Origin: Pseudomonadota bacterium
GTDB lineage: Bacteria; Desulfobacterota; Desulfobacteria; Desulfobacterales; RPRI01
Assembly: GCA_043825875.1 (NCBI GenBank)
Contig: JBDRRF010000103.1
Span: forward strand, 48,150-112,149
Length of the DNA: 64,000 nt
Reading direction: 5' to 3'
Each line of letters starts with the position of its first letter. Position 1 is the first letter of the stretch. The notes below the pieces were generated by a model, which was not told where the DNA came from, did no database searches, and worked only from the letters and a program-made list of their open reading frames with translations. A program made the position numbers and the translations under genes. Of the stretch, positions 1-64,000 are shown one piece after another.

Positions 1-644
1 GCAAGACGTCCCAAAGGAACTTTCAATGCCATCTCCTGCATCCCTTTCTCGCCAAGAATACGCCGTGTGAGGTCTGTGGAGACAAACCCGGGGGAAACTG
101 TGTTTACAAGAATATTGTACTTCGCTAGATCCAAAGCTGTTGCGGCAGTAAGTCCTCTAACTCCAAACTTCGTGACAGAGTATGCCGCCCGTTTCTCTTT
201 ACTGATGACGCCAAAAATGGAACCAATGTTAACAATACGACCGTAACTATGTTTTTTCATGACCCGGCTGACTGCGCGTGTCACCAGAAACGGAGCATCG
301 AGGTTGACGCGAAGAACGTCCAGCCAATCTGTTTCTTGTATTTCATCGATGGGGTTGATCCGGTTGATACCGGCATTATTGATACAAATATCAATACGAT
401 CATAGACTTCAATTTCTCGGAAAAATTTTTTTACGCTCTCAGCGTTCATGAAATCAACGGCATGCCAGTGGCGGGGCGATTTCCGACGGCGTCCAGCTTG
501 GTTCAGTTTAGCAATCTCCTCTGGGTTGGTCCCGGTCAGGATTAATTCGGCACCTAGCCTTCCCATATCATCGGCAATTTGTTTACCGATGCCCCGTGTC
601 GCCCCGGTGACAAGAGCTATTCGTCCTTTAAAACTTATTTGCAT
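1..644 (-). CDS. Short-chain dehydrogenase/reductase (FabG-like), 3-prime end cut by window edge
   Basis: Not in the ORF track because it is open at the window edge. Reverse translation from ATG at 644-642 gives MQISFKGRIALVTGATRGIGKQIADD..., followed by NNAG and YSVTK (YxxxK) SDR motifs. Confidence 0.85.
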   Translation of the reverse strand, partial: MQISFKGRIALVTGATRGIGKQIADDMGRLGAELILTGTNPEEIAKLNQAGRRRKSPRHWHAVDFMNAESVKKFFREIEVYDRIDICINNAGINRINPIDEIQETDWLDVLRVNLDAPFLVTRAVSRVMKKHSYGRIVNIGSIFGVISKEKRAAYSVTKFGVRGLTAATALDLAKYNILVNTVSPGFVSTDLTRRILGEKGMQEMALKVPLGRL

Positions 645-656
645 GATATTAATTTC

Positions 657-1568
657 TCATTTCTGCAAGACCTTCAACAAATTACTGACAGCCTCATTTT
701 CCATGTTTTGCCGACATTCGGCAGTATAAGAACCGATGTGAGGCGTAAGGACAACATTTTCATAACTGCAAAGAAGTCCTTCGTAAGGTTCTTTTTCAAA
801 GGTATCGAGCCACGCCCCAGCGACAATCCCTTTATCGAGGGCATTTATGAGGGCTTTTTCCGATATGATGCTTCCCCTTGCGGCATTAAGAAGCAGTGTG
901 CCGCTCTTCATAAGTGAGAAGGCTGCTGCATCGAAAAGACATTCGTCGCCGCTGGTGTGGATGGTAATGATATCGGCCTGTGAAAGCGCTTCTTCCATCG
1001 GCAATAGTGGACAAGGTAAGGTAAGCGATTTAACCAGGAAAGGATCAACAGCAATTAGTTGCGCCCGGAAGGGTGCCAGCAATTCCGCCACGCGCCGCCC
1101 GATGCGGCCAAAGCCGATAATGGCAATGGTCTTGCCTTCGATCTGCCCCCCTATTTTTCTTACCCATTTCCGATCATGAAGGGCTTGATGTGATTGCGGA
1201 AGCCAACGGAGCAGGGTGACAAGCGCACCCACCGTCAACTCAGCTACAGCGCTAGTGGGACCATCAGGCGTATTGAAAACCGCTATATTCAGTTCTTTTG
1301 CCGCTTCAATATCCACATTGTTCATGCCCGCACCAACCCTGGAAATACATTTCAAATGTGACTGTGAAAGCACATCGCGATCCAGCGGTTCCAACCCGGC
1401 CAAAATGCCTACAACATCTTCTTTCAGGAGCGTGTGCAATTCTTCCCTAGTCATTTTTCTTTTGAAGCGGTTGTCTATAACAGTGAAACCAGCCGCTAAA
1501 AGCCTATCCAAAGGTTTTTTGTCTGATTCGGCAAAGGATGATGGGCCGATGAGAATCTTTGATGTCAT
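657..1568 (-). CDS. D-isomer-specific 2-hydroxyacid dehydrogenase (phosphoglycerate dehydrogenase-like)
   Basis: 303-aa ORF with NAD-binding motif IGFGRIGRRVA. LLNAARG and TPHIGSYT segments are typical of the D-2-HADH family. Confidence 0.85.
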   Translation of the reverse strand: MTSKILIGPSSFAESDKKPLDRLLAAGFTVIDNRFKRKMTREELHTLLKEDVVGILAGLEPLDRDVLSQSHLKCISRVGAGMNNVDIEAAKELNIAVFNTPDGPTSAVAELTVGALVTLLRWLPQSHQALHDRKWVRKIGGQIEGKTIAIIGFGRIGRRVAELLAPFRAQLIAVDPFLVKSLTLPCPLLPMEEALSQADIITIHTSGDECLFDAAAFSLMKSGTLLLNAARGSIISEKALINALDKGIVAGAWLDTFEKEPYEGLLCSYENVVLTPHIGSYTAECRQNMENEAVSNLLKVLQK

Positions 1569-1597
1569 TTCTGGTAACGCTCCATATTATCCGATAT

Positions 1598-2209
1598 TTA
1601 TTTCAGCTTTAACTGAAACCAATGGGCCAGAATGTGGTTAAGAACGAGATGAGCATCCTCCACCGGACCATATTCTCCAGATTCCGATTTCACATGAACA
1701 ACAACGTCAGAAATTTCCTTTAATTTGCCGCCCGTAAACCCGACAAAACCTATGACGCATCCGCCTTGCTTCTTTACCCATTCCGCTGCTAAAACAACGT
1801 TGGGAGAATTACCGCTTGCGGAGATAGCTAAGAACTTATCTCCTTGGCGATAGTGGATCTTCAGTTGATTCAAGAAAACATACTCATACCCAACATCATT
1901 GGCGATTGCCGTCAACACTGATGTGTTGTCGTTCAAGGCAAAAACCCGGAAAGGTTTTTTCGTACCGGTCTTCTTAATCACATCGAAGCCGAGATCATTG
2001 GCCATACTTGTTGCCGTGGTGGCGGATCCGCCATTACCGGCAATAAAGATTGTGTTCCCGTTCAGCTGCGCCTCTTCAAATGTTGCCACCAAAGAATCGA
2101 TAGCTTTTGCGTCTATGGCGTCCAGGACTTGCTTTAAATAATTAAAATATCCTTTGGCAAATTCTCCCGGGCTTATTGATTGATGGGCTAACTGATCGAC
2201 ATGGTTCAT
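1598..2209 (-). CDS. SIS-domain sugar-phosphate isomerase (GmhA/DiaA-like)
   Basis: 203-aa ORF. IFIAGNGGSATTATSMANDL and ISASGNSPNV are the typical SIS/phosphoheptose isomerase signatures. Confidence 0.8.
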   Translation of the reverse strand: MNHVDQLAHQSISPGEFAKGYFNYLKQVLDAIDAKAIDSLVATFEEAQLNGNTIFIAGNGGSATTATSMANDLGFDVIKKTGTKKPFRVFALNDNTSVLTAIANDVGYEYVFLNQLKIHYRQGDKFLAISASGNSPNVVLAAEWVKKQGGCVIGFVGFTGGKLKEISDVVVHVKSESGEYGPVEDAHLVLNHILAHWFQLKLK

Positions 2210-2232
2210 TCTGTGTTTATCTCCTGACTTTT

Positions 2233-3261
2233 TTATATTTTTATATTAAAGGCTTCTTGCCACGACTGATCGGCACAATAAATCCGATAAACCATTTCCA
2301 TAACCTTCAGGGCATCTGAGCTGTTGCCGTTATCGACACTTTTATTCTGAATGATGACATCTGCAAATTCATTAATCTCATCCCGCCACGAGTTGTCTTC
2401 TAAATACAAATTGGTTATTTCGTGAAAAGAACCTTTATCAGATCCATTATTCCTCGGAACGATTTTTAATTTTTCCTCGCCATAACTTTTCGAGCCGGAT
2501 AAAATCCCAGTCAACTCAATCAAGGCCTCCCGCAACGTTATCTCCAATCTGAATTTATGTTGCCACTGCGTCGCCGTTGAATGGATCATGGCCACACAAC
2601 CATTATTACTTCTCATGATCGCATAGGCATTGTCTTCCACATCATGCCGCCAATAATCGTTGGAAACAAAACTCTTGATCTCTTCGAAATCCCCGGCAAA
2701 GTAGCGTATCATATCCAGCATATGAATGCCCTGGTCAAGCAGGATACCGCCGCCGGCATATTTTCTTTCGGAACGCCAACCGGAATCGAAGGGAATGATG
2801 CTGCTTTTACCATAAATTCCCCGAATATTGATAATCTCTCCATATTGCTTTGAATCGATAATCTTTTTTGCTTCTGCCACAGAGGCATGGTACCTGTGAT
2901 TAAAACCATATTTAAGTTTCAATCCCGCGTTTTTAACCTCTACATTGATTACGTCTTTGATATCCTGGACACTGCGCCCCGGCGGTTTTTCACAAAAGAC
3001 ATGCAAGCCCTTCTCCAAACCGTCGATGGTGGCTTCTGCAGCAAGATAATTGGGCAGGCTCACGAAGAGGACATCAAGATTCTGTTCAAAAAGTTTGTGG
3101 TATTTATCAAAACAAGACACTCCATCCGGTAGAACTCCATCACCTGCAAAACTCACATCACTCACGGCAACCGTGGTTAAATATGGATTTGCGTCAATGA
3201 AGGCCTTTCGCCTCTTGCCAACCACACCGTAACCGGCTATTCCTACCTTTAATTTTTCCAT
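2233..3261 (-). CDS. Gfo/Idh/MocA family NAD(P)-dependent oxidoreductase
   Basis: 342-aa ORF with N-terminal Rossmann motif KVGIAGYGVVGKRR and the EKP motif (VFCEKPPG) of the family. Confidence 0.85.
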   Translation of the reverse strand: MEKLKVGIAGYGVVGKRRKAFIDANPYLTTVAVSDVSFAGDGVLPDGVSCFDKYHKLFEQNLDVLFVSLPNYLAAEATIDGLEKGLHVFCEKPPGRSVQDIKDVINVEVKNAGLKLKYGFNHRYHASVAEAKKIIDSKQYGEIINIRGIYGKSSIIPFDSGWRSERKYAGGGILLDQGIHMLDMIRYFAGDFEEIKSFVSNDYWRHDVEDNAYAIMRSNNGCVAMIHSTATQWQHKFRLEITLREALIELTGILSGSKSYGEEKLKIVPRNNGSDKGSFHEITNLYLEDNSWRDEINEFADVIIQNKSVDNGNSSDALKVMEMVYRIYCADQSWQEAFNIKI

Positions 3262-3265
3262 TTTT

Positions 3266-4249
3266 TTAATTTTTCTGCGCTATGACTCTCATGTGCGAGC
3301 TGAAATTATGTCTACCTATCCAGGACTGGAGATCTTTCTTAGCCTGAGCTGAGCCGTATTTGGAGACCGTGCTGAAAAAACGGCCGGGGTCAAGCGATTC
3401 CTGACGATAACCACTCTCAACGATATCCCAATCCAACTGTCCCGGTGTTGAGACTTCGATCAAGGTAAATCCCATTTTTTCAAGCATCAGGCGAATGGAT
3501 TGGGTATTGAAAAAATTGAGGTGATGGGGCGGCATCACGCTTTTTGATCTTTCCCATAACAGTTGAATGTCAAATCCTAATCCATTCAATGTGGTCAGAT
3601 ACAAATAACCGCCCACATTGAGAAACTGCGAGACTTTCCTGACAAAGGCGGAAGGATCGTGGAGATGTTCGAATAACTCAAAGGCCGTCAACAAATCGAA
3701 TTTATGACAATTAGGATCGATATTTTCCATTGTTGATTCTATGACGGCTAAACCTCTGTCTCTGCAAATTTTTGCCATATCAATCGATGGCTCTATCGCT
3801 ATAATATTTGAATCAGGCCAAATTTTTTTCAATTCCTCCGGAAAGATGCCGAAGCCTGCGCCAATATCACCAATGATTCCTGCTTGTAATTGAGGAAATT
3901 TCTCAGTGATGTATTGCGCCCGTGGCTTGAAGATTTTTTCCCGGCGGGCCTCGGCCATCGGGAGGAAGAATTCCTCAACCCAGAATTTTGTGGATAAAGA
4001 ATCAGTGTAAATCTGCATTAAGTTTTCGTACGTCGGCCTTGGATTGACAAAGAGAGTATCACATTTTGAGCACTGGACGTAATGAAATCCCGATTTGTCA
4101 AATTGCGCCACATTGTGATCGCACCCGCAGGCAGGGCAGCAAATGGTCTGAAATGTTGATTTATCCCGAAAGACAACCTCAGCGTCGATTTCTACCAATT
4201 TGAGATATCGATTAAAGACATCCCTTTTTCTTATTTCATCTTCTTTCAT
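3266..4249 (-). CDS. Class I SAM-dependent methyltransferase with N-terminal Cys4 zinc ribbon
   Basis: 327-aa ORF. CPACGC...CSKCDT zinc-ribbon pair, then SAM motif I GDIGAGFGIF and FELFEHL motif. Confidence 0.8.
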   Translation of the reverse strand: MKEDEIRKRDVFNRYLKLVEIDAEVVFRDKSTFQTICCPACGCDHNVAQFDKSGFHYVQCSKCDTLFVNPRPTYENLMQIYTDSLSTKFWVEEFFLPMAEARREKIFKPRAQYITEKFPQLQAGIIGDIGAGFGIFPEELKKIWPDSNIIAIEPSIDMAKICRDRGLAVIESTMENIDPNCHKFDLLTAFELFEHLHDPSAFVRKVSQFLNVGGYLYLTTLNGLGFDIQLLWERSKSVMPPHHLNFFNTQSIRLMLEKMGFTLIEVSTPGQLDWDIVESGYRQESLDPGRFFSTVSKYGSAQAKKDLQSWIGRHNFSSHMRVIAQKN

Positions 4250-4256
4250 TCTTGCT

Positions 4257-5084
4257 CTATACCTTTAGGTATTTTGCAACAAGAGGATCTCTTTTCAGTT
4301 GCTCTTCTACAAATGTAATATCTCCAGGAACATCAACCCCGTATGATTTGAATTTGGTCTTAACCATTTTAATTCTTCTGCCATGTTCCAGGAGTCTGTT
4401 CATATCAACAGATTCGATTATTTCTAATGGCGTCGGTGATAAATTGATGTATTCTAAAAGTAGGTTTTTTTCGAAAAGAATGATGCCGAGCTGCTTCCAC
4501 ATAGGTAAAACACCACTATAATTTCGTTTTGACGGTATAGGTTCTCTGGAAAAATACAAAACAAAATCATTCAAATCCAAAACGACCTTGATGATATTGT
4601 AGTTGTTGAATTCTTCTTCCGTTTCAATTTTGTTGATCAGGTTTGTAATCTTTAATGTCGGATCATTGATCACCGGGTTAATAAGATCGTTAATCATGCC
4701 CGGCATCAGCATGGGCTCATCGCCCTGAATCATTGCGACATAGTCAACCGCAACGTTCTCTTTCTGCTCAATATTAACGATGGCCTCTGCCGCCCGATCC
4801 GAGGCGCGCTGGTGCGAATCGGCCGTCATGACCGCCTTGCCGCCAATAAAGTTTATATAGTTAAATATTTCCTCATCACAAGTGGCCACCCACACATCGT
4901 CAAGGTGGGAGCACATTTTTGCGCGAAAATAAACATGACCAATCATAGGCATACCAAGGATAGGGGCCATAGGCTTATTGGGAAAACGGGATGCTGCTAA
5001 GCGTGCTGGTATAATAGCTGTAATATTCATAACACTTCTTCGTTTATGTTTCTGAGCCAATATAAGAATCTGACCCATTGCCAC
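4257..5084 (-). CDS. KdsB-like cytidylyltransferase (CMP-ulosonic acid synthetase family)
   Basis: ORF track gives 275 aa from GTG at 5084. The probable start is ATG at 5030 (MNITAIIPARLAASRFPNKPM). An IQGDEPML motif as in CMP-Kdo synthetases is present. Confidence 0.8.
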   Translation of the reverse strand: MAMGQILILAQKHKRRSVMNITAIIPARLAASRFPNKPMAPILGMPMIGHVYFRAKMCSHLDDVWVATCDEEIFNYINFIGGKAVMTADSHQRASDRAAEAIVNIEQKENVAVDYVAMIQGDEPMLMPGMINDLINPVINDPTLKITNLINKIETEEEFNNYNIIKVVLDLNDFVLYFSREPIPSKRNYSGVLPMWKQLGIILFEKNLLLEYINLSPTPLEIIESVDMNRLLEHGRRIKMVKTKFKSYGVDVPGDITFVEEQLKRDPLVAKYLKV

Positions 5085-5367
5085 TGCAGTTTAGTTGGCC
5101 GGTTTTAATCGATATATCCATATTTCCCTTGCTGTGACAATTACTTGACCTCTACAAGGGAGAAGACCTACAAAATTTTGTCTCATACCAATTAGTTTTC
5201 AAACACTAAATAATATTTCAACTGATTTATAATAATAACTGGAAGATAAGCATCATAATAGTTTAATATGTGAAAGCGTATTGGTATCATGTTGTTGAAG
5301 GGGAAATCATATGTGCCTTTTTGCATACCACGAAGTCAAAAAGTTACACAAAATATCCAAAAAAAAT

Positions 5368-5976
5368 TTATGGAAACTTAAAATAATGTTTAGAAAAATT
5401 TATTAATTTTCTACTGCCAATCACTCTGGCTGGATTACTTGTAACAATTGAATATGGAGGGAAAACACCTGAAACAAATGAGCCTGCAGCTATAATCGAA
5501 CCATAACCAATTTTTGTGCCGGTTAGTATAATGCAGTTCGCCCCAATCCAAACATCACCCTCTATAACTATACTTGCTTCCTCTTTATCTTCACTAAATA
5601 CCTTCTTTGCAAGATGACCTTGGTGGATGAAGGGTGTAGTTGAATCAGAATAGTCATGGTTTGAAGCTCTTATGAAAACCCCGCTCGCTATGTGCACGTC
5701 GGCCCCTATTATTATGCCAAAGCTATCATTAGGATCAAGAATAGAGTTACGTCCAATCGAAAACGAGTCACCAATTTTCAGTTTAGCATCATTGTAGATA
5801 AAAGTATTTGGGGAAATATGCGGATTCTTGCCGAGATTACCGCTTAATTTCATTCTGAAATAGGATTCTCTTAATTGTCGGCCAATTCTCGTTTCAGGGT
5901 AAAAGATTACGAATACTTCAATCAGCCCAACTATTTCATCCTTTATAGATCTTAGAATACGTCTAATCATCATCAA
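5368..5976 (-). CDS. Left-handed beta-helix (hexapeptide repeat) acyl/acetyltransferase
   Basis: 202-aa ORF with hexapeptide repeats (IGDSFSIGRNSIL, IGADVHIASGVFI, VWIGANCIILTGTKIGYGSIIAAGS). Its start overlaps the stop of the upstream rSAM gene. Confidence 0.8.
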   Translation of the reverse strand: MMMIRRILRSIKDEIVGLIEVFVIFYPETRIGRQLRESYFRMKLSGNLGKNPHISPNTFIYNDAKLKIGDSFSIGRNSILDPNDSFGIIIGADVHIASGVFIRASNHDYSDSTTPFIHQGHLAKKVFSEDKEEASIVIEGDVWIGANCIILTGTKIGYGSIIAAGSFVSGVFPPYSIVTSNPARVIGSRKLINFSKHYFKFP

Positions 5977-7585
5977 TGACCACCATGTCTTTAATGTTTC
6001 GCAATTGTTCTGATATGTCAGACGAATGACTAAAGCAGCTTAGATTATCTTCTCTGGTGATCTTGTCAATTATATGCTGATAGTAAGATATTTGTTCCCA
6101 AGAAAATGATCTGCTTCTGAGATAAATTAGATACCAAAGCCCAAGATCCGAATCAACATATAGACAATTATTGATTTTATCATGCATATATAGTTTCATT
6201 CTTGATGCTTCATCACTTGACATCGTCTCATGAATCCATTTAAATCCTTCACCTTCAAGTCCATATTTTCCCCTCTGCAAATGAACAGGTGAATTATGGA
6301 GATAATAAAATTCCTTGAGCGAATAATAATCGAGACCGGATCGATTTATGAAGTTTATCGTGTTATTAATTGTATTTTCTGTTTCCATTGGAAATCCTAC
6401 TATAAACGATGCAAAAGTAGTTATTCCGTGCTTTTTTATGGACTCAATGCCCTTTTCATAGTTGCCAATATTGGCTTTTTTGTTCATCCGCATAAGGATA
6501 TCATTATCGCCCGATTCTAATCCAAGGTATACTCCATCACATCCAGAATCCGCCATTTCAGCAGCAATCTCGTCGGTGATAAACTGTGCTCTAAGGAAAG
6601 CATACCATTTAAAATTATGATTATTTAGCCTTTCGAGCAATGTTGAGAAAAATCTTCTTGAAGCATTCAACGTGTCATCTATGAAAACCAAATTTTTTAT
6701 ACCAGCGTCCTCTAAAGTAATAAGTGTTTTTTCGATAAAATCATTTTCTGAGCACTGAAATTGACTAGCCATCGAAGGGTAACTACAAAAAGCACACTTA
6801 AAAGGACACCCTATAGAAACACGTAATTGTATGATATTATTATGGAAAATAGAAATTGACCTTCTAAATACTTCGGGATCAAACCAGGGATTTTGAGCGA
6901 CATCATGGCATCTGTTATTATGAAAGACACCTTGGTCATCCAAGTAAACAAGATTCTTGATACTCCCGAACTCTGATTGCTTATTTATTAAGGTATTATA
7001 AATTTGTACAATTGCGGTATCGGCATCATTTCCATGCAGGATGAATCTAATACCATATTTTTTCATGGATTTTTCAAAAGACGCGAATCCCTTCATCCGG
7101 TTCTGGTTATGAACAAAAGCCCCTCCGAGAATAAATATTACATATGGAAAGTCTTTTAATATTTGTTTTGTTATTCTCTTAATTTCAGACCATTGTAAAA
7201 TGAAAGTGGTCGATATGCCTACTATCTGGATATCAGTGTCCGATAAGAGATTCTTTAGCACATCATATTCAGCATCAAAATCGTTTATTATGTTACATTC
7301 CACGCCCTCCATAAGCAGATGCTGGATCGATAATATCCCATTCAGTGACGGCATATTCCAGATGGAAAAAAATTTACGCCTTTCAGAATAGGATGCCTCG
7401 CTGAAATATTTTCCAAAGTAAATACGGTTGAGTACATCCAAATGAGTTCTAAAGCCGTTTTCATAATATACCATCCTAAGCTGGACAAGATGCCTGTATA
7501 GCTCAATTCGATTTATATCGAGATCTTTATAACCCTCTTGTACGTTCTCAGAAGATGAAATTATTATAAATGGTGATTTTTTCAT
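5963..7585 (-). CDS. B12-binding-domain radical SAM enzyme (class B)
   Basis: 540-aa ORF. N-terminal B12-binding-like Rossmann segment (VGISTT...ILGGAFV) and CxxxCxxC cluster motif CPFKCAFCSYP. The ATG overlaps the ACP stop (ATGA). Confidence 0.85.
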   Translation of the reverse strand: MKKSPFIIISSSENVQEGYKDLDINRIELYRHLVQLRMVYYENGFRTHLDVLNRIYFGKYFSEASYSERRKFFSIWNMPSLNGILSIQHLLMEGVECNIINDFDAEYDVLKNLLSDTDIQIVGISTTFILQWSEIKRITKQILKDFPYVIFILGGAFVHNQNRMKGFASFEKSMKKYGIRFILHGNDADTAIVQIYNTLINKQSEFGSIKNLVYLDDQGVFHNNRCHDVAQNPWFDPEVFRRSISIFHNNIIQLRVSIGCPFKCAFCSYPSMASQFQCSENDFIEKTLITLEDAGIKNLVFIDDTLNASRRFFSTLLERLNNHNFKWYAFLRAQFITDEIAAEMADSGCDGVYLGLESGDNDILMRMNKKANIGNYEKGIESIKKHGITTFASFIVGFPMETENTINNTINFINRSGLDYYSLKEFYYLHNSPVHLQRGKYGLEGEGFKWIHETMSSDEASRMKLYMHDKINNCLYVDSDLGLWYLIYLRSRSFSWEQISYYQHIIDKITREDNLSCFSHSSDISEQLRNIKDMVVIDDD

Positions 7586-7827
7586 TTGGGGTTAATTTTT
7601 TTCATCAGATAATCTACAAACTGCCCAACATTCTGGATTTCCATTACATCCTCAGTTTTGAATGCAACATTAAACTTTCGCTCAATTGCAAGAAGCAACT
7701 GAATATGCATGAGTGAATCCCATTCTTCAATATCGTTAGCTGTCATCTCATCGAATATTTCTATGGAGTTATCATCGAATACTTCTCTAAATATTGATTG
7801 TAAATCACGCTTGACACTGTCCCGCAT
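7582..7827 (-). CDS. Acyl carrier protein
   Basis: 81-aa acidic ORF with phosphopantetheine attachment motif EEWDSLMHIQLL (DSL). Confidence 0.75.
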   Translation of the reverse strand: MRDSVKRDLQSIFREVFDDNSIEIFDEMTANDIEEWDSLMHIQLLLAIERKFNVAFKTEDVMEIQNVGQFVDYLMKKINPK

Positions 7828-9724
7828 AGTGGTTCTCCCTTGTATTATTATTTTTTTTCATATCTTCTATAACATGTTTCTTATAAACAATATCCCCCAT
7901 TTTGATTGAATAAAAAATGCCACCCCCTGATAACTTGCTAAGTTCAGATGGAATATCTTTTAACGGCTTGAATCCAAGGGAGGGTAGAAATTCATTGACA
8001 ACTTTGTTTTTCTCTGTTGGAATAAACTCTCCTACGATGCAAGATATTTCATTCCATGTTTTTACTTTTTCAGTGATTTTATTGAACATAGCATGCTCAA
8101 CACCCTTGTTAAAGGCTCTGCAACTCAAGACCCAAGTATCGATAAATGCCATGTTCTTTAACTTCCTTAAAATTAAGCAAGTTATAATTCCAAAATTGCT
8201 AAATTTGTCCTTGAGTTCACCTAAAAGAAGAATAAATTGTGATGCATCATTCATTATTTTTTGAATATCACCTTTGCTATATCTTTTTGTTCTCAGATTG
8301 AATTGGTTTGTTTTGTTAATAAGTTGGACAAATCTTGCCAAGCTCTGTTCAGAAGGCTCATTGATCCTGATCTCCATTTCAAGTGATTTTAGAAAAGAAT
8401 TATAATCTGTGTGTTCCTTCCTGATCTCTTCACGCTGGTAGTTTGTTACATATGTTTCAGTCCGCTCAATATCCTCCTTTGTAAGTTGAATCCAATCAAA
8501 ATAAGCACCCCTATCAAGGATTTTTGTATAATACGCTGGTTCATCATCCACAGGGACAACAGTCACTTCTGGCAGGTATCTCTTTACAAGCTCTCTTTCT
8601 GCTGGATTGTCATCAAAGAAAACTAAAGAATCAATCCCAATATTTAACTGCTTGGCGATGCTTCTTATGTTACTGACCTTGTCATCCCAGTTGGCCACAA
8701 AACAACAAATATCATCGAGTTTGAGAATCATCTGTTCATGTTTGAGAAAAGGAATCTTAGCCATATCCTCGTTATTTTTACTGCAAACCGCGAGCATTAC
8801 ACCCCTTTCTCTGAGCTTTTTTATATATTTCTGAAATGAGAGATATGCCTCACCAACCGCATTATTAGGGTCTAAATTTATTCCCTCAATACCATCATCA
8901 CCTATAACACCGCCCCATAGGGTGTTATCCAAATCTAAAATAAGGCATTTGTTGACCTTGCCTGACGCTGAAGCAACAAGCGATGAAAACAAATTGGCCA
9001 AATGAGGAATCGCATCGAAACTAAAACCTTGCTTACTAAGAAAGTAATTCTTATCATCAAACCATTTGTCCTTACCATAGAGAGCTGAATGATAATCCAT
9101 ATCTATCAGATTAATATGCATAGGTTTATTTGCTATAAGTTGGTAGTTGAAAAGCTTGATGCAAGATGTCTGAGTGAAGATATAATTAGATTCAAGATTA
9201 CCTATCGGCATTTCAGCGGGTATTGCATACAGCGTCTGAAATAAAGTTGATATTTTTGATCCTTTAAGTCTATCCCAAAGTCGAATCCAATCGGATATTT
9301 TATTTTCCGACCACACATCAACACTTTTTTTTGAGGAAAATAAAGGAGGATATTCCTTTATGTCTCGATAATCCGTCAAAATAAAAAGTATATCAGGATC
9401 AAATTTATATAAACCTGAATCGGGATTTAATATTTCATATTCAGTGTTATTGAAGATCCCCTCGTAAAATTCTGGCTGTATTGCTTTATTCAAGAGAAAT
9501 AACTTAAATACATATTGAAAATGCTGAGTAGAATACGAGGCCAAAATGGCGATCTTTTTATAAACCAACTTGTTTCTGTGTTTTGAGATATACAAATCTT
9601 CAATCTTTGAGAATTTCTTATAAAGTGTTAGGAGATCAGAGATATCTCTATTTGAGAAAAAATCTCTTTTATCAAATTCTCTTTCAAAATAAGCCATTCT
9701 TTCATTTACATCATTCATGTTCAT
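7805..9724 (-). CDS. FkbH-like HAD-IIIC phosphatase/acyl-loading enzyme
   Basis: ORF track gives 650 aa from 9757. The probable start is ATG at 9724, overlapping the MaoC stop as ATGA. HAD motif LILDLDNTLWGG, CSKNNE, FFDDNP, and a C-terminal GNAT-like IDTWVLSCRAFNKGVE segment typical of FkbH-domain proteins. Confidence 0.8.
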   Translation of the reverse strand: MNMNDVNERMAYFEREFDKRDFFSNRDISDLLTLYKKFSKIEDLYISKHRNKLVYKKIAILASYSTQHFQYVFKLFLLNKAIQPEFYEGIFNNTEYEILNPDSGLYKFDPDILFILTDYRDIKEYPPLFSSKKSVDVWSENKISDWIRLWDRLKGSKISTLFQTLYAIPAEMPIGNLESNYIFTQTSCIKLFNYQLIANKPMHINLIDMDYHSALYGKDKWFDDKNYFLSKQGFSFDAIPHLANLFSSLVASASGKVNKCLILDLDNTLWGGVIGDDGIEGINLDPNNAVGEAYLSFQKYIKKLRERGVMLAVCSKNNEDMAKIPFLKHEQMILKLDDICCFVANWDDKVSNIRSIAKQLNIGIDSLVFFDDNPAERELVKRYLPEVTVVPVDDEPAYYTKILDRGAYFDWIQLTKEDIERTETYVTNYQREEIRKEHTDYNSFLKSLEMEIRINEPSEQSLARFVQLINKTNQFNLRTKRYSKGDIQKIMNDASQFILLLGELKDKFSNFGIITCLILRKLKNMAFIDTWVLSCRAFNKGVEHAMFNKITEKVKTWNEISCIVGEFIPTEKNKVVNEFLPSLGFKPLKDIPSELSKLSGGGIFYSIKMGDIVYKKHVIEDMKKNNNTRENHYAGQCQA

Positions 9725-10143
9725 ATTTTTATCTCTACCATCTCTTTTACTTGGCATTTCCCCTGTGCGATTGTTACTTTTTTCCCATTAGTAAAAGTCA
9801 ACTTCAGTTCGGCAACTTTTAGTGCAATCGAGATATTTTCCATGATCCCTAGCAACTGGATTTTATCACCTGGATGAAAGGGATGCCTATAAAGGATGTT
9901 TTGCGAAATAAGCATTACTTTATATTTTCTCATCTCAACGCCAACCAATGAAGATATCATTAAACCGAGAAGGTTGCCATAACATACTATATTTCTGAAT
10001 CCATATAATTTTGAATAGTTAGGGTCGATATGAATTGGATTATCGTCTAAAGATATTTCTCTAAACTTATTCATAATATCTATTGTTATTACCATATTCC
10101 AATGAAACTCTTGTCCTATTTTAAGCATCTCAATCATATACAA
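9721..10143 (-). CDS. MaoC-like hotdog-fold dehydratase/hydratase
   Basis: 140-aa ORF with DDNPIHIDPNYSK, matching the MaoC dehydratase signature. Confidence 0.75.
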   Translation of the reverse strand: MYMIEMLKIGQEFHWNMVITIDIMNKFREISLDDNPIHIDPNYSKLYGFRNIVCYGNLLGLMISSLVGVEMRKYKVMLISQNILYRHPFHPGDKIQLLGIMENISIALKVAELKLTFTNGKKVTIAQGKCQVKEMVEIKI

Positions 10144-10223
10144 TTATTCTCATATCCATATAAATAACTACTAATACGCGCCAATAATTATGTGAGGATA
10201 GCTGCTAAACCCATCCTACAACT

Positions 10224-10565
10224 ACATCAAGTATTCGAATATCGATGCTATAAGCAATAAATCGGTATCCTTCTTCTCTTCGCTGTTGAAGCTGCATTAC
10301 CTCCGGCTCAACAATATGGATGCACGTAGCTTTACCCGATGCACCCCCAACTGATTCTTATAGTGGCCATTACCTTTTGCATAAAGCGAATGCGATTAAT
10401 AATCCGTGATGCCTAATGATCTGGAGAGCTCGTAAGAACCGACAATAAACCCGTCGACACTATCAACGACAGACTTTCAGCAAGATTATCAACAGGCTTG
10501 GATATGTTCAATCTGAACACAGTGGCTTCATGACTTAGCCAATCCTTATATGCTTAGAATGAAAT
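10224..10565 (-). pseudogene. Decayed copy of the 3-prime third of the HpcH/HpaI aldolase gene
   Basis: Manual alignment shows 10224-10565 colinear with 11747-12081 inside the intact aldolase gene. Roughly three quarters of positions match. The last ~60 nt (cttggatatgttcaatctg...ggcttcatgact.agccaatccttatatgctt) are near identical. Indels are present and no long minus-strand ORF remains. Confidence 0.75.
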
Positions 10566-10696
10566 CAACAAGTCCAACAGGTTCTCTAACAGCTTTTTCA
10601 TACAATCATTCTTACCATATAGATTCATCTGCCGTTCATCCTTTTCCAAGTCCGCCGACGTATGACACGGTCAAAACATCAGCTACTTTCTTAGCA

Positions 10697-11656
10697 CTAG
10701 AAATTCCCTATTTTTTCATCACACCCACTGGCCCAACTATCTATGGTAAATAGATTAGAGATTTTTCTAAATATTATTTCAATTCTTCCTTTACCCTTAA
10801 AATTACGAAGAACAAATTTTTCATTATTTTTCAAATATTGTTTAATATGTACATGCATCTCCTTGGACAATATACCAATTTTAGAAGATAAATTTAAAAG
10901 GACTTCAGCTAAATCGAAATATTCATATGCAAGATATACTGTAACCGCTCGTAATATCTTATCTTCATTAACATTCTTATCAGAGCAGATATTTTCTGGG
11001 GTTTTGAAATATAATGCATCTCCAAAAATAATTTGGCCTTTTTGTCCTGGACCATAATGATGTGTATTGTTTCTTCTCCAATAATACCTTTTTAAATCGA
11101 TAAGTTCGAAACCACGACTTGTTATGAATTGATCGATTTCGGGAAACAGGGGTTGATCCTTGTAGATGGGCAAAAATTCAACCTCAACCTCCAGGCCGAT
11201 CACATTTTCAAGCGTTTTTACAGCACCTTCCAAAATTGATAATTCATATCCTTGTGTATCAATTTTGATGAAATCAACTTCAAGCAAGCCGGCTTTACGT
11301 AATTGGCTATCCATTGTATCAGTTTTCATTGTTATGGTATTTACTATGTCATGCCTTTCAGCCTCTGGATATTTGCTAAGTAATTCAAAATTTGGCATAA
11401 AAATTGACGAGACTTGTTGTTTTCGGCAGAGATTGAATTTTAGGTCTTTGGGAAAATCGGATAAAGCACTGTTTAATACTATATAATTATCGCCTACACT
11501 TTGTTTCAACCTATCATATTCCCTGGGATCTGGCTCAAAGAGCACCGCTTTAAAATTAGAACCAGCTATCTTTGGCCATCTTGAATGGAGTCCGCCACTG
11601 GCTCCTACATCAATAACATAAATAGTTTTGTTTTTTAAAATGCCTTTATTACTCAT
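10697..11656 (-). CDS. FkbM-family SAM-dependent methyltransferase
   Basis: 319-aa ORF with VIDVGASGG SAM motif and IKIDTQGYE, typical of the FkbM family. Confidence 0.8.
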   Translation of the reverse strand: MSNKGILKNKTIYVIDVGASGGLHSRWPKIAGSNFKAVLFEPDPREYDRLKQSVGDNYIVLNSALSDFPKDLKFNLCRKQQVSSIFMPNFELLSKYPEAERHDIVNTITMKTDTMDSQLRKAGLLEVDFIKIDTQGYELSILEGAVKTLENVIGLEVEVEFLPIYKDQPLFPEIDQFITSRGFELIDLKRYYWRRNNTHHYGPGQKGQIIFGDALYFKTPENICSDKNVNEDKILRAVTVYLAYEYFDLAEVLLNLSSKIGILSKEMHVHIKQYLKNNEKFVLRNFKGKGRIEIIFRKISNLFTIDSWASGCDEKIGNF

Positions 11657-11710
11657 CCATCCGCCTCAAATTGTCTTTGTTTAATCAGTAAAACTTCTTA
11701 TATATATCTG

Positions 11711-12481
11711 CTATGAATGAATCGACATTATTGCAGTTCTACAGGTAACATCCAGCATTCGAATATCGACGCTGTAAGCGATAAACTGGTAATTTTCCTT
11801 GATGCGCTGTTGAAGCTGAGTTACGTCCGGCTCAATAATATGAATGCCTGTAGCTTTACCCGAAGTGAGTCCCACGCTTTTTATCGTGGCCATTGTCTTT
11901 TGCATAAGCGGATGCTCAAAATCACCGGGGACGCCCAACGATCCTGAAAGATCGTAAGGTCCCACAATAAAACCATCTACGCCCTCAACAGACAGGATTG
12001 CGACAAGATTTTCTACAGCTTGGATATGTTCAATCTGCACGATTACAATGGCTTCATGACTAAGCCAATCCTTATATGCTTCGAAGGTGTTACCGTAACC
12101 CTGTGCCCGTGCCAGCCCCACCCCTCTTTTTCCTTGTGGCGGGTAACGAACAGCTGCAACGGCCCGCTCTGCCTCGGCGGCAGAATTCACCATCGGCACG
12201 ATTATACCATATGCGCCCGCATCCATAACTCGTTTGATTTGAACAGAATCATTGGTCGAAAGACGGACTAAAGGTACAGCTCCACACAGATCGATTACCC
12301 TGATCAATTCCTCGGCCTCCCGAATTGTGATAACACTGTGCTCCAAATCGACGGCCAGCCAATCAAATCCTGCCTTCGCCATGATTTCCGCAATCGCCGG
12401 ATGTGCAAGCGTGATCCAGGAACCAATACTCAATCCATTATTATGCAGTTTCTCTTTAAGTGTAGCAATTCTCATTTTCAA
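11711..12481 (-). CDS. HpcH/HpaI family class II (pyruvate-dependent) aldolase
   Basis: 256-aa ORF. WLAVDLEHS, IIVPMVNSAAEAE, QIEHIQAVENL and DGFIVGPYDLSGSLG match 2,4-dihydroxyhept-2-enedioate / 2-keto-3-deoxy-sugar-acid aldolases. Confidence 0.85.
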   Translation of the reverse strand: MKMRIATLKEKLHNNGLSIGSWITLAHPAIAEIMAKAGFDWLAVDLEHSVITIREAEELIRVIDLCGAVPLVRLSTNDSVQIKRVMDAGAYGIIVPMVNSAAEAERAVAAVRYPPQGKRGVGLARAQGYGNTFEAYKDWLSHEAIVIVQIEHIQAVENLVAILSVEGVDGFIVGPYDLSGSLGVPGDFEHPLMQKTMATIKSVGLTSGKATGIHIIEPDVTQLQQRIKENYQFIAYSVDIRMLDVTCRTAIMSIHS

Positions 12482-12556
12482 TCATCGCCCTTCTATTTGG
12501 CAGTAGTGTTAAGAATTTTTCGCTTTTTATTGGCAGCGCCCTTTCATTGCCTTTCA

Positions 12557-14371
12557 CTAATTATATTGACAAGGAATTAACGCCCTGAGCAAAATATTCC
12601 AGCCCAAAACGCTTTCCAGTCTGGGGATAGGTTTGGGGTTGAGATTTTTATAAATCACGAGCCCGTTTTCCTTATAAAGCAGTTTATTATTTTTGTCACT
12701 TTCCACTTTGATCATATATCCCTGCCATGGGGGGAGGTTCGGATCAATGTAAACCACTTCCTTAGTCTGAATGAAATAATATTCAACGCCTTCCGGGTGA
12801 TATCCCAGGTACCATGCCTTTTGCCTGTTTGTTACATATGCCTGCATGGCAGCATCAATCCTATAAGCAACCGAAGCGTCTTTAGGTATATATTCCCTCA
12901 TTTTTTCTAAGACATGCTCATATTTAGCGTTAACAGGCGAGGATCTAATAAACACAATTTTCTTATTTGTAATACCAGCCCATGGATAGTTATTTGAAAA
13001 CCATAAAGTTGTGGATATTATGCCTGCAGCCATTAGAATTAACATCAAATATTTATTATTATCGGCGACTGCTTTTTTGTCCGAGATTGTTCCCGGACTA
13101 AACATGCAGGTAAGTACCATAAAAGCGCTTAAATACACCGGAACAACCATGTTTGCATTTCTATGGGAAGCAATATCATAACTTCGGAATAAACCCATTA
13201 CGGCACCAACAGCAGCAAATACAAGCAAGCCAATGAGAGGCCAATTCCAGCACTTATCTCTTTTTATTCCTAAAAGAGGAACAAAGCCGACTGTCAATAG
13301 CAGGAGAAAGATATATACTGCATGGTATAGAGATGCTCGGATAAATGATGTGAAATCAAGCTTCAAAAAAAGTTGGATCATAGTACCGGTAGGTTGGCTC
13401 GACAGATCCCAAATACCTCGCAGGCTTTCCCTGATAATGGCCTGATCCCACAACATAACCAAAAGACCGATCACTAAAGTTATAATGCCCTGCTTGGGAG
13501 CTCTAAAGAAAAGAGCTATTATTACACCAAGCGCAATTACGGAATATGTATAAGGCATATTGATAATTGCTAGTAGGAACACAAAAACATAAAACAACAT
13601 CCAGCGTCGTGAAAATAATGAGGCAAATACATAAGGATAAACGGCGTATGATATTAGGTCAAATTGACCGCTCATCAAAATGGATCTTTCCACCCATGGT
13701 AATAGACAAAATCCCATTGCCGCCATAAGCGCCATTATTTTTGACCCCTTGAGTGCGCGCACCGCTAAATATATTCCAAATGATCCGAAAGTAATAACCA
13801 CTATGACAACGGCAAACACATGCATTGGGGGATTAGGATAAAACCAATAGAGGGGAGTTAGTAAAAGGCTTGGCAGTATTTGCGGCACCGTAGAAAATGC
13901 CGAAGCGTAAAAGAAAGGATTAGCATGGAAATAGAGAGCGCCGTTATATTTAACCGTATTTTCAGGTCCGATTCCAGCGCATAGATTATGGAGTACCTGA
14001 GCAAAATAGGCCCCGTTCCCATGGTTGTACTCATACAGATAGGGATTCATAAATATATCAATCCCAAACCAACCGATGACCAGTATGATAAACATACCTA
14101 AAATTAATTTATAATTTGATTCAATAAACATTCGCCACGGATGCCGGTTATCAAAGATAAACCGCCACCTCAATAGTACATAGTCCTTACATAAATAGAG
14201 GCTCCAGAAAAGCATAATAAAGGTAGTCGTTGCCCTGATGAATCTTGTTCTGTCTATGGTAATCCGGGGAAGAATTAGAAAAAATAGAATCAGCGAAACA
14301 ATAAGTAGTAAAATTGATTTGTTCAGGATATTTCTTTTTGTCAATATTTTTTGCATACGATCAATGCCCAT
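12557..14371 (-). CDS. Polytopic membrane protein, GT-C-like (DUF2079-like by recollection) with soluble C-terminal domain
   Basis: 604-aa ORF with at least 10 hydrophobic segments, then a ~140-aa hydrophilic C-terminus. The start overlaps the upstream stop (TAATG). The family assignment is from memory only. Confidence 0.55.
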   Translation of the reverse strand: MGIDRMQKILTKRNILNKSILLLIVSLILFFLILPRITIDRTRFIRATTTFIMLFWSLYLCKDYVLLRWRFIFDNRHPWRMFIESNYKLILGMFIILVIGWFGIDIFMNPYLYEYNHGNGAYFAQVLHNLCAGIGPENTVKYNGALYFHANPFFYASAFSTVPQILPSLLLTPLYWFYPNPPMHVFAVVIVVITFGSFGIYLAVRALKGSKIMALMAAMGFCLLPWVERSILMSGQFDLISYAVYPYVFASLFSRRWMLFYVFVFLLAIINMPYTYSVIALGVIIALFFRAPKQGIITLVIGLLVMLWDQAIIRESLRGIWDLSSQPTGTMIQLFLKLDFTSFIRASLYHAVYIFLLLLTVGFVPLLGIKRDKCWNWPLIGLLVFAAVGAVMGLFRSYDIASHRNANMVVPVYLSAFMVLTCMFSPGTISDKKAVADNNKYLMLILMAAGIISTTLWFSNNYPWAGITNKKIVFIRSSPVNAKYEHVLEKMREYIPKDASVAYRIDAAMQAYVTNRQKAWYLGYHPEGVEYYFIQTKEVVYIDPNLPPWQGYMIKVESDKNNKLLYKENGLVIYKNLNPKPIPRLESVLGWNILLRALIPCQYN

Positions 14372-15006
14372 TAGATGGCTGCCTTAAGTAGTTTTTTTGA
14401 GCGGCATAAAACCATAATCCATGGGGTAGGAGTAAGAACATCAATAATATCAAAATATGAGGATAGCAATTTTAATAGAGCGGTTTTTGACCAATGTTGA
14501 ATATGACCAGGTGTGTTGCCAAGCTCAAAAATATATTTAAAGCGAACAAGATTCATAATTCTCCAGAGGGGTTCCCGTGGCACACTGATAATGAGAAAGG
14601 GATCAGCTAATTGTTCCAAAATAGCCAAAGCATTGACCGGGTTATGGAGATGTTCAAGAACTTCTGAACATAAAATCAATTTTGCCGAATCGCTGGTAGC
14701 CAAGTCATAAATACTGGCAATTTTAAATTTAATATCTACCTTGGCTCTTCTCGCATTTTCCGATGCAATTTCGATGATTTTTCCCGAAAAGTCGCTTGCG
14801 ACAACTTTCTTCTTCTGTTTTGCCAAAGCAATGCTAAGATTCCCCTCCCCACATCCGACCTCGTGTATCTCATTTACACCAGTCTTGGAAACCAAAGCAT
14901 CAAGACAGTCATGAAATCCTTTCATCATATACCTTACGACTGGATTCGCTGAAGCGTATTTATCATAAAGATTACCAGCAATTATGCCGTCTTCTATGAT
15001 AGTCAT
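14371..15006 (-). CDS. Class I SAM-dependent methyltransferase
   Basis: 211-aa ORF with motif I HEVGCGEGNLS and the EVLEHL motif. Confidence 0.8.
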   Translation of the reverse strand: MTIIEDGIIAGNLYDKYASANPVVRYMMKGFHDCLDALVSKTGVNEIHEVGCGEGNLSIALAKQKKKVVASDFSGKIIEIASENARRAKVDIKFKIASIYDLATSDSAKLILCSEVLEHLHNPVNALAILEQLADPFLIISVPREPLWRIMNLVRFKYIFELGNTPGHIQHWSKTALLKLLSSYFDIIDVLTPTPWIMVLCRSKKLLKAAI

Positions 15007-15054
15007 TTCCTTATCCTTACATCAATACCAAGTTCAAATAGCATGATTACCAAC

Positions 15055-16398
15055 TCATTTGATTAAAAAACTTTTTATAAAACCAAAACTATTTCTAATG
15101 GCTGAGCTAAAATCTGCTCTCGTCAAATTGTAAAGTATAATAGACGGACGTAAATAAAATTTTAAAAGTGCCTTACGTTGCCAGTTCACCAGATCCTTTG
15201 GTTCTAAATCATTGACTCTTATAACAGCATTCCCCCATCGTCTATAATCTGCCCAATTTGAAGACAATAAACTCAATCCACCAACTCCAGACTTTGCATA
15301 TTCATAATATTCTGTTCCCGGAAACGGTGTTCCTATATTAATATAGGCTTGTTTACATTTTAATTTTTTAATAAAATTAATTGTGTTTTTAATAGTTTCT
15401 TCCGTTTCTTCAGGCAGACCGAAAATAACAGAGAGCCTTGTTTCTAGACCAACCTCGTCGGCTATTTTATAGGCCTTCTTTATTTGGTCAAGAGTTGTTC
15501 CCTTTTTTGCCGCATCTAAAATATGTTGATTCCCGGACTCTACACCAAAAGATATTCTGTTAAGCCCTGCCTGCTTTAATTTTTTAAGCAAATCAAGCGT
15601 TACCACATTTACGCGGGTATATCCTTCAAATGTAATATTCAGTTTTTCCTTGATTATCGAATCGCAGAGGTTAATTGTCCTTTCATGATTAAGGCCGAGG
15701 GTATCATCTAAAAAGCTGAAGTGCCGGATATTATATTTGTCAATGACCATCTTAAGTTCTTCGATAATTCCAGGGACGCCACGATAACGAACATGGTTTC
15801 CGAAGATTACCTTCTGCGAGCAGAATATACATTTAAAGGGACAGCCCCTCGATGTCATAATCGTCGCCATGGGTTGAATGCCTTTGCCGGGGACGGACCA
15901 TACATACTTTTGATTATCCAGGAGATCCCGATTCGGAAAACTTATGGAATCAAGATCCTTAATCAATGGCTCCTGCGCCATTATCCCTCTGGCCGGAGAT
16001 TTCAAAAATTTATTAAAAGCAACTTCGCCTTCACCTGGAATTACAGTGTCAACAAAGGGGCTGGATATGACGGATTCAGGCACTGCGGAACAATGTGGTC
16101 CACCTGCAACCGTCCAGATATATGCACTATGTTTTTTTACTATTTGGAACAGATCAAAAGCCTGATTAACAAGAGGCGTCGTAAATGTCACACCGATAAT
16201 GTCAGGCTTGAAGGATTTCAAGGTATCTAAGAGATTAGGGTTCAATTCAAGATCAATAATTTTCGTTTCGTGATCGCCCTCAATATTTGCAGCGAGTGAG
16301 GCAAGCCCCAAAGGAGGATATAGAACTCCGATTTTTGCCGCCGGAGAGAAATTTCCATAAACACCGGTAAAGGATGGATTAACCAACAAGATTTTCAT
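15055..16398 (-). CDS. B12-binding-domain radical SAM enzyme (class B)
   Basis: 447-aa ORF with N-terminal B12-binding-like domain (KILLVNP...IIGVTFTT...AGGPH) and cluster motif SRGCPFKCIFCS. Confidence 0.85.
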   Translation of the reverse strand: MKILLVNPSFTGVYGNFSPAAKIGVLYPPLGLASLAANIEGDHETKIIDLELNPNLLDTLKSFKPDIIGVTFTTPLVNQAFDLFQIVKKHSAYIWTVAGGPHCSAVPESVISSPFVDTVIPGEGEVAFNKFLKSPARGIMAQEPLIKDLDSISFPNRDLLDNQKYVWSVPGKGIQPMATIMTSRGCPFKCIFCSQKVIFGNHVRYRGVPGIIEELKMVIDKYNIRHFSFLDDTLGLNHERTINLCDSIIKEKLNITFEGYTRVNVVTLDLLKKLKQAGLNRISFGVESGNQHILDAAKKGTTLDQIKKAYKIADEVGLETRLSVIFGLPEETEETIKNTINFIKKLKCKQAYINIGTPFPGTEYYEYAKSGVGGLSLLSSNWADYRRWGNAVIRVNDLEPKDLVNWQRKALLKFYLRPSIILYNLTRADFSSAIRNSFGFIKSFLIK

Positions 16399-16413
16399 TA
16401 TATAAAATTTTCC

Positions 16414-16968
16414 TCATTTACTAGCAGTGGTTTTAAGGATAAAAAGTTGATTTAGGCCGATAAGAAACTTCTCGTATTTATCAATGCTAATGTCCGCTTG
16501 GGCAACGATACCATTCATACGACTAAGATTAATTAGTTTTTCATGTTGCTCGTTGGCAAGAGAGCTGAATAATCCTATCTGCGTACCCAAGTAATGTATA
16601 ATATCTGCCATCGGATGAGGCGTTGTGATGATAATCCAACCGTCCGGATTTAACATAACACTCATACTCCTAAGCAAATCCACAGGGTTTTTTATATGCT
16701 CGATAACCGCAAGTAAAACAATACTATCAAATTGCTCGTCCTCAGGCATGATTGTCTCAAACCTGAATCGGGGATTTTTCATCCGTGCGATATTAATCGA
16801 CGAAATATCGATATCCACACCTATGTAATTATTCGGCGTACAAATTTCAGCCAGAGACCCGGTACCGCAACCATAATCCAGAATTTTCCCCCGTAAATAC
16901 GGCGAGACCCTTTTTATTCTCTGTGTGCGTAACCACGGAGATAACAAACCAATCATCTGATCAGCCAT
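16414..16968 (-). CDS. Class I SAM-dependent methyltransferase
   Basis: 184-aa ORF with motif I ILDYGCGTGS and the LLAVIEHI motif. Confidence 0.8.
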   Translation of the reverse strand: MADQMIGLLSPWLRTQRIKRVSPYLRGKILDYGCGTGSLAEICTPNNYIGVDIDISSINIARMKNPRFRFETIMPEDEQFDSIVLLAVIEHIKNPVDLLRSMSVMLNPDGWIIITTPHPMADIIHYLGTQIGLFSSLANEQHEKLINLSRMNGIVAQADISIDKYEKFLIGLNQLFILKTTASK

Positions 16969-16991
16969 TGTTTAACATTTTTCTCCAATTG

Positions 16992-17981
16992 TTATTTTCG
17001 GACTTCATCTTTCTTAATACTTAGAAATAAATACCCAAGAAGGCCCACTATAGAGGCACTGATAATAAGCATTGAATGCATGACAATGGCGCTCAGCACT
17101 GCACTGTTTTTATCGAGCCCGACAAACAGAAAACCAAGTACCCAGCCGGCATCAAGAAGCCCGGTATTTCCCGGGGCATTTAAAGGAAGCATGGAGGCAA
17201 ACAGAGCGAAAGATGAGCCCACAATAGTTGCTGTAATTGAACAGCGTATATTTAAGCTGATCATGACTATCTGAAATATTAAAATGGATGATATACTGCA
17301 AAACAGTGTTGATACAATTAAATATGAATGAGTTCTGATATTCCCCATCTGAGTGGTACTATGCAGAAAATGACCGAGGAGGTGAAGAATTTTTTCTTTC
17401 ACCGATATTAATAAATTTATTTTCCTTATTAGAAGAATCAAGATACGGATAAGCCTTGGCAAATTCCACAATAATAAAATTATTATTATAAAAATCAGCA
17501 GGGCAGCAGATATCAGCAAGGGTGAGCGCTTTAATACATGCCCGAAAAAGGAAGCCGCAAAAACGAAAATCATGGAAATCATGAGAAAATCGTAAATACG
17601 AATTGTGATCAATATTCCTGTAGCATGGCCAATTTCCATGTGAAAATGTTTTTTCGTCAAATACAGAAAAGACAACTCCCCTGATCGTGCAGGCAAAATA
17701 TTGTTCCAGAAGCTATGAATTGCCACTATGCTTAATAATTTTAGGGGATTTACATTTGAAAGCTCAGGGGTATTATGCAGACGAAATGACCGGAAACAGC
17801 AAAGCAGAATATAACCGATAGGTATACAGAGCAACTTTGGGAGATCTGCTTTTTTCATTATTTCATATGTTTTTGATAAATCGACACCCCTACACATCCA
17901 CCAGATCAAAAAGAGAATAATCAGGGATGAGACTGCATATCTAATCCCGCGGCGGTATTCAACATATGTCTTTCCTGACAA
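16992..17981 (-). CDS. Flippase-like integral membrane protein (UPF0104 / lysyl-PG synthase TM-region family)
   Basis: 329-aa ORF (TTG start) with ~8 hydrophobic helices. Its position next to a DPM1-like GT2 is the usual context of this family. The family call is from recollection. Confidence 0.55.
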   Translation of the reverse strand: MSGKTYVEYRRGIRYAVSSLIILFLIWWMCRGVDLSKTYEIMKKADLPKLLCIPIGYILLCCFRSFRLHNTPELSNVNPLKLLSIVAIHSFWNNILPARSGELSFLYLTKKHFHMEIGHATGILITIRIYDFLMISMIFVFAASFFGHVLKRSPLLISAALLIFIIIILLLWNLPRLIRILILLIRKINLLISVKEKILHLLGHFLHSTTQMGNIRTHSYLIVSTLFCSISSILIFQIVMISLNIRCSITATIVGSSFALFASMLPLNAPGNTGLLDAGWVLGFLFVGLDKNSAVLSAIVMHSMLIISASIVGLLGYLFLSIKKDEVRK

Positions 17982-18148
17982 GTAAGAGATAAATTATTCC
18001 TTTTAACTTCCTGAGATAAATTAATACTTTTCTGAAAAAAAGAAGTATGAATTCAATTCCTGTAATCGTTCACAGGAATAACCATTACGAATGAAATCGA
18101 AAGTATTGCCATGGAAAAATGATCCGAAGATCTTGAGGTATTTTCTAA

Positions 18149-19141
18149 TCATCTGTCTTTCCTTGCGGAACTCCCTTTACGATATCCAATTTTTCTTAAC
18201 CGATACTGGATATCTTCCATCAACTTTCTGTTTACGGAGAGAAGATCGGCCAGAAATGCTACCAGTATAGTCTGAAAACCAATCCCGATCAGTATAGAGG
18301 CCAAAATAAGAGATTGGACATGTGCCGCAATATCAGAACCTGTAATAAAGTGATAGATTAAATAGTATGCGTATCTAAGGCCTATTAACAGACCAATTGA
18401 TAATGATACTAAACCAATGGTCATGAAAAAGCGAAAGGATTGATAAACCACAAATATTCTAATGATAGTGAGAATTGAGCGTTTCAAATATACAGGAATG
18501 CTTTTTATCAGCCTTGAAGGCCGCAAATATTTATTGGTTCTGATAGGTACCGATGCCACGGTCATATTTTTCTGACCTGCTTGAATGATGGTTTCCAATG
18601 TATATGTGTATTCGTTAAAAACATTAAGATGCATCGCGGCATCTCTACTTATGGCTCTAAATCCACTTGGGGCATCAGCGACATTCGTCTTGCTTACCAG
18701 CCTGACCACATAACTTCCAAACTTTTGAAGAATTCTTTTCAGCGCGGAAAAATGCTCAACCTCATTTATAGGTCTAGCACCGATAACTATATCGGCTTCG
18801 CCGTCCAATATTGGTTTTACAAGTTTAGGAATATCTCCAGCATCATATTGATTATCTGCATCTGTATTCACAATGACATCAGCACCGAGCTTTAGACATG
18901 TTTCCAAACCGGCCATGAAAGCGGTTGCTAATCCTTTGTTTCTTGACAGATTAACGATATGATCCGCACCGGAATTTTTAGCTACTACTGCCGTATTATC
19001 TGTGCTACCATCATCAATAATCAGCCACTCAACCGATTCAAACCCTTCTACCTCCCGGGGAAGCTCGCCGAGGGTTAGACCGATAGTTTCAGCCTCATTG
19101 TAACAAGGTATTTGAATAATTAACTTCAATGGCCCCTCCAC
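18149..19141 (-). CDS. GT2 glycosyltransferase, polyprenyl-phosphate sugar synthase type (DPM1/GtrB/ArnC-like)
   Basis: 330-aa ORF. IQIPCYNEAETIG, IIDDGSTDNT and NTDADNQYD (DxD) motifs, plus two C-terminal TM helices as in GtrB-type enzymes. Confidence 0.85.
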   Translation of the reverse strand: MEGPLKLIIQIPCYNEAETIGLTLGELPREVEGFESVEWLIIDDGSTDNTAVVAKNSGADHIVNLSRNKGLATAFMAGLETCLKLGADVIVNTDADNQYDAGDIPKLVKPILDGEADIVIGARPINEVEHFSALKRILQKFGSYVVRLVSKTNVADAPSGFRAISRDAAMHLNVFNEYTYTLETIIQAGQKNMTVASVPIRTNKYLRPSRLIKSIPVYLKRSILTIIRIFVVYQSFRFFMTIGLVSLSIGLLIGLRYAYYLIYHFITGSDIAAHVQSLILASILIGIGFQTILVAFLADLLSVNRKLMEDIQYRLRKIGYRKGSSARKDR

Positions 19142-19161
19142 TTAACAGATAATTGGCACAC

Positions 19162-20769
19162 TTAGCACTTATCCTGAGTTACATCGGTAAACCGATTTCG
19201 AATCAGCTGCACCAGGAACTTAACATCTTTGCTTTTCAAGTCCAATATCTCCGGTTTAAAGTACACTGACACAATAACTATCATCGTATATATGATGCCA
19301 GATAAAATAAAATCATATAATCCTCCATCTGCAAATAAATAATTGGCAACAAGCGCTGACATTGCAGCAAGCCCCGTAAAAAAAAACAGACAACCAATCT
19401 GGTGCACCAGATAATGCAAGTAGCTAAGATGGAGCAATTTGGTGTTAAAGTATAATTGGACATTGACAGCTATGATATTTATTATTACCATTTTTATTGC
19501 CAATCCAGTGGCCCCTGCATTTAAACCAAACTTATCAAAAGGTGCAATCATGAAATAAGTAAGAGGAAGGCTCACCAGAGAAAAGATTACAGTAATGTTC
19601 CTATATAGTTTTGTTCTCCCGGTGGCGTAAAACAGCGAACCTGTCAACTGTCCATATGTCTGGTGAACAGGATATAGCGACATGATAGCAACAGCCATGA
19701 TACTTCCCTGAAAAGCGCTTCCCCCAATAATTCTCACAACATTTTGCGCTTGCACCATTAAAAAGCATGAAAAATAGGCGGCTATGGCATACAATATAGG
19801 GACATAACGTTTAAAAAGCCGCCCCATTTCATTCAGGTTGTTAGTACCATGAAGGATTGAATATTCTCTCATCAACAGTGGTGTCATGGCACCGGTAAAA
19901 AGAAAACAGATGGTTCCTATCTGATATGATAGACTGTAAAAACCCTGCTGTATACTTCCGCCGAAGTATTGCAACAACCATCTGTCAAATATCCCCCCTA
20001 CCAATCCAAATAGGGCAATAATAAAGAGTGGATGGCTATAATTAAAAAATACCTTTAGGTATTTTTTTGCACTATCCCACGATAACCTCAGATTCTTTTT
20101 GGCTAAATGAACATTACTGCCGATTACTCCTATCAAAACAATTATTAGAAAAAGAAGTATAAAATAATTGTAGAAGAAAATTTGGGGCAGATAAATCTGG
20201 TTGTATAAATAAAGTAAAACAATAAACACAAGACCTGAAATCCGCTGAAGCATTCGTACTTTTTCTGCAGGTACGGTTAATCCATAGGCATCAGCCATCG
20301 TCCCCAATATCTGCGCAAACCAACTGAGAAGTCCCCAACCCGCAGCCAGATAAATATAAACCAAATTCTGCCCTATCCAGATTGTTTCATGTATACCCGA
20401 GAAATGAACTAACAGTACAAACCCAATAACGAAAAAAGAAACAAAAGCGATAAAGTACAAATAAAACAAGATTAACGAGTGTTCTTCAGGATTGCGCGAA
20501 ATATTCGTATAGAAACATGTTGATGTTCCCATATCAAGAAAACCGACAACCTGGGTAAAAAAATTAGTAAGAAAATTAAAATCTCCATACGCCTTGGGAC
20601 CCAATCCCCGCGGAATGATCAGCTGGGTGATAACACTGATTATTAGGCCAAGAAAATTGGAGGAGAGTTTAAAAAAATATCTCTTATTAAGTGAATCTTT
20701 ATTTCCGAGGTTCGGATGAATATCGGGATTATCGAAATTTCTGTTTTCGCCTTTACCGATAATTGTCAT
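19162..20769 (-). CDS. Wzx-like polysaccharide flippase (MOP superfamily)
   Basis: 535-aa ORF with ~12-14 hydrophobic helices, located in a glycan locus. Confidence 0.65.
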   Translation of the reverse strand: MTIIGKGENRNFDNPDIHPNLGNKDSLNKRYFFKLSSNFLGLIISVITQLIIPRGLGPKAYGDFNFLTNFFTQVVGFLDMGTSTCFYTNISRNPEEHSLILFYLYFIAFVSFFVIGFVLLVHFSGIHETIWIGQNLVYIYLAAGWGLLSWFAQILGTMADAYGLTVPAEKVRMLQRISGLVFIVLLYLYNQIYLPQIFFYNYFILLFLIIVLIGVIGSNVHLAKKNLRLSWDSAKKYLKVFFNYSHPLFIIALFGLVGGIFDRWLLQYFGGSIQQGFYSLSYQIGTICFLFTGAMTPLLMREYSILHGTNNLNEMGRLFKRYVPILYAIAAYFSCFLMVQAQNVVRIIGGSAFQGSIMAVAIMSLYPVHQTYGQLTGSLFYATGRTKLYRNITVIFSLVSLPLTYFMIAPFDKFGLNAGATGLAIKMVIINIIAVNVQLYFNTKLLHLSYLHYLVHQIGCLFFFTGLAAMSALVANYLFADGGLYDFILSGIIYTMIVIVSVYFKPEILDLKSKDVKFLVQLIRNRFTDVTQDKC

Positions 20770-21968
20770 TAAACCTTTTTTATTCTGTTGGCTAATATTT
20801 GCCAGGAATATAAATCTTCAGTGCCTTCTTTTTTAATGTAGTGGTTTTTATAGGCACAATATTTGTTTTCGTCCACATATAATTCGTTTTGCAGATCAAA
20901 CTTGATGGGATAATCCAGATTATGCACCTTTTTACCAAAGAATTCAGCCATCCACTCTGGCGTTGGATCTTCTACCCAGTATTCGCTATATTTATCCGTT
21001 GTCACAATAATCACGGGTTTTTTATACAGAATGGCAAAATTGATAGCCGTACTCGTATGCATGATTACAAAACCGGATGTTCTCACCAACTCCGATGTCT
21101 TGCCACGTATCACAGGCCTACCGCCAAAATAGTCGGGAAGATCTTCATAGCGAGAACGGGGATGCGCGGCAATGGTTATTTTGAACCCGTTCTTACTTTC
21201 AAGATAATCGAAGAATTTGCAAAGCTTCGGATAATATTCATCCGGACTTACCGGTGAACTGTGCCCGGTGTAAGCATAATCGGGATGAAAAGGCTTAAAT
21301 TCGTCAATAAAAATCCCTCTCTTTGCATCAACTGGTTCCGGCATATCTGCTTCCTTTAAATAAATATCATAATCGAGATAATGCGCCCATACAATCTCTG
21401 ACTGAGCCGTTACAACCAACCCCGATGTCCCATTATATTTGTCACCCCCGATGACCAACAAAAAATCGGCAGGCTTTACATTTAACAAACCATAAGGAAG
21501 AGAATATAATATTTTAGTCAGTACACCATTCCAGGTCACTAGTTTAAACTTCAAAGAGAACCTCTTGGAAAGCTTTAAGCCCGAACGATCAACTGTCGGC
21601 AGTGCCATTGTAACAACACAGCGTTTAATTTTTTTTTTCAAAATCATTCTAAAAATGCGAAGCGTCTTTGGAGTATATCGAATTAACGATATGATAAAGC
21701 AGGTATAGTCCAATCCCTTAATTGCGGTGATCGCTTCTTTTTTGGTGTGGAATAAGCGCCAGTTGTCACAATTAAAGGCCGGTGGCTTAACTAAAATTTT
21801 AAATTCATCTGTAGCAATGAAAGGGGTAAAGTCCCATATTTCAACATCAAACCCATTATCTTCAAATATATTAATGCCGAATCGTTTATAATCCCGCATA
21901 TTAAAATAAGATTCAATAAAAAAGATTATTCTCTTAATGCCTGAAGATTTACTAGTCAACAACGCCAT
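20769..21968 (-). CDS. Uncharacterised soluble protein, possible GT-B-like / HP-motif glycosyl (nonulosonate) transferase
   Basis: 399-aa ORF with no TM segment. IAAHPRSRYED followed by MHTSTAINFAILYKKPVI resembles the HP and S/T motifs of bacterial sialyltransferase/capsule transferase families. The similarity is weak and from memory. Confidence 0.35.
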   Translation of the reverse strand: MALLTSKSSGIKRIIFFIESYFNMRDYKRFGINIFEDNGFDVEIWDFTPFIATDEFKILVKPPAFNCDNWRLFHTKKEAITAIKGLDYTCFIISLIRYTPKTLRIFRMILKKKIKRCVVTMALPTVDRSGLKLSKRFSLKFKLVTWNGVLTKILYSLPYGLLNVKPADFLLVIGGDKYNGTSGLVVTAQSEIVWAHYLDYDIYLKEADMPEPVDAKRGIFIDEFKPFHPDYAYTGHSSPVSPDEYYPKLCKFFDYLESKNGFKITIAAHPRSRYEDLPDYFGGRPVIRGKTSELVRTSGFVIMHTSTAINFAILYKKPVIIVTTDKYSEYWVEDPTPEWMAEFFGKKVHNLDYPIKFDLQNELYVDENKYCAYKNHYIKKEGTEDLYSWQILANRIKKV

Positions 21969-22160
21969 CCTTGTTTATGGTATGTCTGTTTTTCCACTGA
22001 CCATCGACTTTTGCCAGGGAATAGGGAAAATTATTCTGATCACAGAGGATAAGCAAAAGTCTCATTTTAATTCCTAATAAAATCTATCCAGGGTCACTAT
22101 CAAAGATGATTTCAAAATAAGATAAAGCATCTATCTGAATGACCTTTTGCATGGATAAAA

Positions 22161-23549
22161 CTAACTATGCCGGAAACCCCGAAATGAAGCATCATTCTCC
22201 AAATAGAGTTTACGGGAAGCATCTTCGGTTTTCTTTATTTGCTCCGAGTAATAATTATTAATTAATATAGAATTGGCTTCATATAAATTTTTATGAAACT
22301 CCGTATCGCTCAAGTTTGTAAAGTTGACTGATAGCAAATCGGAGTTCAAGTGTTTGTTTTCATAAAAATCTTCGCAATTTCTTAATAATCCAGTTTTAAT
22401 AGCATGATAGTATAACGGGCACCCAGGATATGGAGTTACTGGCCGAATAGTTCTTAGCTGTGAATGATCACTATATTTTAGTAAAAAATCCACTCCAAGC
22501 TTTAAAGTTTTTTCATCATCGCCTATGTGACCAAAAATAATATTTAATCCGGGACTAATACCTGTGGCAATCGTATTTTCTATTCCAACTGTTATTTGCC
22601 GTGTAGTCAGATTTTTTTTCATTTTTCTCAACACATCCTGGTCCATTGACTCAATCCCGTAATTAATAAAAACGCATCCTGCAGCTTTCATTACTTTTAA
22701 TACTTCGGGAACAGCATAGTTGAGTCTTCCATTGCAGTCCCAATTAATATCCAGATTTGCTTTTATAAAAGCTTCACAAAGTTCAACCGTTCTTTTTTTT
22801 GAACTCATAAGCAATTCATCAGAAAATGCAATATAAGATATTGCATTTTCTTTCTTTAGGATTTGAATTTCCTCAATTATGCTTTCCGCCGAACGAGGTC
22901 TGAATCCCTTATCCATTCTGTAACAGAAATTGCAGTGGAATGTACAACCTCTTCCAGATAATACCGGTATACATCGTTGACTATTTTTAATATTCGGCAT
23001 CCGGAGCAAAGCATAATGATCCATCGGGAATAAATCCCAAGCAGGAAAAGGTATCCCGTTAATATCATCAATCAAAGCTCTGCGGTCAGTTTGAACAAAT
23101 TTGCCGTCATCCAAATAAGCAATGCCGTTTATCGAAGCTAATGATTTTTTACCATCTAATTGTTTTAAGAGTTCTAAAATTGTAACTTCACCTTCACCTA
23201 TAACGACTGCATCGGCTTTTGTTTTTTTTAAAAAATATTCCGGCTCAGGAGCAACCAGATGACCTCCTAAAACATAAAAAGGACGATTCTTCGCAAGATT
23301 TATTGCATCGGATATTTTCAATATTTTTCTATATTGGTAATAGCCGCCACAGGCACTCACGCCAATCACATCAAATTTATTTTGATTAATGTAAGCAAGA
23401 AGATGCGATTCCGGCCAATGGTATACATCCTGATTGTAAATTGTAACATTATGCCCTGCCTTTCTGCATACAGAAGCGAGATAGGCAATACCTTGAGGAA
23501 ACCACGAGATAAAAGAATCGTTATCGTAAACAACAAAAAGAATTTTCAT
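22161..23549 (-). CDS. B12-binding-domain radical SAM enzyme (class B)
   Basis: 462-aa ORF with N-terminal B12-binding-like domain (KILFVVYDND...VIGVSACGG...LGGHL) and cluster motif GRGCTFHCNFCY. Confidence 0.85.
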   Translation of the reverse strand: MKILFVVYDNDSFISWFPQGIAYLASVCRKAGHNVTIYNQDVYHWPESHLLAYINQNKFDVIGVSACGGYYQYRKILKISDAINLAKNRPFYVLGGHLVAPEPEYFLKKTKADAVVIGEGEVTILELLKQLDGKKSLASINGIAYLDDGKFVQTDRRALIDDINGIPFPAWDLFPMDHYALLRMPNIKNSQRCIPVLSGRGCTFHCNFCYRMDKGFRPRSAESIIEEIQILKKENAISYIAFSDELLMSSKKRTVELCEAFIKANLDINWDCNGRLNYAVPEVLKVMKAAGCVFINYGIESMDQDVLRKMKKNLTTRQITVGIENTIATGISPGLNIIFGHIGDDEKTLKLGVDFLLKYSDHSQLRTIRPVTPYPGCPLYYHAIKTGLLRNCEDFYENKHLNSDLLSVNFTNLSDTEFHKNLYEANSILINNYYSEQIKKTEDASRKLYLENDASFRGFRHS

Positions 23550-23701
23550 AGATCACTCATCGATTAATAATTTTTTGATAGGCAGCTTATTGCTATTTCA
23601 AAGCGATATCGGCTACCGTTTATAATGTTTGTTGTTTTCTGCTCAAGCTTTTCTGTTTATTAGGATAGTAAATCTGTATTGACATCTAATATGGAAATGA
23701 A

Positions 23702-24928
23702 TCATAGTTGCTCTTCGCGCCACACAACATGACGCAATTTCCATTCTCCGTTTTCTTCTTTCCATAGATGAGGCGACCGAAACTGATCACAGAGTTCCAT
23801 AAAGTGATCCGGTTTCATCTCAATATATTCCATGACTTCTTGAAAATACTTTTCGGGAAATTCACCATCAAACCGCTTTACTAAAGAAACTCCTTCTTCA
23901 CGGGTCAGGTGCCTGTTTCTGATTTCCTGTGATGCGTCATAGGATGATCGACCCAGCCCAAATTTAATAAATGCCGTATAGTAATGAAGATCATCAATCT
24001 TATCATCGATACTGTTGTATTTACTATATGTCCCTTGAGTCCTAAACGGTCTGGCTTCAAACCCCGTGTTTTCCACCGCATAATAATAAACTTCCTGAGG
24101 AGTCCATTTTAAGTAGTAACCAAGATAATGTACCTCAATATTGGATTTTTCTACTTCTTCGTATGGTGCCGGCAAGTAAGCCATCAAGTCAACCAAATCA
24201 ACTCCATACTTTTCTATTAATTCTTTTATAGTAACACCACCAAGATATATGCCATCTATTTTTTTCATGCTATAATATGATTTATCACGAAGCGAAGTCG
24301 TGTTGTCTGCAATCGGATTCCCATACTCTGCTTCATTTTCACCATAGAAAATCAGCGGAATCTTATATTTTAATGCGATTTTTGGCCCAAAATTTTTCTG
24401 CCCCAATATGAAAGTCTGAAATGGATGTAAAAGATTTTCAATAGACAATCTGGTTAACAGTTTCATAACCCGACCGTTTTGATTAAAACTAATATTATCA
24501 AACCCACCAATTTCCAACCATCTTCTGAAATTTTTATATCCGTAATCTGTATAAATAATTGGCGCCCAGGTTATAGTTAATGGATGCATACCATATTTAT
24601 ATTTTAAAATGTGTGATTGAAAAGCGCTATCCTTGCCACCGCTTCCGGGGACAATGCAATCATAGTAACCGTCGTTGCTACGGTGTTTATCTAATAATCG
24701 CAGAAGTTCTTCTTCTCTTTTTTTCCAATCAATCTTTTCTTTTTCCTCGGCATGCTTGCAGGCATCGCAAATACCATCTTCCCCTATATTTAAAGTTGCT
24801 TTTTTACTATCAATAGTATGTTTAAATTCAACTGCCGAACCTGGTCTTTGATTGGACATCACGCAACGTTTACAAAAAACAACTTTATCAGGAAGTCCAT
24901 ATTTCGTTTCTAATATTTTTCCTGTCAT
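23702..24928 (-). CDS. N-acetyl sugar amidotransferase (WbpG/PseA-like PP-loop ATP pyrophosphatase)
   Basis: 408-aa ORF. N-terminal CKRCVMSNQRP...CDACKH zinc-ribbon and PP-loop VPGSGGKDSA. Followed by HisH/HisF paralogues as in wbpG-hisH2-hisF2 clusters. Confidence 0.85.
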   Translation of the reverse strand: MTGKILETKYGLPDKVVFCKRCVMSNQRPGSAVEFKHTIDSKKATLNIGEDGICDACKHAEEKEKIDWKKREEELLRLLDKHRSNDGYYDCIVPGSGGKDSAFQSHILKYKYGMHPLTITWAPIIYTDYGYKNFRRWLEIGGFDNISFNQNGRVMKLLTRLSIENLLHPFQTFILGQKNFGPKIALKYKIPLIFYGENEAEYGNPIADNTTSLRDKSYYSMKKIDGIYLGGVTIKELIEKYGVDLVDLMAYLPAPYEEVEKSNIEVHYLGYYLKWTPQEVYYYAVENTGFEARPFRTQGTYSKYNSIDDKIDDLHYYTAFIKFGLGRSSYDASQEIRNRHLTREEGVSLVKRFDGEFPEKYFQEVMEYIEMKPDHFMELCDQFRSPHLWKEENGEWKLRHVVWREEQL

Positions 24929-25609
24929 CTAATTCTCCACAAAATTATTAATTTGATTCGCCCAATATCGATATATTTTTATGCCTTCTTCAGCACTTTT
25001 TTCGGGATGAAACTGTACAGCAAATATATTTCCTTTAATTACAGATGAACAATATCGAATTCCCCCATAATCAGTTGTTGAAAGAATATTGTCGGATATG
25101 GAAGGATTTGCATAATAAGAATGCACAAAATACATGAACTCTCCATTAGCAATTTTTTCTAATGGAGTACCTGACCACTTATATACATCTGATAAAGGAT
25201 AAAATATTCGATTCCATCCAATTTGCGGAATTTTCATTCTTTCCCCATTTCTATTTGCTTCCGGAAATTTTACAACTTCTCCTTCAATAAGATTCAGCCC
25301 TTTATGTTCTCCAAATTCGTTACTACCAGAAAAAAGAATTTGCATTCCAAGGCAGACACCAAGAAATGGCCGGCCTGTTGCCGTAAAGTCCAATATTGGC
25401 TGAACTAAATCCAATCTATGCAGGTTTTTCATGGCGGCACCAAAAGCACCGACCCCTGGCAAAATTAAAGCATCGGCATTTATAATATCGGCTGCTTTGT
25501 TTACTATCGCTGGTTTTAATCCAACGGTTTTGCAAGCATGCTCAACACTGAACAAATTACCTGCTTCGTAATCTACTATAACAACTCTTGGCATTTCTTT
25601 TTCAGGCAA
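24929..25609 (-). CDS. hisH: HisH-like glutamine amidotransferase subunit
   Basis: 226-aa ORF with LILPGVGAFG, GVCLGMQIL (catalytic Cys) and VQFHPEKS. Confidence 0.9.
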   Translation of the reverse strand: MPEKEMPRVVIVDYEAGNLFSVEHACKTVGLKPAIVNKAADIINADALILPGVGAFGAAMKNLHRLDLVQPILDFTATGRPFLGVCLGMQILFSGSNEFGEHKGLNLIEGEVVKFPEANRNGERMKIPQIGWNRIFYPLSDVYKWSGTPLEKIANGEFMYFVHSYYANPSISDNILSTTDYGGIRYCSSVIKGNIFAVQFHPEKSAEEGIKIYRYWANQINNFVEN

Positions 25610-26477
25610 TATCCTGACCTTTCTTCAAATTATACCGGCAGGGAATACTTTTACTGTACAAATATTCTTTAATTTCCGGTATAGTCTTCATGTCAATTTT
25701 GGAAAAACCTCGTCTGCTTTTCAAAAACTCAACATTACCTTCTTTTTTATAGTCATCGATCATCTCTGTATTATCAATGACCTGATAATGAAGCATGGAT
25801 GCAATGGCAACGGCATCTGCCTTCCCTTTTTCAAGAACCATACTAATATCTTCCAATCGTCCGCCTCCACCATGAGCAATAACAGGAATAGAAACAGCTT
25901 CAGCAACCATCTTCGTTAATCCTATATCATATCCTTGTCCCGTACCTTCCTGATTGACAGAAGTAATTACAATTTCACCAGCTCCTAGCTCCTCTACTTG
26001 TCTTGCCCAACTCAATACCTCAATACCGGTAAATTCTCTTCCATTATCGGTATAGGCAAAATAACGCCCATTTTGTTGCTTTATAGCTTCAATCGTTACA
26101 ACTATAGTGGAAGATCCAAATTCTCTGGATGCTTCTTTTATGATCCCAGGCCTTTTGATTGCTGCCGTATTTAACGAAACCTTATCAGCGCCCGCCCTAA
26201 GTATTTCACGGATATCAGCGATTGTCCGAATCCCCCCAGCTACACTAAGGGGAATAAAAATTTCTCTTGCCGTTTTCGAGATAATATCCTGTAAGCTATT
26301 GCGATTATAAAGACTGGCAACAATATCCACAAACTGCATTTCATCCGCGCCATTCTCATAATAATACCGGGCAAATTTTTCAGGCTTACCAAGCACTCTC
26401 AAACCCTCCAGGTGGATACCTTTAACCAGATTCGGTCCTTTTATATCAAGACGTGCAATAATTCGCTTGTTTAGCAT
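25602..26477 (-). CDS. hisF: HisF-like cyclase subunit (glycan-locus paralogue) with C-terminal extension
   Basis: 291-aa ORF with RIIARLDIKG, LSVAGGIR and IAHGGGG. It is ~35 aa longer than canonical HisF. Confidence 0.9.
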   Translation of the reverse strand: MLNKRIIARLDIKGPNLVKGIHLEGLRVLGKPEKFARYYYENGADEMQFVDIVASLYNRNSLQDIISKTAREIFIPLSVAGGIRTIADIREILRAGADKVSLNTAAIKRPGIIKEASREFGSSTIVVTIEAIKQQNGRYFAYTDNGREFTGIEVLSWARQVEELGAGEIVITSVNQEGTGQGYDIGLTKMVAEAVSIPVIAHGGGGRLEDISMVLEKGKADAVAIASMLHYQVIDNTEMIDDYKKEGNVEFLKSRRGFSKIDMKTIPEIKEYLYSKSIPCRYNLKKGQDIA

Positions 26478-26577
26478 ACTCAGCTTTCTTATATAAAATT
26501 ATCTGCGATATTTTAATCCGATTTTTACCTTGTCCTGAATTGCACCTATAGAGGAGCAAACCTGACAGCTTTTATAA

Positions 26578-27282
26578 TCAACCAGAATCATTAGCCATCA
26601 TCATTTCGGCAATTTTGAAATCTATGTTATCATCAATATCAATTGAACGTGATTTGGGCATTATATATATATGGCTATTTTCCAAAATTATTTTTCCCTC
26701 TTTTTTTAAAAGCTCTTTCCACCAAACATATATAGATGCGTTTATATCATAAACTTTTGGCGCACTTTGCCTTGATGAAAAAGTCCCCTTTTTAGAGAGG
26801 TGTACTTTTCCATTCGGACTGATTTCTACCATGTTGAAATAGGGATTCCTATGGGCTTCGGTTACAGAAAAAACATTATCTGCTTTTGTTCCTAGCAGCA
26901 TTTCAATACTTGAATCAATGTCTTTTACCGCACGGAGAGGTGTTGTCGTATGGAGAAGAACAAGGATGTCAAAATTATATTTTTCTTCCTCTTCCAGCCA
27001 ATTGATCGCATGTAAAAGGACATCGACAGTTGCAGCTTCATCACCTGCCAGAGACTCCGGTCTTAGAAATGGAACTTCCGCACCATACTGTTTTGAGATA
27101 TCAGCTATTTCCTTATCTTCTGTGGAGACAATGGTTCTATCGATGTATCGAGATTGTAAAGCATGTTCGATTGTGTAGGCAATTAGGGGCTTATCAGCCA
27201 GTTTTTTTATATTTTTTCGCGGCACACCTTTTGAGCCCCCACGGGCTGGGATAACGCAGACGACCCTATGCTTGCTTATCAT
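26578..27282 (-). CDS. Acylneuraminate-type cytidylyltransferase (CMP-nonulosonic acid synthetase, NeuA/LegF family)
   Basis: 234-aa ORF with the N-terminal motif VCVIPARGGSKGVPRKN. Confidence 0.85.
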   Translation of the reverse strand: MISKHRVVCVIPARGGSKGVPRKNIKKLADKPLIAYTIEHALQSRYIDRTIVSTEDKEIADISKQYGAEVPFLRPESLAGDEAATVDVLLHAINWLEEEEKYNFDILVLLHTTTPLRAVKDIDSSIEMLLGTKADNVFSVTEAHRNPYFNMVEISPNGKVHLSKKGTFSSRQSAPKVYDINASIYVWWKELLKKEGKIILENSHIYIMPKSRSIDIDDNIDFKIAEMMMANDSG

Positions 27283-28243
27283 GACTGTCTTCCAATAGTT
27301 CTAAGACTTTAATTCCATCATCTATGGATATTGCCGTCGTCATGTTTGATTTGAGTGTTTCAATAAAATGCTGCAATTCAACTTTATAGGTATCTTCCAT
27401 CTTGAACATATTTTCTTCTGTTAATCGGATTTCACGATCAGGAATGTGAATATCTATCAATTTCTCAATGAAATCACAAAGAATCTCTCCTTTACTGCCA
27501 ACAATTCTTATTTTTCGCTTTGCTTTACTTTGTAGGTAATCCATGTGAACGTGGCACACAAATCCATGTTCGTATTGGTAAATACCTTCAAAAATGTCTT
27601 CTGAATTTATGTCCAACTCGCTTGCTTTTGATTTTAAGGTTTTCCAAAGGAAAGGTTCCCCAAAGAGAAACCGCATATAATCGACTTCGTGCGAGAGATC
27701 AAGGGCAACACCACCACCAAATTCGGCATTTGCACTATAGGAATTTGTGTAGTTAACATTGGATCTCCAATAAGGCAGATATTGCCCTACTTCGATTTGG
27801 ACAAAATATAAATTACCAAGGACTTTTTGTGTTATTTGGTCTTTGAGATATTGAATAGCCGGAAGAAATCGTAAATTATAGGCAACAAATACCTTAGTCT
27901 GATTTTTCTGCACAATCTCTTTTAAGAAATCAACTTTTTCAAGATTAAGTGAGAGAGGTTTTTCAATAAATAAAGGGATCTTTCTTTTCGCAAGGATAAT
28001 GGCGGCATCAATATGTTTATAAGTTTCATTGGCTATAATCGCAAAATCAACTTTGTTTCGGTCAATGACAGTACCTAAATCCATGATTGAAGCATCGATA
28101 AAAGAAATTTTCTTTTCACATGTATTCTCAAAGCCACCCTTGATTTTTGTATAAACAATGATTTCTTCAATAGTATCTATGTTTGACAGATTGAGGATAT
28201 GCCTTCTTCCTATCGAACCATATCCGACAACTAAGACTTTCAT
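27266..28243 (-). CDS. Gfo/Idh/MocA oxidoreductase (PtmF-like)
   Basis: ORF track starts at 28291. The probable start is at 28243 (MKVLVVGYGSIGRRH), downstream of the SDR stop. The IEKP motif is present. Confidence 0.8.
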   Translation of the reverse strand: MKVLVVGYGSIGRRHILNLSNIDTIEEIIVYTKIKGGFENTCEKKISFIDASIMDLGTVIDRNKVDFAIIANETYKHIDAAIILAKRKIPLFIEKPLSLNLEKVDFLKEIVQKNQTKVFVAYNLRFLPAIQYLKDQITQKVLGNLYFVQIEVGQYLPYWRSNVNYTNSYSANAEFGGGVALDLSHEVDYMRFLFGEPFLWKTLKSKASELDINSEDIFEGIYQYEHGFVCHVHMDYLQSKAKRKIRIVGSKGEILCDFIEKLIDIHIPDREIRLTEENMFKMEDTYKVELQHFIETLKSNMTTAISIDDGIKVLELLEDSHDKQA

Positions 28244-28265
28244 CTTGGTAATGCCATCCTTGTAA

Positions 28266-29036
28266 TCACCAGGCCGTCCAGCCTCCATCAACTAATATGT
28301 TTTGCCCTGTTACAAAAGAAGATGCATCCGATGCAAGATAAATAACGGTTCCCACAATTTCACTTGGCTTACCCATCCGGCCCATAGGGGTCTTTTTAGA
28401 ATAATTGTCAACGAAAGAGATGGTTTGATTATCATATATGCCACCGGGCGATATCGTGTTTGCCCGTATATTATCAGCGCCGAAATAGGTGGCTATGTAT
28501 TTTGTTATGGCAATGATCCCGGCCTTTATAGACGCATAGGCAACGGGCATGGTCATTTCCGATCCTTCATAGATCGAGAAATCTGGCGCCACAACTCCAT
28601 AAATAGAAGCCAAGTTGATAATACTGCCCCCGCCTTGTTCTTTCATAATCATGGCTGTTTCCTGGCACATGAGAAAATAACCGCCAAGATGATTATCAAC
28701 GTTCAGTTTCCATGAGTCGAATTTTACATCTTCAAACTTTGCGCCCCAGTCCTTCGTGCGCGGATACGCACAATTGATCAAGGTGTCAATTTTTCCGCTC
28801 TCTAGGACGACCTGTTTCAAAACATCTCGTACAGAATTTTCCGAGGTAATATCAAGATTGATGTATTTAATGTTTTGTTTAATGAGCTTTTTAGCTTCAG
28901 TTTCATTTTGATCTGCAATATAAACATTTGCTCCATATTGGGATAAACCCTGGACAATCTCTCTGCCAATGAGACCACAGCCACCCGTCACAACGGCGGT
29001 TCGGTTCTGACATGAAAACAATTTGTTGTATATCAA
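28266..29036 (-). CDS. Short-chain dehydrogenase/reductase (PtmA-like)
   Basis: 256-aa ORF with VVTGGCGLIGRE, YASIK (YxxxK) and a catalytic Ser region. Confidence 0.85.
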   Translation of the reverse strand: MIYNKLFSCQNRTAVVTGGCGLIGREIVQGLSQYGANVYIADQNETEAKKLIKQNIKYINLDITSENSVRDVLKQVVLESGKIDTLINCAYPRTKDWGAKFEDVKFDSWKLNVDNHLGGYFLMCQETAMIMKEQGGGSIINLASIYGVVAPDFSIYEGSEMTMPVAYASIKAGIIAITKYIATYFGADNIRANTISPGGIYDNQTISFVDNYSKKTPMGRMGKPSEIVGTVIYLASDASSFVTGQNILVDGGWTAW

Positions 29037-30112
29037 CTGTTAATTCCCAAATATTTCAATGTTTTCTTATATTCATCCCATTGTCCGACATCGAGCCATC
29101 GACCCCAGCAAGGGAATACGCCAACTTTGTCTGTATTGGATAATTTAATTTTTGTTATCAATTTGTCGATGTCCATTTTTTCAATATCACCCAAATAATT
29201 GAATATTTCTGGCTCCATTACATACGAACCGGTATTTACGAACAAATCATATTTCGGCTTTTCTAACATTTCAGCAAGGGAACCGTTGGTCATATTAAGG
29301 ACACCGTAGGGTACATCAATTTCTTTGTGCGAACCGATAATGGTTAATGTGTTTTTATTTTCTTTATGCCAGGACATGAATTCACCATAATCGCCTTCAA
29401 GTAATGTGTCACAATTTGTAAAAATAAAGGTATCCTTGATTTTCCCTTTCAATAGACAAAGTCCGCCCACTGTCCCGCAATATTCATTTTCTTCTATCAG
29501 CTCGAGTTCATAGGGTTGTTTATTCTCGCTGAAATAGAGTTTAATCATTTCTTTCTTATGGTTGATCACCAGTTTAAATTTATAAAATCCCCTTTCGTAA
29601 AAGCGATCCATAATTACTTCAACGATTGGTTTCTCACCAAGGGGAATCAGAGGTTTGGGAAGAATTTTAGTAAAAGGATCTAATCTGGTACCTCTACCTC
29701 CTGCCATGATAACCACATAGTTATCAAACAATGGGCGTTCAATCTCAGTTGGTTCAGAAGCAAGGCTCTCATACCAGGACCTAATATCTACTACCTTTCC
29801 TGAATCATCTATAACAGGTATGAATTCTATCAGGTATTCTTTCATCAGTTCATGAGCTTTTTGTTTAGCATTTTTATCATCCAGATTAAGACTGTAAAAG
29901 TTCTTTTTCATTACCTCCGTAATATTCTCTGTTAATTCTATGCCTCGTGTTATTCCCCGACGTATATCTCCGTCGGTCAGTGTTCCAATAAGCTTTTGGT
30001 TCTCGTCTGTTATAAAGAGAATTTTGATGCCTTTTTCAGTTAACCGCAGCATCGCTTGCTTTATGGAGATATCTTTACCTACGAGAAATGATTTGACAGT
30101 TTCTGAATCCAT
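29033..30112 (-). CDS. CBS-pair + sugar-1-phosphate nucleotidyltransferase (PtmE-like, GDP-GlcNAc forming type)
   Basis: 359-aa ORF with N-terminal tandem CBS segments, then IMAGGRGTRLDPFTKILPKPLIPL nucleotidyltransferase motif. Confidence 0.85.
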   Translation of the reverse strand: MDSETVKSFLVGKDISIKQAMLRLTEKGIKILFITDENQKLIGTLTDGDIRRGITRGIELTENITEVMKKNFYSLNLDDKNAKQKAHELMKEYLIEFIPVIDDSGKVVDIRSWYESLASEPTEIERPLFDNYVVIMAGGRGTRLDPFTKILPKPLIPLGEKPIVEVIMDRFYERGFYKFKLVINHKKEMIKLYFSENKQPYELELIEENEYCGTVGGLCLLKGKIKDTFIFTNCDTLLEGDYGEFMSWHKENKNTLTIIGSHKEIDVPYGVLNMTNGSLAEMLEKPKYDLFVNTGSYVMEPEIFNYLGDIEKMDIDKLITKIKLSNTDKVGVFPCWGRWLDVGQWDEYKKTLKYLGINS

Positions 30113-30117
30113 TGAGA

Positions 30118-30765
30118 TTACCTTTTTTCAACAATCCTTGCGGGCACACCGACTACCATTACGTTTGCTGGAATATCTTTTATAACGACAGCACCAGCCC
30201 CGATGATTACACCGTCACCAACTTTGATTCCCTGAATAATTGTTGCTGCGGTTCCTATATGGGTCATATCACCAATCTGAACACCTCCTGACAGGACAGC
30301 GCCGGGGGCAATATGTACGTGCGCACCGATAATACAATCGTGATCAACGACCGAACCAGTGTTGATAATGGTATTATTGCTTATTATACAACCTATTTGG
30401 ACGATTGCACCTGCCATGATTTGGACTCCTTCGCCTAATTGCACGCCGCTTATGATCGTCGCTGTGGGATGAATTACAGTTGCAAATGAATACCCATCTT
30501 TTTTAAATTGAAGGTAGATGTTTTTTCGCTTTTCCGTTAATGATACTGAACCGAGTCCATTGACAAGTTCAACAGAATCAGAAGCATAGTTTTTTACCAT
30601 ATTATCGTTTCCAAGGATGAAAGCCCCGGCAATAGACTGACCGGTCAACGACACATCCGAGTGAAGTATTCCGACAATTTCTCGTCGCAAGACGTTGAGC
30701 GAAGAGATCAAGACTTTGGCATGCCCACCAGCACCTATAATAATGACCGGCCGGTTTAAAATCAA
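30118..30765 (-). CDS. PglD/NeuD-type amino-sugar N-acetyltransferase (LegH-like)
   Basis: 215-aa ORF with N-terminal Rossmann-like IIIGAGGHAKV followed by hexapeptide repeats. Confidence 0.85.
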   Translation of the reverse strand: MILNRPVIIIGAGGHAKVLISSLNVLRREIVGILHSDVSLTGQSIAGAFILGNDNMVKNYASDSVELVNGLGSVSLTEKRKNIYLQFKKDGYSFATVIHPTATIISGVQLGEGVQIMAGAIVQIGCIISNNTIINTGSVVDHDCIIGAHVHIAPGAVLSGGVQIGDMTHIGTAATIIQGIKVGDGVIIGAGAVVIKDIPANVMVVGVPARIVEKR

Positions 30766-31856
30766 ATTAGTGTATCCCTTTCGTAATCTTTTTCCGATTT
30801 ATTACCGATTAATTCCCAGTATCGCATCGGTGACAATCCTTTTCCTGGTCTTTTCATAGTGAGATTTGATGTCGAAAATATTTCACCTGAGCGAATCAGT
30901 TTCGCAGAGACTAAGCTTTTCCGGGATATATCTCTGTTTTTCAACTCTAAAGGCATGGGCACTTTATGCCCATTCCCAAGAGCTGCTTCCACATTACGTA
31001 TTGCTGTAACCATAGCTTTCAATTCGTCAGGCTCCAAAGACGCCTTATGATCCGGTCCGGGAAGATTTCGATCCAAGGTAAAATGTTTCTCGATGACAGT
31101 AGCCCCCATGGCAACCGCAGCAATAGGTATGGCAATGCCCGGCGTGTGATCGGATAGACCTACCTGAAGACCGAAGGCACTACGCATGGTACTCATTGAC
31201 CGCAGATTGACTTCATCAAAAGACGCTGGGTATTCTGTCGTACAATGCAGAAGTATAACCTTTTCTTTTAAGATTTTACGTCCTGCTTCCGAACAATAGA
31301 CATCCCGGAATTTTTCTAAAGAAGGCTTGTCACTGCTAAGTAAATAGCCAAACGCTAAAACACCCAGAGCGGTTTCAACCTCTCCGAGGGAGCTCATTCC
31401 TGTCGAAAGTATAACAGGTTTTTTTGTTTTTGCTATGTACAGAAGGTAAGGCCCATTTGTAATTTCCCCGGAAGGTATTTTAAGGTGTAGAAGATCTAAT
31501 TTATGAGCAAGTAAATCGATGCTATCAAAATCGAATGGTGTGGATAAAAATTCGATGTTTTTTGATCGGCAATGTTCAATAAGTATTCGATGGGCAGGCT
31601 CATCTAGTTCCAGCTTTTTGACCATATCCAATTGGGTATCATTTTCGGTGGTCGTCTTTTTCTGGTATTCGGCTTTCGGGGCATGCTTGCTGATGACCTT
31701 ATCCGCTTTGAAGGTCTGAAATTTTACGGCATCGGCATCGGCCTGTGCTGCCACATCTATAAGCTGTTTTGCCATTTCAATGTCGCCATTATGGTTCACC
31801 CCGGCTTCAGCGATAATGTAGGTGGTTTTTTTCTGATATCTTCGATCAGTTATCAT
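30762..31856 (-). CDS. neuB: N-acetylneuraminate/legionaminate synthase (NeuB/LegI family)
   Basis: 364-aa ORF with IIAEAGVNHNGD, AVKFQTF and a C-terminal SAF-like domain. Confidence 0.9.
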   Translation of the reverse strand: MITDRRYQKKTTYIIAEAGVNHNGDIEMAKQLIDVAAQADADAVKFQTFKADKVISKHAPKAEYQKKTTTENDTQLDMVKKLELDEPAHRILIEHCRSKNIEFLSTPFDFDSIDLLAHKLDLLHLKIPSGEITNGPYLLYIAKTKKPVILSTGMSSLGEVETALGVLAFGYLLSSDKPSLEKFRDVYCSEAGRKILKEKVILLHCTTEYPASFDEVNLRSMSTMRSAFGLQVGLSDHTPGIAIPIAAVAMGATVIEKHFTLDRNLPGPDHKASLEPDELKAMVTAIRNVEAALGNGHKVPMPLELKNRDISRKSLVSAKLIRSGEIFSTSNLTMKRPGKGLSPMRYWELIGNKSEKDYERDTLI

Positions 31857-33030
31857 AATTCACATCATAAAATTTCTTCATCAGTATGTTCTTTAGCGAG
31901 ACCTTCTTTAAATATTCTTTGATCTTTAGCGACGCATTTCCCTGCCCATAAGGATTCTTTGTGTTTCTCAATATTTTTTTAAACTCTGTAGACAATCCTT
32001 TAGTGATGGCATCAACAATCGCCTGCTCCTTTTCTTTACAGTCTATTACAGAATCAGCCTTTAATCGGCCTTGCTGGCGTTGCCCAATGTTAACGGTGGG
32101 TTTATGGAAAGCAGGTGCTTCTATAATCCCGCTTGACGAGTTTCCAATGATGACATCTGCATTTTTTACAGCATTGAGATAAAGTAGTTGCCCCATGGAT
32201 GTGAATACTTTTGCCCGTACAGGATTCTTTTCTACATACTTCTCAATATAATGATTAATAATTCGCCCAGCAGCGTCTGCGTTTGCCTTAGTAAAAACAA
32301 TACTTGCTTCCGGAAATTTATCGATAGCATTTAATAATTCGTTAAATACCTTTTCAGGCCTTGTATTGCTGAGTGTCTCGGGATGATAGGTAACCAGGAA
32401 AGATAGCTTGCCAAGTTGAAAATCGATAGCTTTTTCAAAAGAGGTTTTGCTGAGAAGCTTCATCTTTTTAATATTATCAAGGCCGGGCGCTCCATAATTC
32501 ATAACCCGTTCCGGCACTTCGCCTAATTGGACAACTCTCTTGCGATATGGTTCAGCCGCGGTAAAATGAAAATGGGACATCTTCGTAATGGCATGGCGTA
32601 TTGCTTCATCGATGGCCCCCTCCGTGGCTTCGCCGCCATGAATGTGCGCTATGGGAATTCTTGCAATCATGGCAGCCTGGGAGGCGGCAAGAATTTCAAA
32701 CCGGTCGCCGAGAACAACCATAATATCTGGTTTTTGACGAGCAATGGCATCGGCAAATCCTATAATTCCCAAGCCAAGAGACTTGGTAATCCCGACAGAA
32801 GTGTCACTTGAAAGAAGCATCTCTACTTTTTCATCTATTTGGAAGCCATCTGCCTCGATTATTTGGTATGTCAACCCGAATTCGGGCGAAAGGTGCATGC
32901 CCGTGGCTATAATTTGAAGTTTCAGTTCAGGGTCATCCTGGATTTCCTTCATAAGCCAATACAGCAAACCATATTCGGCCCGTGTTCCAGTGACGACACA
33001 AATCTTTCGTTTATGCATCTTGCTCTCCAA
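31846..33030 (-). CDS. neuC: Hydrolysing NDP-sugar 2-epimerase (NeuC/LegG family)
   Basis: 394-aa ORF with ICVVTGTRAEYGLL, DRFE and HIHGGE motifs. Confidence 0.9.
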   Translation of the reverse strand: MESKMHKRKICVVTGTRAEYGLLYWLMKEIQDDPELKLQIIATGMHLSPEFGLTYQIIEADGFQIDEKVEMLLSSDTSVGITKSLGLGIIGFADAIARQKPDIMVVLGDRFEILAASQAAMIARIPIAHIHGGEATEGAIDEAIRHAITKMSHFHFTAAEPYRKRVVQLGEVPERVMNYGAPGLDNIKKMKLLSKTSFEKAIDFQLGKLSFLVTYHPETLSNTRPEKVFNELLNAIDKFPEASIVFTKANADAAGRIINHYIEKYVEKNPVRAKVFTSMGQLLYLNAVKNADVIIGNSSSGIIEAPAFHKPTVNIGQRQQGRLKADSVIDCKEKEQAIVDAITKGLSTEFKKILRNTKNPYGQGNASLKIKEYLKKVSLKNILMKKFYDVNYDN

Positions 33031-34189
33031 GGAAAGCGCTGCTAGGAATATTAATCAGCCTTGCTTCCAGACTTTCAGCACAAGAAAGATCCATGCGTGG
33101 GCAATCGCGAAACATAACCAGCTTATTCAGAAGGGTCCAGACTGGCCGGGTCATGATCCCTGCGTCGTTTGTCTTTTCCAATAGTTCATTCCGTTGTTTC
33201 TGATTGACTTCGTCAAGCAATAAGACATTCAGCCAATAATTGCTTTTCGAATGGGACGGTTCCGTGAAGAATTGAATGCCGTCAGTATTCTCAAAAGCAC
33301 GGTTGTAACGGGCGGCAAGATCTCTTTTCTTTTCCAAGAATCCGGGAAGTTGTTCCATTTGGGCGCAACCAAGAGCGGCATTGATATTGGGCAGACGATA
33401 GTTATAACCAATGTGATCGTGGCAATATTCCCAGCGGTGAGGTATTTTTGCTGTGGATGTCAGATGTTTCGCCAATTTTGCCAAGGCTTCGTCATTTGTA
33501 ATGATCGCACCGCCGCCGCCTGTGGTGATGGTTTTGTTCCCATTGAAACTCATAATTGATAGTTTCCCCCAATTTCCTGTATGCTTGCCTTTGTATAATG
33601 AACCCAGGGATTCTGCTGCGTCTTCAATCATTTCGATCTTGTACTCTCTGCAAATCTCGGCAAGGGGATCGAGATCAATTGGATGACCAAATATATGCAC
33701 CGGAATGACAGCTTTAATTCGTCTTCCGGAAAATTTGTTTATACAGGTATCAGATTTCAACTTAGCAATATTTTTGAGATAGTCCTTAAGTTTATGGGGG
33801 TCAAGTCCCAACGTTCTTTCTTCACTGTCAACAAAATGGGGAATAGCACCGCAATGGGCTACTGCGTTGGCTGTCGCTACAAAGGTTAGGGCCGGAACAA
33901 GAACTTCATCACCCAATTTTATGCCTGCTAATTCCAGTGCGATTTGGAGTGATGCAGTACCATTGACAACCGCTACGGCTTTTTTTACACCTGTAAAGTC
34001 AGCAAGCATATCTTCAAAACGATCAACATATTTACCAACATATGAGACCCAAGTTGAATCGATGCAGTCTTTGACATAGGCCCATTCGTTGCCGTTGAAG
34101 CGCGGCTCATGGAGTGATACCGGACATTCGCGGTCGGGGATGACGGTTTTGATAGCGTTGATGATGCCTTCAACATCCAGCTGTGCCAC
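33011..34189 (-). CDS. legC: DegT/DnrJ/EryC1 PLP-dependent aminotransferase (LegC-like)
   Basis: 392-aa ORF with the SFNGNKTITTGGGGAI PLP-lysine region. It lies between the dehydratase and the 2-epimerase, as in leg loci. Confidence 0.85.
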   Translation of the reverse strand: MAQLDVEGIINAIKTVIPDRECPVSLHEPRFNGNEWAYVKDCIDSTWVSYVGKYVDRFEDMLADFTGVKKAVAVVNGTASLQIALELAGIKLGDEVLVPALTFVATANAVAHCGAIPHFVDSEERTLGLDPHKLKDYLKNIAKLKSDTCINKFSGRRIKAVIPVHIFGHPIDLDPLAEICREYKIEMIEDAAESLGSLYKGKHTGNWGKLSIMSFNGNKTITTGGGGAIITNDEALAKLAKHLTSTAKIPHRWEYCHDHIGYNYRLPNINAALGCAQMEQLPGFLEKKRDLAARYNRAFENTDGIQFFTEPSHSKSNYWLNVLLLDEVNQKQRNELLEKTNDAGIMTRPVWTLLNKLVMFRDCPRMDLSCAESLEARLINIPSSAFLGEQDA

Positions 34190-35199
34190 TATATGTTATA
34201 TTCTCCCGGCTTGTATTGCCTTAAATATTCTGTATTGGTAAACCACTCTACTGTTTCCTGTAACCCTCTTTTCAGTCCTTCGATACCTCCGTAGGCAGGA
34301 GTCCAACCTGTTAATTTTTCAGCTTTGCTGTTATCAGCCCAAAGCCTTTCAACTTCGCTATTCTCCGGTCTGATCCGTTGCAAATCGCTTTCGATATCTA
34401 TGTTCATATTCATGATATCGGCAATAATATTTACGGTTTCACCGATAGAAACTTCAAAATTACTGCCTATATTGATTACTTCCCCTATGGCCTGATCTGC
34501 CTCCGCTACAGCTATAAAACCGTTTACTGTATCTTTAACATAGTTAAAATCTCGTGTCGGATGCAATGATCCCAATTTAATTTTCCTGGTACCAATAGCA
34601 ATCTGGGTAATAACTGTTGGAATAACTGCCCGTGCCGACTGTCTTGGCCCATAGGTGTTAAAAGGGCGAACAATGCTTATGGGTGTATCGAATGCATGAT
34701 AAAAAGACATGGCAATCTGATCTGCACCAATTTTGCTTGCAGAATAAGGCGACTGGCCCTGTAGTGGATGGTCTTCGGTTATGGGCACGAATCGGGCAGT
34801 ACCGTAAACTTCGCTCGTGGATGTATGAATGATCTTCGATATCCCAAGTTCCCGTGCTGCCTGCACAACATTAAGAGACCCTTTTACGTTGGTATCAATA
34901 TAAGTATTTGGTGAATGGTACGAGTAAGGAATGGAAATCAAAGCAGCCAGATGGAAAACCACATCACATCCCTTCATGGCCTGCCGGACACCATGCGGAT
35001 CTCTGATATCACCTGCAAATATTTCCATATTCTTTTTAATCTCCGGTTCCAAATGATCAAGCCAACCCCAGGAATTAAAGGAATTATACAGGACGAACGC
35101 CCGGACATTATAACCGTGCCTGATCAGTTCTTCTGTCAGGTGGGATCCGATAAAACCGTCAGCACCAGTTATGAGAATTTTTTTGTTTTGAAGATTCAT
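34189..35199 (-). CDS. legB: NAD-dependent NDP-sugar 4,6-dehydratase (LegB-like)
   Basis: 336-aa ORF with ILITGADGFIGSHL, YNSFNSWGWLD and YSASK (YxxxK). Confidence 0.85.
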   Translation of the reverse strand: MNLQNKKILITGADGFIGSHLTEELIRHGYNVRAFVLYNSFNSWGWLDHLEPEIKKNMEIFAGDIRDPHGVRQAMKGCDVVFHLAALISIPYSYHSPNTYIDTNVKGSLNVVQAARELGISKIIHTSTSEVYGTARFVPITEDHPLQGQSPYSASKIGADQIAMSFYHAFDTPISIVRPFNTYGPRQSARAVIPTVITQIAIGTRKIKLGSLHPTRDFNYVKDTVNGFIAVAEADQAIGEVINIGSNFEVSIGETVNIIADIMNMNIDIESDLQRIRPENSEVERLWADNSKAEKLTGWTPAYGGIEGLKRGLQETVEWFTNTEYLRQYKPGEYNI

Positions 35200-35390
35200 T
35201 TTTGTTTATTCCGCCACACCATGCCAGCTTATATATAATGTTTGAGAGCTTAACATAACTACCCCCAAAATGCTTTTCGGTAGCTTCTTTTTTACTTCTT
35301 AAATTCACATCATAAAAGAAGCCGTTATTTGAATTTAACATACTAAATTAACTTAATATTAATCTATGATATGCCATGTTGTAACTAAAT

Positions 35391-35711
35391 TCAAACACTG
35401 TGGTGCTTGGCATTTTTTATGTGTTCAATGAACAAGGCGATGAAAGTCGCTATGAATAAAGATATTACACCGAAAATCAATGCAATTTTTCTAATATTTA
35501 CTGCTCTTATTTTATTTATTCCAGGATACCTTACAATTTTGACGGCATTACTTAAGAAAGCACTAAGATATTCCATGTTCAAATCATTTGCCGTTTTTGA
35601 TAAAACAAAAATTCTGTCGTTTATATTCTTTAGATTCTCCTGTAGGTAGGTAAAATTTTCCTTTTCCCTCTTTTTTCTTTCAACTTTTAAAATCTTTGAG
35701 ATCTGTATTTG
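35391..35711 (-). pseudogene. Chain-length-determinant (Wzz-like) C-terminal remnant
   Basis: The frame is open from 35711 without an ATG (only TTG at 35582 and ATG at 35576). It encodes coiled-coil text then VKIVRYPGINK...IALIFGVISLFIATFIALFI, the typical Wzz C-terminal proline region plus TM2. Confidence 0.45.
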
Positions 35712-36351
35712 TCAATAATTACAGCCAAAATCATGCTTAAGATCAACGAAAAGAAGAAAACCATAGTAGTTGAAACAAGTATTTTTGGTCTAACCGGTTT
35801 ATCCTCTATTGTCGGAGAAGAGTGTATTATAATTTTGTGTGTAGCAGCAGCTTCTTTCTGCAGTTTTGCAATTATAATCTCTAAATCCTGTCTTTCCAGT
35901 TCTAAATCTTTAACCTTTCCCTGAAGTGAATTAAGATATATCTGCTTATCAAGAACTTCTTTGGAACAAAGGAATTTTAATATATTACTATACGCCTGAT
36001 TATTTACAGCCTGTTTGCATTCGGCTTCAATTCTATTTATATCTTTTTGTAGCTTTGCTTCCTGCTCTTTCGCAAGATTCATCTTAATTACTTTATTCTG
36101 GTATTCATTCTCATAAGCTTTTTTTGCTTTTCTGTCACTACATCAGATTCGAACCTTGCCTGAGTATAATTTGAGATTTTTGGCATAAATTCATTTAATA
36201 TAGCAATTCCTTTTTGAGTATCCCTGCTTTCAATTGAAATTTCCAGTAAATTGTTACTGCCAATAATTTTAGTTTTAATTTGTGGGATATCTGAAATATC
36301 TAGTGATAATTTTTCTGCAATCTCTTTATTGAAAATTCCTCCAAGAAGCAC
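35687..36351 (-). pseudogene. Wzz-like chain-length determinant lacking TM1 and split into two frames (87 aa + 131 aa ORFs)
   Basis: ORF 36088-36351 (NNLLEISIESRDTQKGIAILNEF) and ORF 35687-36082 (coiled coil, IIHSSPTIEDKPVRPK, C-terminal TM) are colinear with one Wzz protein. They lie in different frames, 5 nt apart. The upstream frame closes at ~36397, inside the regulator gene, so no N-terminal TM exists. Confidence 0.5.
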
Positions 36352-36361
36352 ATCGCTGATT

Positions 36362-36958
36362 TCAGCCGGAGAAACTATGATCTTTTGAAGTGAATACTAT
36401 TTTGTCTTTTGAAATATTATTTATTTCTTGCAAAAATTCTTCAACAGGTTTTTCATCGGAATAAAGAAGCTTGTCATATGTAAAATCGTTTAAGCGATCC
36501 ACTGATTCAATAGTAAAACCAAAGAAATTATCTCCTTTTTTATCTTCATCAAATATTGCTATCAACTTAATTGATGTTTCCTGCAAAGATAAATAGGCAA
36601 TTTCTGCAAGATCTGTTGCTCCGTAGAAAGCTATTCGCTTAACATTTTGTTCGGAAAGAGCGGCAAACAGATTTTTAAGTTTCTTTCGGGCATCTTTATA
36701 AAAACGATAGGAATATTCAATATACTGATAAGTCAGGCGGGTTTTTTCAGCAGCACCTTTGGGGGTTAAAATATATGTAACTCTGTTTTTAGGAATGTTG
36801 ACTATCTTGAAATATCCTTTGCGGGCAAGCCTTTTTATAAAAGAATTTACAAGCCCGAGCGAAATATTGAGATTTTTAGCAATATCTCTTTGGCTTAAAA
36901 GTTCTTCTTTATTGAGTTCTTCAAGAATTTTTAGAGTATGTATATCCGGAGTTCTCAT
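36362..36958 (-). CDS. Winged-helix (MarR-like) transcriptional regulator with C-terminal Rossmann-like domain
   Basis: 198-aa ORF. The N-terminal LSQRDIAKNLNISLGLVNSFIKRLARKGY is a wHTH. The C-terminal RIAFYGATDLAEIAY...IAIFDEDKKG resembles the N-terminal domain of EPS sugar transferases. Confidence 0.7.
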   Translation of the reverse strand: MRTPDIHTLKILEELNKEELLSQRDIAKNLNISLGLVNSFIKRLARKGYFKIVNIPKNRVTYILTPKGAAEKTRLTYQYIEYSYRFYKDARKKLKNLFAALSEQNVKRIAFYGATDLAEIAYLSLQETSIKLIAIFDEDKKGDNFFGFTIESVDRLNDFTYDKLLYSDEKPVEEFLQEINNISKDKIVFTSKDHSFSG

Positions 36959-36975
36959 AAAATTTTATGATTATT

Positions 36976-37117
36976 GAGCCACTTTCAAAACGTTTCAGTT
37001 TGGTCAAGCTCAAGGCGGGAGAAAATTTCAACCACAGGAATACATCGAGTATTTCGAGGATTGAAATTTGAGCCCAACGCCGAGATCGGCCAAAATGGGG
37101 CGTTTTGAAACTGGCTC
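36976..37117 (+). repeat. Hairpin-forming intergenic repeat, copy A (142 nt)
   Basis: GAGCCACTTTCAAAACG...CGTTTTGAAACTGGCTC. The first 58 nt are identical to the copies at 39430 and 54895. The two arms pair over ~45 bp. It starts 17 nt upstream of the regulator ATG (36958). Confidence 0.9.
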
Positions 37118-37803
37118 TTTTCTTTTATAGAATTCTTAGGATTTCAAACCAGATTCAAGGGAAAAACTAACAAACAGCCCAATAGTTTGGTATGATTCCT
37201 GTGTTTTGGTTTGGGAGATTTATTGCAGACAGCTCCGCCCGGTAAATTACAAAACGATGCCTCTAAACAATATCTCTTTTAGCTGCTTTGCGGCAGATTC
37301 TGACTAATCTGTCTGTATTACTCAACGGCTACTCGAAATCATGAAATAATGATAATATAAAATGCTATCAAATTTATACTTACTGTAGTCTGGCAACTAA
37401 TTTTTTCATCTTAACTAATTTTTTGGCAAAACTGGATATTTTTTAAGGATATTATGTAATTAATTGATATTGCCAACTCACCTGTCTAATACCAACATGA
37501 TTATTGAAGTGCTTTAAAAAACTGGATTTATTTTTGTTCATATATTGAACATATCAGAGCATTTGTCAAGTATAAATTAGTCCTCTCTTACTGAACTATA
37601 TGATATTAATATCTATCAATATAATAGCAGAATCTGAAATATATTTAACGAATCTCTAAAAAAAGATCCAAAAAGTTAGTAATTCACAATTACTATTATA
37701 AATTAACAGTCTGACAATATTAGATATAATATTTATATGGCTTTCAATAAATTACTTATTTTACAGACTTGACGATTTAGAATATAGGCAGGAAGATAAA
37801 ACG

Positions 37804-37841
37804 CAAATCCGGTCACAGATAATTTTCTGCGGCCGGATTTG
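37804..37841 (-). terminator. Candidate intrinsic terminator of the comEA-like gene
   Basis: Perfect 9-bp inverted repeat CAAATCCGG / CCGGATTTG with a 20-nt loop, ~18 nt after the minus-strand stop. On the minus strand it is followed by GCGTTTTAT. Confidence 0.45.
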
Positions 37842-37858
37842 TGGAAAATACTATAAAT

Positions 37859-38149
37859 TTATTTATGCATTTCAACACTTATAATATCTTTATTACGATC
37901 AAAAATTTTCTGACCGATACCGGGCACTTTCATTAGATCTTCCGGTTTGACAAATGGACCGTTTTTTTCTCTGTAATCAACTATTTTTTGGGCAACTTTA
38001 GCGCCGACTTTCTTGAGCTTTACAAGCTCCTTCACGGTTGCCGTATTAATGTTGATCTTGGCTTCATCTTTTGCAAAGGCAGTAGCCCCTGAAGCTAAAA
38101 CAAACGCAACCACAACACACAAACCAATAAATCGCTTTAATTTTCGCAT
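37859..38149 (-). CDS. ComEA-like helix-hairpin-helix DNA-binding protein
   Basis: ORF track starts at 38197. The probable start is ATG at 38149 (MRKLKRFIGLCVVVAF signal/TM), preceded by AGGAG. HhH motifs are INTATVKELVKLKKVG and LMKVPGIGQKIFD. Confidence 0.8.
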   Translation of the reverse strand: MRKLKRFIGLCVVVAFVLASGATAFAKDEAKININTATVKELVKLKKVGAKVAQKIVDYREKNGPFVKPEDLMKVPGIGQKIFDRNKDIISVEMHK

Positions 38150-38419
38150 TTCAAATCTCCTTTGTTTGTTTGTTCTCGGTAATAACCAAATACCCACAAT
38201 AGCAGATATATCAGACCTGCTAGCTTAAAGGCGTATACCCACAAGATCAGGGTAGACACATTTGGATTTTACTAAAATATAGTTTAATTAAACTATTATA
38301 ATTTTTTATAACATACGGCACCCCACAGATAGCATACAGATTAGCATGCAAAAAGAGTTCTTGATTTTTATAAGAATAATTGACAGTATATTGACTATAT
38401 TAGATTAATTATACTTGTA

Positions 38420-39415
38420 TTGATATTGGAAAAAAATATAATGATAATAGATGAAGCCATTGAAGTCTTAAAAATTGAAGCACAAGGAATTTTAAATTTA
38501 ATAGACCGTATAGATAACAATTTTGCCAAAATGGTGGAGCTGATTTATAAATCAAAAGGCCGGGTAATAGTCAGCGGAATAGGGAAGTCGGGAATCATCG
38601 GGAGAAAAATAGTTGCAACCTTAAATAGTACTGGTACACGATCTTTTTTTCTGCATCCTGTTGAAGCAATGCACGGAGACCTTGGCCTTGTTTGCAAAGA
38701 TGATATTTTTCTTGCGCTTTCAAACAGCGGTGAAACAGACGAGTTGAACGTACTGATTCCAACTATCCGGAAAATGAAATGTATGGTAATAGCATTTACC
38801 GGAAAAACAAATTCCACACTGGCAAAATACAGCGATATTGTCATTGACATCGGAGTCGAGAAAGAAGCATGCCCTTTGGGGTTGGCACCTACTGCCAGTA
38901 CTACTGCCCTGCTTGCTATGGGCGATGCTCTTGCTGTTACTCTTATTAAAAAGAAGAAATTTAAATCAAGCGATTTTAAAAAGGTTCATCCCGGTGGGGT
39001 GCTTGGCCAGCAACTTTCCAGCATGGTTAAAGATATAATGCTTACAGGGGAATCATTACCGGTAGTATTTAAAGGGGCAGGCATCACAGAGGCCATACAG
39101 AAAGCCGATTCAGGCGGCCTGGGCGCAACCCTTGTTCTGGAAAAAGACGGTACGCTTGCCGGTATAATAACCGATGGAGATATAAGGCGTATGATAGCCA
39201 AAAATCAAAATGCCCAAGAACTTAAAGCCGAAGATATTATGACCCAAAATCCCAGAACCGCAAAACCCGATTCTCCGGCTTATGACGCATTATATCTTAT
39301 GGAAAAATTTCTTATCACAGTACTTCCCATAACGGATTCTGACAACAAAATTCTTGGGGTATTGCATCTTCATGACATACTAGGCAAAGGCAGTTTCAGA
39401 TTTAACGGGAATTAA
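38420..39415 (+). CDS. KpsF/GutQ-family arabinose-5-phosphate isomerase (SIS + 2 CBS)
   Basis: 331-aa ORF with VSGIGKSGIIGRKIVATLNSTG, SNSGET and a C-terminal CBS pair. Confidence 0.9.
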   Translation: MILEKNIMIIDEAIEVLKIEAQGILNLIDRIDNNFAKMVELIYKSKGRVIVSGIGKSGIIGRKIVATLNSTGTRSFFLHPVEAMHGDLGLVCKDDIFLALSNSGETDELNVLIPTIRKMKCMVIAFTGKTNSTLAKYSDIVIDIGVEKEACPLGLAPTASTTALLAMGDALAVTLIKKKKFKSSDFKKVHPGGVLGQQLSSMVKDIMLTGESLPVVFKGAGITEAIQKADSGGLGATLVLEKDGTLAGIITDGDIRRMIAKNQNAQELKAEDIMTQNPRTAKPDSPAYDALYLMEKFLITVLPITDSDNKILGVLHLHDILGKGSFRFNGN

Positions 39416-39429
39416 AAAAAATGAATCAG

Positions 39430-39594
39430 GAGCCACTTTCAAAACGTTTCAGTTTGGTCAAGCTCAAGGCGGGAGAAAATTTCAACCGCAGGAATACATT
39501 AAGTATTTCGAGGATAGCGCTAAAGCTTCACTTCGTGCGAAATTTGAGCCCAACGCTTAAGATCGGCTAAAATGGGGCGTTTTGAAACTGGCTC
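39430..39594 (+). repeat. Hairpin-forming intergenic repeat, copy B (165 nt)
   Basis: Same termini as copy A, with an extra ~25-nt internal segment (AGCGCTAAAGCTTCACTTCGTGCGA). It lies 14 nt after the kpsF-like stop and 25 nt before the pfk ATG. Confidence 0.9.
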
Positions 39595-39619
39595 CCGGTT
39601 TTGATGGAATTAAGCAACT

Positions 39620-40951
39620 ATGGATAATAACAGCTATTATGAAATTGACACAACAATTCCTGTACTGGGAGAAGCAAAGATACCGGCGCCTGTTCATTAT
39701 AATGAAAATGGGGATGTTAAGCAGACTTTCATTTCGGATAAGGACAAAGTACTAATAGATGTAAATCCTTATAGAATTACCAAAATGGTAAAAGAAGGTA
39801 AAAAACTTCCTTCATTTGAAATGGCTGGCCCTAGAGAAATGATCTATTTTGATCCCAGTAAGCTAAGATGTGCACTTGTAACATGCGGCGGGCTTTGTCC
39901 GGGATTAAATGATATTATTCGCTCAATAGTCTTAGAGCTTTACCACAGATACGGAGTGCGTAATATCTATGGTATCAGATATGGCCTCCAGGGCTTTATC
40001 CCTAAGTACGGTCATGATATTATGGAGCTTAAGCCAGATAATATTTTGCATATACTTGAAATAGGCGGATCTATTCTTGGCTCATCCAGAGGGCCGCAGT
40101 CAATTGATGAAATTGTGGACAGTCTCGAAAGAATGGGAATCGGCGCTCTTTTCATGATTGGAGGTGATGGAACTCTTAGGGCAGCGATAAAGATTGCAGA
40201 TGAAATCTTTAAAAGAGGTCTTAAAATAAGTGTCGTTGGTATTCCAAAGACTATTGATAACGATATTTATATGGTTTCCCGGTCATTCGGATTTGATACT
40301 GCCGTTGATGTAGCAACTCTTGCGATAAAAAGCGCGCATAACGAATCGAGCAGTTTTTTAAACGGCATAGGGCTTATTAAACTCATGGGAAGATATTCAG
40401 GTTTCATAGCTGCAACTTCGGTTCTTGCCCAGCAGGATGTAAACTTTGTTCTTATTCCCGAAATAGATTTTGATATCGATGGCCCAAAAGGACTTTTATC
40501 ATCTTTAGAAAAGCGGCTGATAGAAAGAAAACATGCAGTAATAATTGTTGCAGAAGGAGCCGGGCAAAGATTTGTTAAAAGTGAAGATAAAGAAGTTGAC
40601 GCATCAGGCAATATAAAGTTAAACGATTTCACTTCGTTTTTAAAAGATGCCATACTGGACTATTTCAAATCCAAGAAAATTGAAATATCATTGAAACATA
40701 TAGATCCAAGCTACATTATCAGAAGCCTTCCTGCAAACGCCAATGACCATGTTTTTTGCAGTTTTCTCGGAAGAGACGCTGTGCATGCTGCAATGGCAGG
40801 TAAAACCAAGCTTCTTGTCGGAAGCTGGAGCAATAATTTTGTTCATATCCCTATGATTGAGTCAGCAAAAAAGAGAAAACAGGTAAATCCGCACGGAAAG
40901 CTGTGGCAAAGCGTACTTGAAGCAACAGGGCAGGGACCTTTGAAAAACTAG
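39620..40951 (+). CDS. 6-phosphofructokinase, PfkA superfamily (ATP- or PPi-dependent long type)
   Basis: 443-aa ORF with TCGGLCPGLNDIIR, IGGDGTLR, PKTIDNDI and MGRYSG. Confidence 0.85.
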   Translation: MDNNSYYEIDTTIPVLGEAKIPAPVHYNENGDVKQTFISDKDKVLIDVNPYRITKMVKEGKKLPSFEMAGPREMIYFDPSKLRCALVTCGGLCPGLNDIIRSIVLELYHRYGVRNIYGIRYGLQGFIPKYGHDIMELKPDNILHILEIGGSILGSSRGPQSIDEIVDSLERMGIGALFMIGGDGTLRAAIKIADEIFKRGLKISVVGIPKTIDNDIYMVSRSFGFDTAVDVATLAIKSAHNESSSFLNGIGLIKLMGRYSGFIAATSVLAQQDVNFVLIPEIDFDIDGPKGLLSSLEKRLIERKHAVIIVAEGAGQRFVKSEDKEVDASGNIKLNDFTSFLKDAILDYFKSKKIEISLKHIDPSYIIRSLPANANDHVFCSFLGRDAVHAAMAGKTKLLVGSWSNNFVHIPMIESAKKRKQVNPHGKLWQSVLEATGQGPLKN

Positions 40952-40970
40952 CAGACAGGAGCGCCTGGGT

Positions 40971-42929
40971 TTAATCTTTGCCAAGCTCAATAAATCTTTT
41001 CCATTTTACAGTAAGAAGGCATAATTCTTTTTGTGCATCCTGATTACCATCAAAAGAAGTAAGACCGGTAAGTCCATTATAATTTTTTATTTTAATAAGT
41101 TCATTTCTTACTGATTCAGGAAAACGGAGGCCGGATTTGCTTATTGTCTGAAACAGCATCATAGCAGTATCATAAGAAACAGCTTCAACAAAACCGGGAT
41201 CTTCACCAAAATATGTTATAAAATCATTAACAAATTCTCGTATATCAACAGAATCTTTTTCGCTAAAAAAACCATCCGGTATTATTGCTTTATCTTGCAT
41301 AAACTCACCGGCCATATTTATCATTTTTTGTGAGTTCCAGAGATTCGTACCCAGCAGATACACCTTATTTATATCTTCAAATATTAACTGTGGAATAATA
41401 AGACCGGCTTTTGTTGGTGAATCAGGAATAAAAATCGCATCAAAATCAAGCAGCAATTTGTCTTGTTCTTTGTTTTGATTGTCAATATTTTCATCCGATT
41501 CTTCATCTGAAGATGATGAATCGGATGGCTTCCATTTTTCAATATTTTCGTGAGAAAAAGCCTGTCTTCCAATAATTTTTTTAATTGTATCAGTAAAATC
41601 TGTATGGTCTGGGTTATATGATTCAGCACTTACGATTGTACCGCCATTTGCCAAAACTTCATCATAAAACAGGCTCGTATATTTTATGCCATAATTTTCC
41701 AATGGATACAAAATTGCAAATCTTCTTATTCCTCTATTTTCCATTGCATATTTCACAATGGAGGCTACCTGCATTTCCGGCATTAAAAAGTTCCTGAAAA
41801 CAAAATCTCCAGTATCTGTAATATCCTCTTTCTGGGTTAATAATACTATCGGAATTTTAGCTGCCTGAGCTTCTTTAGCCGCGATAACGGATTCATCTGA
41901 TCCCATAGGCCCGATAATTACAGAAACATCTTCCAGCACAAGATCATTCACAGCTTTTGCCGCACTTTCAGGATTTGATTCGGTATCTTTTACCACAAGG
42001 TTTACCAAAACCAGCCCTCTTTCATCAGAAAATTTGCTTAAAGCAAGCTTGACTCCTTTTAATGCTTTATTCCCGAAAACATTAAGTGTTCCTGTTAGAG
42101 GAAGCAAACAACCTACTGTAAATGGTTTGCCAGCTGAAGTTTCATATATTTTCTGCAATACATTCTCTGCTTCTTTAACATTTTCATGATCAGGCATTTT
42201 TTGTATAAAATCGGTAAAAATGCTTGCCGCCTCTTTATATTGCTGATTTTCATAGTAGCGCAGCCCGATCTGATACTTAAGGTATCCTTTTAAATTATCG
42301 TCTTTTATGCTTTCTATGAGAAAATTTATGTCATTTTCTTCAAGTTGTGATACGGCATTTTTTAGTTTTGTATTAATAATATCATTTTCATATTCTGTGC
42401 TTTTTAAGCGGGCATTGAAATAAGAAACCACGGCATCTGAAGGATTACTCAAAGCAAGCTGGGCATCTCCAACTAAAACATATGTTTTGGAAACATCTTT
42501 TTCTGAAAGCTTGTCTGAAAAAATACTTGCGGAGTATTTTATTACATCTTCAAACATTTTTTGCTTAAAATATCCTTCAAGAACTTTTATTTTTACATCA
42601 GGAATATAATTACTTTCCGGATAGTCATTGATAAGACTCAAGTAGCTGATACGCGACTTATTGTGTTCACCAAGTTTATCATAGATATCGCCTATCCGAA
42701 ACAACGCTGCAGGAATGAGGTGAGTTCCGGGATACTGTGTAAGATATTCATTATAAGCTTCAAGGGCTTTGCTATATTTTTGTGTGGAAAAGAAATTTTC
42801 AGCTCTTGAAAACAAAACTATTCTTTCTGCATCATCATCTGTAGCTGTAACATTAACAATTTCTGCTTTGGGCATACAGGCGAGTAAAACAAATAATACC
42901 GGAACAAATAATAATCTGAAATGTCTCAT
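40971..42929 (-). CDS. Lipoprotein with N-terminal TPR-like repeats and C-terminal type-1 periplasmic-binding fold (LpoA-like)
   Basis: 652-aa ORF with lipobox LLAC near the N-terminus and TPR-like YxxA repeats. GCLLPLTG / IIGPMGS segments resemble Leu/Ile/Val-binding folds. An acidic Ser/Asp/Glu insertion (SDSSSSDEESDENIDN) is present. Confidence 0.6.
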   Translation of the reverse strand: MRHFRLLFVPVLFVLLACMPKAEIVNVTATDDDAERIVLFSRAENFFSTQKYSKALEAYNEYLTQYPGTHLIPAALFRIGDIYDKLGEHNKSRISYLSLINDYPESNYIPDVKIKVLEGYFKQKMFEDVIKYSASIFSDKLSEKDVSKTYVLVGDAQLALSNPSDAVVSYFNARLKSTEYENDIINTKLKNAVSQLEENDINFLIESIKDDNLKGYLKYQIGLRYYENQQYKEAASIFTDFIQKMPDHENVKEAENVLQKIYETSAGKPFTVGCLLPLTGTLNVFGNKALKGVKLALSKFSDERGLVLVNLVVKDTESNPESAAKAVNDLVLEDVSVIIGPMGSDESVIAAKEAQAAKIPIVLLTQKEDITDTGDFVFRNFLMPEMQVASIVKYAMENRGIRRFAILYPLENYGIKYTSLFYDEVLANGGTIVSAESYNPDHTDFTDTIKKIIGRQAFSHENIEKWKPSDSSSSDEESDENIDNQNKEQDKLLLDFDAIFIPDSPTKAGLIIPQLIFEDINKVYLLGTNLWNSQKMINMAGEFMQDKAIIPDGFFSEKDSVDIREFVNDFITYFGEDPGFVEAVSYDTAMMLFQTISKSGLRFPESVRNELIKIKNYNGLTGLTSFDGNQDAQKELCLLTVKWKRFIELGKD

Positions 42930-43223
42930 TTTTTCATCACTCTTTTTATATTATATTTATAAAAAGGTTACATAACTTTTAATGGTTGTCAATTAAATCT
43001 TGATATTGTTTGAAGAAAATACGATGTCTCTGTAAATGATTCGCCCGATAAGAAATAAAAGTAATTATTGCGGCAGCAAATCTATCAAAAACATACCATA
43101 TAAACACATAATTACAAAAAATCCTTGAACTTAAAGTATTTTAGGTTTAGCATAAAACCTTAAAAGAATTAAGGTAGTCTTTAATCCGCTTTATCTGGAG
43201 AAATATTAGAGGGAGAATTGTAT

Positions 43224-43892
43224 ATGAAAAAAATAAAATTCTTGTTATTTCTTATGGTATTGATATTTGCAATTCCTGCATCGGCCGAATTTTTCCGCTA
43301 TGTTGATAAGGATGGTATGGTCAAATATACCGACGATTACAGCAAAATTCCAAAAAATCAGAGATCTTCTAGCAGCGAATATACAGGTTATGAAAACGGT
43401 TATACTGGCGAAGCAACAGAATCTGACATAGAAACCGAATATGATGCTGAAGCCGACACAGAAACAGACACCGAAATTGGAACCGAAACAGATACTGATA
43501 CTGACACTGAAATTGATACCGAGTACCCACCTGAAATAACGCAGGAAACGGAAGCAGACAAAGAAACTGCTCCAATAAATAATACGGAAGATTTGGATGC
43601 AACAAAAAAACGCCTGGATCAAAAACAACAGGAAATCGATAAAGAGCTTGATGACCTGAAAAAAGAAAAAAGCGCCCTTGATGACCTGAAAAAAGATGCA
43701 AAAACAAAAGCGCAGGTCAATGAATACAATTCAAAAATTCAGGCTTTGAATGAAAAAATAAAAATTTCCCAGGAAAAGCTAAAGGTATTTGAAGCTGAAG
43801 TTGAGATATATAACATTGATCTGGAAAACAGTATGAAGAATTCATTGAAACAATATAAGAAAGAAAAACAAGAGAAACAAAAAGCTAAATAG
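43224..43892 (+). CDS. Secreted DUF4124-like protein with acidic T-[ED] repeat and C-terminal coiled coil
   Basis: ATG at 43224 follows GAGGGAG (the ORF track starts at TTG 43218). It has a signal peptide, FRYVDKDGMVKYTDD, then TETDTEIGTETDTDTDTEIDTE and Lys/Glu-rich heptads. Confidence 0.6.
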   Translation: MKKIKFLLFLMVLIFAIPASAEFFRYVDKDGMVKYTDDYSKIPKNQRSSSSEYTGYENGYTGEATESDIETEYDAEADTETDTEIGTETDTDTDTEIDTEYPPEITQETEADKETAPINNTEDLDATKKRLDQKQQEIDKELDDLKKEKSALDDLKKDAKTKAQVNEYNSKIQALNEKIKISQEKLKVFEAEVEIYNIDLENSMKNSLKQYKKEKQEKQKAK

Positions 43893-43938
43893 CAAAAAAT
43901 ATAACTCAGCACTATGAATAAATTATAGGAGGATTACT

Positions 43939-45231
43939 ATGCCAGATATGACAGGCGATATTTCTGATTTCGATAAGGCGGTAGAAATAGGCCGGCCACC
44001 AAACATCAAAAAACTCTTTCCAAACTCAAAGGCACTTATAGTCAGCGGGAAATTTATCGACAGAGCCATGACAGCCAAAGGCAAGGCAATTTCGATGGCT
44101 GCAAACGGCAGAAGCAATATAGTAATCCGTGGCGCATTGATGGCTGCCCAAAGAGCTAATTCCGCTATAATTATTGAAATCGCAAAATCCGAAGGTGGTG
44201 CAAGCGCATATTGTGCTGTCAATTACTGGAATATAGCAAGGCAGGTAGATGCTCTTTGCAATGAGCTGTCAATTACTATACCTGTTGCAATTCATGCGGA
44301 TCACTACGGAATAAAAAACGAAAAGGACATTGCTGCGGCAAAAATCGAGATACCTACTCTTTTTGAAGCTGGCATGACTTCAATTGCAATAGATGCGTCA
44401 CATATGCCGGATGATAAAAATCTTTTGGCAAATATAGAACTGAATCCCTTTATTCCTAAATGGGCAGGCCTTGAAACCGAAGTCGGAGAAATAAAGGGCA
44501 AATCCGGGCTTTCAACAGTTGATGAGGCTTTATTTCTTATACAGGGTCTTAATGCACATGATATTTTTCCGGATTGGATTGCTTTAAATAACGGGACAAC
44601 GCATGGTATAGAAGCAAGCGATCAGGGAATTCAGGTGGATCTGACAGTAAGTATACACGACTCTTTGGCCAAATATAAAATTTCCGGTGCACAGCACGGA
44701 ACATCAGGAAACAGCTCCGACAGATTAAGAGAAATAGCATCAAAAACACGCACAACAAAGGCTAATGTTGCTACAGCGCTTCAGATGGTTTCATGGGGTC
44801 TTGAAGTAAATGATTACGGGAATGCAATACTTGACAGTAATGGAAACTTCATAAAAGTAAAAGGGGAAGGTGTTACTGAAGATTTATGGAAACAGATGGT
44901 GGAGTATGCGAATTCAAAAGAAATAAAAGGTGGAAACTATAAAAAACTTAACATAGTTTTTGAAAACAAAATACTGAGTCAGCCCGAAAATATCAGAAAC
45001 AGAATGGCAAAAAGAGTGGAAGAATTTGTATACAAAATTCTTGTGAATGTTTTCAATGGCAAGGATTCCGCTCCTTTAACCATACAAAATATCATAGAAG
45101 CCGGAACATATGATCCGGGAGCAAAAACAAAAAGAATTGAAGATCCGTCACAGTGGACACCTGAAAAAATATCCGAAAAAGCTGCCTTGATAACATCGGA
45201 CAAAGGAGCAGAAGGGACTTTCGACGATTAA
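43939..45231 (+). CDS. Class II fructose-bisphosphate aldolase (long form)
   Basis: 430-aa ORF with AGGAGG RBS, plus AIHADHYG, IDASH and GAQHGTSG motifs. Confidence 0.85.
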   Translation: MPDMTGDISDFDKAVEIGRPPNIKKLFPNSKALIVSGKFIDRAMTAKGKAISMAANGRSNIVIRGALMAAQRANSAIIIEIAKSEGGASAYCAVNYWNIARQVDALCNELSITIPVAIHADHYGIKNEKDIAAAKIEIPTLFEAGMTSIAIDASHMPDDKNLLANIELNPFIPKWAGLETEVGEIKGKSGLSTVDEALFLIQGLNAHDIFPDWIALNNGTTHGIEASDQGIQVDLTVSIHDSLAKYKISGAQHGTSGNSSDRLREIASKTRTTKANVATALQMVSWGLEVNDYGNAILDSNGNFIKVKGEGVTEDLWKQMVEYANSKEIKGGNYKKLNIVFENKILSQPENIRNRMAKRVEEFVYKILVNVFNGKDSAPLTIQNIIEAGTYDPGAKTKRIEDPSQWTPEKISEKAALITSDKGAEGTFDD

Positions 45232-45734
45232 TGCGGGAAAAAACGAATTGCTATTACTGTGGAGCGAAGCTCACTAAAAAATTGTTTGAAGACAGGCTAC
45301 GTCTTTTTTGTGAAGAATGCAATGAACCCATTTACGAAAATCCTGTTCCTGCAACATGCCTTGTGACGATTGATGAGAAGAAAAGAGTTCTTCTTGTTAA
45401 AAGAAATGTGGAACCAAAAGCAGGATTCTGGTGCCTGCCGGGTGGTTTTATTGAGCTTGGTGAAAATCCTGAAGAAGGTGCTTTGCGTGAACTTGAAGAA
45501 GAAACCGGCTTAAAAGGTAAAATCAAGATGCTTCTCGGTGTTAGTTCAAACCGGAACCAGCAGTATAATACAGTTCTTATTGTTGGATATCTTGTAAAAA
45601 ATTACAGCGGGATTCTTTGTACCGGCTATGATGCATCTGATGCCGCATGGTTTCATTACAAAGAGATCCCCGAAATTGCATTCCAGAGTCACTTAAATTT
45701 TATCAGAATGTATTATGCTGCATATGGAGACTGA
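45231..45734 (+). CDS. NUDIX hydrolase with N-terminal zinc ribbon
   Basis: 167-aa ORF with CYYCGA...CEECNE and the Nudix box GGFIELGENPEEGALRELEEETGL. The start overlaps the fba stop (TAATG). Confidence 0.85.
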   Translation: MREKTNCYYCGAKLTKKLFEDRLRLFCEECNEPIYENPVPATCLVTIDEKKRVLLVKRNVEPKAGFWCLPGGFIELGENPEEGALRELEEETGLKGKIKMLLGVSSNRNQQYNTVLIVGYLVKNYSGILCTGYDASDAAWFHYKEIPEIAFQSHLNFIRMYYAAYGD

Positions 45735-45861
45735 TATAGACTTACAGATAAAGCTTTTGGACTGCGTTATCAGTCGCCCCCCTTCGACAACGTACCATCT
45801 GTACGTCTTACTCAGGGGTGCTCCTTCTGGCCTTGCCAAAAACATTATCTGTAAGTCTATA
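45735..45861. repeat. 127-nt nested palindrome with perfect 17-bp terminal inverted repeats
   Basis: TATAGACTTACAGATAA ... TTATCTGTAAGTCTATA begins at the base after the NUDIX stop codon. Inner pairings are TTTTGG/CCAAAA, CCCC/GGGG and the apical hairpin ACGTAC-CATCT-GTACGT. Confidence 0.85.
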
Positions 45862-45910
45862 GTCGCATAAATTTATTAAAATAAACATAAAGAATAAAAA
45901 CTCCAGGACT

Positions 45911-45979
45911 CGTCATACCGGCGAAAGCCGGTATCCATAACCTGTTAAGTTATTCAATTCCAGATTAAGCCGGAATGAC
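45911..45979. repeat. Small palindromic element of the CGTCATTCCGGCGAAAGCCGGAATCC type plus half-copy
   Basis: CGTCATACCGGCGAAAGCCGGTATCC forms an 8-bp stem ATACCGGC/GCCGGTAT with a GAAA loop. Downstream GCCGGAATGAC is inverted relative to GTCATACCGGC. It resembles a widespread bacterial palindromic repeat, from memory. Confidence 0.5.
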
Positions 45980-46041
45980 AATAAAAATACTTTTCAACTT
46001 TATCAATAGAACAACAAAATATAATTAGGTTAAAATAGTCT

Positions 46042-46863
46042 ATGAAAATTATTGATTTCCATTTTCATCCATTAAGTGCGGTTGTTGATTTTCTGCCCCA
46101 GCCTATGGGGCTGTTGAAAAAAAGAAACCCTGCGTGGGTCAAAAGGTTTGCAAATATTCCCACGGCCCGTGATATATTATCTTTTCTTGATGAAGAAGAA
46201 ATAGATTACGCAGTAATGCTTGCGGAAAGAATTCCAACAGTAACAGGAATTATATCAAATGAATTTGTTGCCTCACTATGCAAAGGCGAGCCCAGACTGA
46301 TTCCTTTTTGCAGCATAAATCCTGCTTTAGATATTCATATGGATGTTATGCTGGAAAAACTTGTTAAAGACGGTTTTAAAGGATTAAAACTGTGGCCCAG
46401 CTATCAGCACTTCTACCCGAATCAGCAAAACATCTACCCACTTTATGCAGCTGCCCAGAAATTGGGTATTCCAATACTTTATCATATAGGAACTTCCGTA
46501 TTTGAGGGAACAAAGCTTAAATATTGTGACCCCATTTACCTTGATGAAGTAGCAGTAGATTTCCCAAAGCTCAATATTATTATGGCCCATGCCGGAAGGG
46601 GGTTTTGGTATGATAAGGCATTTACCCTGGCTTCTTTGCATAAAAACATATATCTTGAAATATCAGGCTTACCTCCGGCCAAACTTCTTGAATACTTTCC
46701 CCGGCTTGGAAAAATCGGCTCCAAAATAATTTTCGGATCGGATTATCCTGATGTAACATCCATAAAAAAGAATGTGGACTACATAAAGACTCTGCCCCTC
46801 GAACCTTCAGTTATTGAAGGAATACTAGGGTTGCACGCCAATAAATTGCTAAACGTGTTTTGA
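46042..46863 (+). CDS. Amidohydrolase-2 family metal-dependent TIM-barrel hydrolase
   Basis: 273-aa ORF with IDFHFHP, IMAHAGRG and FGSDYP motifs. Confidence 0.8.
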   Translation: MKIIDFHFHPLSAVVDFLPQPMGLLKKRNPAWVKRFANIPTARDILSFLDEEEIDYAVMLAERIPTVTGIISNEFVASLCKGEPRLIPFCSINPALDIHMDVMLEKLVKDGFKGLKLWPSYQHFYPNQQNIYPLYAAAQKLGIPILYHIGTSVFEGTKLKYCDPIYLDEVAVDFPKLNIIMAHAGRGFWYDKAFTLASLHKNIYLEISGLPPAKLLEYFPRLGKIGSKIIFGSDYPDVTSIKKNVDYIKTLPLEPSVIEGILGLHANKLLNVF

Positions 46864-46878
46864 CAATTTATTAAGCTT

Positions 46879-46891
46879 GAGCCACTTTCAA
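46879..46891 (+). repeat. Relic of the left terminus of the hairpin repeat
   Basis: GAGCCACTTTCAA (TGAGCCACTTTCAA with the preceding T) matches the first 13 nt of copies A-C. It lies between convergent gene ends. Confidence 0.5.
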
Positions 46892-46915
46892 TTTGTAATT
46901 GTTTGGTTATTCTTC

Positions 46916-49042
46916 TTAAACATTTTCAAGATCGAATCCAATTGACAACCGGATCTTTTGCCACTCGGAATCCATAAGCAGAAAATATCCGAACAGGCCG
47001 TATCGATAGATTTCAGGATCTTTGGCCGGATCATAGGGCTCCGTTATATTTGTGGCATACATCAATCGGCCAAGAAAAAGCCCATCGGCTATCTGAACCA
47101 GCTCATCTATGCAGTAACAATCCGGAATTATCGTTTTTAACATTGGCCAGCGGTAGTTGAGCTGAAACGTTTCTTTGCCAATGCTTAAAGGATTAAATGA
47201 AATGTTTTTTCTTGCAATAAAGAAGAAATTCTTAACATCATAGCCAAATTCCTGGGCTTCTTCTGTTGTTGCCTTTTCAGTCCATATATCGGCCACATCC
47301 ATCAGTCGTCCTACAAAACGCTCTTTAAGGGTGCGCAAAGCCTGACCGTTTGAACCCCATACAGTATTAACCTTTCCGGTTTCATACCCATCGGTGAATT
47401 CAATAAGTTTTTCTTTGGATACAGGATCAAATCGTTTACCTGTCCATGTGGAAAAAGGAGATGCTACGCTTGTGTAAAGCAGATTAATGATGTTTTTCCC
47501 GAAGAGGTCGAAAATGCCTGCCGAATGCCAGCTTATAAGCGCACCATAGTAGAAGCCATCCATAGTATCGGGGGCAATCCCACGGTTAAACAGTTCTGAA
47601 AGCTGATCAAAATATGGCGATTTATTTAGCAAATTATCCTTAAGCTCCCTGGAGTGTGTTTTCAGATAATGAAGCAAAGTGGGATACTTTCCTGCTTTAA
47701 TAAGTATTTCAGATTTTAATTTATCATTGCATATTGGCAGTGCCGGTTCCTGAAACGTAAAGTCATTAAATTTATTCTGCTTGAAATTAGCCTCTATTCC
47801 GGTTTGTTTCATGCCTGGGGCATCGGGTGGAATATCCAGATATGGAAAAAGACGACGTGCCTCGGCATGCCAATTGCTGTCTAAAAGAAGAAAATATCCG
47901 AAGTTCTGATAGTTGTAATCTTCGGGGGGCCGCTTTGGATCATAATCTTGTAACAGTTTACGTGTTGCATAACAGAGTTGTCCTAAAAACAGACCGGGAG
48001 AAACCTCTACAAGTTCATCAATAAGCCAACCATTAGGAACCGGATTATTTAAAGCCTTATAGCGATAGTTTAACTGAAATACGGGACGTACTGACTTGTC
48101 AGATACGGAAAAAGCCGGGGTACCGATAAAATAGCCTCCGTTTTTTTCCCATCCATATGCCCGTTGTTCACTTTCAGGAGCCGGATGCAGGTTCATCCAT
48201 GAATTTAACATCTGAAAGGCTATGGGATTTATAATGCGGGTGGAAATTTTATTGAAATGATTTATCCCCAAAAGTATAGGTTCATCTGCTTTTGCTTGTT
48301 TTCCAATAATTGACTGCATCCTTGATTCTTCAACACGTTCGAGGCTTTTGCCCACCCAGGGGCTTTCGTTAGACGCTGTGGTGCCCCATATATATCCTAA
48401 AACATTTCCAAAATCAGCAACGCTCTCCGGCATTTCACCACAACGTATCCCAAGCGTGATTCCATAAAAATGCCCCTGCACGATTTCCGGAGTCCGGCCT
48501 GCATCAAATAAAGTTGCAAGGCTAGTATAAACAGGATCATTATTGTCTGCGCTGCGATCAAGAACTCTTTTATATTCGTAAAACAGCTCAAGTATCGAAC
48601 CATGTTTTTCAAGTTTTTTATTGAATTCATTTAGAATGAAATCTTTAACATTACTGTCTGAACGAAAAGTCCATGTTTTTATATCCGGCGTGCCCTTGCA
48701 TAATGGATCTTCAATCTGATGTTCTATATCGGCTTTAGCCAAAAGCCGACTTGGTATGTTTACATCAATTAAAAGATCTTTTGTGACATCATAGATAATA
48801 TGATTACGGGTGCTATTTAAGACATCGCCATTTGCACTCTTAACCTTCAAATAGATATCAGGCTTGTCGATTATTTCATTTTTGGCTTCACATTTTATTG
48901 CAAATGCACCACCGGCATCAGTTTGGGTAGTACCAAGAAGATCGTCAATAAATAAATCGGCATCATATGCTTCTACGGTAAGACCGGCTACGCCTTGTCC
49001 GTTTTCTTTACATTTAGCGGTTCCACTGATAGTAAATCCCAT
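46916..49042 (-). CDS. Uncharacterised 708-aa protein: transthyretin-like N-domain + two tandem copies of a ~240-aa module (GXWXG/DUF4334-like by recollection)
   Basis: Strong RBS AAGGAGG, 3-nt gap to the activase gene and no signal peptide. The N-terminal VAGLTVEAYDADLFIDDLLGTTQTDAGGAF is transthyretin/CarboxypepD_reg-like. Internal repeat: FQLNYRYKALNNPVPNGWLIDELVEVSPGLFLGQLCYAT...FGYFLLLDSNW versus FQLNYRWPMLKTIIPDCYCIDELVQIADGLFLGRLMYAT...FGYFLLMDSEW. Confidence 0.6.
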   Translation of the reverse strand: MGFTISGTAKCKENGQGVAGLTVEAYDADLFIDDLLGTTQTDAGGAFAIKCEAKNEIIDKPDIYLKVKSANGDVLNSTRNHIIYDVTKDLLIDVNIPSRLLAKADIEHQIEDPLCKGTPDIKTWTFRSDSNVKDFILNEFNKKLEKHGSILELFYEYKRVLDRSADNNDPVYTSLATLFDAGRTPEIVQGHFYGITLGIRCGEMPESVADFGNVLGYIWGTTASNESPWVGKSLERVEESRMQSIIGKQAKADEPILLGINHFNKISTRIINPIAFQMLNSWMNLHPAPESEQRAYGWEKNGGYFIGTPAFSVSDKSVRPVFQLNYRYKALNNPVPNGWLIDELVEVSPGLFLGQLCYATRKLLQDYDPKRPPEDYNYQNFGYFLLLDSNWHAEARRLFPYLDIPPDAPGMKQTGIEANFKQNKFNDFTFQEPALPICNDKLKSEILIKAGKYPTLLHYLKTHSRELKDNLLNKSPYFDQLSELFNRGIAPDTMDGFYYGALISWHSAGIFDLFGKNIINLLYTSVASPFSTWTGKRFDPVSKEKLIEFTDGYETGKVNTVWGSNGQALRTLKERFVGRLMDVADIWTEKATTEEAQEFGYDVKNFFFIARKNISFNPLSIGKETFQLNYRWPMLKTIIPDCYCIDELVQIADGLFLGRLMYATNITEPYDPAKDPEIYRYGLFGYFLLMDSEWQKIRLSIGFDLENV

Positions 49043-49045
49043 TAT

Positions 49046-49966
49046 CTACCTCCTTGTGCGATGTTGGTTCACGATAGTACTAAACATTTGTTCAATATCC
49101 CGGTATTCATCTAAAGGCATGGATTGTGCGCAAAGATCATCCGAAGCATCTTTTCCCAGAGCAGCGGCTTTAAAAAGTGTTCCGGGGTGATATGGGCGAA
49201 GGATATAAGATAAATTATCTATAGCACCAATGTATTCGGCTATCGCCTTAATATTTTTTGAATCTGCTGTAAATCCGCCTATAACAGGAATTGAACATAT
49301 AAGTTTGTCGCGTGCCACATCTTTAAGTTTTGAAAAATTTGTAAGAATAATATTATTGTTTTGCCCGGTAAGTCTCTGGTGAATATCCGGAGCAAGTAAT
49401 TTTATGTCAAAATATATCAGATCGATCATGTCAAGCAATGTACTTTCAAAAAGATCCCAGTTAAAAAAACCGCAGGTTTGAATTGCTGTATGAATTTTCT
49501 CTTTTTTCAGTTTTTGTAAAACCTGGCCAAGGTAACGACAGTCCTGTGTAGGTTCACCCCCCGAAAAAGTAACGCCTCCTTTTGAATGTTCAAAGAATCG
49601 TTTATCTTTAAGCAGTATTTGTACAAGTTCTTCCGGTTCATAATATTGCCCTTTGATAGTTAGAGCTTTGCCAGGGCAAACGGATGCACACAATCCGCAA
49701 TTATTGCATGTATCACGGTCAATTTTAACAAAGCCATTTATCATAATAGCATTTTCAGGACATACTGATGAGCAGTCACCGCAAAGTATGCAATTTTGCG
49801 GCTGATGGTACAGTTCGGGTTCAGAGCTTATGCCTTCAGGATTATGACACCAGAGACAGCTTAATGGGCAGCCTTTGAAAAATACTGTACTTCTTATTCC
49901 TGGCCCGTCATCTAAAGCATACCGATGAATGTCGAATATAAGCGGCCGTTGTTTATCAAAGCTCAT
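49046..49966 (-). CDS. Glycyl-radical enzyme activating enzyme (radical SAM, with two auxiliary 4Fe-4S motifs)
   Basis: 306-aa ORF with CPLSCLWCHNPE, the ferredoxin-like motifs CILCGDCSSVCP and CNNCGLCASVCP, and GGEPT. Confidence 0.9.
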   Translation of the reverse strand: MSFDKQRPLIFDIHRYALDDGPGIRSTVFFKGCPLSCLWCHNPEGISSEPELYHQPQNCILCGDCSSVCPENAIMINGFVKIDRDTCNNCGLCASVCPGKALTIKGQYYEPEELVQILLKDKRFFEHSKGGVTFSGGEPTQDCRYLGQVLQKLKKEKIHTAIQTCGFFNWDLFESTLLDMIDLIYFDIKLLAPDIHQRLTGQNNNIILTNFSKLKDVARDKLICSIPVIGGFTADSKNIKAIAEYIGAIDNLSYILRPYHPGTLFKAAALGKDASDDLCAQSMPLDEYRDIEQMFSTIVNQHRTRR

Positions 49967-49970
49967 TGCA

Positions 49971-50432
49971 TTATAAGCTCGGCATATATTTTAACTGCAA
50001 ATTTTTGGACATATATCCAAATTTATGAATATAATTCAGGTTACCGTCTATAGTAATATCTTGTTTCAATATTGAACCAAGAATGTCAGGTTTGGGGCTT
50101 AGCAGAAAATCCATAAGCGCTTTACCATCGCGAAAAGTCACAGTAATATTAGTATCGCCTATTTCTTTTTTGGCAACCTTCATTTTATTATCTTTAAATA
50201 TTGCAGCTACAGTGATTGTTTTATCCTTGCTGCAAAACAGATAACGTGCGTCAAAATTTTTGATGTTTCTTCTAAAATCCTTATCCAGACAAAGCACAAG
50301 ACTCATTAGATTTAAAAGTACATCCAAAAAACCTTCAGCCTTTTCGGATTGTAAGGTTTGCAAAAACTTGTCAGCAGCGGTTTTAGCACGTTGTGCTCTC
50401 ATCAAAACAATATTTAACAATTTATCCCACAT
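49971..50432 (-). CDS. SCP2 (sterol carrier protein 2)-like small protein
   Basis: ORF track starts at 50486, inside the GRE gene. The probable start is ATG at 50432 (MWDKLLN), preceded by GGGAG. The C-terminal pattern TFRDGKALMDFLLSPKPDILGSILKQDITIDGNLNYIHKF resembles the SCP2 fold consensus, from memory. Confidence 0.5.
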   Translation of the reverse strand: MWDKLLNIVLMRAQRAKTAADKFLQTLQSEKAEGFLDVLLNLMSLVLCLDKDFRRNIKNFDARYLFCSKDKTITVAAIFKDNKMKVAKKEIGDTNITVTFRDGKALMDFLLSPKPDILGSILKQDITIDGNLNYIHKFGYMSKNLQLKYMPSL

Positions 50433-50454
50433 AATATCGGTCTCCCTGTAATAG

Positions 50455-52935
50455 TTATTTTGTTCCCAGCATATCGCTGTGAGCATCCGGAAATATTACG
50501 GACTTACCATTTTTAAGATCATATGCAGTACGAGTGATGATCTCTTCTTTCATGGCATCGTTAAGATCTTTGAAATAGGCGGAATATCCCGAAACTCTTA
50601 CCAGTAGTTCGGGATAATCATCCGGGTGCTCTTTAGCATCAAGCAGCATTTCATAATCCATGATATTGCACTGAATATGCAAGCCTCCGCATTCAAAATA
50701 AGTTTCAATTCCTGCACCAAATCTGTCTATATCTTCGGCTCCGTTTATCGCCGGATATTTTAAGTTGAATGCTTCTCCGCCGGGAATACAAAGGGGATCC
50801 AATCCTCCTACCGATTGCAGGCAGGAGGCCAAATCGGTAGCAGCCTGGGAAACCGGAGTAATGCCGCTTGCAAAAACTTTATTCGCTTTACGGCCATTGG
50901 GCAATGCACCGCAAAGCTTGCCCTGGCCGGCATGGTTTGTCATTGTCCAGAAGGCCGGCCTGTATTTGCCGCCACGGTAGTTGGTATGTTTTTGGTAAAA
51001 ATCAAACAACAATTTTACTACCCGCTGGGCATTGGCCTGAGACTCAGGTTCCATACTGCCGTATTTGGGAGTTTGGTTTACAAGATAAGCATGCAACTTA
51101 TCATAACCGTTAAAATCTGCTTTCATAGCAGTAATAAGTTCCGAAAAAGTGCATTTGCGGTCAGTAAAAATAGCCTTTTCAATTGCGCTTATTGAATCAA
51201 CAGTATCTGCAAACCCTATATGGGTAGCACCGGAAGAATTATAAATTGCGCCACCGAAAATTAAATCCTTGCCTTTTTCCAGGGGCCCTTCAAAAAAAGC
51301 CGAAAGCAAAGGCGATGGCAAAATATCCTGATAAACCTTGCCAAACATTTCATTAAGCTCAATAGCTTTTCCGGCAAGCCACTCAAACTGCTTTGAAAAG
51401 GCGTTCCAGAAATCTTCGAAATCGTTAAAGGCCGACAGTTCGCCGGTAGCAGGGCCTATCTGCTCATCACCGGTAACCGGCCTTTTACCATTATATAAGA
51501 CAAGTTCCAAAACGGAAGCAAGGTTTAGCATGATGGAGCTGGAAGCATCATAACTGCGCCCTGCGGAAGCCAGCTCCACACAACCTATAACAGCGTAATC
51601 CCTGGCGTGTTCGGTTTTTATTCCCTGGTTTTCAAGAGTTTTAATATCTGCAATATCGTTATGTACAGCAGGTACAGAGCGGGTATTTGCTATAACTTCT
51701 GCTACCCGGTTGCGGTAGTCCTTGCTGTTTATATTCTGGTGATAGCGGGCGTTTAAACTTGGATCACGGGTTTTAAGCAATTCGGTTACACGCAGCATTA
51801 AATAGGTAAGATCGTTTACTGCATCTTTCCCTTCGGTATCAACACCTCCTACAGTTACGGCCGGAACCGTTCCGGCACCACCGAATAACTCCTCGGCAGT
51901 TTCCGGCACAAGATTTGTGTTGTCATTCAGCTTAAGCCACAAACAGCCTATTAGTTCCAAGGCTTCTTCAATATTTAGTTTACCGGCTTTAATATCACGC
52001 TCAAAATATGGATAGAGTATCTGATCCAGCCGACCCGGGCTCATAGCCATATTTATATTTTCAGCATGAATTGCTACCTGAATTATCCACAAAGAATTAA
52101 TTGCTTCGCGAAAACTCCTGGCTGGCTTTGCAGGAACCTGGGCGCAAACTTCTGCCATCTTCTGATAATTTGCTTTGCGCTCTAAATTACTTTCATTTTT
52201 AGCAAGCTTTGCTGCTTCCGCACTCAAGTTTGCAGCATATGCAATAATACCCTGCAAGGCTATTTGAACCGCCCGGTAGAAAAGCATACTTCGCTGTTCT
52301 TCTTCATTAAGGTTTCCCTTGGCCTTGATTTCCTGCTCCTTTTTGGCCGCCTGCTTTATAATATATTCTATTCCATGTTCAAGCGCTGTCACATAATAAG
52401 GCACAGTGTGGGAAATAGTTCCCGCCTTGCTTGCTATAAAAAACACTATGCGCTCGAAAAGCCTCATGCATTCCGGATTATTATAACGCTTCCGCGTAAC
52501 TTCCAAAGGACTTCTATCCATCCAGTAAGGGTAGATATCAAAGTTAAGTTTTTCTATTTCCTCAGGGGTCAGTGTTTGAGGATTTTTATCACGTTTGCTG
52601 ATCACATCAAGTTCCGACCAGATATGAAGACCTGTCCACTCAGGATAAACCGGTGCACCAAAAGGTTTAGAGCAGGTAGTACCGGCAAGCAGATTGTCGT
52701 CAAAAAAAAGCGGCTTTTTTTCCTTTAAAAAATATGCCACCGCTCCGGCATAACGTGTTAGCATGGGATCATTGTCTGAGGACATGTCTTTTAAAAAACG
52801 GGTAACAAAATCAGCCCGCTCGATGCATACCGCCGGTTTTATCTTAAGCAGGTTACTGCGCAAACTGTTGAGAAGCGGCATATTGTCTAAAGTATGTTCT
52901 TTGAGCCTTATGTCTTGTAATGTTATTTCACTCAT
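50455..52935 (-). CDS. Glycyl-radical enzyme, PFL2/glycerol-dehydratase-like clade, substrate unknown
   Basis: 826-aa ORF with AAGGAG RBS. The catalytic loop VIGCVELASAG has a single Cys followed by Glu. The glycyl radical motif is LLVRVSGYSAYF near the C-terminus. Confidence 0.9.
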   Translation of the reverse strand: MSEITLQDIRLKEHTLDNMPLLNSLRSNLLKIKPAVCIERADFVTRFLKDMSSDNDPMLTRYAGAVAYFLKEKKPLFFDDNLLAGTTCSKPFGAPVYPEWTGLHIWSELDVISKRDKNPQTLTPEEIEKLNFDIYPYWMDRSPLEVTRKRYNNPECMRLFERIVFFIASKAGTISHTVPYYVTALEHGIEYIIKQAAKKEQEIKAKGNLNEEEQRSMLFYRAVQIALQGIIAYAANLSAEAAKLAKNESNLERKANYQKMAEVCAQVPAKPARSFREAINSLWIIQVAIHAENINMAMSPGRLDQILYPYFERDIKAGKLNIEEALELIGCLWLKLNDNTNLVPETAEELFGGAGTVPAVTVGGVDTEGKDAVNDLTYLMLRVTELLKTRDPSLNARYHQNINSKDYRNRVAEVIANTRSVPAVHNDIADIKTLENQGIKTEHARDYAVIGCVELASAGRSYDASSSIMLNLASVLELVLYNGKRPVTGDEQIGPATGELSAFNDFEDFWNAFSKQFEWLAGKAIELNEMFGKVYQDILPSPLLSAFFEGPLEKGKDLIFGGAIYNSSGATHIGFADTVDSISAIEKAIFTDRKCTFSELITAMKADFNGYDKLHAYLVNQTPKYGSMEPESQANAQRVVKLLFDFYQKHTNYRGGKYRPAFWTMTNHAGQGKLCGALPNGRKANKVFASGITPVSQAATDLASCLQSVGGLDPLCIPGGEAFNLKYPAINGAEDIDRFGAGIETYFECGGLHIQCNIMDYEMLLDAKEHPDDYPELLVRVSGYSAYFKDLNDAMKEEIITRTAYDLKNGKSVIFPDAHSDMLGTK

Positions 52936-53245
52936 GGATAGTCTCCTTTATTTATGACATATGTCCTGACTTGAATGGGTACCAATAGCAGAATAAATTT
53001 GTCTTTAAGAATATATCATTAAATTATGGTTTCCTACGGGGTCGAATTTAGAGAGTTTTGAATAAATTACATTTATATTATCGGGGTATGTGATCAGAAC
53101 TTTTTTTTCCGATGGCAAATCTTAGGGGAATCAGCCTTTTATGTCAATATAAAAATAATCGCTTTTGTTGAGTTTTGTTAATAATTACTATAGCAAAGGC
53201 CTTATTCCGATAACATAAACTCTCTTTCACAGAACTTTGTTATAA

Positions 53246-54874
53246 TTATGATTTATCATGACATTTGGAACAAGATGTGGGCCCGGTTTTTTCTCCTGTC
53301 TTTTTCATTTCCCGGTGGCATTTTATACAATAATCCATTGCCTGTTTGGTTTGAAGTTTTCCATTTGACTTCATCTCAAAGATAGCGCCAATTTTTTTTG
53401 GAAACATATCGTGACAAGTCATACAATCTTTCACCGCTTTCTCATGTTTTTCATGGGGAAAGTCAATACTTCCCCTATCACCTCCTGAAAGCTCAAAAAC
53501 TTCTTTGACAGCCTTCCCGTTTTCCGGAAATATTGTTTCAATTTGCTCCATTGTAATTACAGGTAAAACATTCTTCCCTTTTCCCAGAACCATATCTATT
53601 AATTTCTGTGGAGCACTCCTGTAAAGCAATTTTACCGAAACAGATAACTGTTCGAAGTTTTTCTTTTGAAATACAATCTCTTCCCTGGCAGATTCTTTGG
53701 GCGGAATACGTTTATCTTTTAAAATTTCACGGGCTTTTGAGATATTTAAAACCGGATTACCTTTTCCGTCTCCAAAAATTGTGTTATAAATTATTGTGCC
53801 TTCGGTTATATAGCCATCTTTATCAAGCTTTCCGCTTGAATAAACGATATTATTATTTTCATCTTTAATAACAATTTCAAGCCACATCTGCCGCACATCC
53901 GTAAGGCCGGTTGGAAGGTAGTGACCGGCTCCTGAATTTGTTATAATTATACCAAGCTTTCCTTTTTTTAACTCAAGTGTATCCAGAAGTATATCGGCGC
54001 TATTAGTCAACCTTTCTATTGCCATATCCCTTTTTTCCATACTATTAAAATTTGCAGGAACAACCGTATTTGCGCCTGTAAAATAATGTGTGAATATATG
54101 ATCCCTTATTGGTCCATCATCGGCAGCCCTGCCTTTATTAAAAGGTCTTGGTGTGGATGCTGTTGCCGGAATACCTGGACGTTGATACATATGGCAGCCC
54201 TGACAGGTAATTTTTTGTGTTTCATCTTTGTTATTGTATGGTCCGTTTTTCCATTCGTCATATGTAGTCTCAAGTTTGGTAGCAAATGATACATGAGATA
54301 CATTATGGCAGGTGCCACATATTTTTGCATCGGTGTGAAATTCGGAAAAAGCACTTTCATGATAATCGGAATTGGAATCCTTAAATGGTCCGCGTTTTAT
54401 GCCCGGATCATCTTCGCCATGCCCCGGACTAAGAATTAGCCCGTTGTTATAAATTTTATCCGCGCCAGTTGCCGAATGGCAATAATCACACTGGATTCCT
54501 TTTTTTGCTATTTCAGGAACCTTAGCTCTGTTATCTGAAGTTTTTTCAGGATATCCTGTAATATTGCCAACAGGGGTATGACATTTAATACATGATTCGC
54601 TTTCGGCAATTTCACCATTATCATTCAAACCTGAAAGCATATACTTTGAAACCGCAACATATAAAGGATCTTCATGGGAAAGATGATGCATGGAATTTTG
54701 CCACTGGCTATATATTGTGCTATGACAGTCACCACAAACCTCAGGTGAAACAAAGCGATCAATTGTAAGCTTTTCGGCATATGAAAAAACCGCAATGAAA
54801 AAAATTGCGGCTATCATAATTCCAGCTAAAAGTACCTTCTTGTTTAAAGAAAATATAGGTTGTTTTGATTTCAT
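53246..54874 (-). CDS. Octaheme c-type cytochrome, periplasmic/membrane-anchored
   Basis: Eight CxxCH motifs: CGDCH, CIKCH, CDYCH, CGTCH, CQGCH, CMTCH, CIKCH, CSKCH. An N-terminal hydrophobic anchor is present. The start is moved to ATG 54874 (GGAGCAGAG upstream), because the ORF-track start at 54907 lies inside repeat copy C. Confidence 0.85.
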   Translation of the reverse strand: MKSKQPIFSLNKKVLLAGIMIAAIFFIAVFSYAEKLTIDRFVSPEVCGDCHSTIYSQWQNSMHHLSHEDPLYVAVSKYMLSGLNDNGEIAESESCIKCHTPVGNITGYPEKTSDNRAKVPEIAKKGIQCDYCHSATGADKIYNNGLILSPGHGEDDPGIKRGPFKDSNSDYHESAFSEFHTDAKICGTCHNVSHVSFATKLETTYDEWKNGPYNNKDETQKITCQGCHMYQRPGIPATASTPRPFNKGRAADDGPIRDHIFTHYFTGANTVVPANFNSMEKRDMAIERLTNSADILLDTLELKKGKLGIIITNSGAGHYLPTGLTDVRQMWLEIVIKDENNNIVYSSGKLDKDGYITEGTIIYNTIFGDGKGNPVLNISKAREILKDKRIPPKESAREEIVFQKKNFEQLSVSVKLLYRSAPQKLIDMVLGKGKNVLPVITMEQIETIFPENGKAVKEVFELSGGDRGSIDFPHEKHEKAVKDCMTCHDMFPKKIGAIFEMKSNGKLQTKQAMDYCIKCHREMKKTGEKTGPTSCSKCHDKS

Positions 54875-54894
54875 CTCTGCTCCTGTTAACTGTT

Positions 54895-55055
54895 GAGCCA
54901 CTTTCAAAACGTTTCAGTTTGGTCAAGCTCAAGGCGGGAGAAAATTTCAACCACAGGAATACATTTAGTATTTTGAGGATAGCGCCAAAGCTTCATTTCG
55001 TGCGAAAGAGCCCAACACAGAAATCGGCCAAAATGGGGTGTTTTGAAACTGGCTC
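54895..55055 (+). repeat. Hairpin-forming intergenic repeat, copy C (161 nt)
   Basis: Same termini and the same 58-nt left arm as copies A and B, and it carries the internal extra segment like copy B. It starts 20 nt upstream of the cytochrome ATG. Confidence 0.9.
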
Positions 55056-55254
55056 AAGATTTTATTTTATTATACCGATATACTAAAATATGAATATTGA
55101 CACTTGCTATAAAATGATCTCCTTCTTTTCATATAATTTTTTGTAATATCTATAAAAATTTATTTGCATCAATTTTGTAATATAAACCCATTATAGGGAA
55201 ATGTTAACTTGGTTAACACTATAACATAAAAATTAAATACAAGGAGATACGATT

Positions 55255-55548
55255 ATGCAAGAAGAGATTAATAACCTAATTAGCAATAATATTCAACAAA
55301 AGAAAGAACATTCAGTTGATGTTCATTTTACACTCCCACTATTATTTAAGCGTTTGTATTTTGTTTTTTCTGCCGGACCGGATGTTCGGGCAAAGAAAAT
55401 AAATACTTCTGTTTTGGATATGGAAAAACGTTCCAAAACTAAGGCAAAGGATACATTGATTGTAATTATGGGCTTTCTCTTTTTTTCCGCATTTTTTGGT
55501 GCGCTTCTTATTAAAATTATGCATATTATGGCTAACCGGACGATTTAA
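55255..55548 (+). CDS. Hypothetical small membrane protein
   Basis: 97-aa ORF with AAGGAG 8 nt upstream and two hydrophobic segments. No family was recognised. Confidence 0.4.
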   Translation: MQEEINNLISNNIQQKKEHSVDVHFTLPLLFKRLYFVFSAGPDVRAKKINTSVLDMEKRSKTKAKDTLIVIMGFLFFSAFFGALLIKIMHIMANRTI

Positions 55549-56184
55549 TAATAACCAAATATTGGATTATAAAGAACCTTTCTTGCCGTAAAAGTTAAGA
55601 GACTTGCATTGTTGCTTCTAACAATAAGTAGTTTATGAAGCGTTTATATCCTCTTTTTGATGATAACGGTAAGTATCTTTCAACAGGTTTTTGTAAAATT
55701 TCAGATCTTCGATTACGGTGCCAAATTCGCTAACGGGAATCCAAACAGCCCCTAAGCTATTAATCTCCATGGAACCCTATTTTTTGGCTTCTGTATAATA
55801 TTTTTTGTACCCAAGGGGGCATTCTCGATGTTTTTAGTCAATTTTCTACGATTCGCATACGCATTCAAAACCATAATAGGTTGAATCGTAACATTATTTT
55901 GATAACTACAATATGCAAAAAATATGCGTTGAAATTTGCTTGCTGTTGCGATTTAACAGGCTATACGCTCATCCCAAACCAGGGCATTTTCGCCCTTTAT
56001 ATTTTGAAGGCCATTTTTATTGTTTAATAATATTTATTATTGACTCTGGCGCTATAACTCAATATTTACATTGTACAAAAATAAAACGAAGCAGTCAGAA
56101 AATATTCTGTTTTGCCTGAAACATAAAAATCAAGACTTGCATGCAAAAGAGGGTATTTTTTAAATATCTTAAACGGAGGAAACG

Positions 56185-56826
56185 ATGGGCTGGTTTATAA
56201 AAACCTTTACAAGTTCCATAGGTAAAAAATGGCTTATGGCTATAACAGGGCTTAGTTTTTGCGGATTTCTTACGTCACATCTATTAGGCAACCTGACTCT
56301 TTATGCAGGAAAAGATGCTTTTAATGCATATGCCGAGCATCTTCATTCTCTTGGGATACTATTATCTGTAAGTGAAAAAGGGCTTTTGTTTTTTGCGACA
56401 ATTCACATTTTAACCGGCCTTGTTCTTTTTATTCAAAACATGAAATCAAGGCCTGTAAGATACTCCGTCAACAAGAATGCCGGGGGCCGCACAATAGGAT
56501 CTGCTACTATGCCTTACACAGGCTTGATACTAATTGCCTTTATAATACTACATCTGATCAATTTTCATTTTATTGATAAAACCGGCACAACAATATTTGA
56601 AATAGTTAAGAATGCGTTTTTAAATCCGGTATATATAGCAGTTTATATATTTGCCATGATCGTGGTTGCAGTACATGTAAGTCACGGGTTCTGGAGTGCT
56701 TTTCAAACACTTGGAGCAAACCATCCCAAGTATATGCCTTTTATCAGAAAGGCGGGTATTGCCTTCAGTATATTAGTTGGACTTGGTTTCGGCTTCATAC
56801 CGGTTTTTATTTCGCTTACAACATAA
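56185..56826 (+). CDS. sdhC: Succinate dehydrogenase/fumarate reductase dihaem cytochrome b subunit (type B, single large anchor)
   Basis: 213-aa ORF with GGAGG RBS, five hydrophobic helices and conserved His residues. It lies immediately upstream of the flavoprotein and Fe-S subunits. Confidence 0.8.
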
Positions 56827-56839
56827 GGAAGGATATAAT

Positions 56840-58753
56840 ATGCAGCTTGATGCAAAAACACCGGCAGGCCCACTTGCACAAAAATGGGACAAACACCGTT
56901 TTGAGCTAAAGCTTGTCAACCCTGCAAATAAAAGAAAATACAACATAATCGTTGTTGGAACCGGCCTTGCCGGAGGTTCGGCGTCAGCATCTCTTGCCGA
57001 ACTTGGATATAATGTAAAGACATTCTGCATACAGGATAGTCCGAGACGCGCCCACAGTATTGCCGCTCAGGGCGGAATCAATGCTTCAAAAAACTATCAG
57101 AATGACAGTGACAGCGATTGGCGCCTTTTTTACGATACTATAAAAGGCGGCGATTTCAGGGCAAGAGAAGCAAATGTTTACAGACTTGCCCAGCTTAGCG
57201 GAAACATTATCGATCAATGTGTTGCTCAGGGAGTTCCGTTTGCGCGCGAATACGGAGGCCAGCTTGCAAACAGAAGTTTCGGCGGTGCTCAGGTTTCAAG
57301 AACTTTTTATGCAAGAGGCCAGACTGGTCAGCAGCTTCTTTTAGGAGCATACAGCGCACTTTCAAGACAGATTGCGGCGAAAAAAGTAGAAATGTATGCC
57401 CGAAGGGAAATGCTGGATGTTGTCGTAATAGACGGTCACGCAAAAGGAATCGTTGTCCGCAATCTTGTTTCAGGTGAAATCGAAAAATATGCCGCAGATG
57501 CGGTTGTTCTTGCCACAGGCGGATATGGCAATGTGTTTTATCTTTCAACAAATGCCATGGGCTCAAATGTTACTGCAACTTACAGAGCATATAAAAAAGG
57601 GGCTTTTTTCGCCAATCCTTGTTTTACACAGATTCACCCAACATGCATACCCGTTCACGGAACATATCAGTCAAAACTCACATTAATGAGTGAAAGCCTG
57701 AGAAATGATGGCCGGGTTTGGGTTCCCAAAAAACCTGGAGATAAAAGAAAGCCTTCCGAGATACCCGAAGCTGAACGTGATTATTATCTTGAAAACAAAT
57801 ATCCGAGTTTCGGAAACCTTGTTCCACGCGATGTTGCATCACGAAATGCCAAAGAACAGTGTGATAAGGGAAAAGGTGTCGGCGAAACAGGGCTTGCTGT
57901 TTATCTTGATTTTGCAGATGCAATCAAAAGAGACGGAAAAGACACTATAGCAAAAAAATACGGTAATCTTTTCCAGATGTACGATAAGATTACAGCCGAT
58001 AATCCCTATGAAACACCCATGATGATTTATCCCGCCGTCCACTACGCTATGGGCGGCCTATGGGTTGATTACAATCTCATGAGTACCATCGACGGTCTTT
58101 TTGTTCTGGGTGAAGCCAATTTTTCCGACCATGGTGCAAACCGCCTTGGTGCAAGTGCTCTCATGCAGGGCCTTGCAGACGGATATTTCGTAATTCCATA
58201 TACTATAGGTGGATATCTTGCTACCACACCTAAAAAAGAGATAAAAACCGATCATCCGGCATTTAAGGAATCTGAAAAAAAGATTAATGATTTTACCAAT
58301 AAACTCCTTTCCATAAAAGGAAAGCGGACGGCCGATGATTTTCACAGGCAGCTTGGAAATATTTTGTGGGAATATTGCGGTATGTCAAGAAATGACGCCG
58401 GACTTGAAAAAGCACGAAAGTTTATACAGGACTTAAGAGGAGAATTCTGGAAAAATGTTGTTGTGCCTGGCTCCGGCATGGAGTTTAACCAAAGCCTTGA
58501 AAAGGCCGGCCGTGTTGCGGATTTTCTTGAATTCGGTGAATTGTTGGTAATAGATGCTCTTTCCCGCAAGGAATCCTGTGGTGGCCATTTTAATGAGGCT
58601 CATCAAACTGAAGAAAATGAGGCAATGCGTGATGATGAGAATTTCTGCCATGTTTCGGCATGGGAGTATAAGGGAGATGGAAATGATCCCGTTCTTAATA
58701 AAGAACCTCTTACTTTTGAAAATGTCAAACTGACACAAAGGAGTTACAAGTGA
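56840..58753 (+). CDS. sdhA: Succinate dehydrogenase/fumarate reductase flavoprotein subunit
   Basis: ATG at 56840 after GGAAGG; the ORF-track start at 56777 overlaps sdhC. FAD motif [12 protein letters not shown] and covalent-FAD His region [13 protein letters not shown]. Confidence 0.9.
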
Positions 58754-59514
58754 CAAAGACTCTTAATTTGACACTCAAGGTCTGGCGCCAGAAAGGACCG
58801 GACGCTGTCGGTAAACTTGAAACATATAATGCCAAAAACATTTCCACTGACATGTCATTTCTGGAAATGATTGATGTCATAAACGAACAGCTTACCCTTG
58901 AAGGCAAGGAACCTATAGCTTTTGATCATGACTGCCGTGAAGGAATTTGTGGTATGTGCGGCGCTGTTGTAAACGGTCGTCCGCATGGCCCTGAAAAAGA
59001 AACTACATTGTGCCAGCTTCATATGCGCCATTTTTCGGACGGCGATACTATTTTTGTTGAACCCTGGCGTTCGAGAGCTTTTAAAATAATAAAAGACCTT
59101 GCTGTTGACCGGAGTGCGCTGGATAAAATAATCCAGGCCGGAGGTTATGTTTCTGTTAATACGGGCGGAGCTCCCGATGCCAATGCCATCCCTATATCAC
59201 AGGAAATTTCCGAAAAAGCAATGGATGCCGCTGCATGCATAGGGTGCGGAGCATGTGTGGCAGCCTGTCCAAATGCTTCTGCAATGCTTTTTATAAGTGC
59301 TAAAATTTCACAACTGGCGCTTCTTCCCCAGGGAAAACCGGAAGCAGCAAAACGTGCTATAGAAATGGTTCGAACAATGGATAATCTTGGATTTGGAAAC
59401 TGCACTAATGAGAGAGAGTGCGAAGCCGAATGTCCGAAAGAAATATCTATTGTAAACATTGCCCGAATGAACAGGGAATTTTTTAAGGCATCGTTCTTTT
59501 CAGATGTAAAGTAG
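58750..59514 (+). CDS. sdhB: Succinate dehydrogenase/fumarate reductase iron-sulfur subunit
   Basis: 254-aa ORF with [10 protein letters not shown] (2Fe-2S), [12 protein letters not shown] (4Fe-4S) and [12 protein letters not shown] (3Fe-4S region). The GTG start overlaps the sdhA stop. Confidence 0.9.
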
Positions 59515-59523
59515 TATCTGCTG

Positions 59524-60837
59524 ATGACTAACCATACCATTTATATATCAGATTCCCGCAAAATGCCTGAAGTTTCGGATGAATCCGTTCATCTTGTTAT
59601 TACTTCCCCGCCATACTGGCAGCTAAAAGATTATGATGATATCAGACAGATTGGTTTTTATGATACATATGAAGAGTATATCAACAACCTTAATCTGGTA
59701 TGGAAAGAATGCCATCGTGTCTTAAAAGAAGGTTGCCGGTTGTGCATTAATATCGGAGATCAGTTTGCAAGAGCTGCGTATTATGGCCGCTATAAAGTCA
59801 TACCCATCAGAACGGAAATAATAAAATTCTGTGAATCTGCCGGTTTTGATTATATGGGAGCTATTATCTGGCAAAAAGTTACGACCTGTAATACAACAGG
59901 CGGGGCTTCAATCATGGGGTCATTCCCTTACCCGCGAAATGGCATTTTAAAGATTGATTATGAATTTATTCTGCTTTTCAAAAAACCCGGTGATCCTCCT
60001 TTTGTTGAAAAAGAAAATAAAGAAAAAGCAAAATTATCCACACAAGAATGGAACGAATACTTTGCCGGGCACTGGATTTTTCCGGGAGAAAAACAGAATA
60101 AACACCTTGCGATGTTTCCGGAAGAACTTCCTAAACGCTTAATAAAGATGTTTTGTTTTGCACAAGAAACGGTTCTTGATCCGTTTTTAGGAAGCGGTAC
60201 AACATCACTTGCTGCCAAAAACCTTGACAGGCATTCAATAGGCTATGAAATAAATGAATTATATTTGCCTGTTATAAAAAAGAAATTGGGAGCTGAGCAA
60301 GTTGATATTTTCACTGATTTTTCTATTAAAGTCAAAAAACCCAAACGTGATATTTCAGACTACGGGGAAAAAATAAATCAATTGCCATATATATTTTGTG
60401 ACAAGATTAAATTTGAAAAGAAAAGCGATCCGAGAAAAAAGACATATGGTTCAAAAATTGACGCAAAGAAAAAAGAAAAAATTAAGTATTTAAGATTAAG
60501 GCGTGTTGTTTCCCCAAATGTGATTGAGCTTAGCAATGATAACACAGTAAAGCTTATCGGTATAAAACCAAAAGCAGGGTCGGAGGCAAAAGCCATTAAG
60601 TGGCTTGAGGATAAATTGAAAGGACAAAGCTTTTATTTAAAATCCGATCAAACCGAATATGATGAAAACAATTATCTTCTTTCCTATTTGTATCTTAAAA
60701 ACAAAACATTTATCAATCTTCATCTTCTTCGCACAAACCTGGTGGAGATAGACGAATCTGCCCCATTTAAATATCTTAAAAAGTTTAAAGCCGTTTCGGA
60801 AGAAATCAATAAAATTGATGCCACAGAAAAAACTTAA
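59524..60837 (+). CDS. Beta-class DNA methyltransferase (SPPY motif, N4-C or N6-A) fused to a degenerate SNase/thermonuclease-like C-terminal domain
   Basis: 437-aa ORF. Motif IV VITSPPYW precedes motif I DPFLGSGTT. The C-terminal ~130 aa (RRVVSPNVIELSNDNTVKLIGIKPKAGSEAKAIKWLEDKLKGQSFYLK...DENNYLLSYLYL) follow the SNase OB-fold pattern but lack the GIDxPE / DRYGR catalytic residues. Confidence 0.8.
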   Translation: MTNHTIYISDSRKMPEVSDESVHLVITSPPYWQLKDYDDIRQIGFYDTYEEYINNLNLVWKECHRVLKEGCRLCINIGDQFARAAYYGRYKVIPIRTEIIKFCESAGFDYMGAIIWQKVTTCNTTGGASIMGSFPYPRNGILKIDYEFILLFKKPGDPPFVEKENKEKAKLSTQEWNEYFAGHWIFPGEKQNKHLAMFPEELPKRLIKMFCFAQETVLDPFLGSGTTSLAAKNLDRHSIGYEINELYLPVIKKKLGAEQVDIFTDFSIKVKKPKRDISDYGEKINQLPYIFCDKIKFEKKSDPRKKTYGSKIDAKKKEKIKYLRLRRVVSPNVIELSNDNTVKLIGIKPKAGSEAKAIKWLEDKLKGQSFYLKSDQTEYDENNYLLSYLYLKNKTFINLHLLRTNLVEIDESAPFKYLKKFKAVSEEINKIDATEKT

Positions 60838-62071
60838 AATCCTTCATCTGCTAAGCCAGCGTCCGGATTCAACAGGAAGCGGTTTCTATTTGCAGGCCAT
60901 GCTGCGCGAATCATTTTTATGCAATCATCAAAATTTTTTGTTAGCAGGCATACAGTACGATCAGCCTGTCGATCTTGACTGTATTAAAGAAGACCGGTGT
61001 GAATATGTAAAATTTTCTGATGCGGATGTGTCTTGCCAAATACCAGGCATGAGCGATGTTATGCCTTATGAAAGCGCAAGGTTTTCCTGTCTTTCACCAA
61101 AAGAGATCAACCAGTATTTAAAATCGTTTACAGAAAAACTTAAAAAAACCGTAGCTTCTTTTAAACCGGATATCATACACAGCCATCATTTATGGATTGT
61201 CAGCTCTTTAGCCAGACAGCTTTTCCCGAACATTGCCATAGTTACTACCTGCCATGGAACAGATCTTCGCCAATTTAAGAACTGTCCTCACTTGCAGGAA
61301 ATGGTTTTGGAGGGCTGCCACAAACTGGATGCTGTTATGGCTTTATACGAGGCACAAAAAAAAGATATTATCAATTTGTATAATATTGCCAAAGATAAAA
61401 TTATTGTTGTCGGAGCCGGATACAATGAACAGCTTTTTACACCAGCATCTAAGCCTGATCCGAATCCCGTGCAACTGGTATACGCCGGAAAGCTAAGCAA
61501 GGCCAAAGGAGTACCCTGGCTTTTGAGGGCGCTATCTACCATAGATTTTCCTTTATGGCGCTTGCACCTTGTTGGAAGCGGAAGCGGTGAAGAACGCGAT
61601 TATTGTCTTAAACTTGCAAAAGAACTAGGCGAACGGGTTGTTGTCCACGGCGCTGTTTCACAAAAAGATTTAGCAGATATTATGAAACAGTCTCATGTTT
61701 TTGTACTACCCTCTTTTTATGAAGGTCTGCCTCTGGTCTTACTGGAAGGCCTTGCCTGCGGCTGCAGGATAGTTGCAACCGATCTTCCGGGTGTAAGTGA
61801 ACTATTAGGAAACATTAATGCCGATTTTATAAGCATGGTAAAAACCCCTCGTCTTAATATTGATATTCCGTATAAAGAAGATGAAAATTTATTTGAAAAA
61901 AATCTGGCAAATGCACTTAATACCCAAATTTTAGCCTCATCAAAAAATCCCGGAATAGACATCTCCGTTATTCGTGATAAAATAGCTTCTTATTCATGGG
62001 CAGGTGTGTTTAATAAGGTTCAGAATATATATTTTAATGTTTTAAAGAGTTATAATAATTGTTCGAAGTGA
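60815..62071 (+). CDS. GT4-family (GT-B, group 1) glycosyltransferase
   Basis: 418-aa ORF with N-terminal KILHLLSQRPDSTGSG and C-terminal PSFYEGLPLVLLEGLACG (EX7E region). The start overlaps the methyltransferase gene by 23 nt. Confidence 0.85.
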   Translation: MMPQKKLKILHLLSQRPDSTGSGFYLQAMLRESFLCNHQNFLLAGIQYDQPVDLDCIKEDRCEYVKFSDADVSCQIPGMSDVMPYESARFSCLSPKEINQYLKSFTEKLKKTVASFKPDIIHSHHLWIVSSLARQLFPNIAIVTTCHGTDLRQFKNCPHLQEMVLEGCHKLDAVMALYEAQKKDIINLYNIAKDKIIVVGAGYNEQLFTPASKPDPNPVQLVYAGKLSKAKGVPWLLRALSTIDFPLWRLHLVGSGSGEERDYCLKLAKELGERVVVHGAVSQKDLADIMKQSHVFVLPSFYEGLPLVLLEGLACGCRIVATDLPGVSELLGNINADFISMVKTPRLNIDIPYKEDENLFEKNLANALNTQILASSKNPGIDISVIRDKIASYSWAGVFNKVQNIYFNVLKSYNNCSK

Positions 62072-62078
62072 ATAAAAT

Positions 62079-62414
62079 ATGAAAATAGATATAAGCGGAA
62101 TTAAAGGGTTAGTATTTACATTGCCAGCATCTGGCGAGGAGTATGGAACGATCCGAGAATATGATCTCGATTTCTACCCAGATGGATTTCCTGTCGATAC
62201 TTGGATGCCTTTTGCGGACGATGATTGTGGAAATATATTTGCAGTCTCAGCTGACGGGAAAATAGCATGGTGGGATCACGAAACTGACGAAATAACTGTG
62301 TTGTCAGATTCGTTCGAGGAGTTTTGCATGAACTGCGGTTCGGGAGAGGACGTGGAGGACGGCCAAGTTATTTCTACTTGGGTAAATCCAGACTTCAAGC
62401 CAGAGTTTGATTAA
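62079..62414 (+). CDS. SMI1/KNR4 (SUKH)-like small protein
   Basis: 111-aa ORF. WMPFADDDCGNIFAVSADGKIAWWDHETDEITVLSDSFEEFC resembles the SUKH-1 core (PFA-DGGGN...WDHE...SFxEF). The call is from memory. Confidence 0.5.
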   Translation: MKIDISGIKGLVFTLPASGEEYGTIREYDLDFYPDGFPVDTWMPFADDDCGNIFAVSADGKIAWWDHETDEITVLSDSFEEFCMNCGSGEDVEDGQVISTWVNPDFKPEFD

Positions 62415-62562
62415 TCAATGAGCATTTCGAACAAACCAGTGGAGCAGACGGCGTGAAGATAGCGGTTTTCGCAAAGGCCGTGCAAAGTTGATATTTGTTT
62501 AGCCCGCTGCTCACCGGGGGCGATATGCATCCACTTTGCATACCTTAATTGAATATAGTTGA

Positions 62563-62940
62563 ATGGCGGGTATGAAAGAAGATTTCCAGCTAAATAGTGG
62601 GAAAACGTGCCAACTCATAAGAATTAGAAATGATATAATTCCAAATTATTATATACTGGCTTTTCCTCGTGTTCAAGGGGAACCAAGTTCAGAAGAAGTC
62701 ACCGAGATGCTTGTTATTGGAACAGAAAAAGCCCAGCAGTTAGCGTTTGATTATATTCAAGACCGTGAGGCATTTACTTTGCTCTATAGCGGCTACAGTG
62801 CACGTAGAGAAAAAGGTTGGCACATTCATATTGTTCTGCTTGGTAACAGATGGCGTAAAGCTTGGTTGTACTTTGTACTTGCGGGCAAGAATCTCCTTCA
62901 GGCATTGAATATACGTAAAGATGATGCGCCAAGGATTTGA
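62563..62940 (+). CDS. Hypothetical protein, possibly HIT-like
   Basis: 125-aa ORF. The only hint is GWHIHIVLL, which resembles a partial histidine-triad HxHxHxx motif. Confidence 0.3.
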   Translation: MAGMKEDFQLNSGKTCQLIRIRNDIIPNYYILAFPRVQGEPSSEEVTEMLVIGTEKAQQLAFDYIQDREAFTLLYSGYSARREKGWHIHIVLLGNRWRKAWLYFVLAGKNLLQALNIRKDDAPRI

Positions 62941-62942
62941 AT

Positions 62943-63551
62943 ATGAATCAATCACGATGGCTCGGTCTAATGGAGTTGCTTGGAGTAGCTCCATCATTAG
63001 AAACATATAATAAACTTAAATTGGCTTATTCAGAGCCACATCGTCATTATCATACCATAATGCATATAAACGATTGCTTGACGAAACTTGATTCAGTCAT
63101 CAAACTCGTTGAAAATGCTGTTGAAGTTGAAGCTGCTATTTGGTTTCACGATGCGATTTACAAACCCTATGCATCTGATAATGAGCTGAAAAGCGCCAAT
63201 TGGGCTAAAAGCTTTTTTGAATCTATGGGCGTAAATAAAACCATGGCTGATAAAATTTATGGGCACATTATGGCTACATTACACAATGAACCGTCTGATA
63301 GCAGTGATTCACGACTGATAGCAGATATCGACCTTTCAATACTCGGCTCAGAACCTGATGATTATCAAGTTTACGAAAAGGCCGTAAGGAAAGAATATAA
63401 GTGGGTACCGTATTTCATCTATCGAAAGAAACGTCGGTCGGTGCTATCGTCGTTTTTGGAAAGAGATTTTATCTATTCAAATAACTATTTTCAAATCGAA
63501 TACGAAGAAAAAGCAAGGGAAAATATGGCAATTGCAATTGCAAAATTATGA
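62943..63551 (+). CDS. HD-domain metal-dependent phosphohydrolase-like protein (COG4339-type)
   Basis: ATG at 62943 (the ORF track starts at TTG 62937). YSEPHRHYHTIMHI, WFHDAIY and DIDLSILG match the conserved pattern of this uncharacterised HD family, from memory. Confidence 0.7.
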   Translation: MNQSRWLGLMELLGVAPSLETYNKLKLAYSEPHRHYHTIMHINDCLTKLDSVIKLVENAVEVEAAIWFHDAIYKPYASDNELKSANWAKSFFESMGVNKTMADKIYGHIMATLHNEPSDSSDSRLIADIDLSILGSEPDDYQVYEKAVRKEYKWVPYFIYRKKRRSVLSSFLERDFIYSNNYFQIEYEEKARENMAIAIAKL

Positions 63552-63614
63552 AACCATATAACAGACTTCTTGTGAGTCAATCAAATATAATATTTCATAA
63601 CAAAAGGAGAAAAC

Positions 63615-64000
63615 ATGGATTCTATCAAACATACCGATATAGCAATATCTGATATTTCACCCAAGACAACAGCTTTATTGATAATAGATATGCAAAATGA
63701 TGTTATGAATATTGTTCCTCCCGGCATGCAGGTCATACCAATTATAAAGCGGGTTCTTGATACCTGTAGAAGTAAAAGCATTCCGGTAATTCATAAAATA
63801 AGAATTCAGCGTTCTGACGGGATTGATGTTGAAAAGTTCAGAGTAGAAATGTTTAAGCAAAAACCCTATCTTGTTGACGGAACACCAGGCGCTGAAATAG
63901 TCTCTGAATTAAAACCTGCCACAGGCGAATTTCAGGTAAAAGGTGCGCGCTTCAGCGGATTTTTTCAAACCGACATGCAGTTGGTTTTGACAAGACTTGG
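63615..64000 (+). CDS. Isochorismatase-family cysteine hydrolase, 3-prime end cut by window edge
   Basis: Not in the ORF track because it is open at the window edge. ATG at 63615 follows AAGGAG. The translation MDSIKHTDIAISDISPKTTALLIIDMQNDV...VKGARFSGFFQTDMQLVL shows the IDMQND and xRxSxF family motifs. Confidence 0.8.
   Translation, partial: MDSIKHTDIAISDISPKTTALLIIDMQNDVMNIVPPGMQVIPIIKRVLDTCRSKSIPVIHKIRIQRSDGIDVEKFRVEMFKQKPYLVDGTPGAEIVSELKPATGEFQVKGARFSGFFQTDMQLVLTRL

Follow-up and report, generated by a model that had tools for sequence, protein, structure and literature searches.

What does a run of five overlapping genes, encoding a MaoC protein, an FkbH protein, an ACP, a radical SAM enzyme (rSAM) and an LbH acyltransferase, make within a glycan locus, and where does its product go? 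The genes lie at 5368–10143 on the minus strand of the window, by which we mean the whole 64,000-nucleotide stretch of DNA that was analysed. We put at roughly 60% the probability that they form one operon-like unit, which would make a tailored short acyl group on a dedicated carrier and then place it on a surface sugar. The cassette is uncharacterised; its acyl group probably derives from a glycolysis intermediate and is probably attached to a sialic-acid-like sugar. ORF and strand reading gave the genes below, at exactly the ORF coordinates of the first-pass annotation.

9721–10143, minus strand: MaoC; longest ORF, from TTG; likelier start ATG 10128 or 10137, giving 135–140 aa
7805–9757, minus strand: FkbH ORF; gene 7805–9724, with ATG 9724 agreeing with database proteins; 639 aa
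7582–7827, minus strand: ACP; ATG 7827; 81 aa
5963–7585, minus strand: rSAM; 540 aa
5368–5976, minus strand: LbH acyltransferase ORF; gene 5368–5973, ATG 5973 or 5970; 201 aa

All four junctions overlap. Read on the minus strand, ATGA spans 9724–9721 between MaoC and FkbH and 7585–7582 between ACP and rSAM, the FkbH stop codon (TGA, 7807–7805) falls 23 nt within the ACP gene (ATG 7827), and the rSAM gene, with its stop codon TAG at 5965–5963, overlaps the LbH start by 8–14 nt. The overlaps first described for this region (two ATGA junctions, 23 nt between FkbH and ACP, at least 8 nt between rSAM and LbH) are all borne out on that strand. Gene overlap alone is unremarkable in this gene string: when junctions are taken between longest ORFs, the minus-strand string from 0.6 to 35 kb has 32, of which 14 overlap, 4/4 inside the cassette and 10/28 outside it. 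It is by recurring in other loci, and not by its overlaps, that the cassette rises above chance.

The same five-gene order is found in two other lineages, L002–4 (FkbH 79% identical) and L093 (46–50% identity), and the 23-nt, 4-nt and 11-nt overlaps are kept in L002. Beyond these, 12 or more metagenomic or genomic loci carry the four-gene core of MaoC, FkbH, ACP and rSAM; they span several phyla, and the genes stand in four or more different orders. Co-localisation elsewhere, which the first-pass annotation had proposed as a check, is thus found for the five-gene order as well as for the core. The cassette is widely conserved, its genes being grouped by more than chance; the four core genes stay together as a conserved unit when gene order is shuffled, and the transferase is the interchangeable part.

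Several transferase types accompany the core. An MBOAT with a partner protein is present in L005, L006/7, L090, L013 and L014, all of them non-nonulosonic glycan loci; in L017 the MBOAT is a fragment cut off by the end of the contig, and neither ACP nor partner was seen. Halobacteriovorax marinus (L094) carries the core in a Pse locus with an AAC(3)-like N-acyltransferase and a DUF4910/DUF2172 aminopeptidase-like gene, and a Pse-like locus of Coxiellaceae (L095) combines it with a second ACP, a FabH-like KSIII and a GNAT. The soluble types (LbH, AAC(3)-like, GNAT) lie in nonulosonic-acid loci: each of the five rSAM-type cassettes with a soluble transferase (window, L002, L093, L094, L095) sits in a NeuB, Pse or Leg locus, which upholds the nonulosonic-acid link originally drawn for the window. 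Simpler relatives lack the rSAM and consist of FkbH–ACP alone, or of FkbH–ACP with MaoC and SDR, sometimes fused. FkbH–ACP–MBOAT alone occurs in L091 and on S. meliloti pSymB, adjoining rkpR; MaoC and SDR are added in L008 and L092; and a MaoC::SDR fusion is seen in Niveispirillum and on the P0255 contig. The variants are nested, FkbH–ACP being extended by MaoC with either an SDR or the rSAM.

Dlt D-alanylation employs the carrier protein DltC, the MBOAT DltB, DltD and the small DltX. The commonest form of the cassette outside the window, with a carrier, an MBOAT, an ORF of 34–49 aa and a partner of about 350 aa (L005, L006 and L090), is laid out like this system, in which an acyl group is exported from its carrier to a polymer outside the cytoplasm; the likeness is one of layout, the MBOAT partner proteins having no Pfam match. 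Unlike Dlt, the window has a soluble LbH as its transferase and not an MBOAT, and loading would be carried out by FkbH from a glycolytic intermediate and not by an adenylating ligase.

The five family assignments made at first pass stand by domain profiles, and the FkbH protein is the clearest starting point. It matches TIGR01686 at 298 bits (cut-off 146.65; residues 268–597, profile positions 2–320 of 323) and TIGR01681 HAD-IIIC at 66.8 bits; PF21211 FkbH_N was also found, and residues 55–403 match PDB 3slr (BF1531) with E = 2e-66. Its architecture is FkbH_N, a HAD-IIIC phosphatase domain and an FkbH C-terminal domain. The first-pass annotation had tied its FkbH assignment to phosphatase residues and a catalytic Cys. 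In an alignment with 22 homologues (34–79% identity), the HAD phosphatase residues D264, D266, T268, S315, K349, D371 and D372 do not vary; nor do three candidates for the Cys, C260, C314 and C535, the last within an S534-C535-R536 motif. This long FkbH is therefore a predicted glyceryl-S-ACP synthase using 1,3-bisphosphoglycerate. The ACP passes PF00550 PP-binding (32.1 bits, cut-off 20.8) with weak matches to ACP families, always accompanies FkbH in related loci, and carries a D-S-L motif at residues 37–39 (D37-S38-L39), in which Ser38 is the predicted phosphopantetheine attachment site. No phosphopantetheinyl transferase adjoins the cassette in the window, unlike L090. Judged by family membership, with the HAD residues and candidate Cys residues checked, FkbH would form a phosphoglyceryl-S-enzyme from 1,3-bisphosphoglycerate, its HAD domain would remove the phosphate, and the glyceryl group would pass to the phosphopantetheine on ACP Ser38.

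This first step follows the mechanism described for FkbH/OzmB in methoxymalonyl-ACP and tetronate pathways, with which the window shares the FkbH domain, the HAD motifs, conserved Cys residues as candidates for the nucleophile and a dedicated small ACP, and presumably the conversion of 1,3-bisphosphoglycerate to glyceryl-S-ACP (PMC9057759). Compared with OzmB (366 aa), the window FkbH is about 270 aa longer and has an extra N-terminal FkbH_N like that of BF1531/3slr. Its partners also differ, being MaoC, a cobalamin rSAM and a sugar-type acyltransferase in a glycan locus; FkbI/FkbK dehydrogenases, the FkbG O-methyltransferase, a FabH-like tetronate synthase and PKS are absent from the window. 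No FkbG, FkbI or FkbK domain and no tetronate KSIII was found among 25 window ORFs (0.6–35 kb), and the L095 KSIII used as a tblastn query returned nothing in the window. We give hardly any weight to the idea that the cassette supplies a secondary-metabolite building block, such as a methoxymalonyl-ACP extender, a tetronate or a polyketide starter, in place of a glycan decoration. FkbH with a dedicated ACP is a hallmark of such pathways (PMC9057759) and the nearest out-group rSAMs sit in NRPS lines, but over that ORF range the window lacks KS, PKS and NRPS as well as FkbI/FkbK-type dehydrogenases and a FabH-like gene, and in every annotated homologous locus glycan genes (glycosyltransferases, flippases, NeuB, cytidylyltransferases, capsule export) lie beside the cassette.

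Following the glyceryl group into the glycan pathway, the next candidate enzyme is MaoC. Its PF01575 score of 30.5 bits only just clears the cut-off (27). The 14 cassette-linked MaoC homologues all keep both Asp and His of the hydratase-2 motif (D-x-N-P-x-H), and among solved structures human 3-hydroxyacyl-thioester dehydratase 2 (HTD2, 3ir3) and PhaJ (R)-enoyl-CoA hydratases come closest; by these features it is of the single hot-dog (R)-hydratase/dehydratase type. MaoC would handle glyceryl-S-ACP as a 3-hydroxyacyl thioester, and loss of the 3-OH would give 2-hydroxyacryloyl-ACP and, by tautomerisation, pyruvoyl-S-ACP. For FR901464 and bryostatin, lactyl-ACP is produced by FkbH-DH-KR loading modules, whose DH-then-KR logic resembles the MaoC+SDR and MaoC::SDR-fusion variants of the cassette. 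FkbH-loaded glycerate is likewise tailored on its carrier in the aeruginosin and suomilide synthetases: by AerB (aeruginosin, suomilide, varlaxin) it is modified while thioester-bound, through O-methylation and sulfation (PMC10143770). Those modules are megasynthase domains for small molecules, whereas here the proteins are discrete, an rSAM replaces the reductase and the product would go to a glycan acyltransferase.

The rSAM matches PF04055 Radical_SAM at 78 bits, and the cysteines of its CxxxCxxC motif (C260, C264, C267) are invariant in 27 homologues. Among the profile searches suggested in the first-pass annotation, TIGR01686, PF01575 and PF04055 returned the expected families, but PF02310 B12-binding, at 23 bits, fell short of its 32.1-bit cut-off; many homologues do carry a PF02310 match. 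The best family is TIGR04479 PhpK, aligned over the full length at 340 bits, and because this is short of the 600-bit cut-off the enzyme lies outside the PhpK family. Nor were phosphonate genes, the context of PhpK, found in the window: what we take to be the PEP-mutase signature motif is absent from all its frames. The top structural matches of the AF2 model (pLDDT 89.8) are the cobalamin rSAM enzymes MgmA, TsrM, CysS, TokK and OxsB, together with AprD4, whose equivalent of the N-terminal domain is not known to bind cobalamin. With the class B methyltransferases PhpK, TokK, CysS, TsrM and MgmA it shares the CxxxCxxC motif, a predicted Rossmann-type domain at the N terminus and, for PhpK, the full-length alignment, and TokK and CysS, which act on pantetheinylated substrates, were crystallised with them. 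Taken together, profiles and model predict a cobalamin-type (class B) enzyme that would act as a C-methyltransferase on the ACP-bound acyl group.

Gene neighbourhoods point to the same substrate. Each of the rSAM relatives scoring at least 239 bits with flanks available (L010–L020) adjoins at least one of MaoC, FkbH and ACP; in L021 (239 bits) the contig ends there and none of the three is visible. Weaker relatives have no such neighbours, and those at about 212–216 bits adjoin NRPS C-A-T modules. Contig size coincides with that of a top rSAM match for 18 or more of the 65 leading FkbH matches. The rSAM was not seen without MaoC wherever flanks permit checking, and it fills the slot held by SDR in other loci. 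Whichever transferase serves the acceptor side, the rSAM keeps company with FkbH, ACP and MaoC, so its substrate is most simply an ACP-bound intermediate.

A non-methylating rSAM, which would carry out an AprD4-like 1,2-diol dehydration or rearrangement on glyceryl-ACP or a sugar and leave an unmethylated C3 acyl group, appears quite unlikely. AprD4 (6fd2), a non-methylating diol dehydratase, leads the PDB sequence matches (E = 5e-15) besides being among the top structural matches, glyceryl-ACP is itself a 1,2-diol, and the B12-binding score is under its cut-off. On the other hand, the AprD4 family profile gives only 59 bits against 340 for PhpK, PF02310 is present in many homologues, the structural neighbours are mostly cobalamin methylases, and a dehydratase is already present as MaoC, whose constant company with the rSAM (where flanks could be checked) would make a second one redundant.

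In the reading we prefer, the cobalamin rSAM would C-methylate the ACP-bound C3 unit once or more, a single methylation giving 2-oxobutanoyl-ACP; methylation might also come ahead of dehydration. This is the weakest step of the proposed pathway. The literature searched describes no precedent for an rSAM that acts, within a glycan pathway, on a C3 acyl-ACP. No reductase adjoins the cassette in rSAM-type MBOAT loci, so a 2-oxoacyl product would there need to be transferred as such. A D-2-hydroxyacid dehydrogenase gene is located nearby in the window, at 657–1568, and its product may afterwards reduce the 2-oxo group.

The LbH protein, a left-handed beta-helix (hexapeptide) acyltransferase, matches PF00132 Hexapep at 47.8 bits. 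Its closest families and structures are WbbJ, WcaF, Vat, CatB, galactoside O-acetyltransferases and NeuO, with scores under the equivalog cut-offs (WbbJ 68.7 against 243, WcaF-family 59.8 against 192, Vat 58.8 against 300). The earlier likening to LpxA/LpxD did not hold: LpxD TIGR01853 gave 30.4 bits against 242.5, a UDP-GlcNAc acyltransferase structure matched at only 24.7 bits, and the protein is instead nearest the WbbJ/CatB/Vat O-acetyltransferases. NeuD/PglD/VioB (TIGR03570) was likewise rejected, at 39.9 bits against 160.8 over the C-terminal 50 residues only; a true TIGR03570 member lies at 30118–30765 in the window (221 bits). Among homologues of the LbH there is a sharp fall from a small clade (at least 42% identity) to generic acetyltransferases. 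Contigs above 5 kb carry five of the clade members (P0242, P0243, P0246, P0247, P0248), and the lengths of these contigs (49330, 5690, 8410, 13753 and 59610) equal those of rSAM- and/or FkbH-bearing contigs.

Could the LbH be an ordinary acetyl-CoA O-acetyltransferase that shares the operon while the ACP product is used otherwise? Its sequence and structure neighbours are acetyl-CoA enzymes, and extra hexapeptide genes lie loosely near the MBOAT-type cassettes L005 and L006. We nevertheless judge this improbable, in view of the sharply bounded clade with its matching contigs, a position kept with an 11-nt overlap in L002 and by adjacency in L093, and the failure of tblastn, run with one representative of each type from another locus, to find an MBOAT, AAC(3)-like or KSIII candidate in the window. 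We place the LbH in a subfamily dedicated to the cassette and predict that it moves the ACP-borne acyl group to a sugar; its use of acyl-ACP is deduced from context only. By the same context, the LbH would shift the acyl group from ACP to a hydroxyl or amino group of a nonulosonic or ulosonic acid, or of a nucleotide-linked precursor, made by the same locus.

For the choice of acceptor, C. jejuni offers a comparison. On what we take to be the content of its locus beyond cj1302, and the family we presume for Cj1295, L095 (two ACPs, KSIII, GNAT) and L094 (DUF4910/DUF2172 gene) resemble the C. jejuni arrangement; the window differs in having no KSIII, GNAT or Cj1295-like genes, and we know of no report of a MaoC or cobalamin rSAM in the C. 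jejuni locus. The shared element is cj1302, an FkbH-domain gene that lies, as here, within a nonulosonic-acid locus, that of C. jejuni flagellin glycosylation (PMC7099621). Pseudaminic acids with N-glyceroyl and N-(di-O-methylglyceroyl) groups are also known (PMC5378307, PMC3068675). In view of cj1302 and glyceroyl Pse, the first-pass remark, of knowing no characterised ACP-dependent, B12-rSAM-containing acyl-tailoring route for nonulosonic acids, was too strong on the ACP-dependent part, although neither route has been biochemically characterised in the literature cited. Our literature search found no paper on the FkbH–rSAM combination.

The first-pass annotation had suggested N5 or N7 of legionaminic acid as the acceptor, which is unproven. 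With the same cassette and ACP chemistry, the LbH would N-acylate a 4-amino sugar precursor or deacetylated Leg. This would accord with the restriction of soluble-transferase cassettes to NeuB, Pse or Leg loci, with the N-acyltransferase types (AAC(3)-like, GNAT) beside Pse genes in L094 and L095, and with the N-glyceroyl and N-(di-O-methylglyceroyl) Pse just mentioned. We consider it unlikely all the same. The Leg block lies at 23.7–35.2 kb, 13.5 kb from the cassette, with its own NeuD/PglD-type N-acetyltransferase and a WbuXYZ amidotransferase for an acetamidino system; neither a Cj1295-like putative deacylase (DUF4910) nor an AAC(3)-like gene was found in the window; the kin of the LbH are O-acetyltransferases, including the polysialic acid O-acetyltransferase; and the immediate co-conserved neighbours of the cassette are not Leg genes but a trio of HpcH aldolase, methyltransferase and KdsB-like cytidylyltransferase.

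The cassette is known here from its genes alone; from these we infer which acyl group it makes, in what order its enzymes act and which sugar receives the group. Extended to all the loci, the argument would describe a hitherto undescribed, phylum-spanning glycan-acylation system, a reading for which we rate the chances as slightly short of even. FkbH-loaded glycerate on an ACP would pass through optional tailoring modules (MaoC, then SDR or a cobalamin rSAM, with or without methyltransferases) to interchangeable transferases (LbH, AAC(3)-like, GNAT, WcbI, or MBOAT with its partner), and the rSAM branch would C-methylate the acyl-ACP. None of the known glycan substituents exactly equals the predicted C-methylated pyruvoyl or glyceroyl group. 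If the reading is correct, these loci would specify an acyl decoration unseen on nonulosonic acids, for example a 2-oxo- or 2-hydroxybutanoyl group or a branched homologue, and would provide the first genetic handle on acyl groups that derive from glycerate in pseudaminic and legionaminic acids.

The glycan genes of the window form a single long minus-strand locus, running from below 0.7 kb to 35.2 kb. Five ORFs within it were found at the coordinates proposed in the first-pass annotation, and the domains assigned there were borne out for all five proteins.

5368-10143, minus strand: cassette of MaoC, long FkbH, ACP, cobalamin-type radical SAM (rSAM) and LbH acyltransferase genes
10143-10697, minus strand: decayed remnant of an HpcH/HpaI aldolase gene
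11711-12481: intact HpcH/HpaI aldolase gene

The MaoC protein passed its Pfam threshold marginally (30.5 bits versus 27); the Asp and His of the hydratase-2 motif do not vary among 14 cassette-linked homologues, and the closest solved structures are the 3-hydroxyacyl-thioester dehydratase HTD2 and PhaJ. The 639-aa protein clearly carries the FkbH domain (TIGR01686, 298 bits versus 146.65), together with an additional N-terminal FkbH_N domain, as in PDB 3slr, and an alignment of homologues shows its HAD motifs and three Cys residues, one of them in an S-C-R motif, to be invariant. The DSL serine is present in the ACP. The rSAM protein has an invariant CxxxCxxC motif and aligns over its full length with the PhpK family at 340 bits, below the cut-off of 600, which makes it a relative of that family and not a member. 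Because its Pfam B12-binding match was sub-threshold, structure prediction and Foldseek were applied; the AF2 model is confident (pLDDT 89.8), and its best matches are the cobalamin rSAM enzymes MgmA, TsrM, CysS, TokK and OxsB, plus AprD4. The LbH protein had been likened to LpxA/LpxD but is not close to these, nor to NeuD/PglD; it lies nearest to WbbJ, WcaF, Vat, CatB, and galactoside and polysialic-acid O-acetyltransferases.

All four junctions of the cassette overlap, as first read: ATGA at 9724-9721 and 7585-7582, 23 nt between FkbH and ACP, and 8-14 nt between rSAM and LbH. The FkbH start that agrees with database proteins is ATG 9724, giving the 639-aa product, and for MaoC the most likely start is ATG 10128 or 10137. 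Overlapping junctions are frequent throughout the locus (14 of 32 junctions; 10 of 28 outside the cassette), so overlap alone indicates an operon and nothing more. Promoter and terminator scans of 4900-10900 gave no more sites than shuffled sequence, and thus speak neither for nor against separate transcription signals. Upstream of MaoC, a 550-nt "spacer" proves to be the aldolase remnant. It corresponds to the C-terminal half of the protein and is a paralogue of the intact copy, to which it aligns at 71% identity over 45 aa and at 46% over 56 aa; the two stretches lie in different frames, and stop codons are present. These alignments suggest a rearrangement at the cassette edge.

Co-occurrence in other genomes had been proposed as a check on the cassette. 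The same five-gene order recurs in homologous loci L002-L004 at 79% identity and in L093 at 46-50%, and on sequence evidence the five genes are a unit. Metagenome contigs were searched with a 27-sequence rSAM alignment, and matching contigs were annotated in this analysis. All rSAM relatives scoring at least 239 bits with usable flanks (contigs L010-L020) adjoin at least one of MaoC, FkbH and ACP; L021, at 239 bits, runs to the contig end with no MaoC, FkbH or ACP visible. At least four gene orders surround rSAM: MaoC-FkbH-ACP-rSAM, MaoC-rSAM-FkbH-ACP, rSAM-MaoC-FkbH and ACP-MaoC-rSAM. Long FkbH proteins are numerous, with more than 8000 homologues. At least 18 of the best 65 FkbH matches lie on contigs equal in size to those of the top rSAM matches, and the LbH clade is small and sharply bounded, with five members on contigs >5 kb that equal rSAM- and/or FkbH-bearing contigs in size. 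A genome-contig search with a single FkbH protein returned only one distant Verrucomicrobiota fragment (L001), and tblastn with rSAM against PLSDB plasmids gave no match.

Lower-scoring rSAM relatives have no MaoC, FkbH or ACP neighbours, and several sit between NRPS C-A-T modules. The next-closest relatives (~30% identity; L023 9725-11416, L025 9692-11428 and L031 8812-10467) lie between such condensation-adenylation-thiolation modules, where one NRPS ORF has its own B12-binding domain. The class B rSAM branch that includes these NRPS-embedded relatives may, as a rule, act in carrier-protein pathways.

The transferase and the tailoring set are the parts that differ between loci.

Cassette variants in homologous loci (core, MaoC + FkbH + ACP + rSAM)
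Core, then MBOAT, a 34-49 aa ORF and a ~350-aa partner: L005, L006/7, L090
Core with MBOAT and a weakly similar partner: L013, L014
Core with no ACP or partner seen and an MBOAT fragment only, at the contig edge: L017
Core with an AAC(3)-like N-acyltransferase, DUF4910/DUF2172 aminopeptidase-like gene nearby: L094, Pse locus, Halobacteriovorax marinus
Core with a second ACP, FabH-like KSIII and GNAT: L095, Pse-like locus, Coxiellaceae
No rSAM, FkbH-ACP-MBOAT: L091, Lachnospiraceae; also Sinorhizobium meliloti pSymB beside rkpR
No rSAM, SDR-MaoC-FkbH-ACP-MBOAT: L008, Nitrospirota genome
No rSAM, MaoC-FkbH-ACP-MTase-SDR-MBOAT: L092, Vicinamibacterales
No rSAM, FkbH-ACP-WcbI-MaoC::SDR fusion: Niveispirillum
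No rSAM, LbH adjoining a MaoC::SDR fusion: contig of homologue P0255

Cassettes of the rSAM type with a soluble transferase always occur in NeuB, pseudaminic acid (Pse) or legionaminic acid (Leg) loci; MBOAT versions occur in other glycan loci. The tiny ORF directly follows the MBOAT gene (L005 15034-15138; L006 15040-15144; L090 14982-15131; L091 13238-13360) and in L005, L006 and L090 precedes the ~350-aa partner. In layout this arrangement recalls DltB-DltX-DltD of the Dlt D-alanylation system; the MBOAT partners and a 535-aa protein of L008 had no Pfam match. A few kb from the rkpR genes for capsule export, S. meliloti pSymB (CP140955.1, 1048481-1053516) encodes an MBOAT protein, a 409-aa protein with the annotation "TonB-dependent receptor", an ACP, and an FkbH-like protein labelled "HAD family hydrolase". 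Sinorhizobium plasmids gave FkbH matches in 40 records, and cultured S. meliloti offers a tractable model of the plain FkbH-ACP-MBOAT form. A ~600-aa LIC12162-family protein (PF27859), which might be the glycosyltransferase for the modified sugar, adjoins FkbH cassettes in four loci (L094 12697-15948; L002 3306-5096; L092 16581-18362; L093 15052-16231). No such gene occurs in the window, where the 604-aa ORF at 12557-14371 was considered and rejected, having no BLAST or Pfam similarity.

FkbH enzymes make glyceryl-S-ACP from 1,3-bisphosphoglycerate by way of a phosphoglyceryl-S-enzyme (PMC9057759). As a 3-hydroxyacyl thioester, glyceryl-ACP should be dehydrated by MaoC to the enol of pyruvoyl-ACP. 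In the variants without rSAM, the recurrence of MaoC and SDR as pairs or fusions speaks for dehydration and then ketoreduction, with lactyl as the product. Where rSAM is present it occupies the slot held elsewhere by SDR, and it was never seen without MaoC. Since it keeps the company of FkbH, ACP and MaoC whatever the transferase or acceptor, its substrate is most simply the ACP-bound C3 unit. This constancy, the pantetheinylated substrates of its structural relatives TokK and CysS, and the on-carrier tailoring of FkbH-loaded glycerate in aeruginosin-type synthetases (PMC10143770) lead us to propose C-methylation. The rSAM enzyme would methylate pyruvoyl- or glyceryl-ACP, for example to 2-oxobutanoyl-ACP, and LbH would then transfer the acyl group from the ACP; we infer the exact product, the step order and the acceptor alike. 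A phosphonate link through PhpK similarity was rejected on the sub-cut-off score and the lack of a PEP-mutase motif, as were methoxymalonyl, tetronate and PKS readings, whose companion genes are absent.

The first-pass annotation suggested N5 or N7 of Leg as a possible site of the acyl group. This is possible, but the window itself does not favour it: the Leg block (23.7-35.2 kb) encodes a NeuD-type N-acetyltransferase and a WbuXYZ amidotransferase of its own, no Cj1295-like (deacylase-like) gene was found in the window, and the nearest kin of LbH are O-acetyltransferases. AAC(3)-like and KSIII genes were also looked for in the window and not found. Other genes travel with the cassette, namely an HpcH/HpaI aldolase, a class I methyltransferase (Methyltransf_23) and a KdsB-like cytidylyltransferase (CMP-transferase), at 44-81% identity across three distant loci.

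Window, 11711-12481, 3266-4249 and 4257-5084: aldolase, methyltransferase and KdsB-like genes
L002, 7010-9539: the same trio
L092, 1877-4415: the same trio

The trio may make a CMP-activated ulosonic acid by a pyruvate-aldolase route, apart from the Leg pathway. N5/N7 modification is no likelier than an ester on Leg or than acylation of a second ulosonic acid made by an aldolase. The window trio is accompanied by genes for a SIS protein (1598-2209), a GFO oxidoreductase (2233-3261) and a D-2-hydroxyacid dehydrogenase (657-1568).

Two more B12-binding radical SAM genes (15055-16398 and 22161-23549, minus strand), BchE/HpnJ-like and far below any family cut-off, lie among methyltransferases, flippase-like genes and a glycosyltransferase, bringing the cobalamin-type rSAM genes of this one glycan locus to three. 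Outside the locus, a PFL-like glycyl-radical enzyme (826 aa) and its radical SAM activase (49046-52935, minus strand) fit an anaerobic or facultative mode of life, which would suit oxygen-sensitive rSAM enzymes.

Each part is of a known kind: loading by FkbH/ACP, dehydration by a hot-dog enzyme, class B rSAM chemistry and transfer by LbH. The flagellin glycosylation locus of C. jejuni is known to contain an FkbH-domain gene (PMC7099621), and glyceroyl-type Pse derivatives are known (PMC3068675, PMC5378307). We found no open-access paper joining FkbH with a radical SAM enzyme, an absence that is weak evidence; FkbH and polysaccharides were linked there by incidental mentions only, none describing the cassette system, and a glyceryl/ACP/MBOAT/polysaccharide search gave nothing relevant. 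That literature seems to contain no description of the MaoC-FkbH-ACP-rSAM glycan-acylation core.

Antigenicity, phage and lectin recognition, and immune evasion are all determined by the acyl groups that nonulosonic acids and other surface sugars carry. The genes behind the non-acetyl groups are largely unknown; for the N-glyceroyl group, a Tannerella study called their genetic basis "a major challenge" (PMC5378307). The cassette provides a concrete and testable way of making such groups from a glycolytic intermediate, and predicts an unrecognised class of cobalamin rSAM substrates, small acyl-ACPs in glycan pathways. Two cultured genera have the same core (S. meliloti pSymB, where MaoC and rSAM are missing, and Niveispirillum), as does an assembly labelled H. 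marinus, so experiments may be feasible. Its interchangeable soluble and MBOAT transferases make the cassette a natural system for the routing of one acyl donor to cytoplasmic versus extracytoplasmic acceptors.
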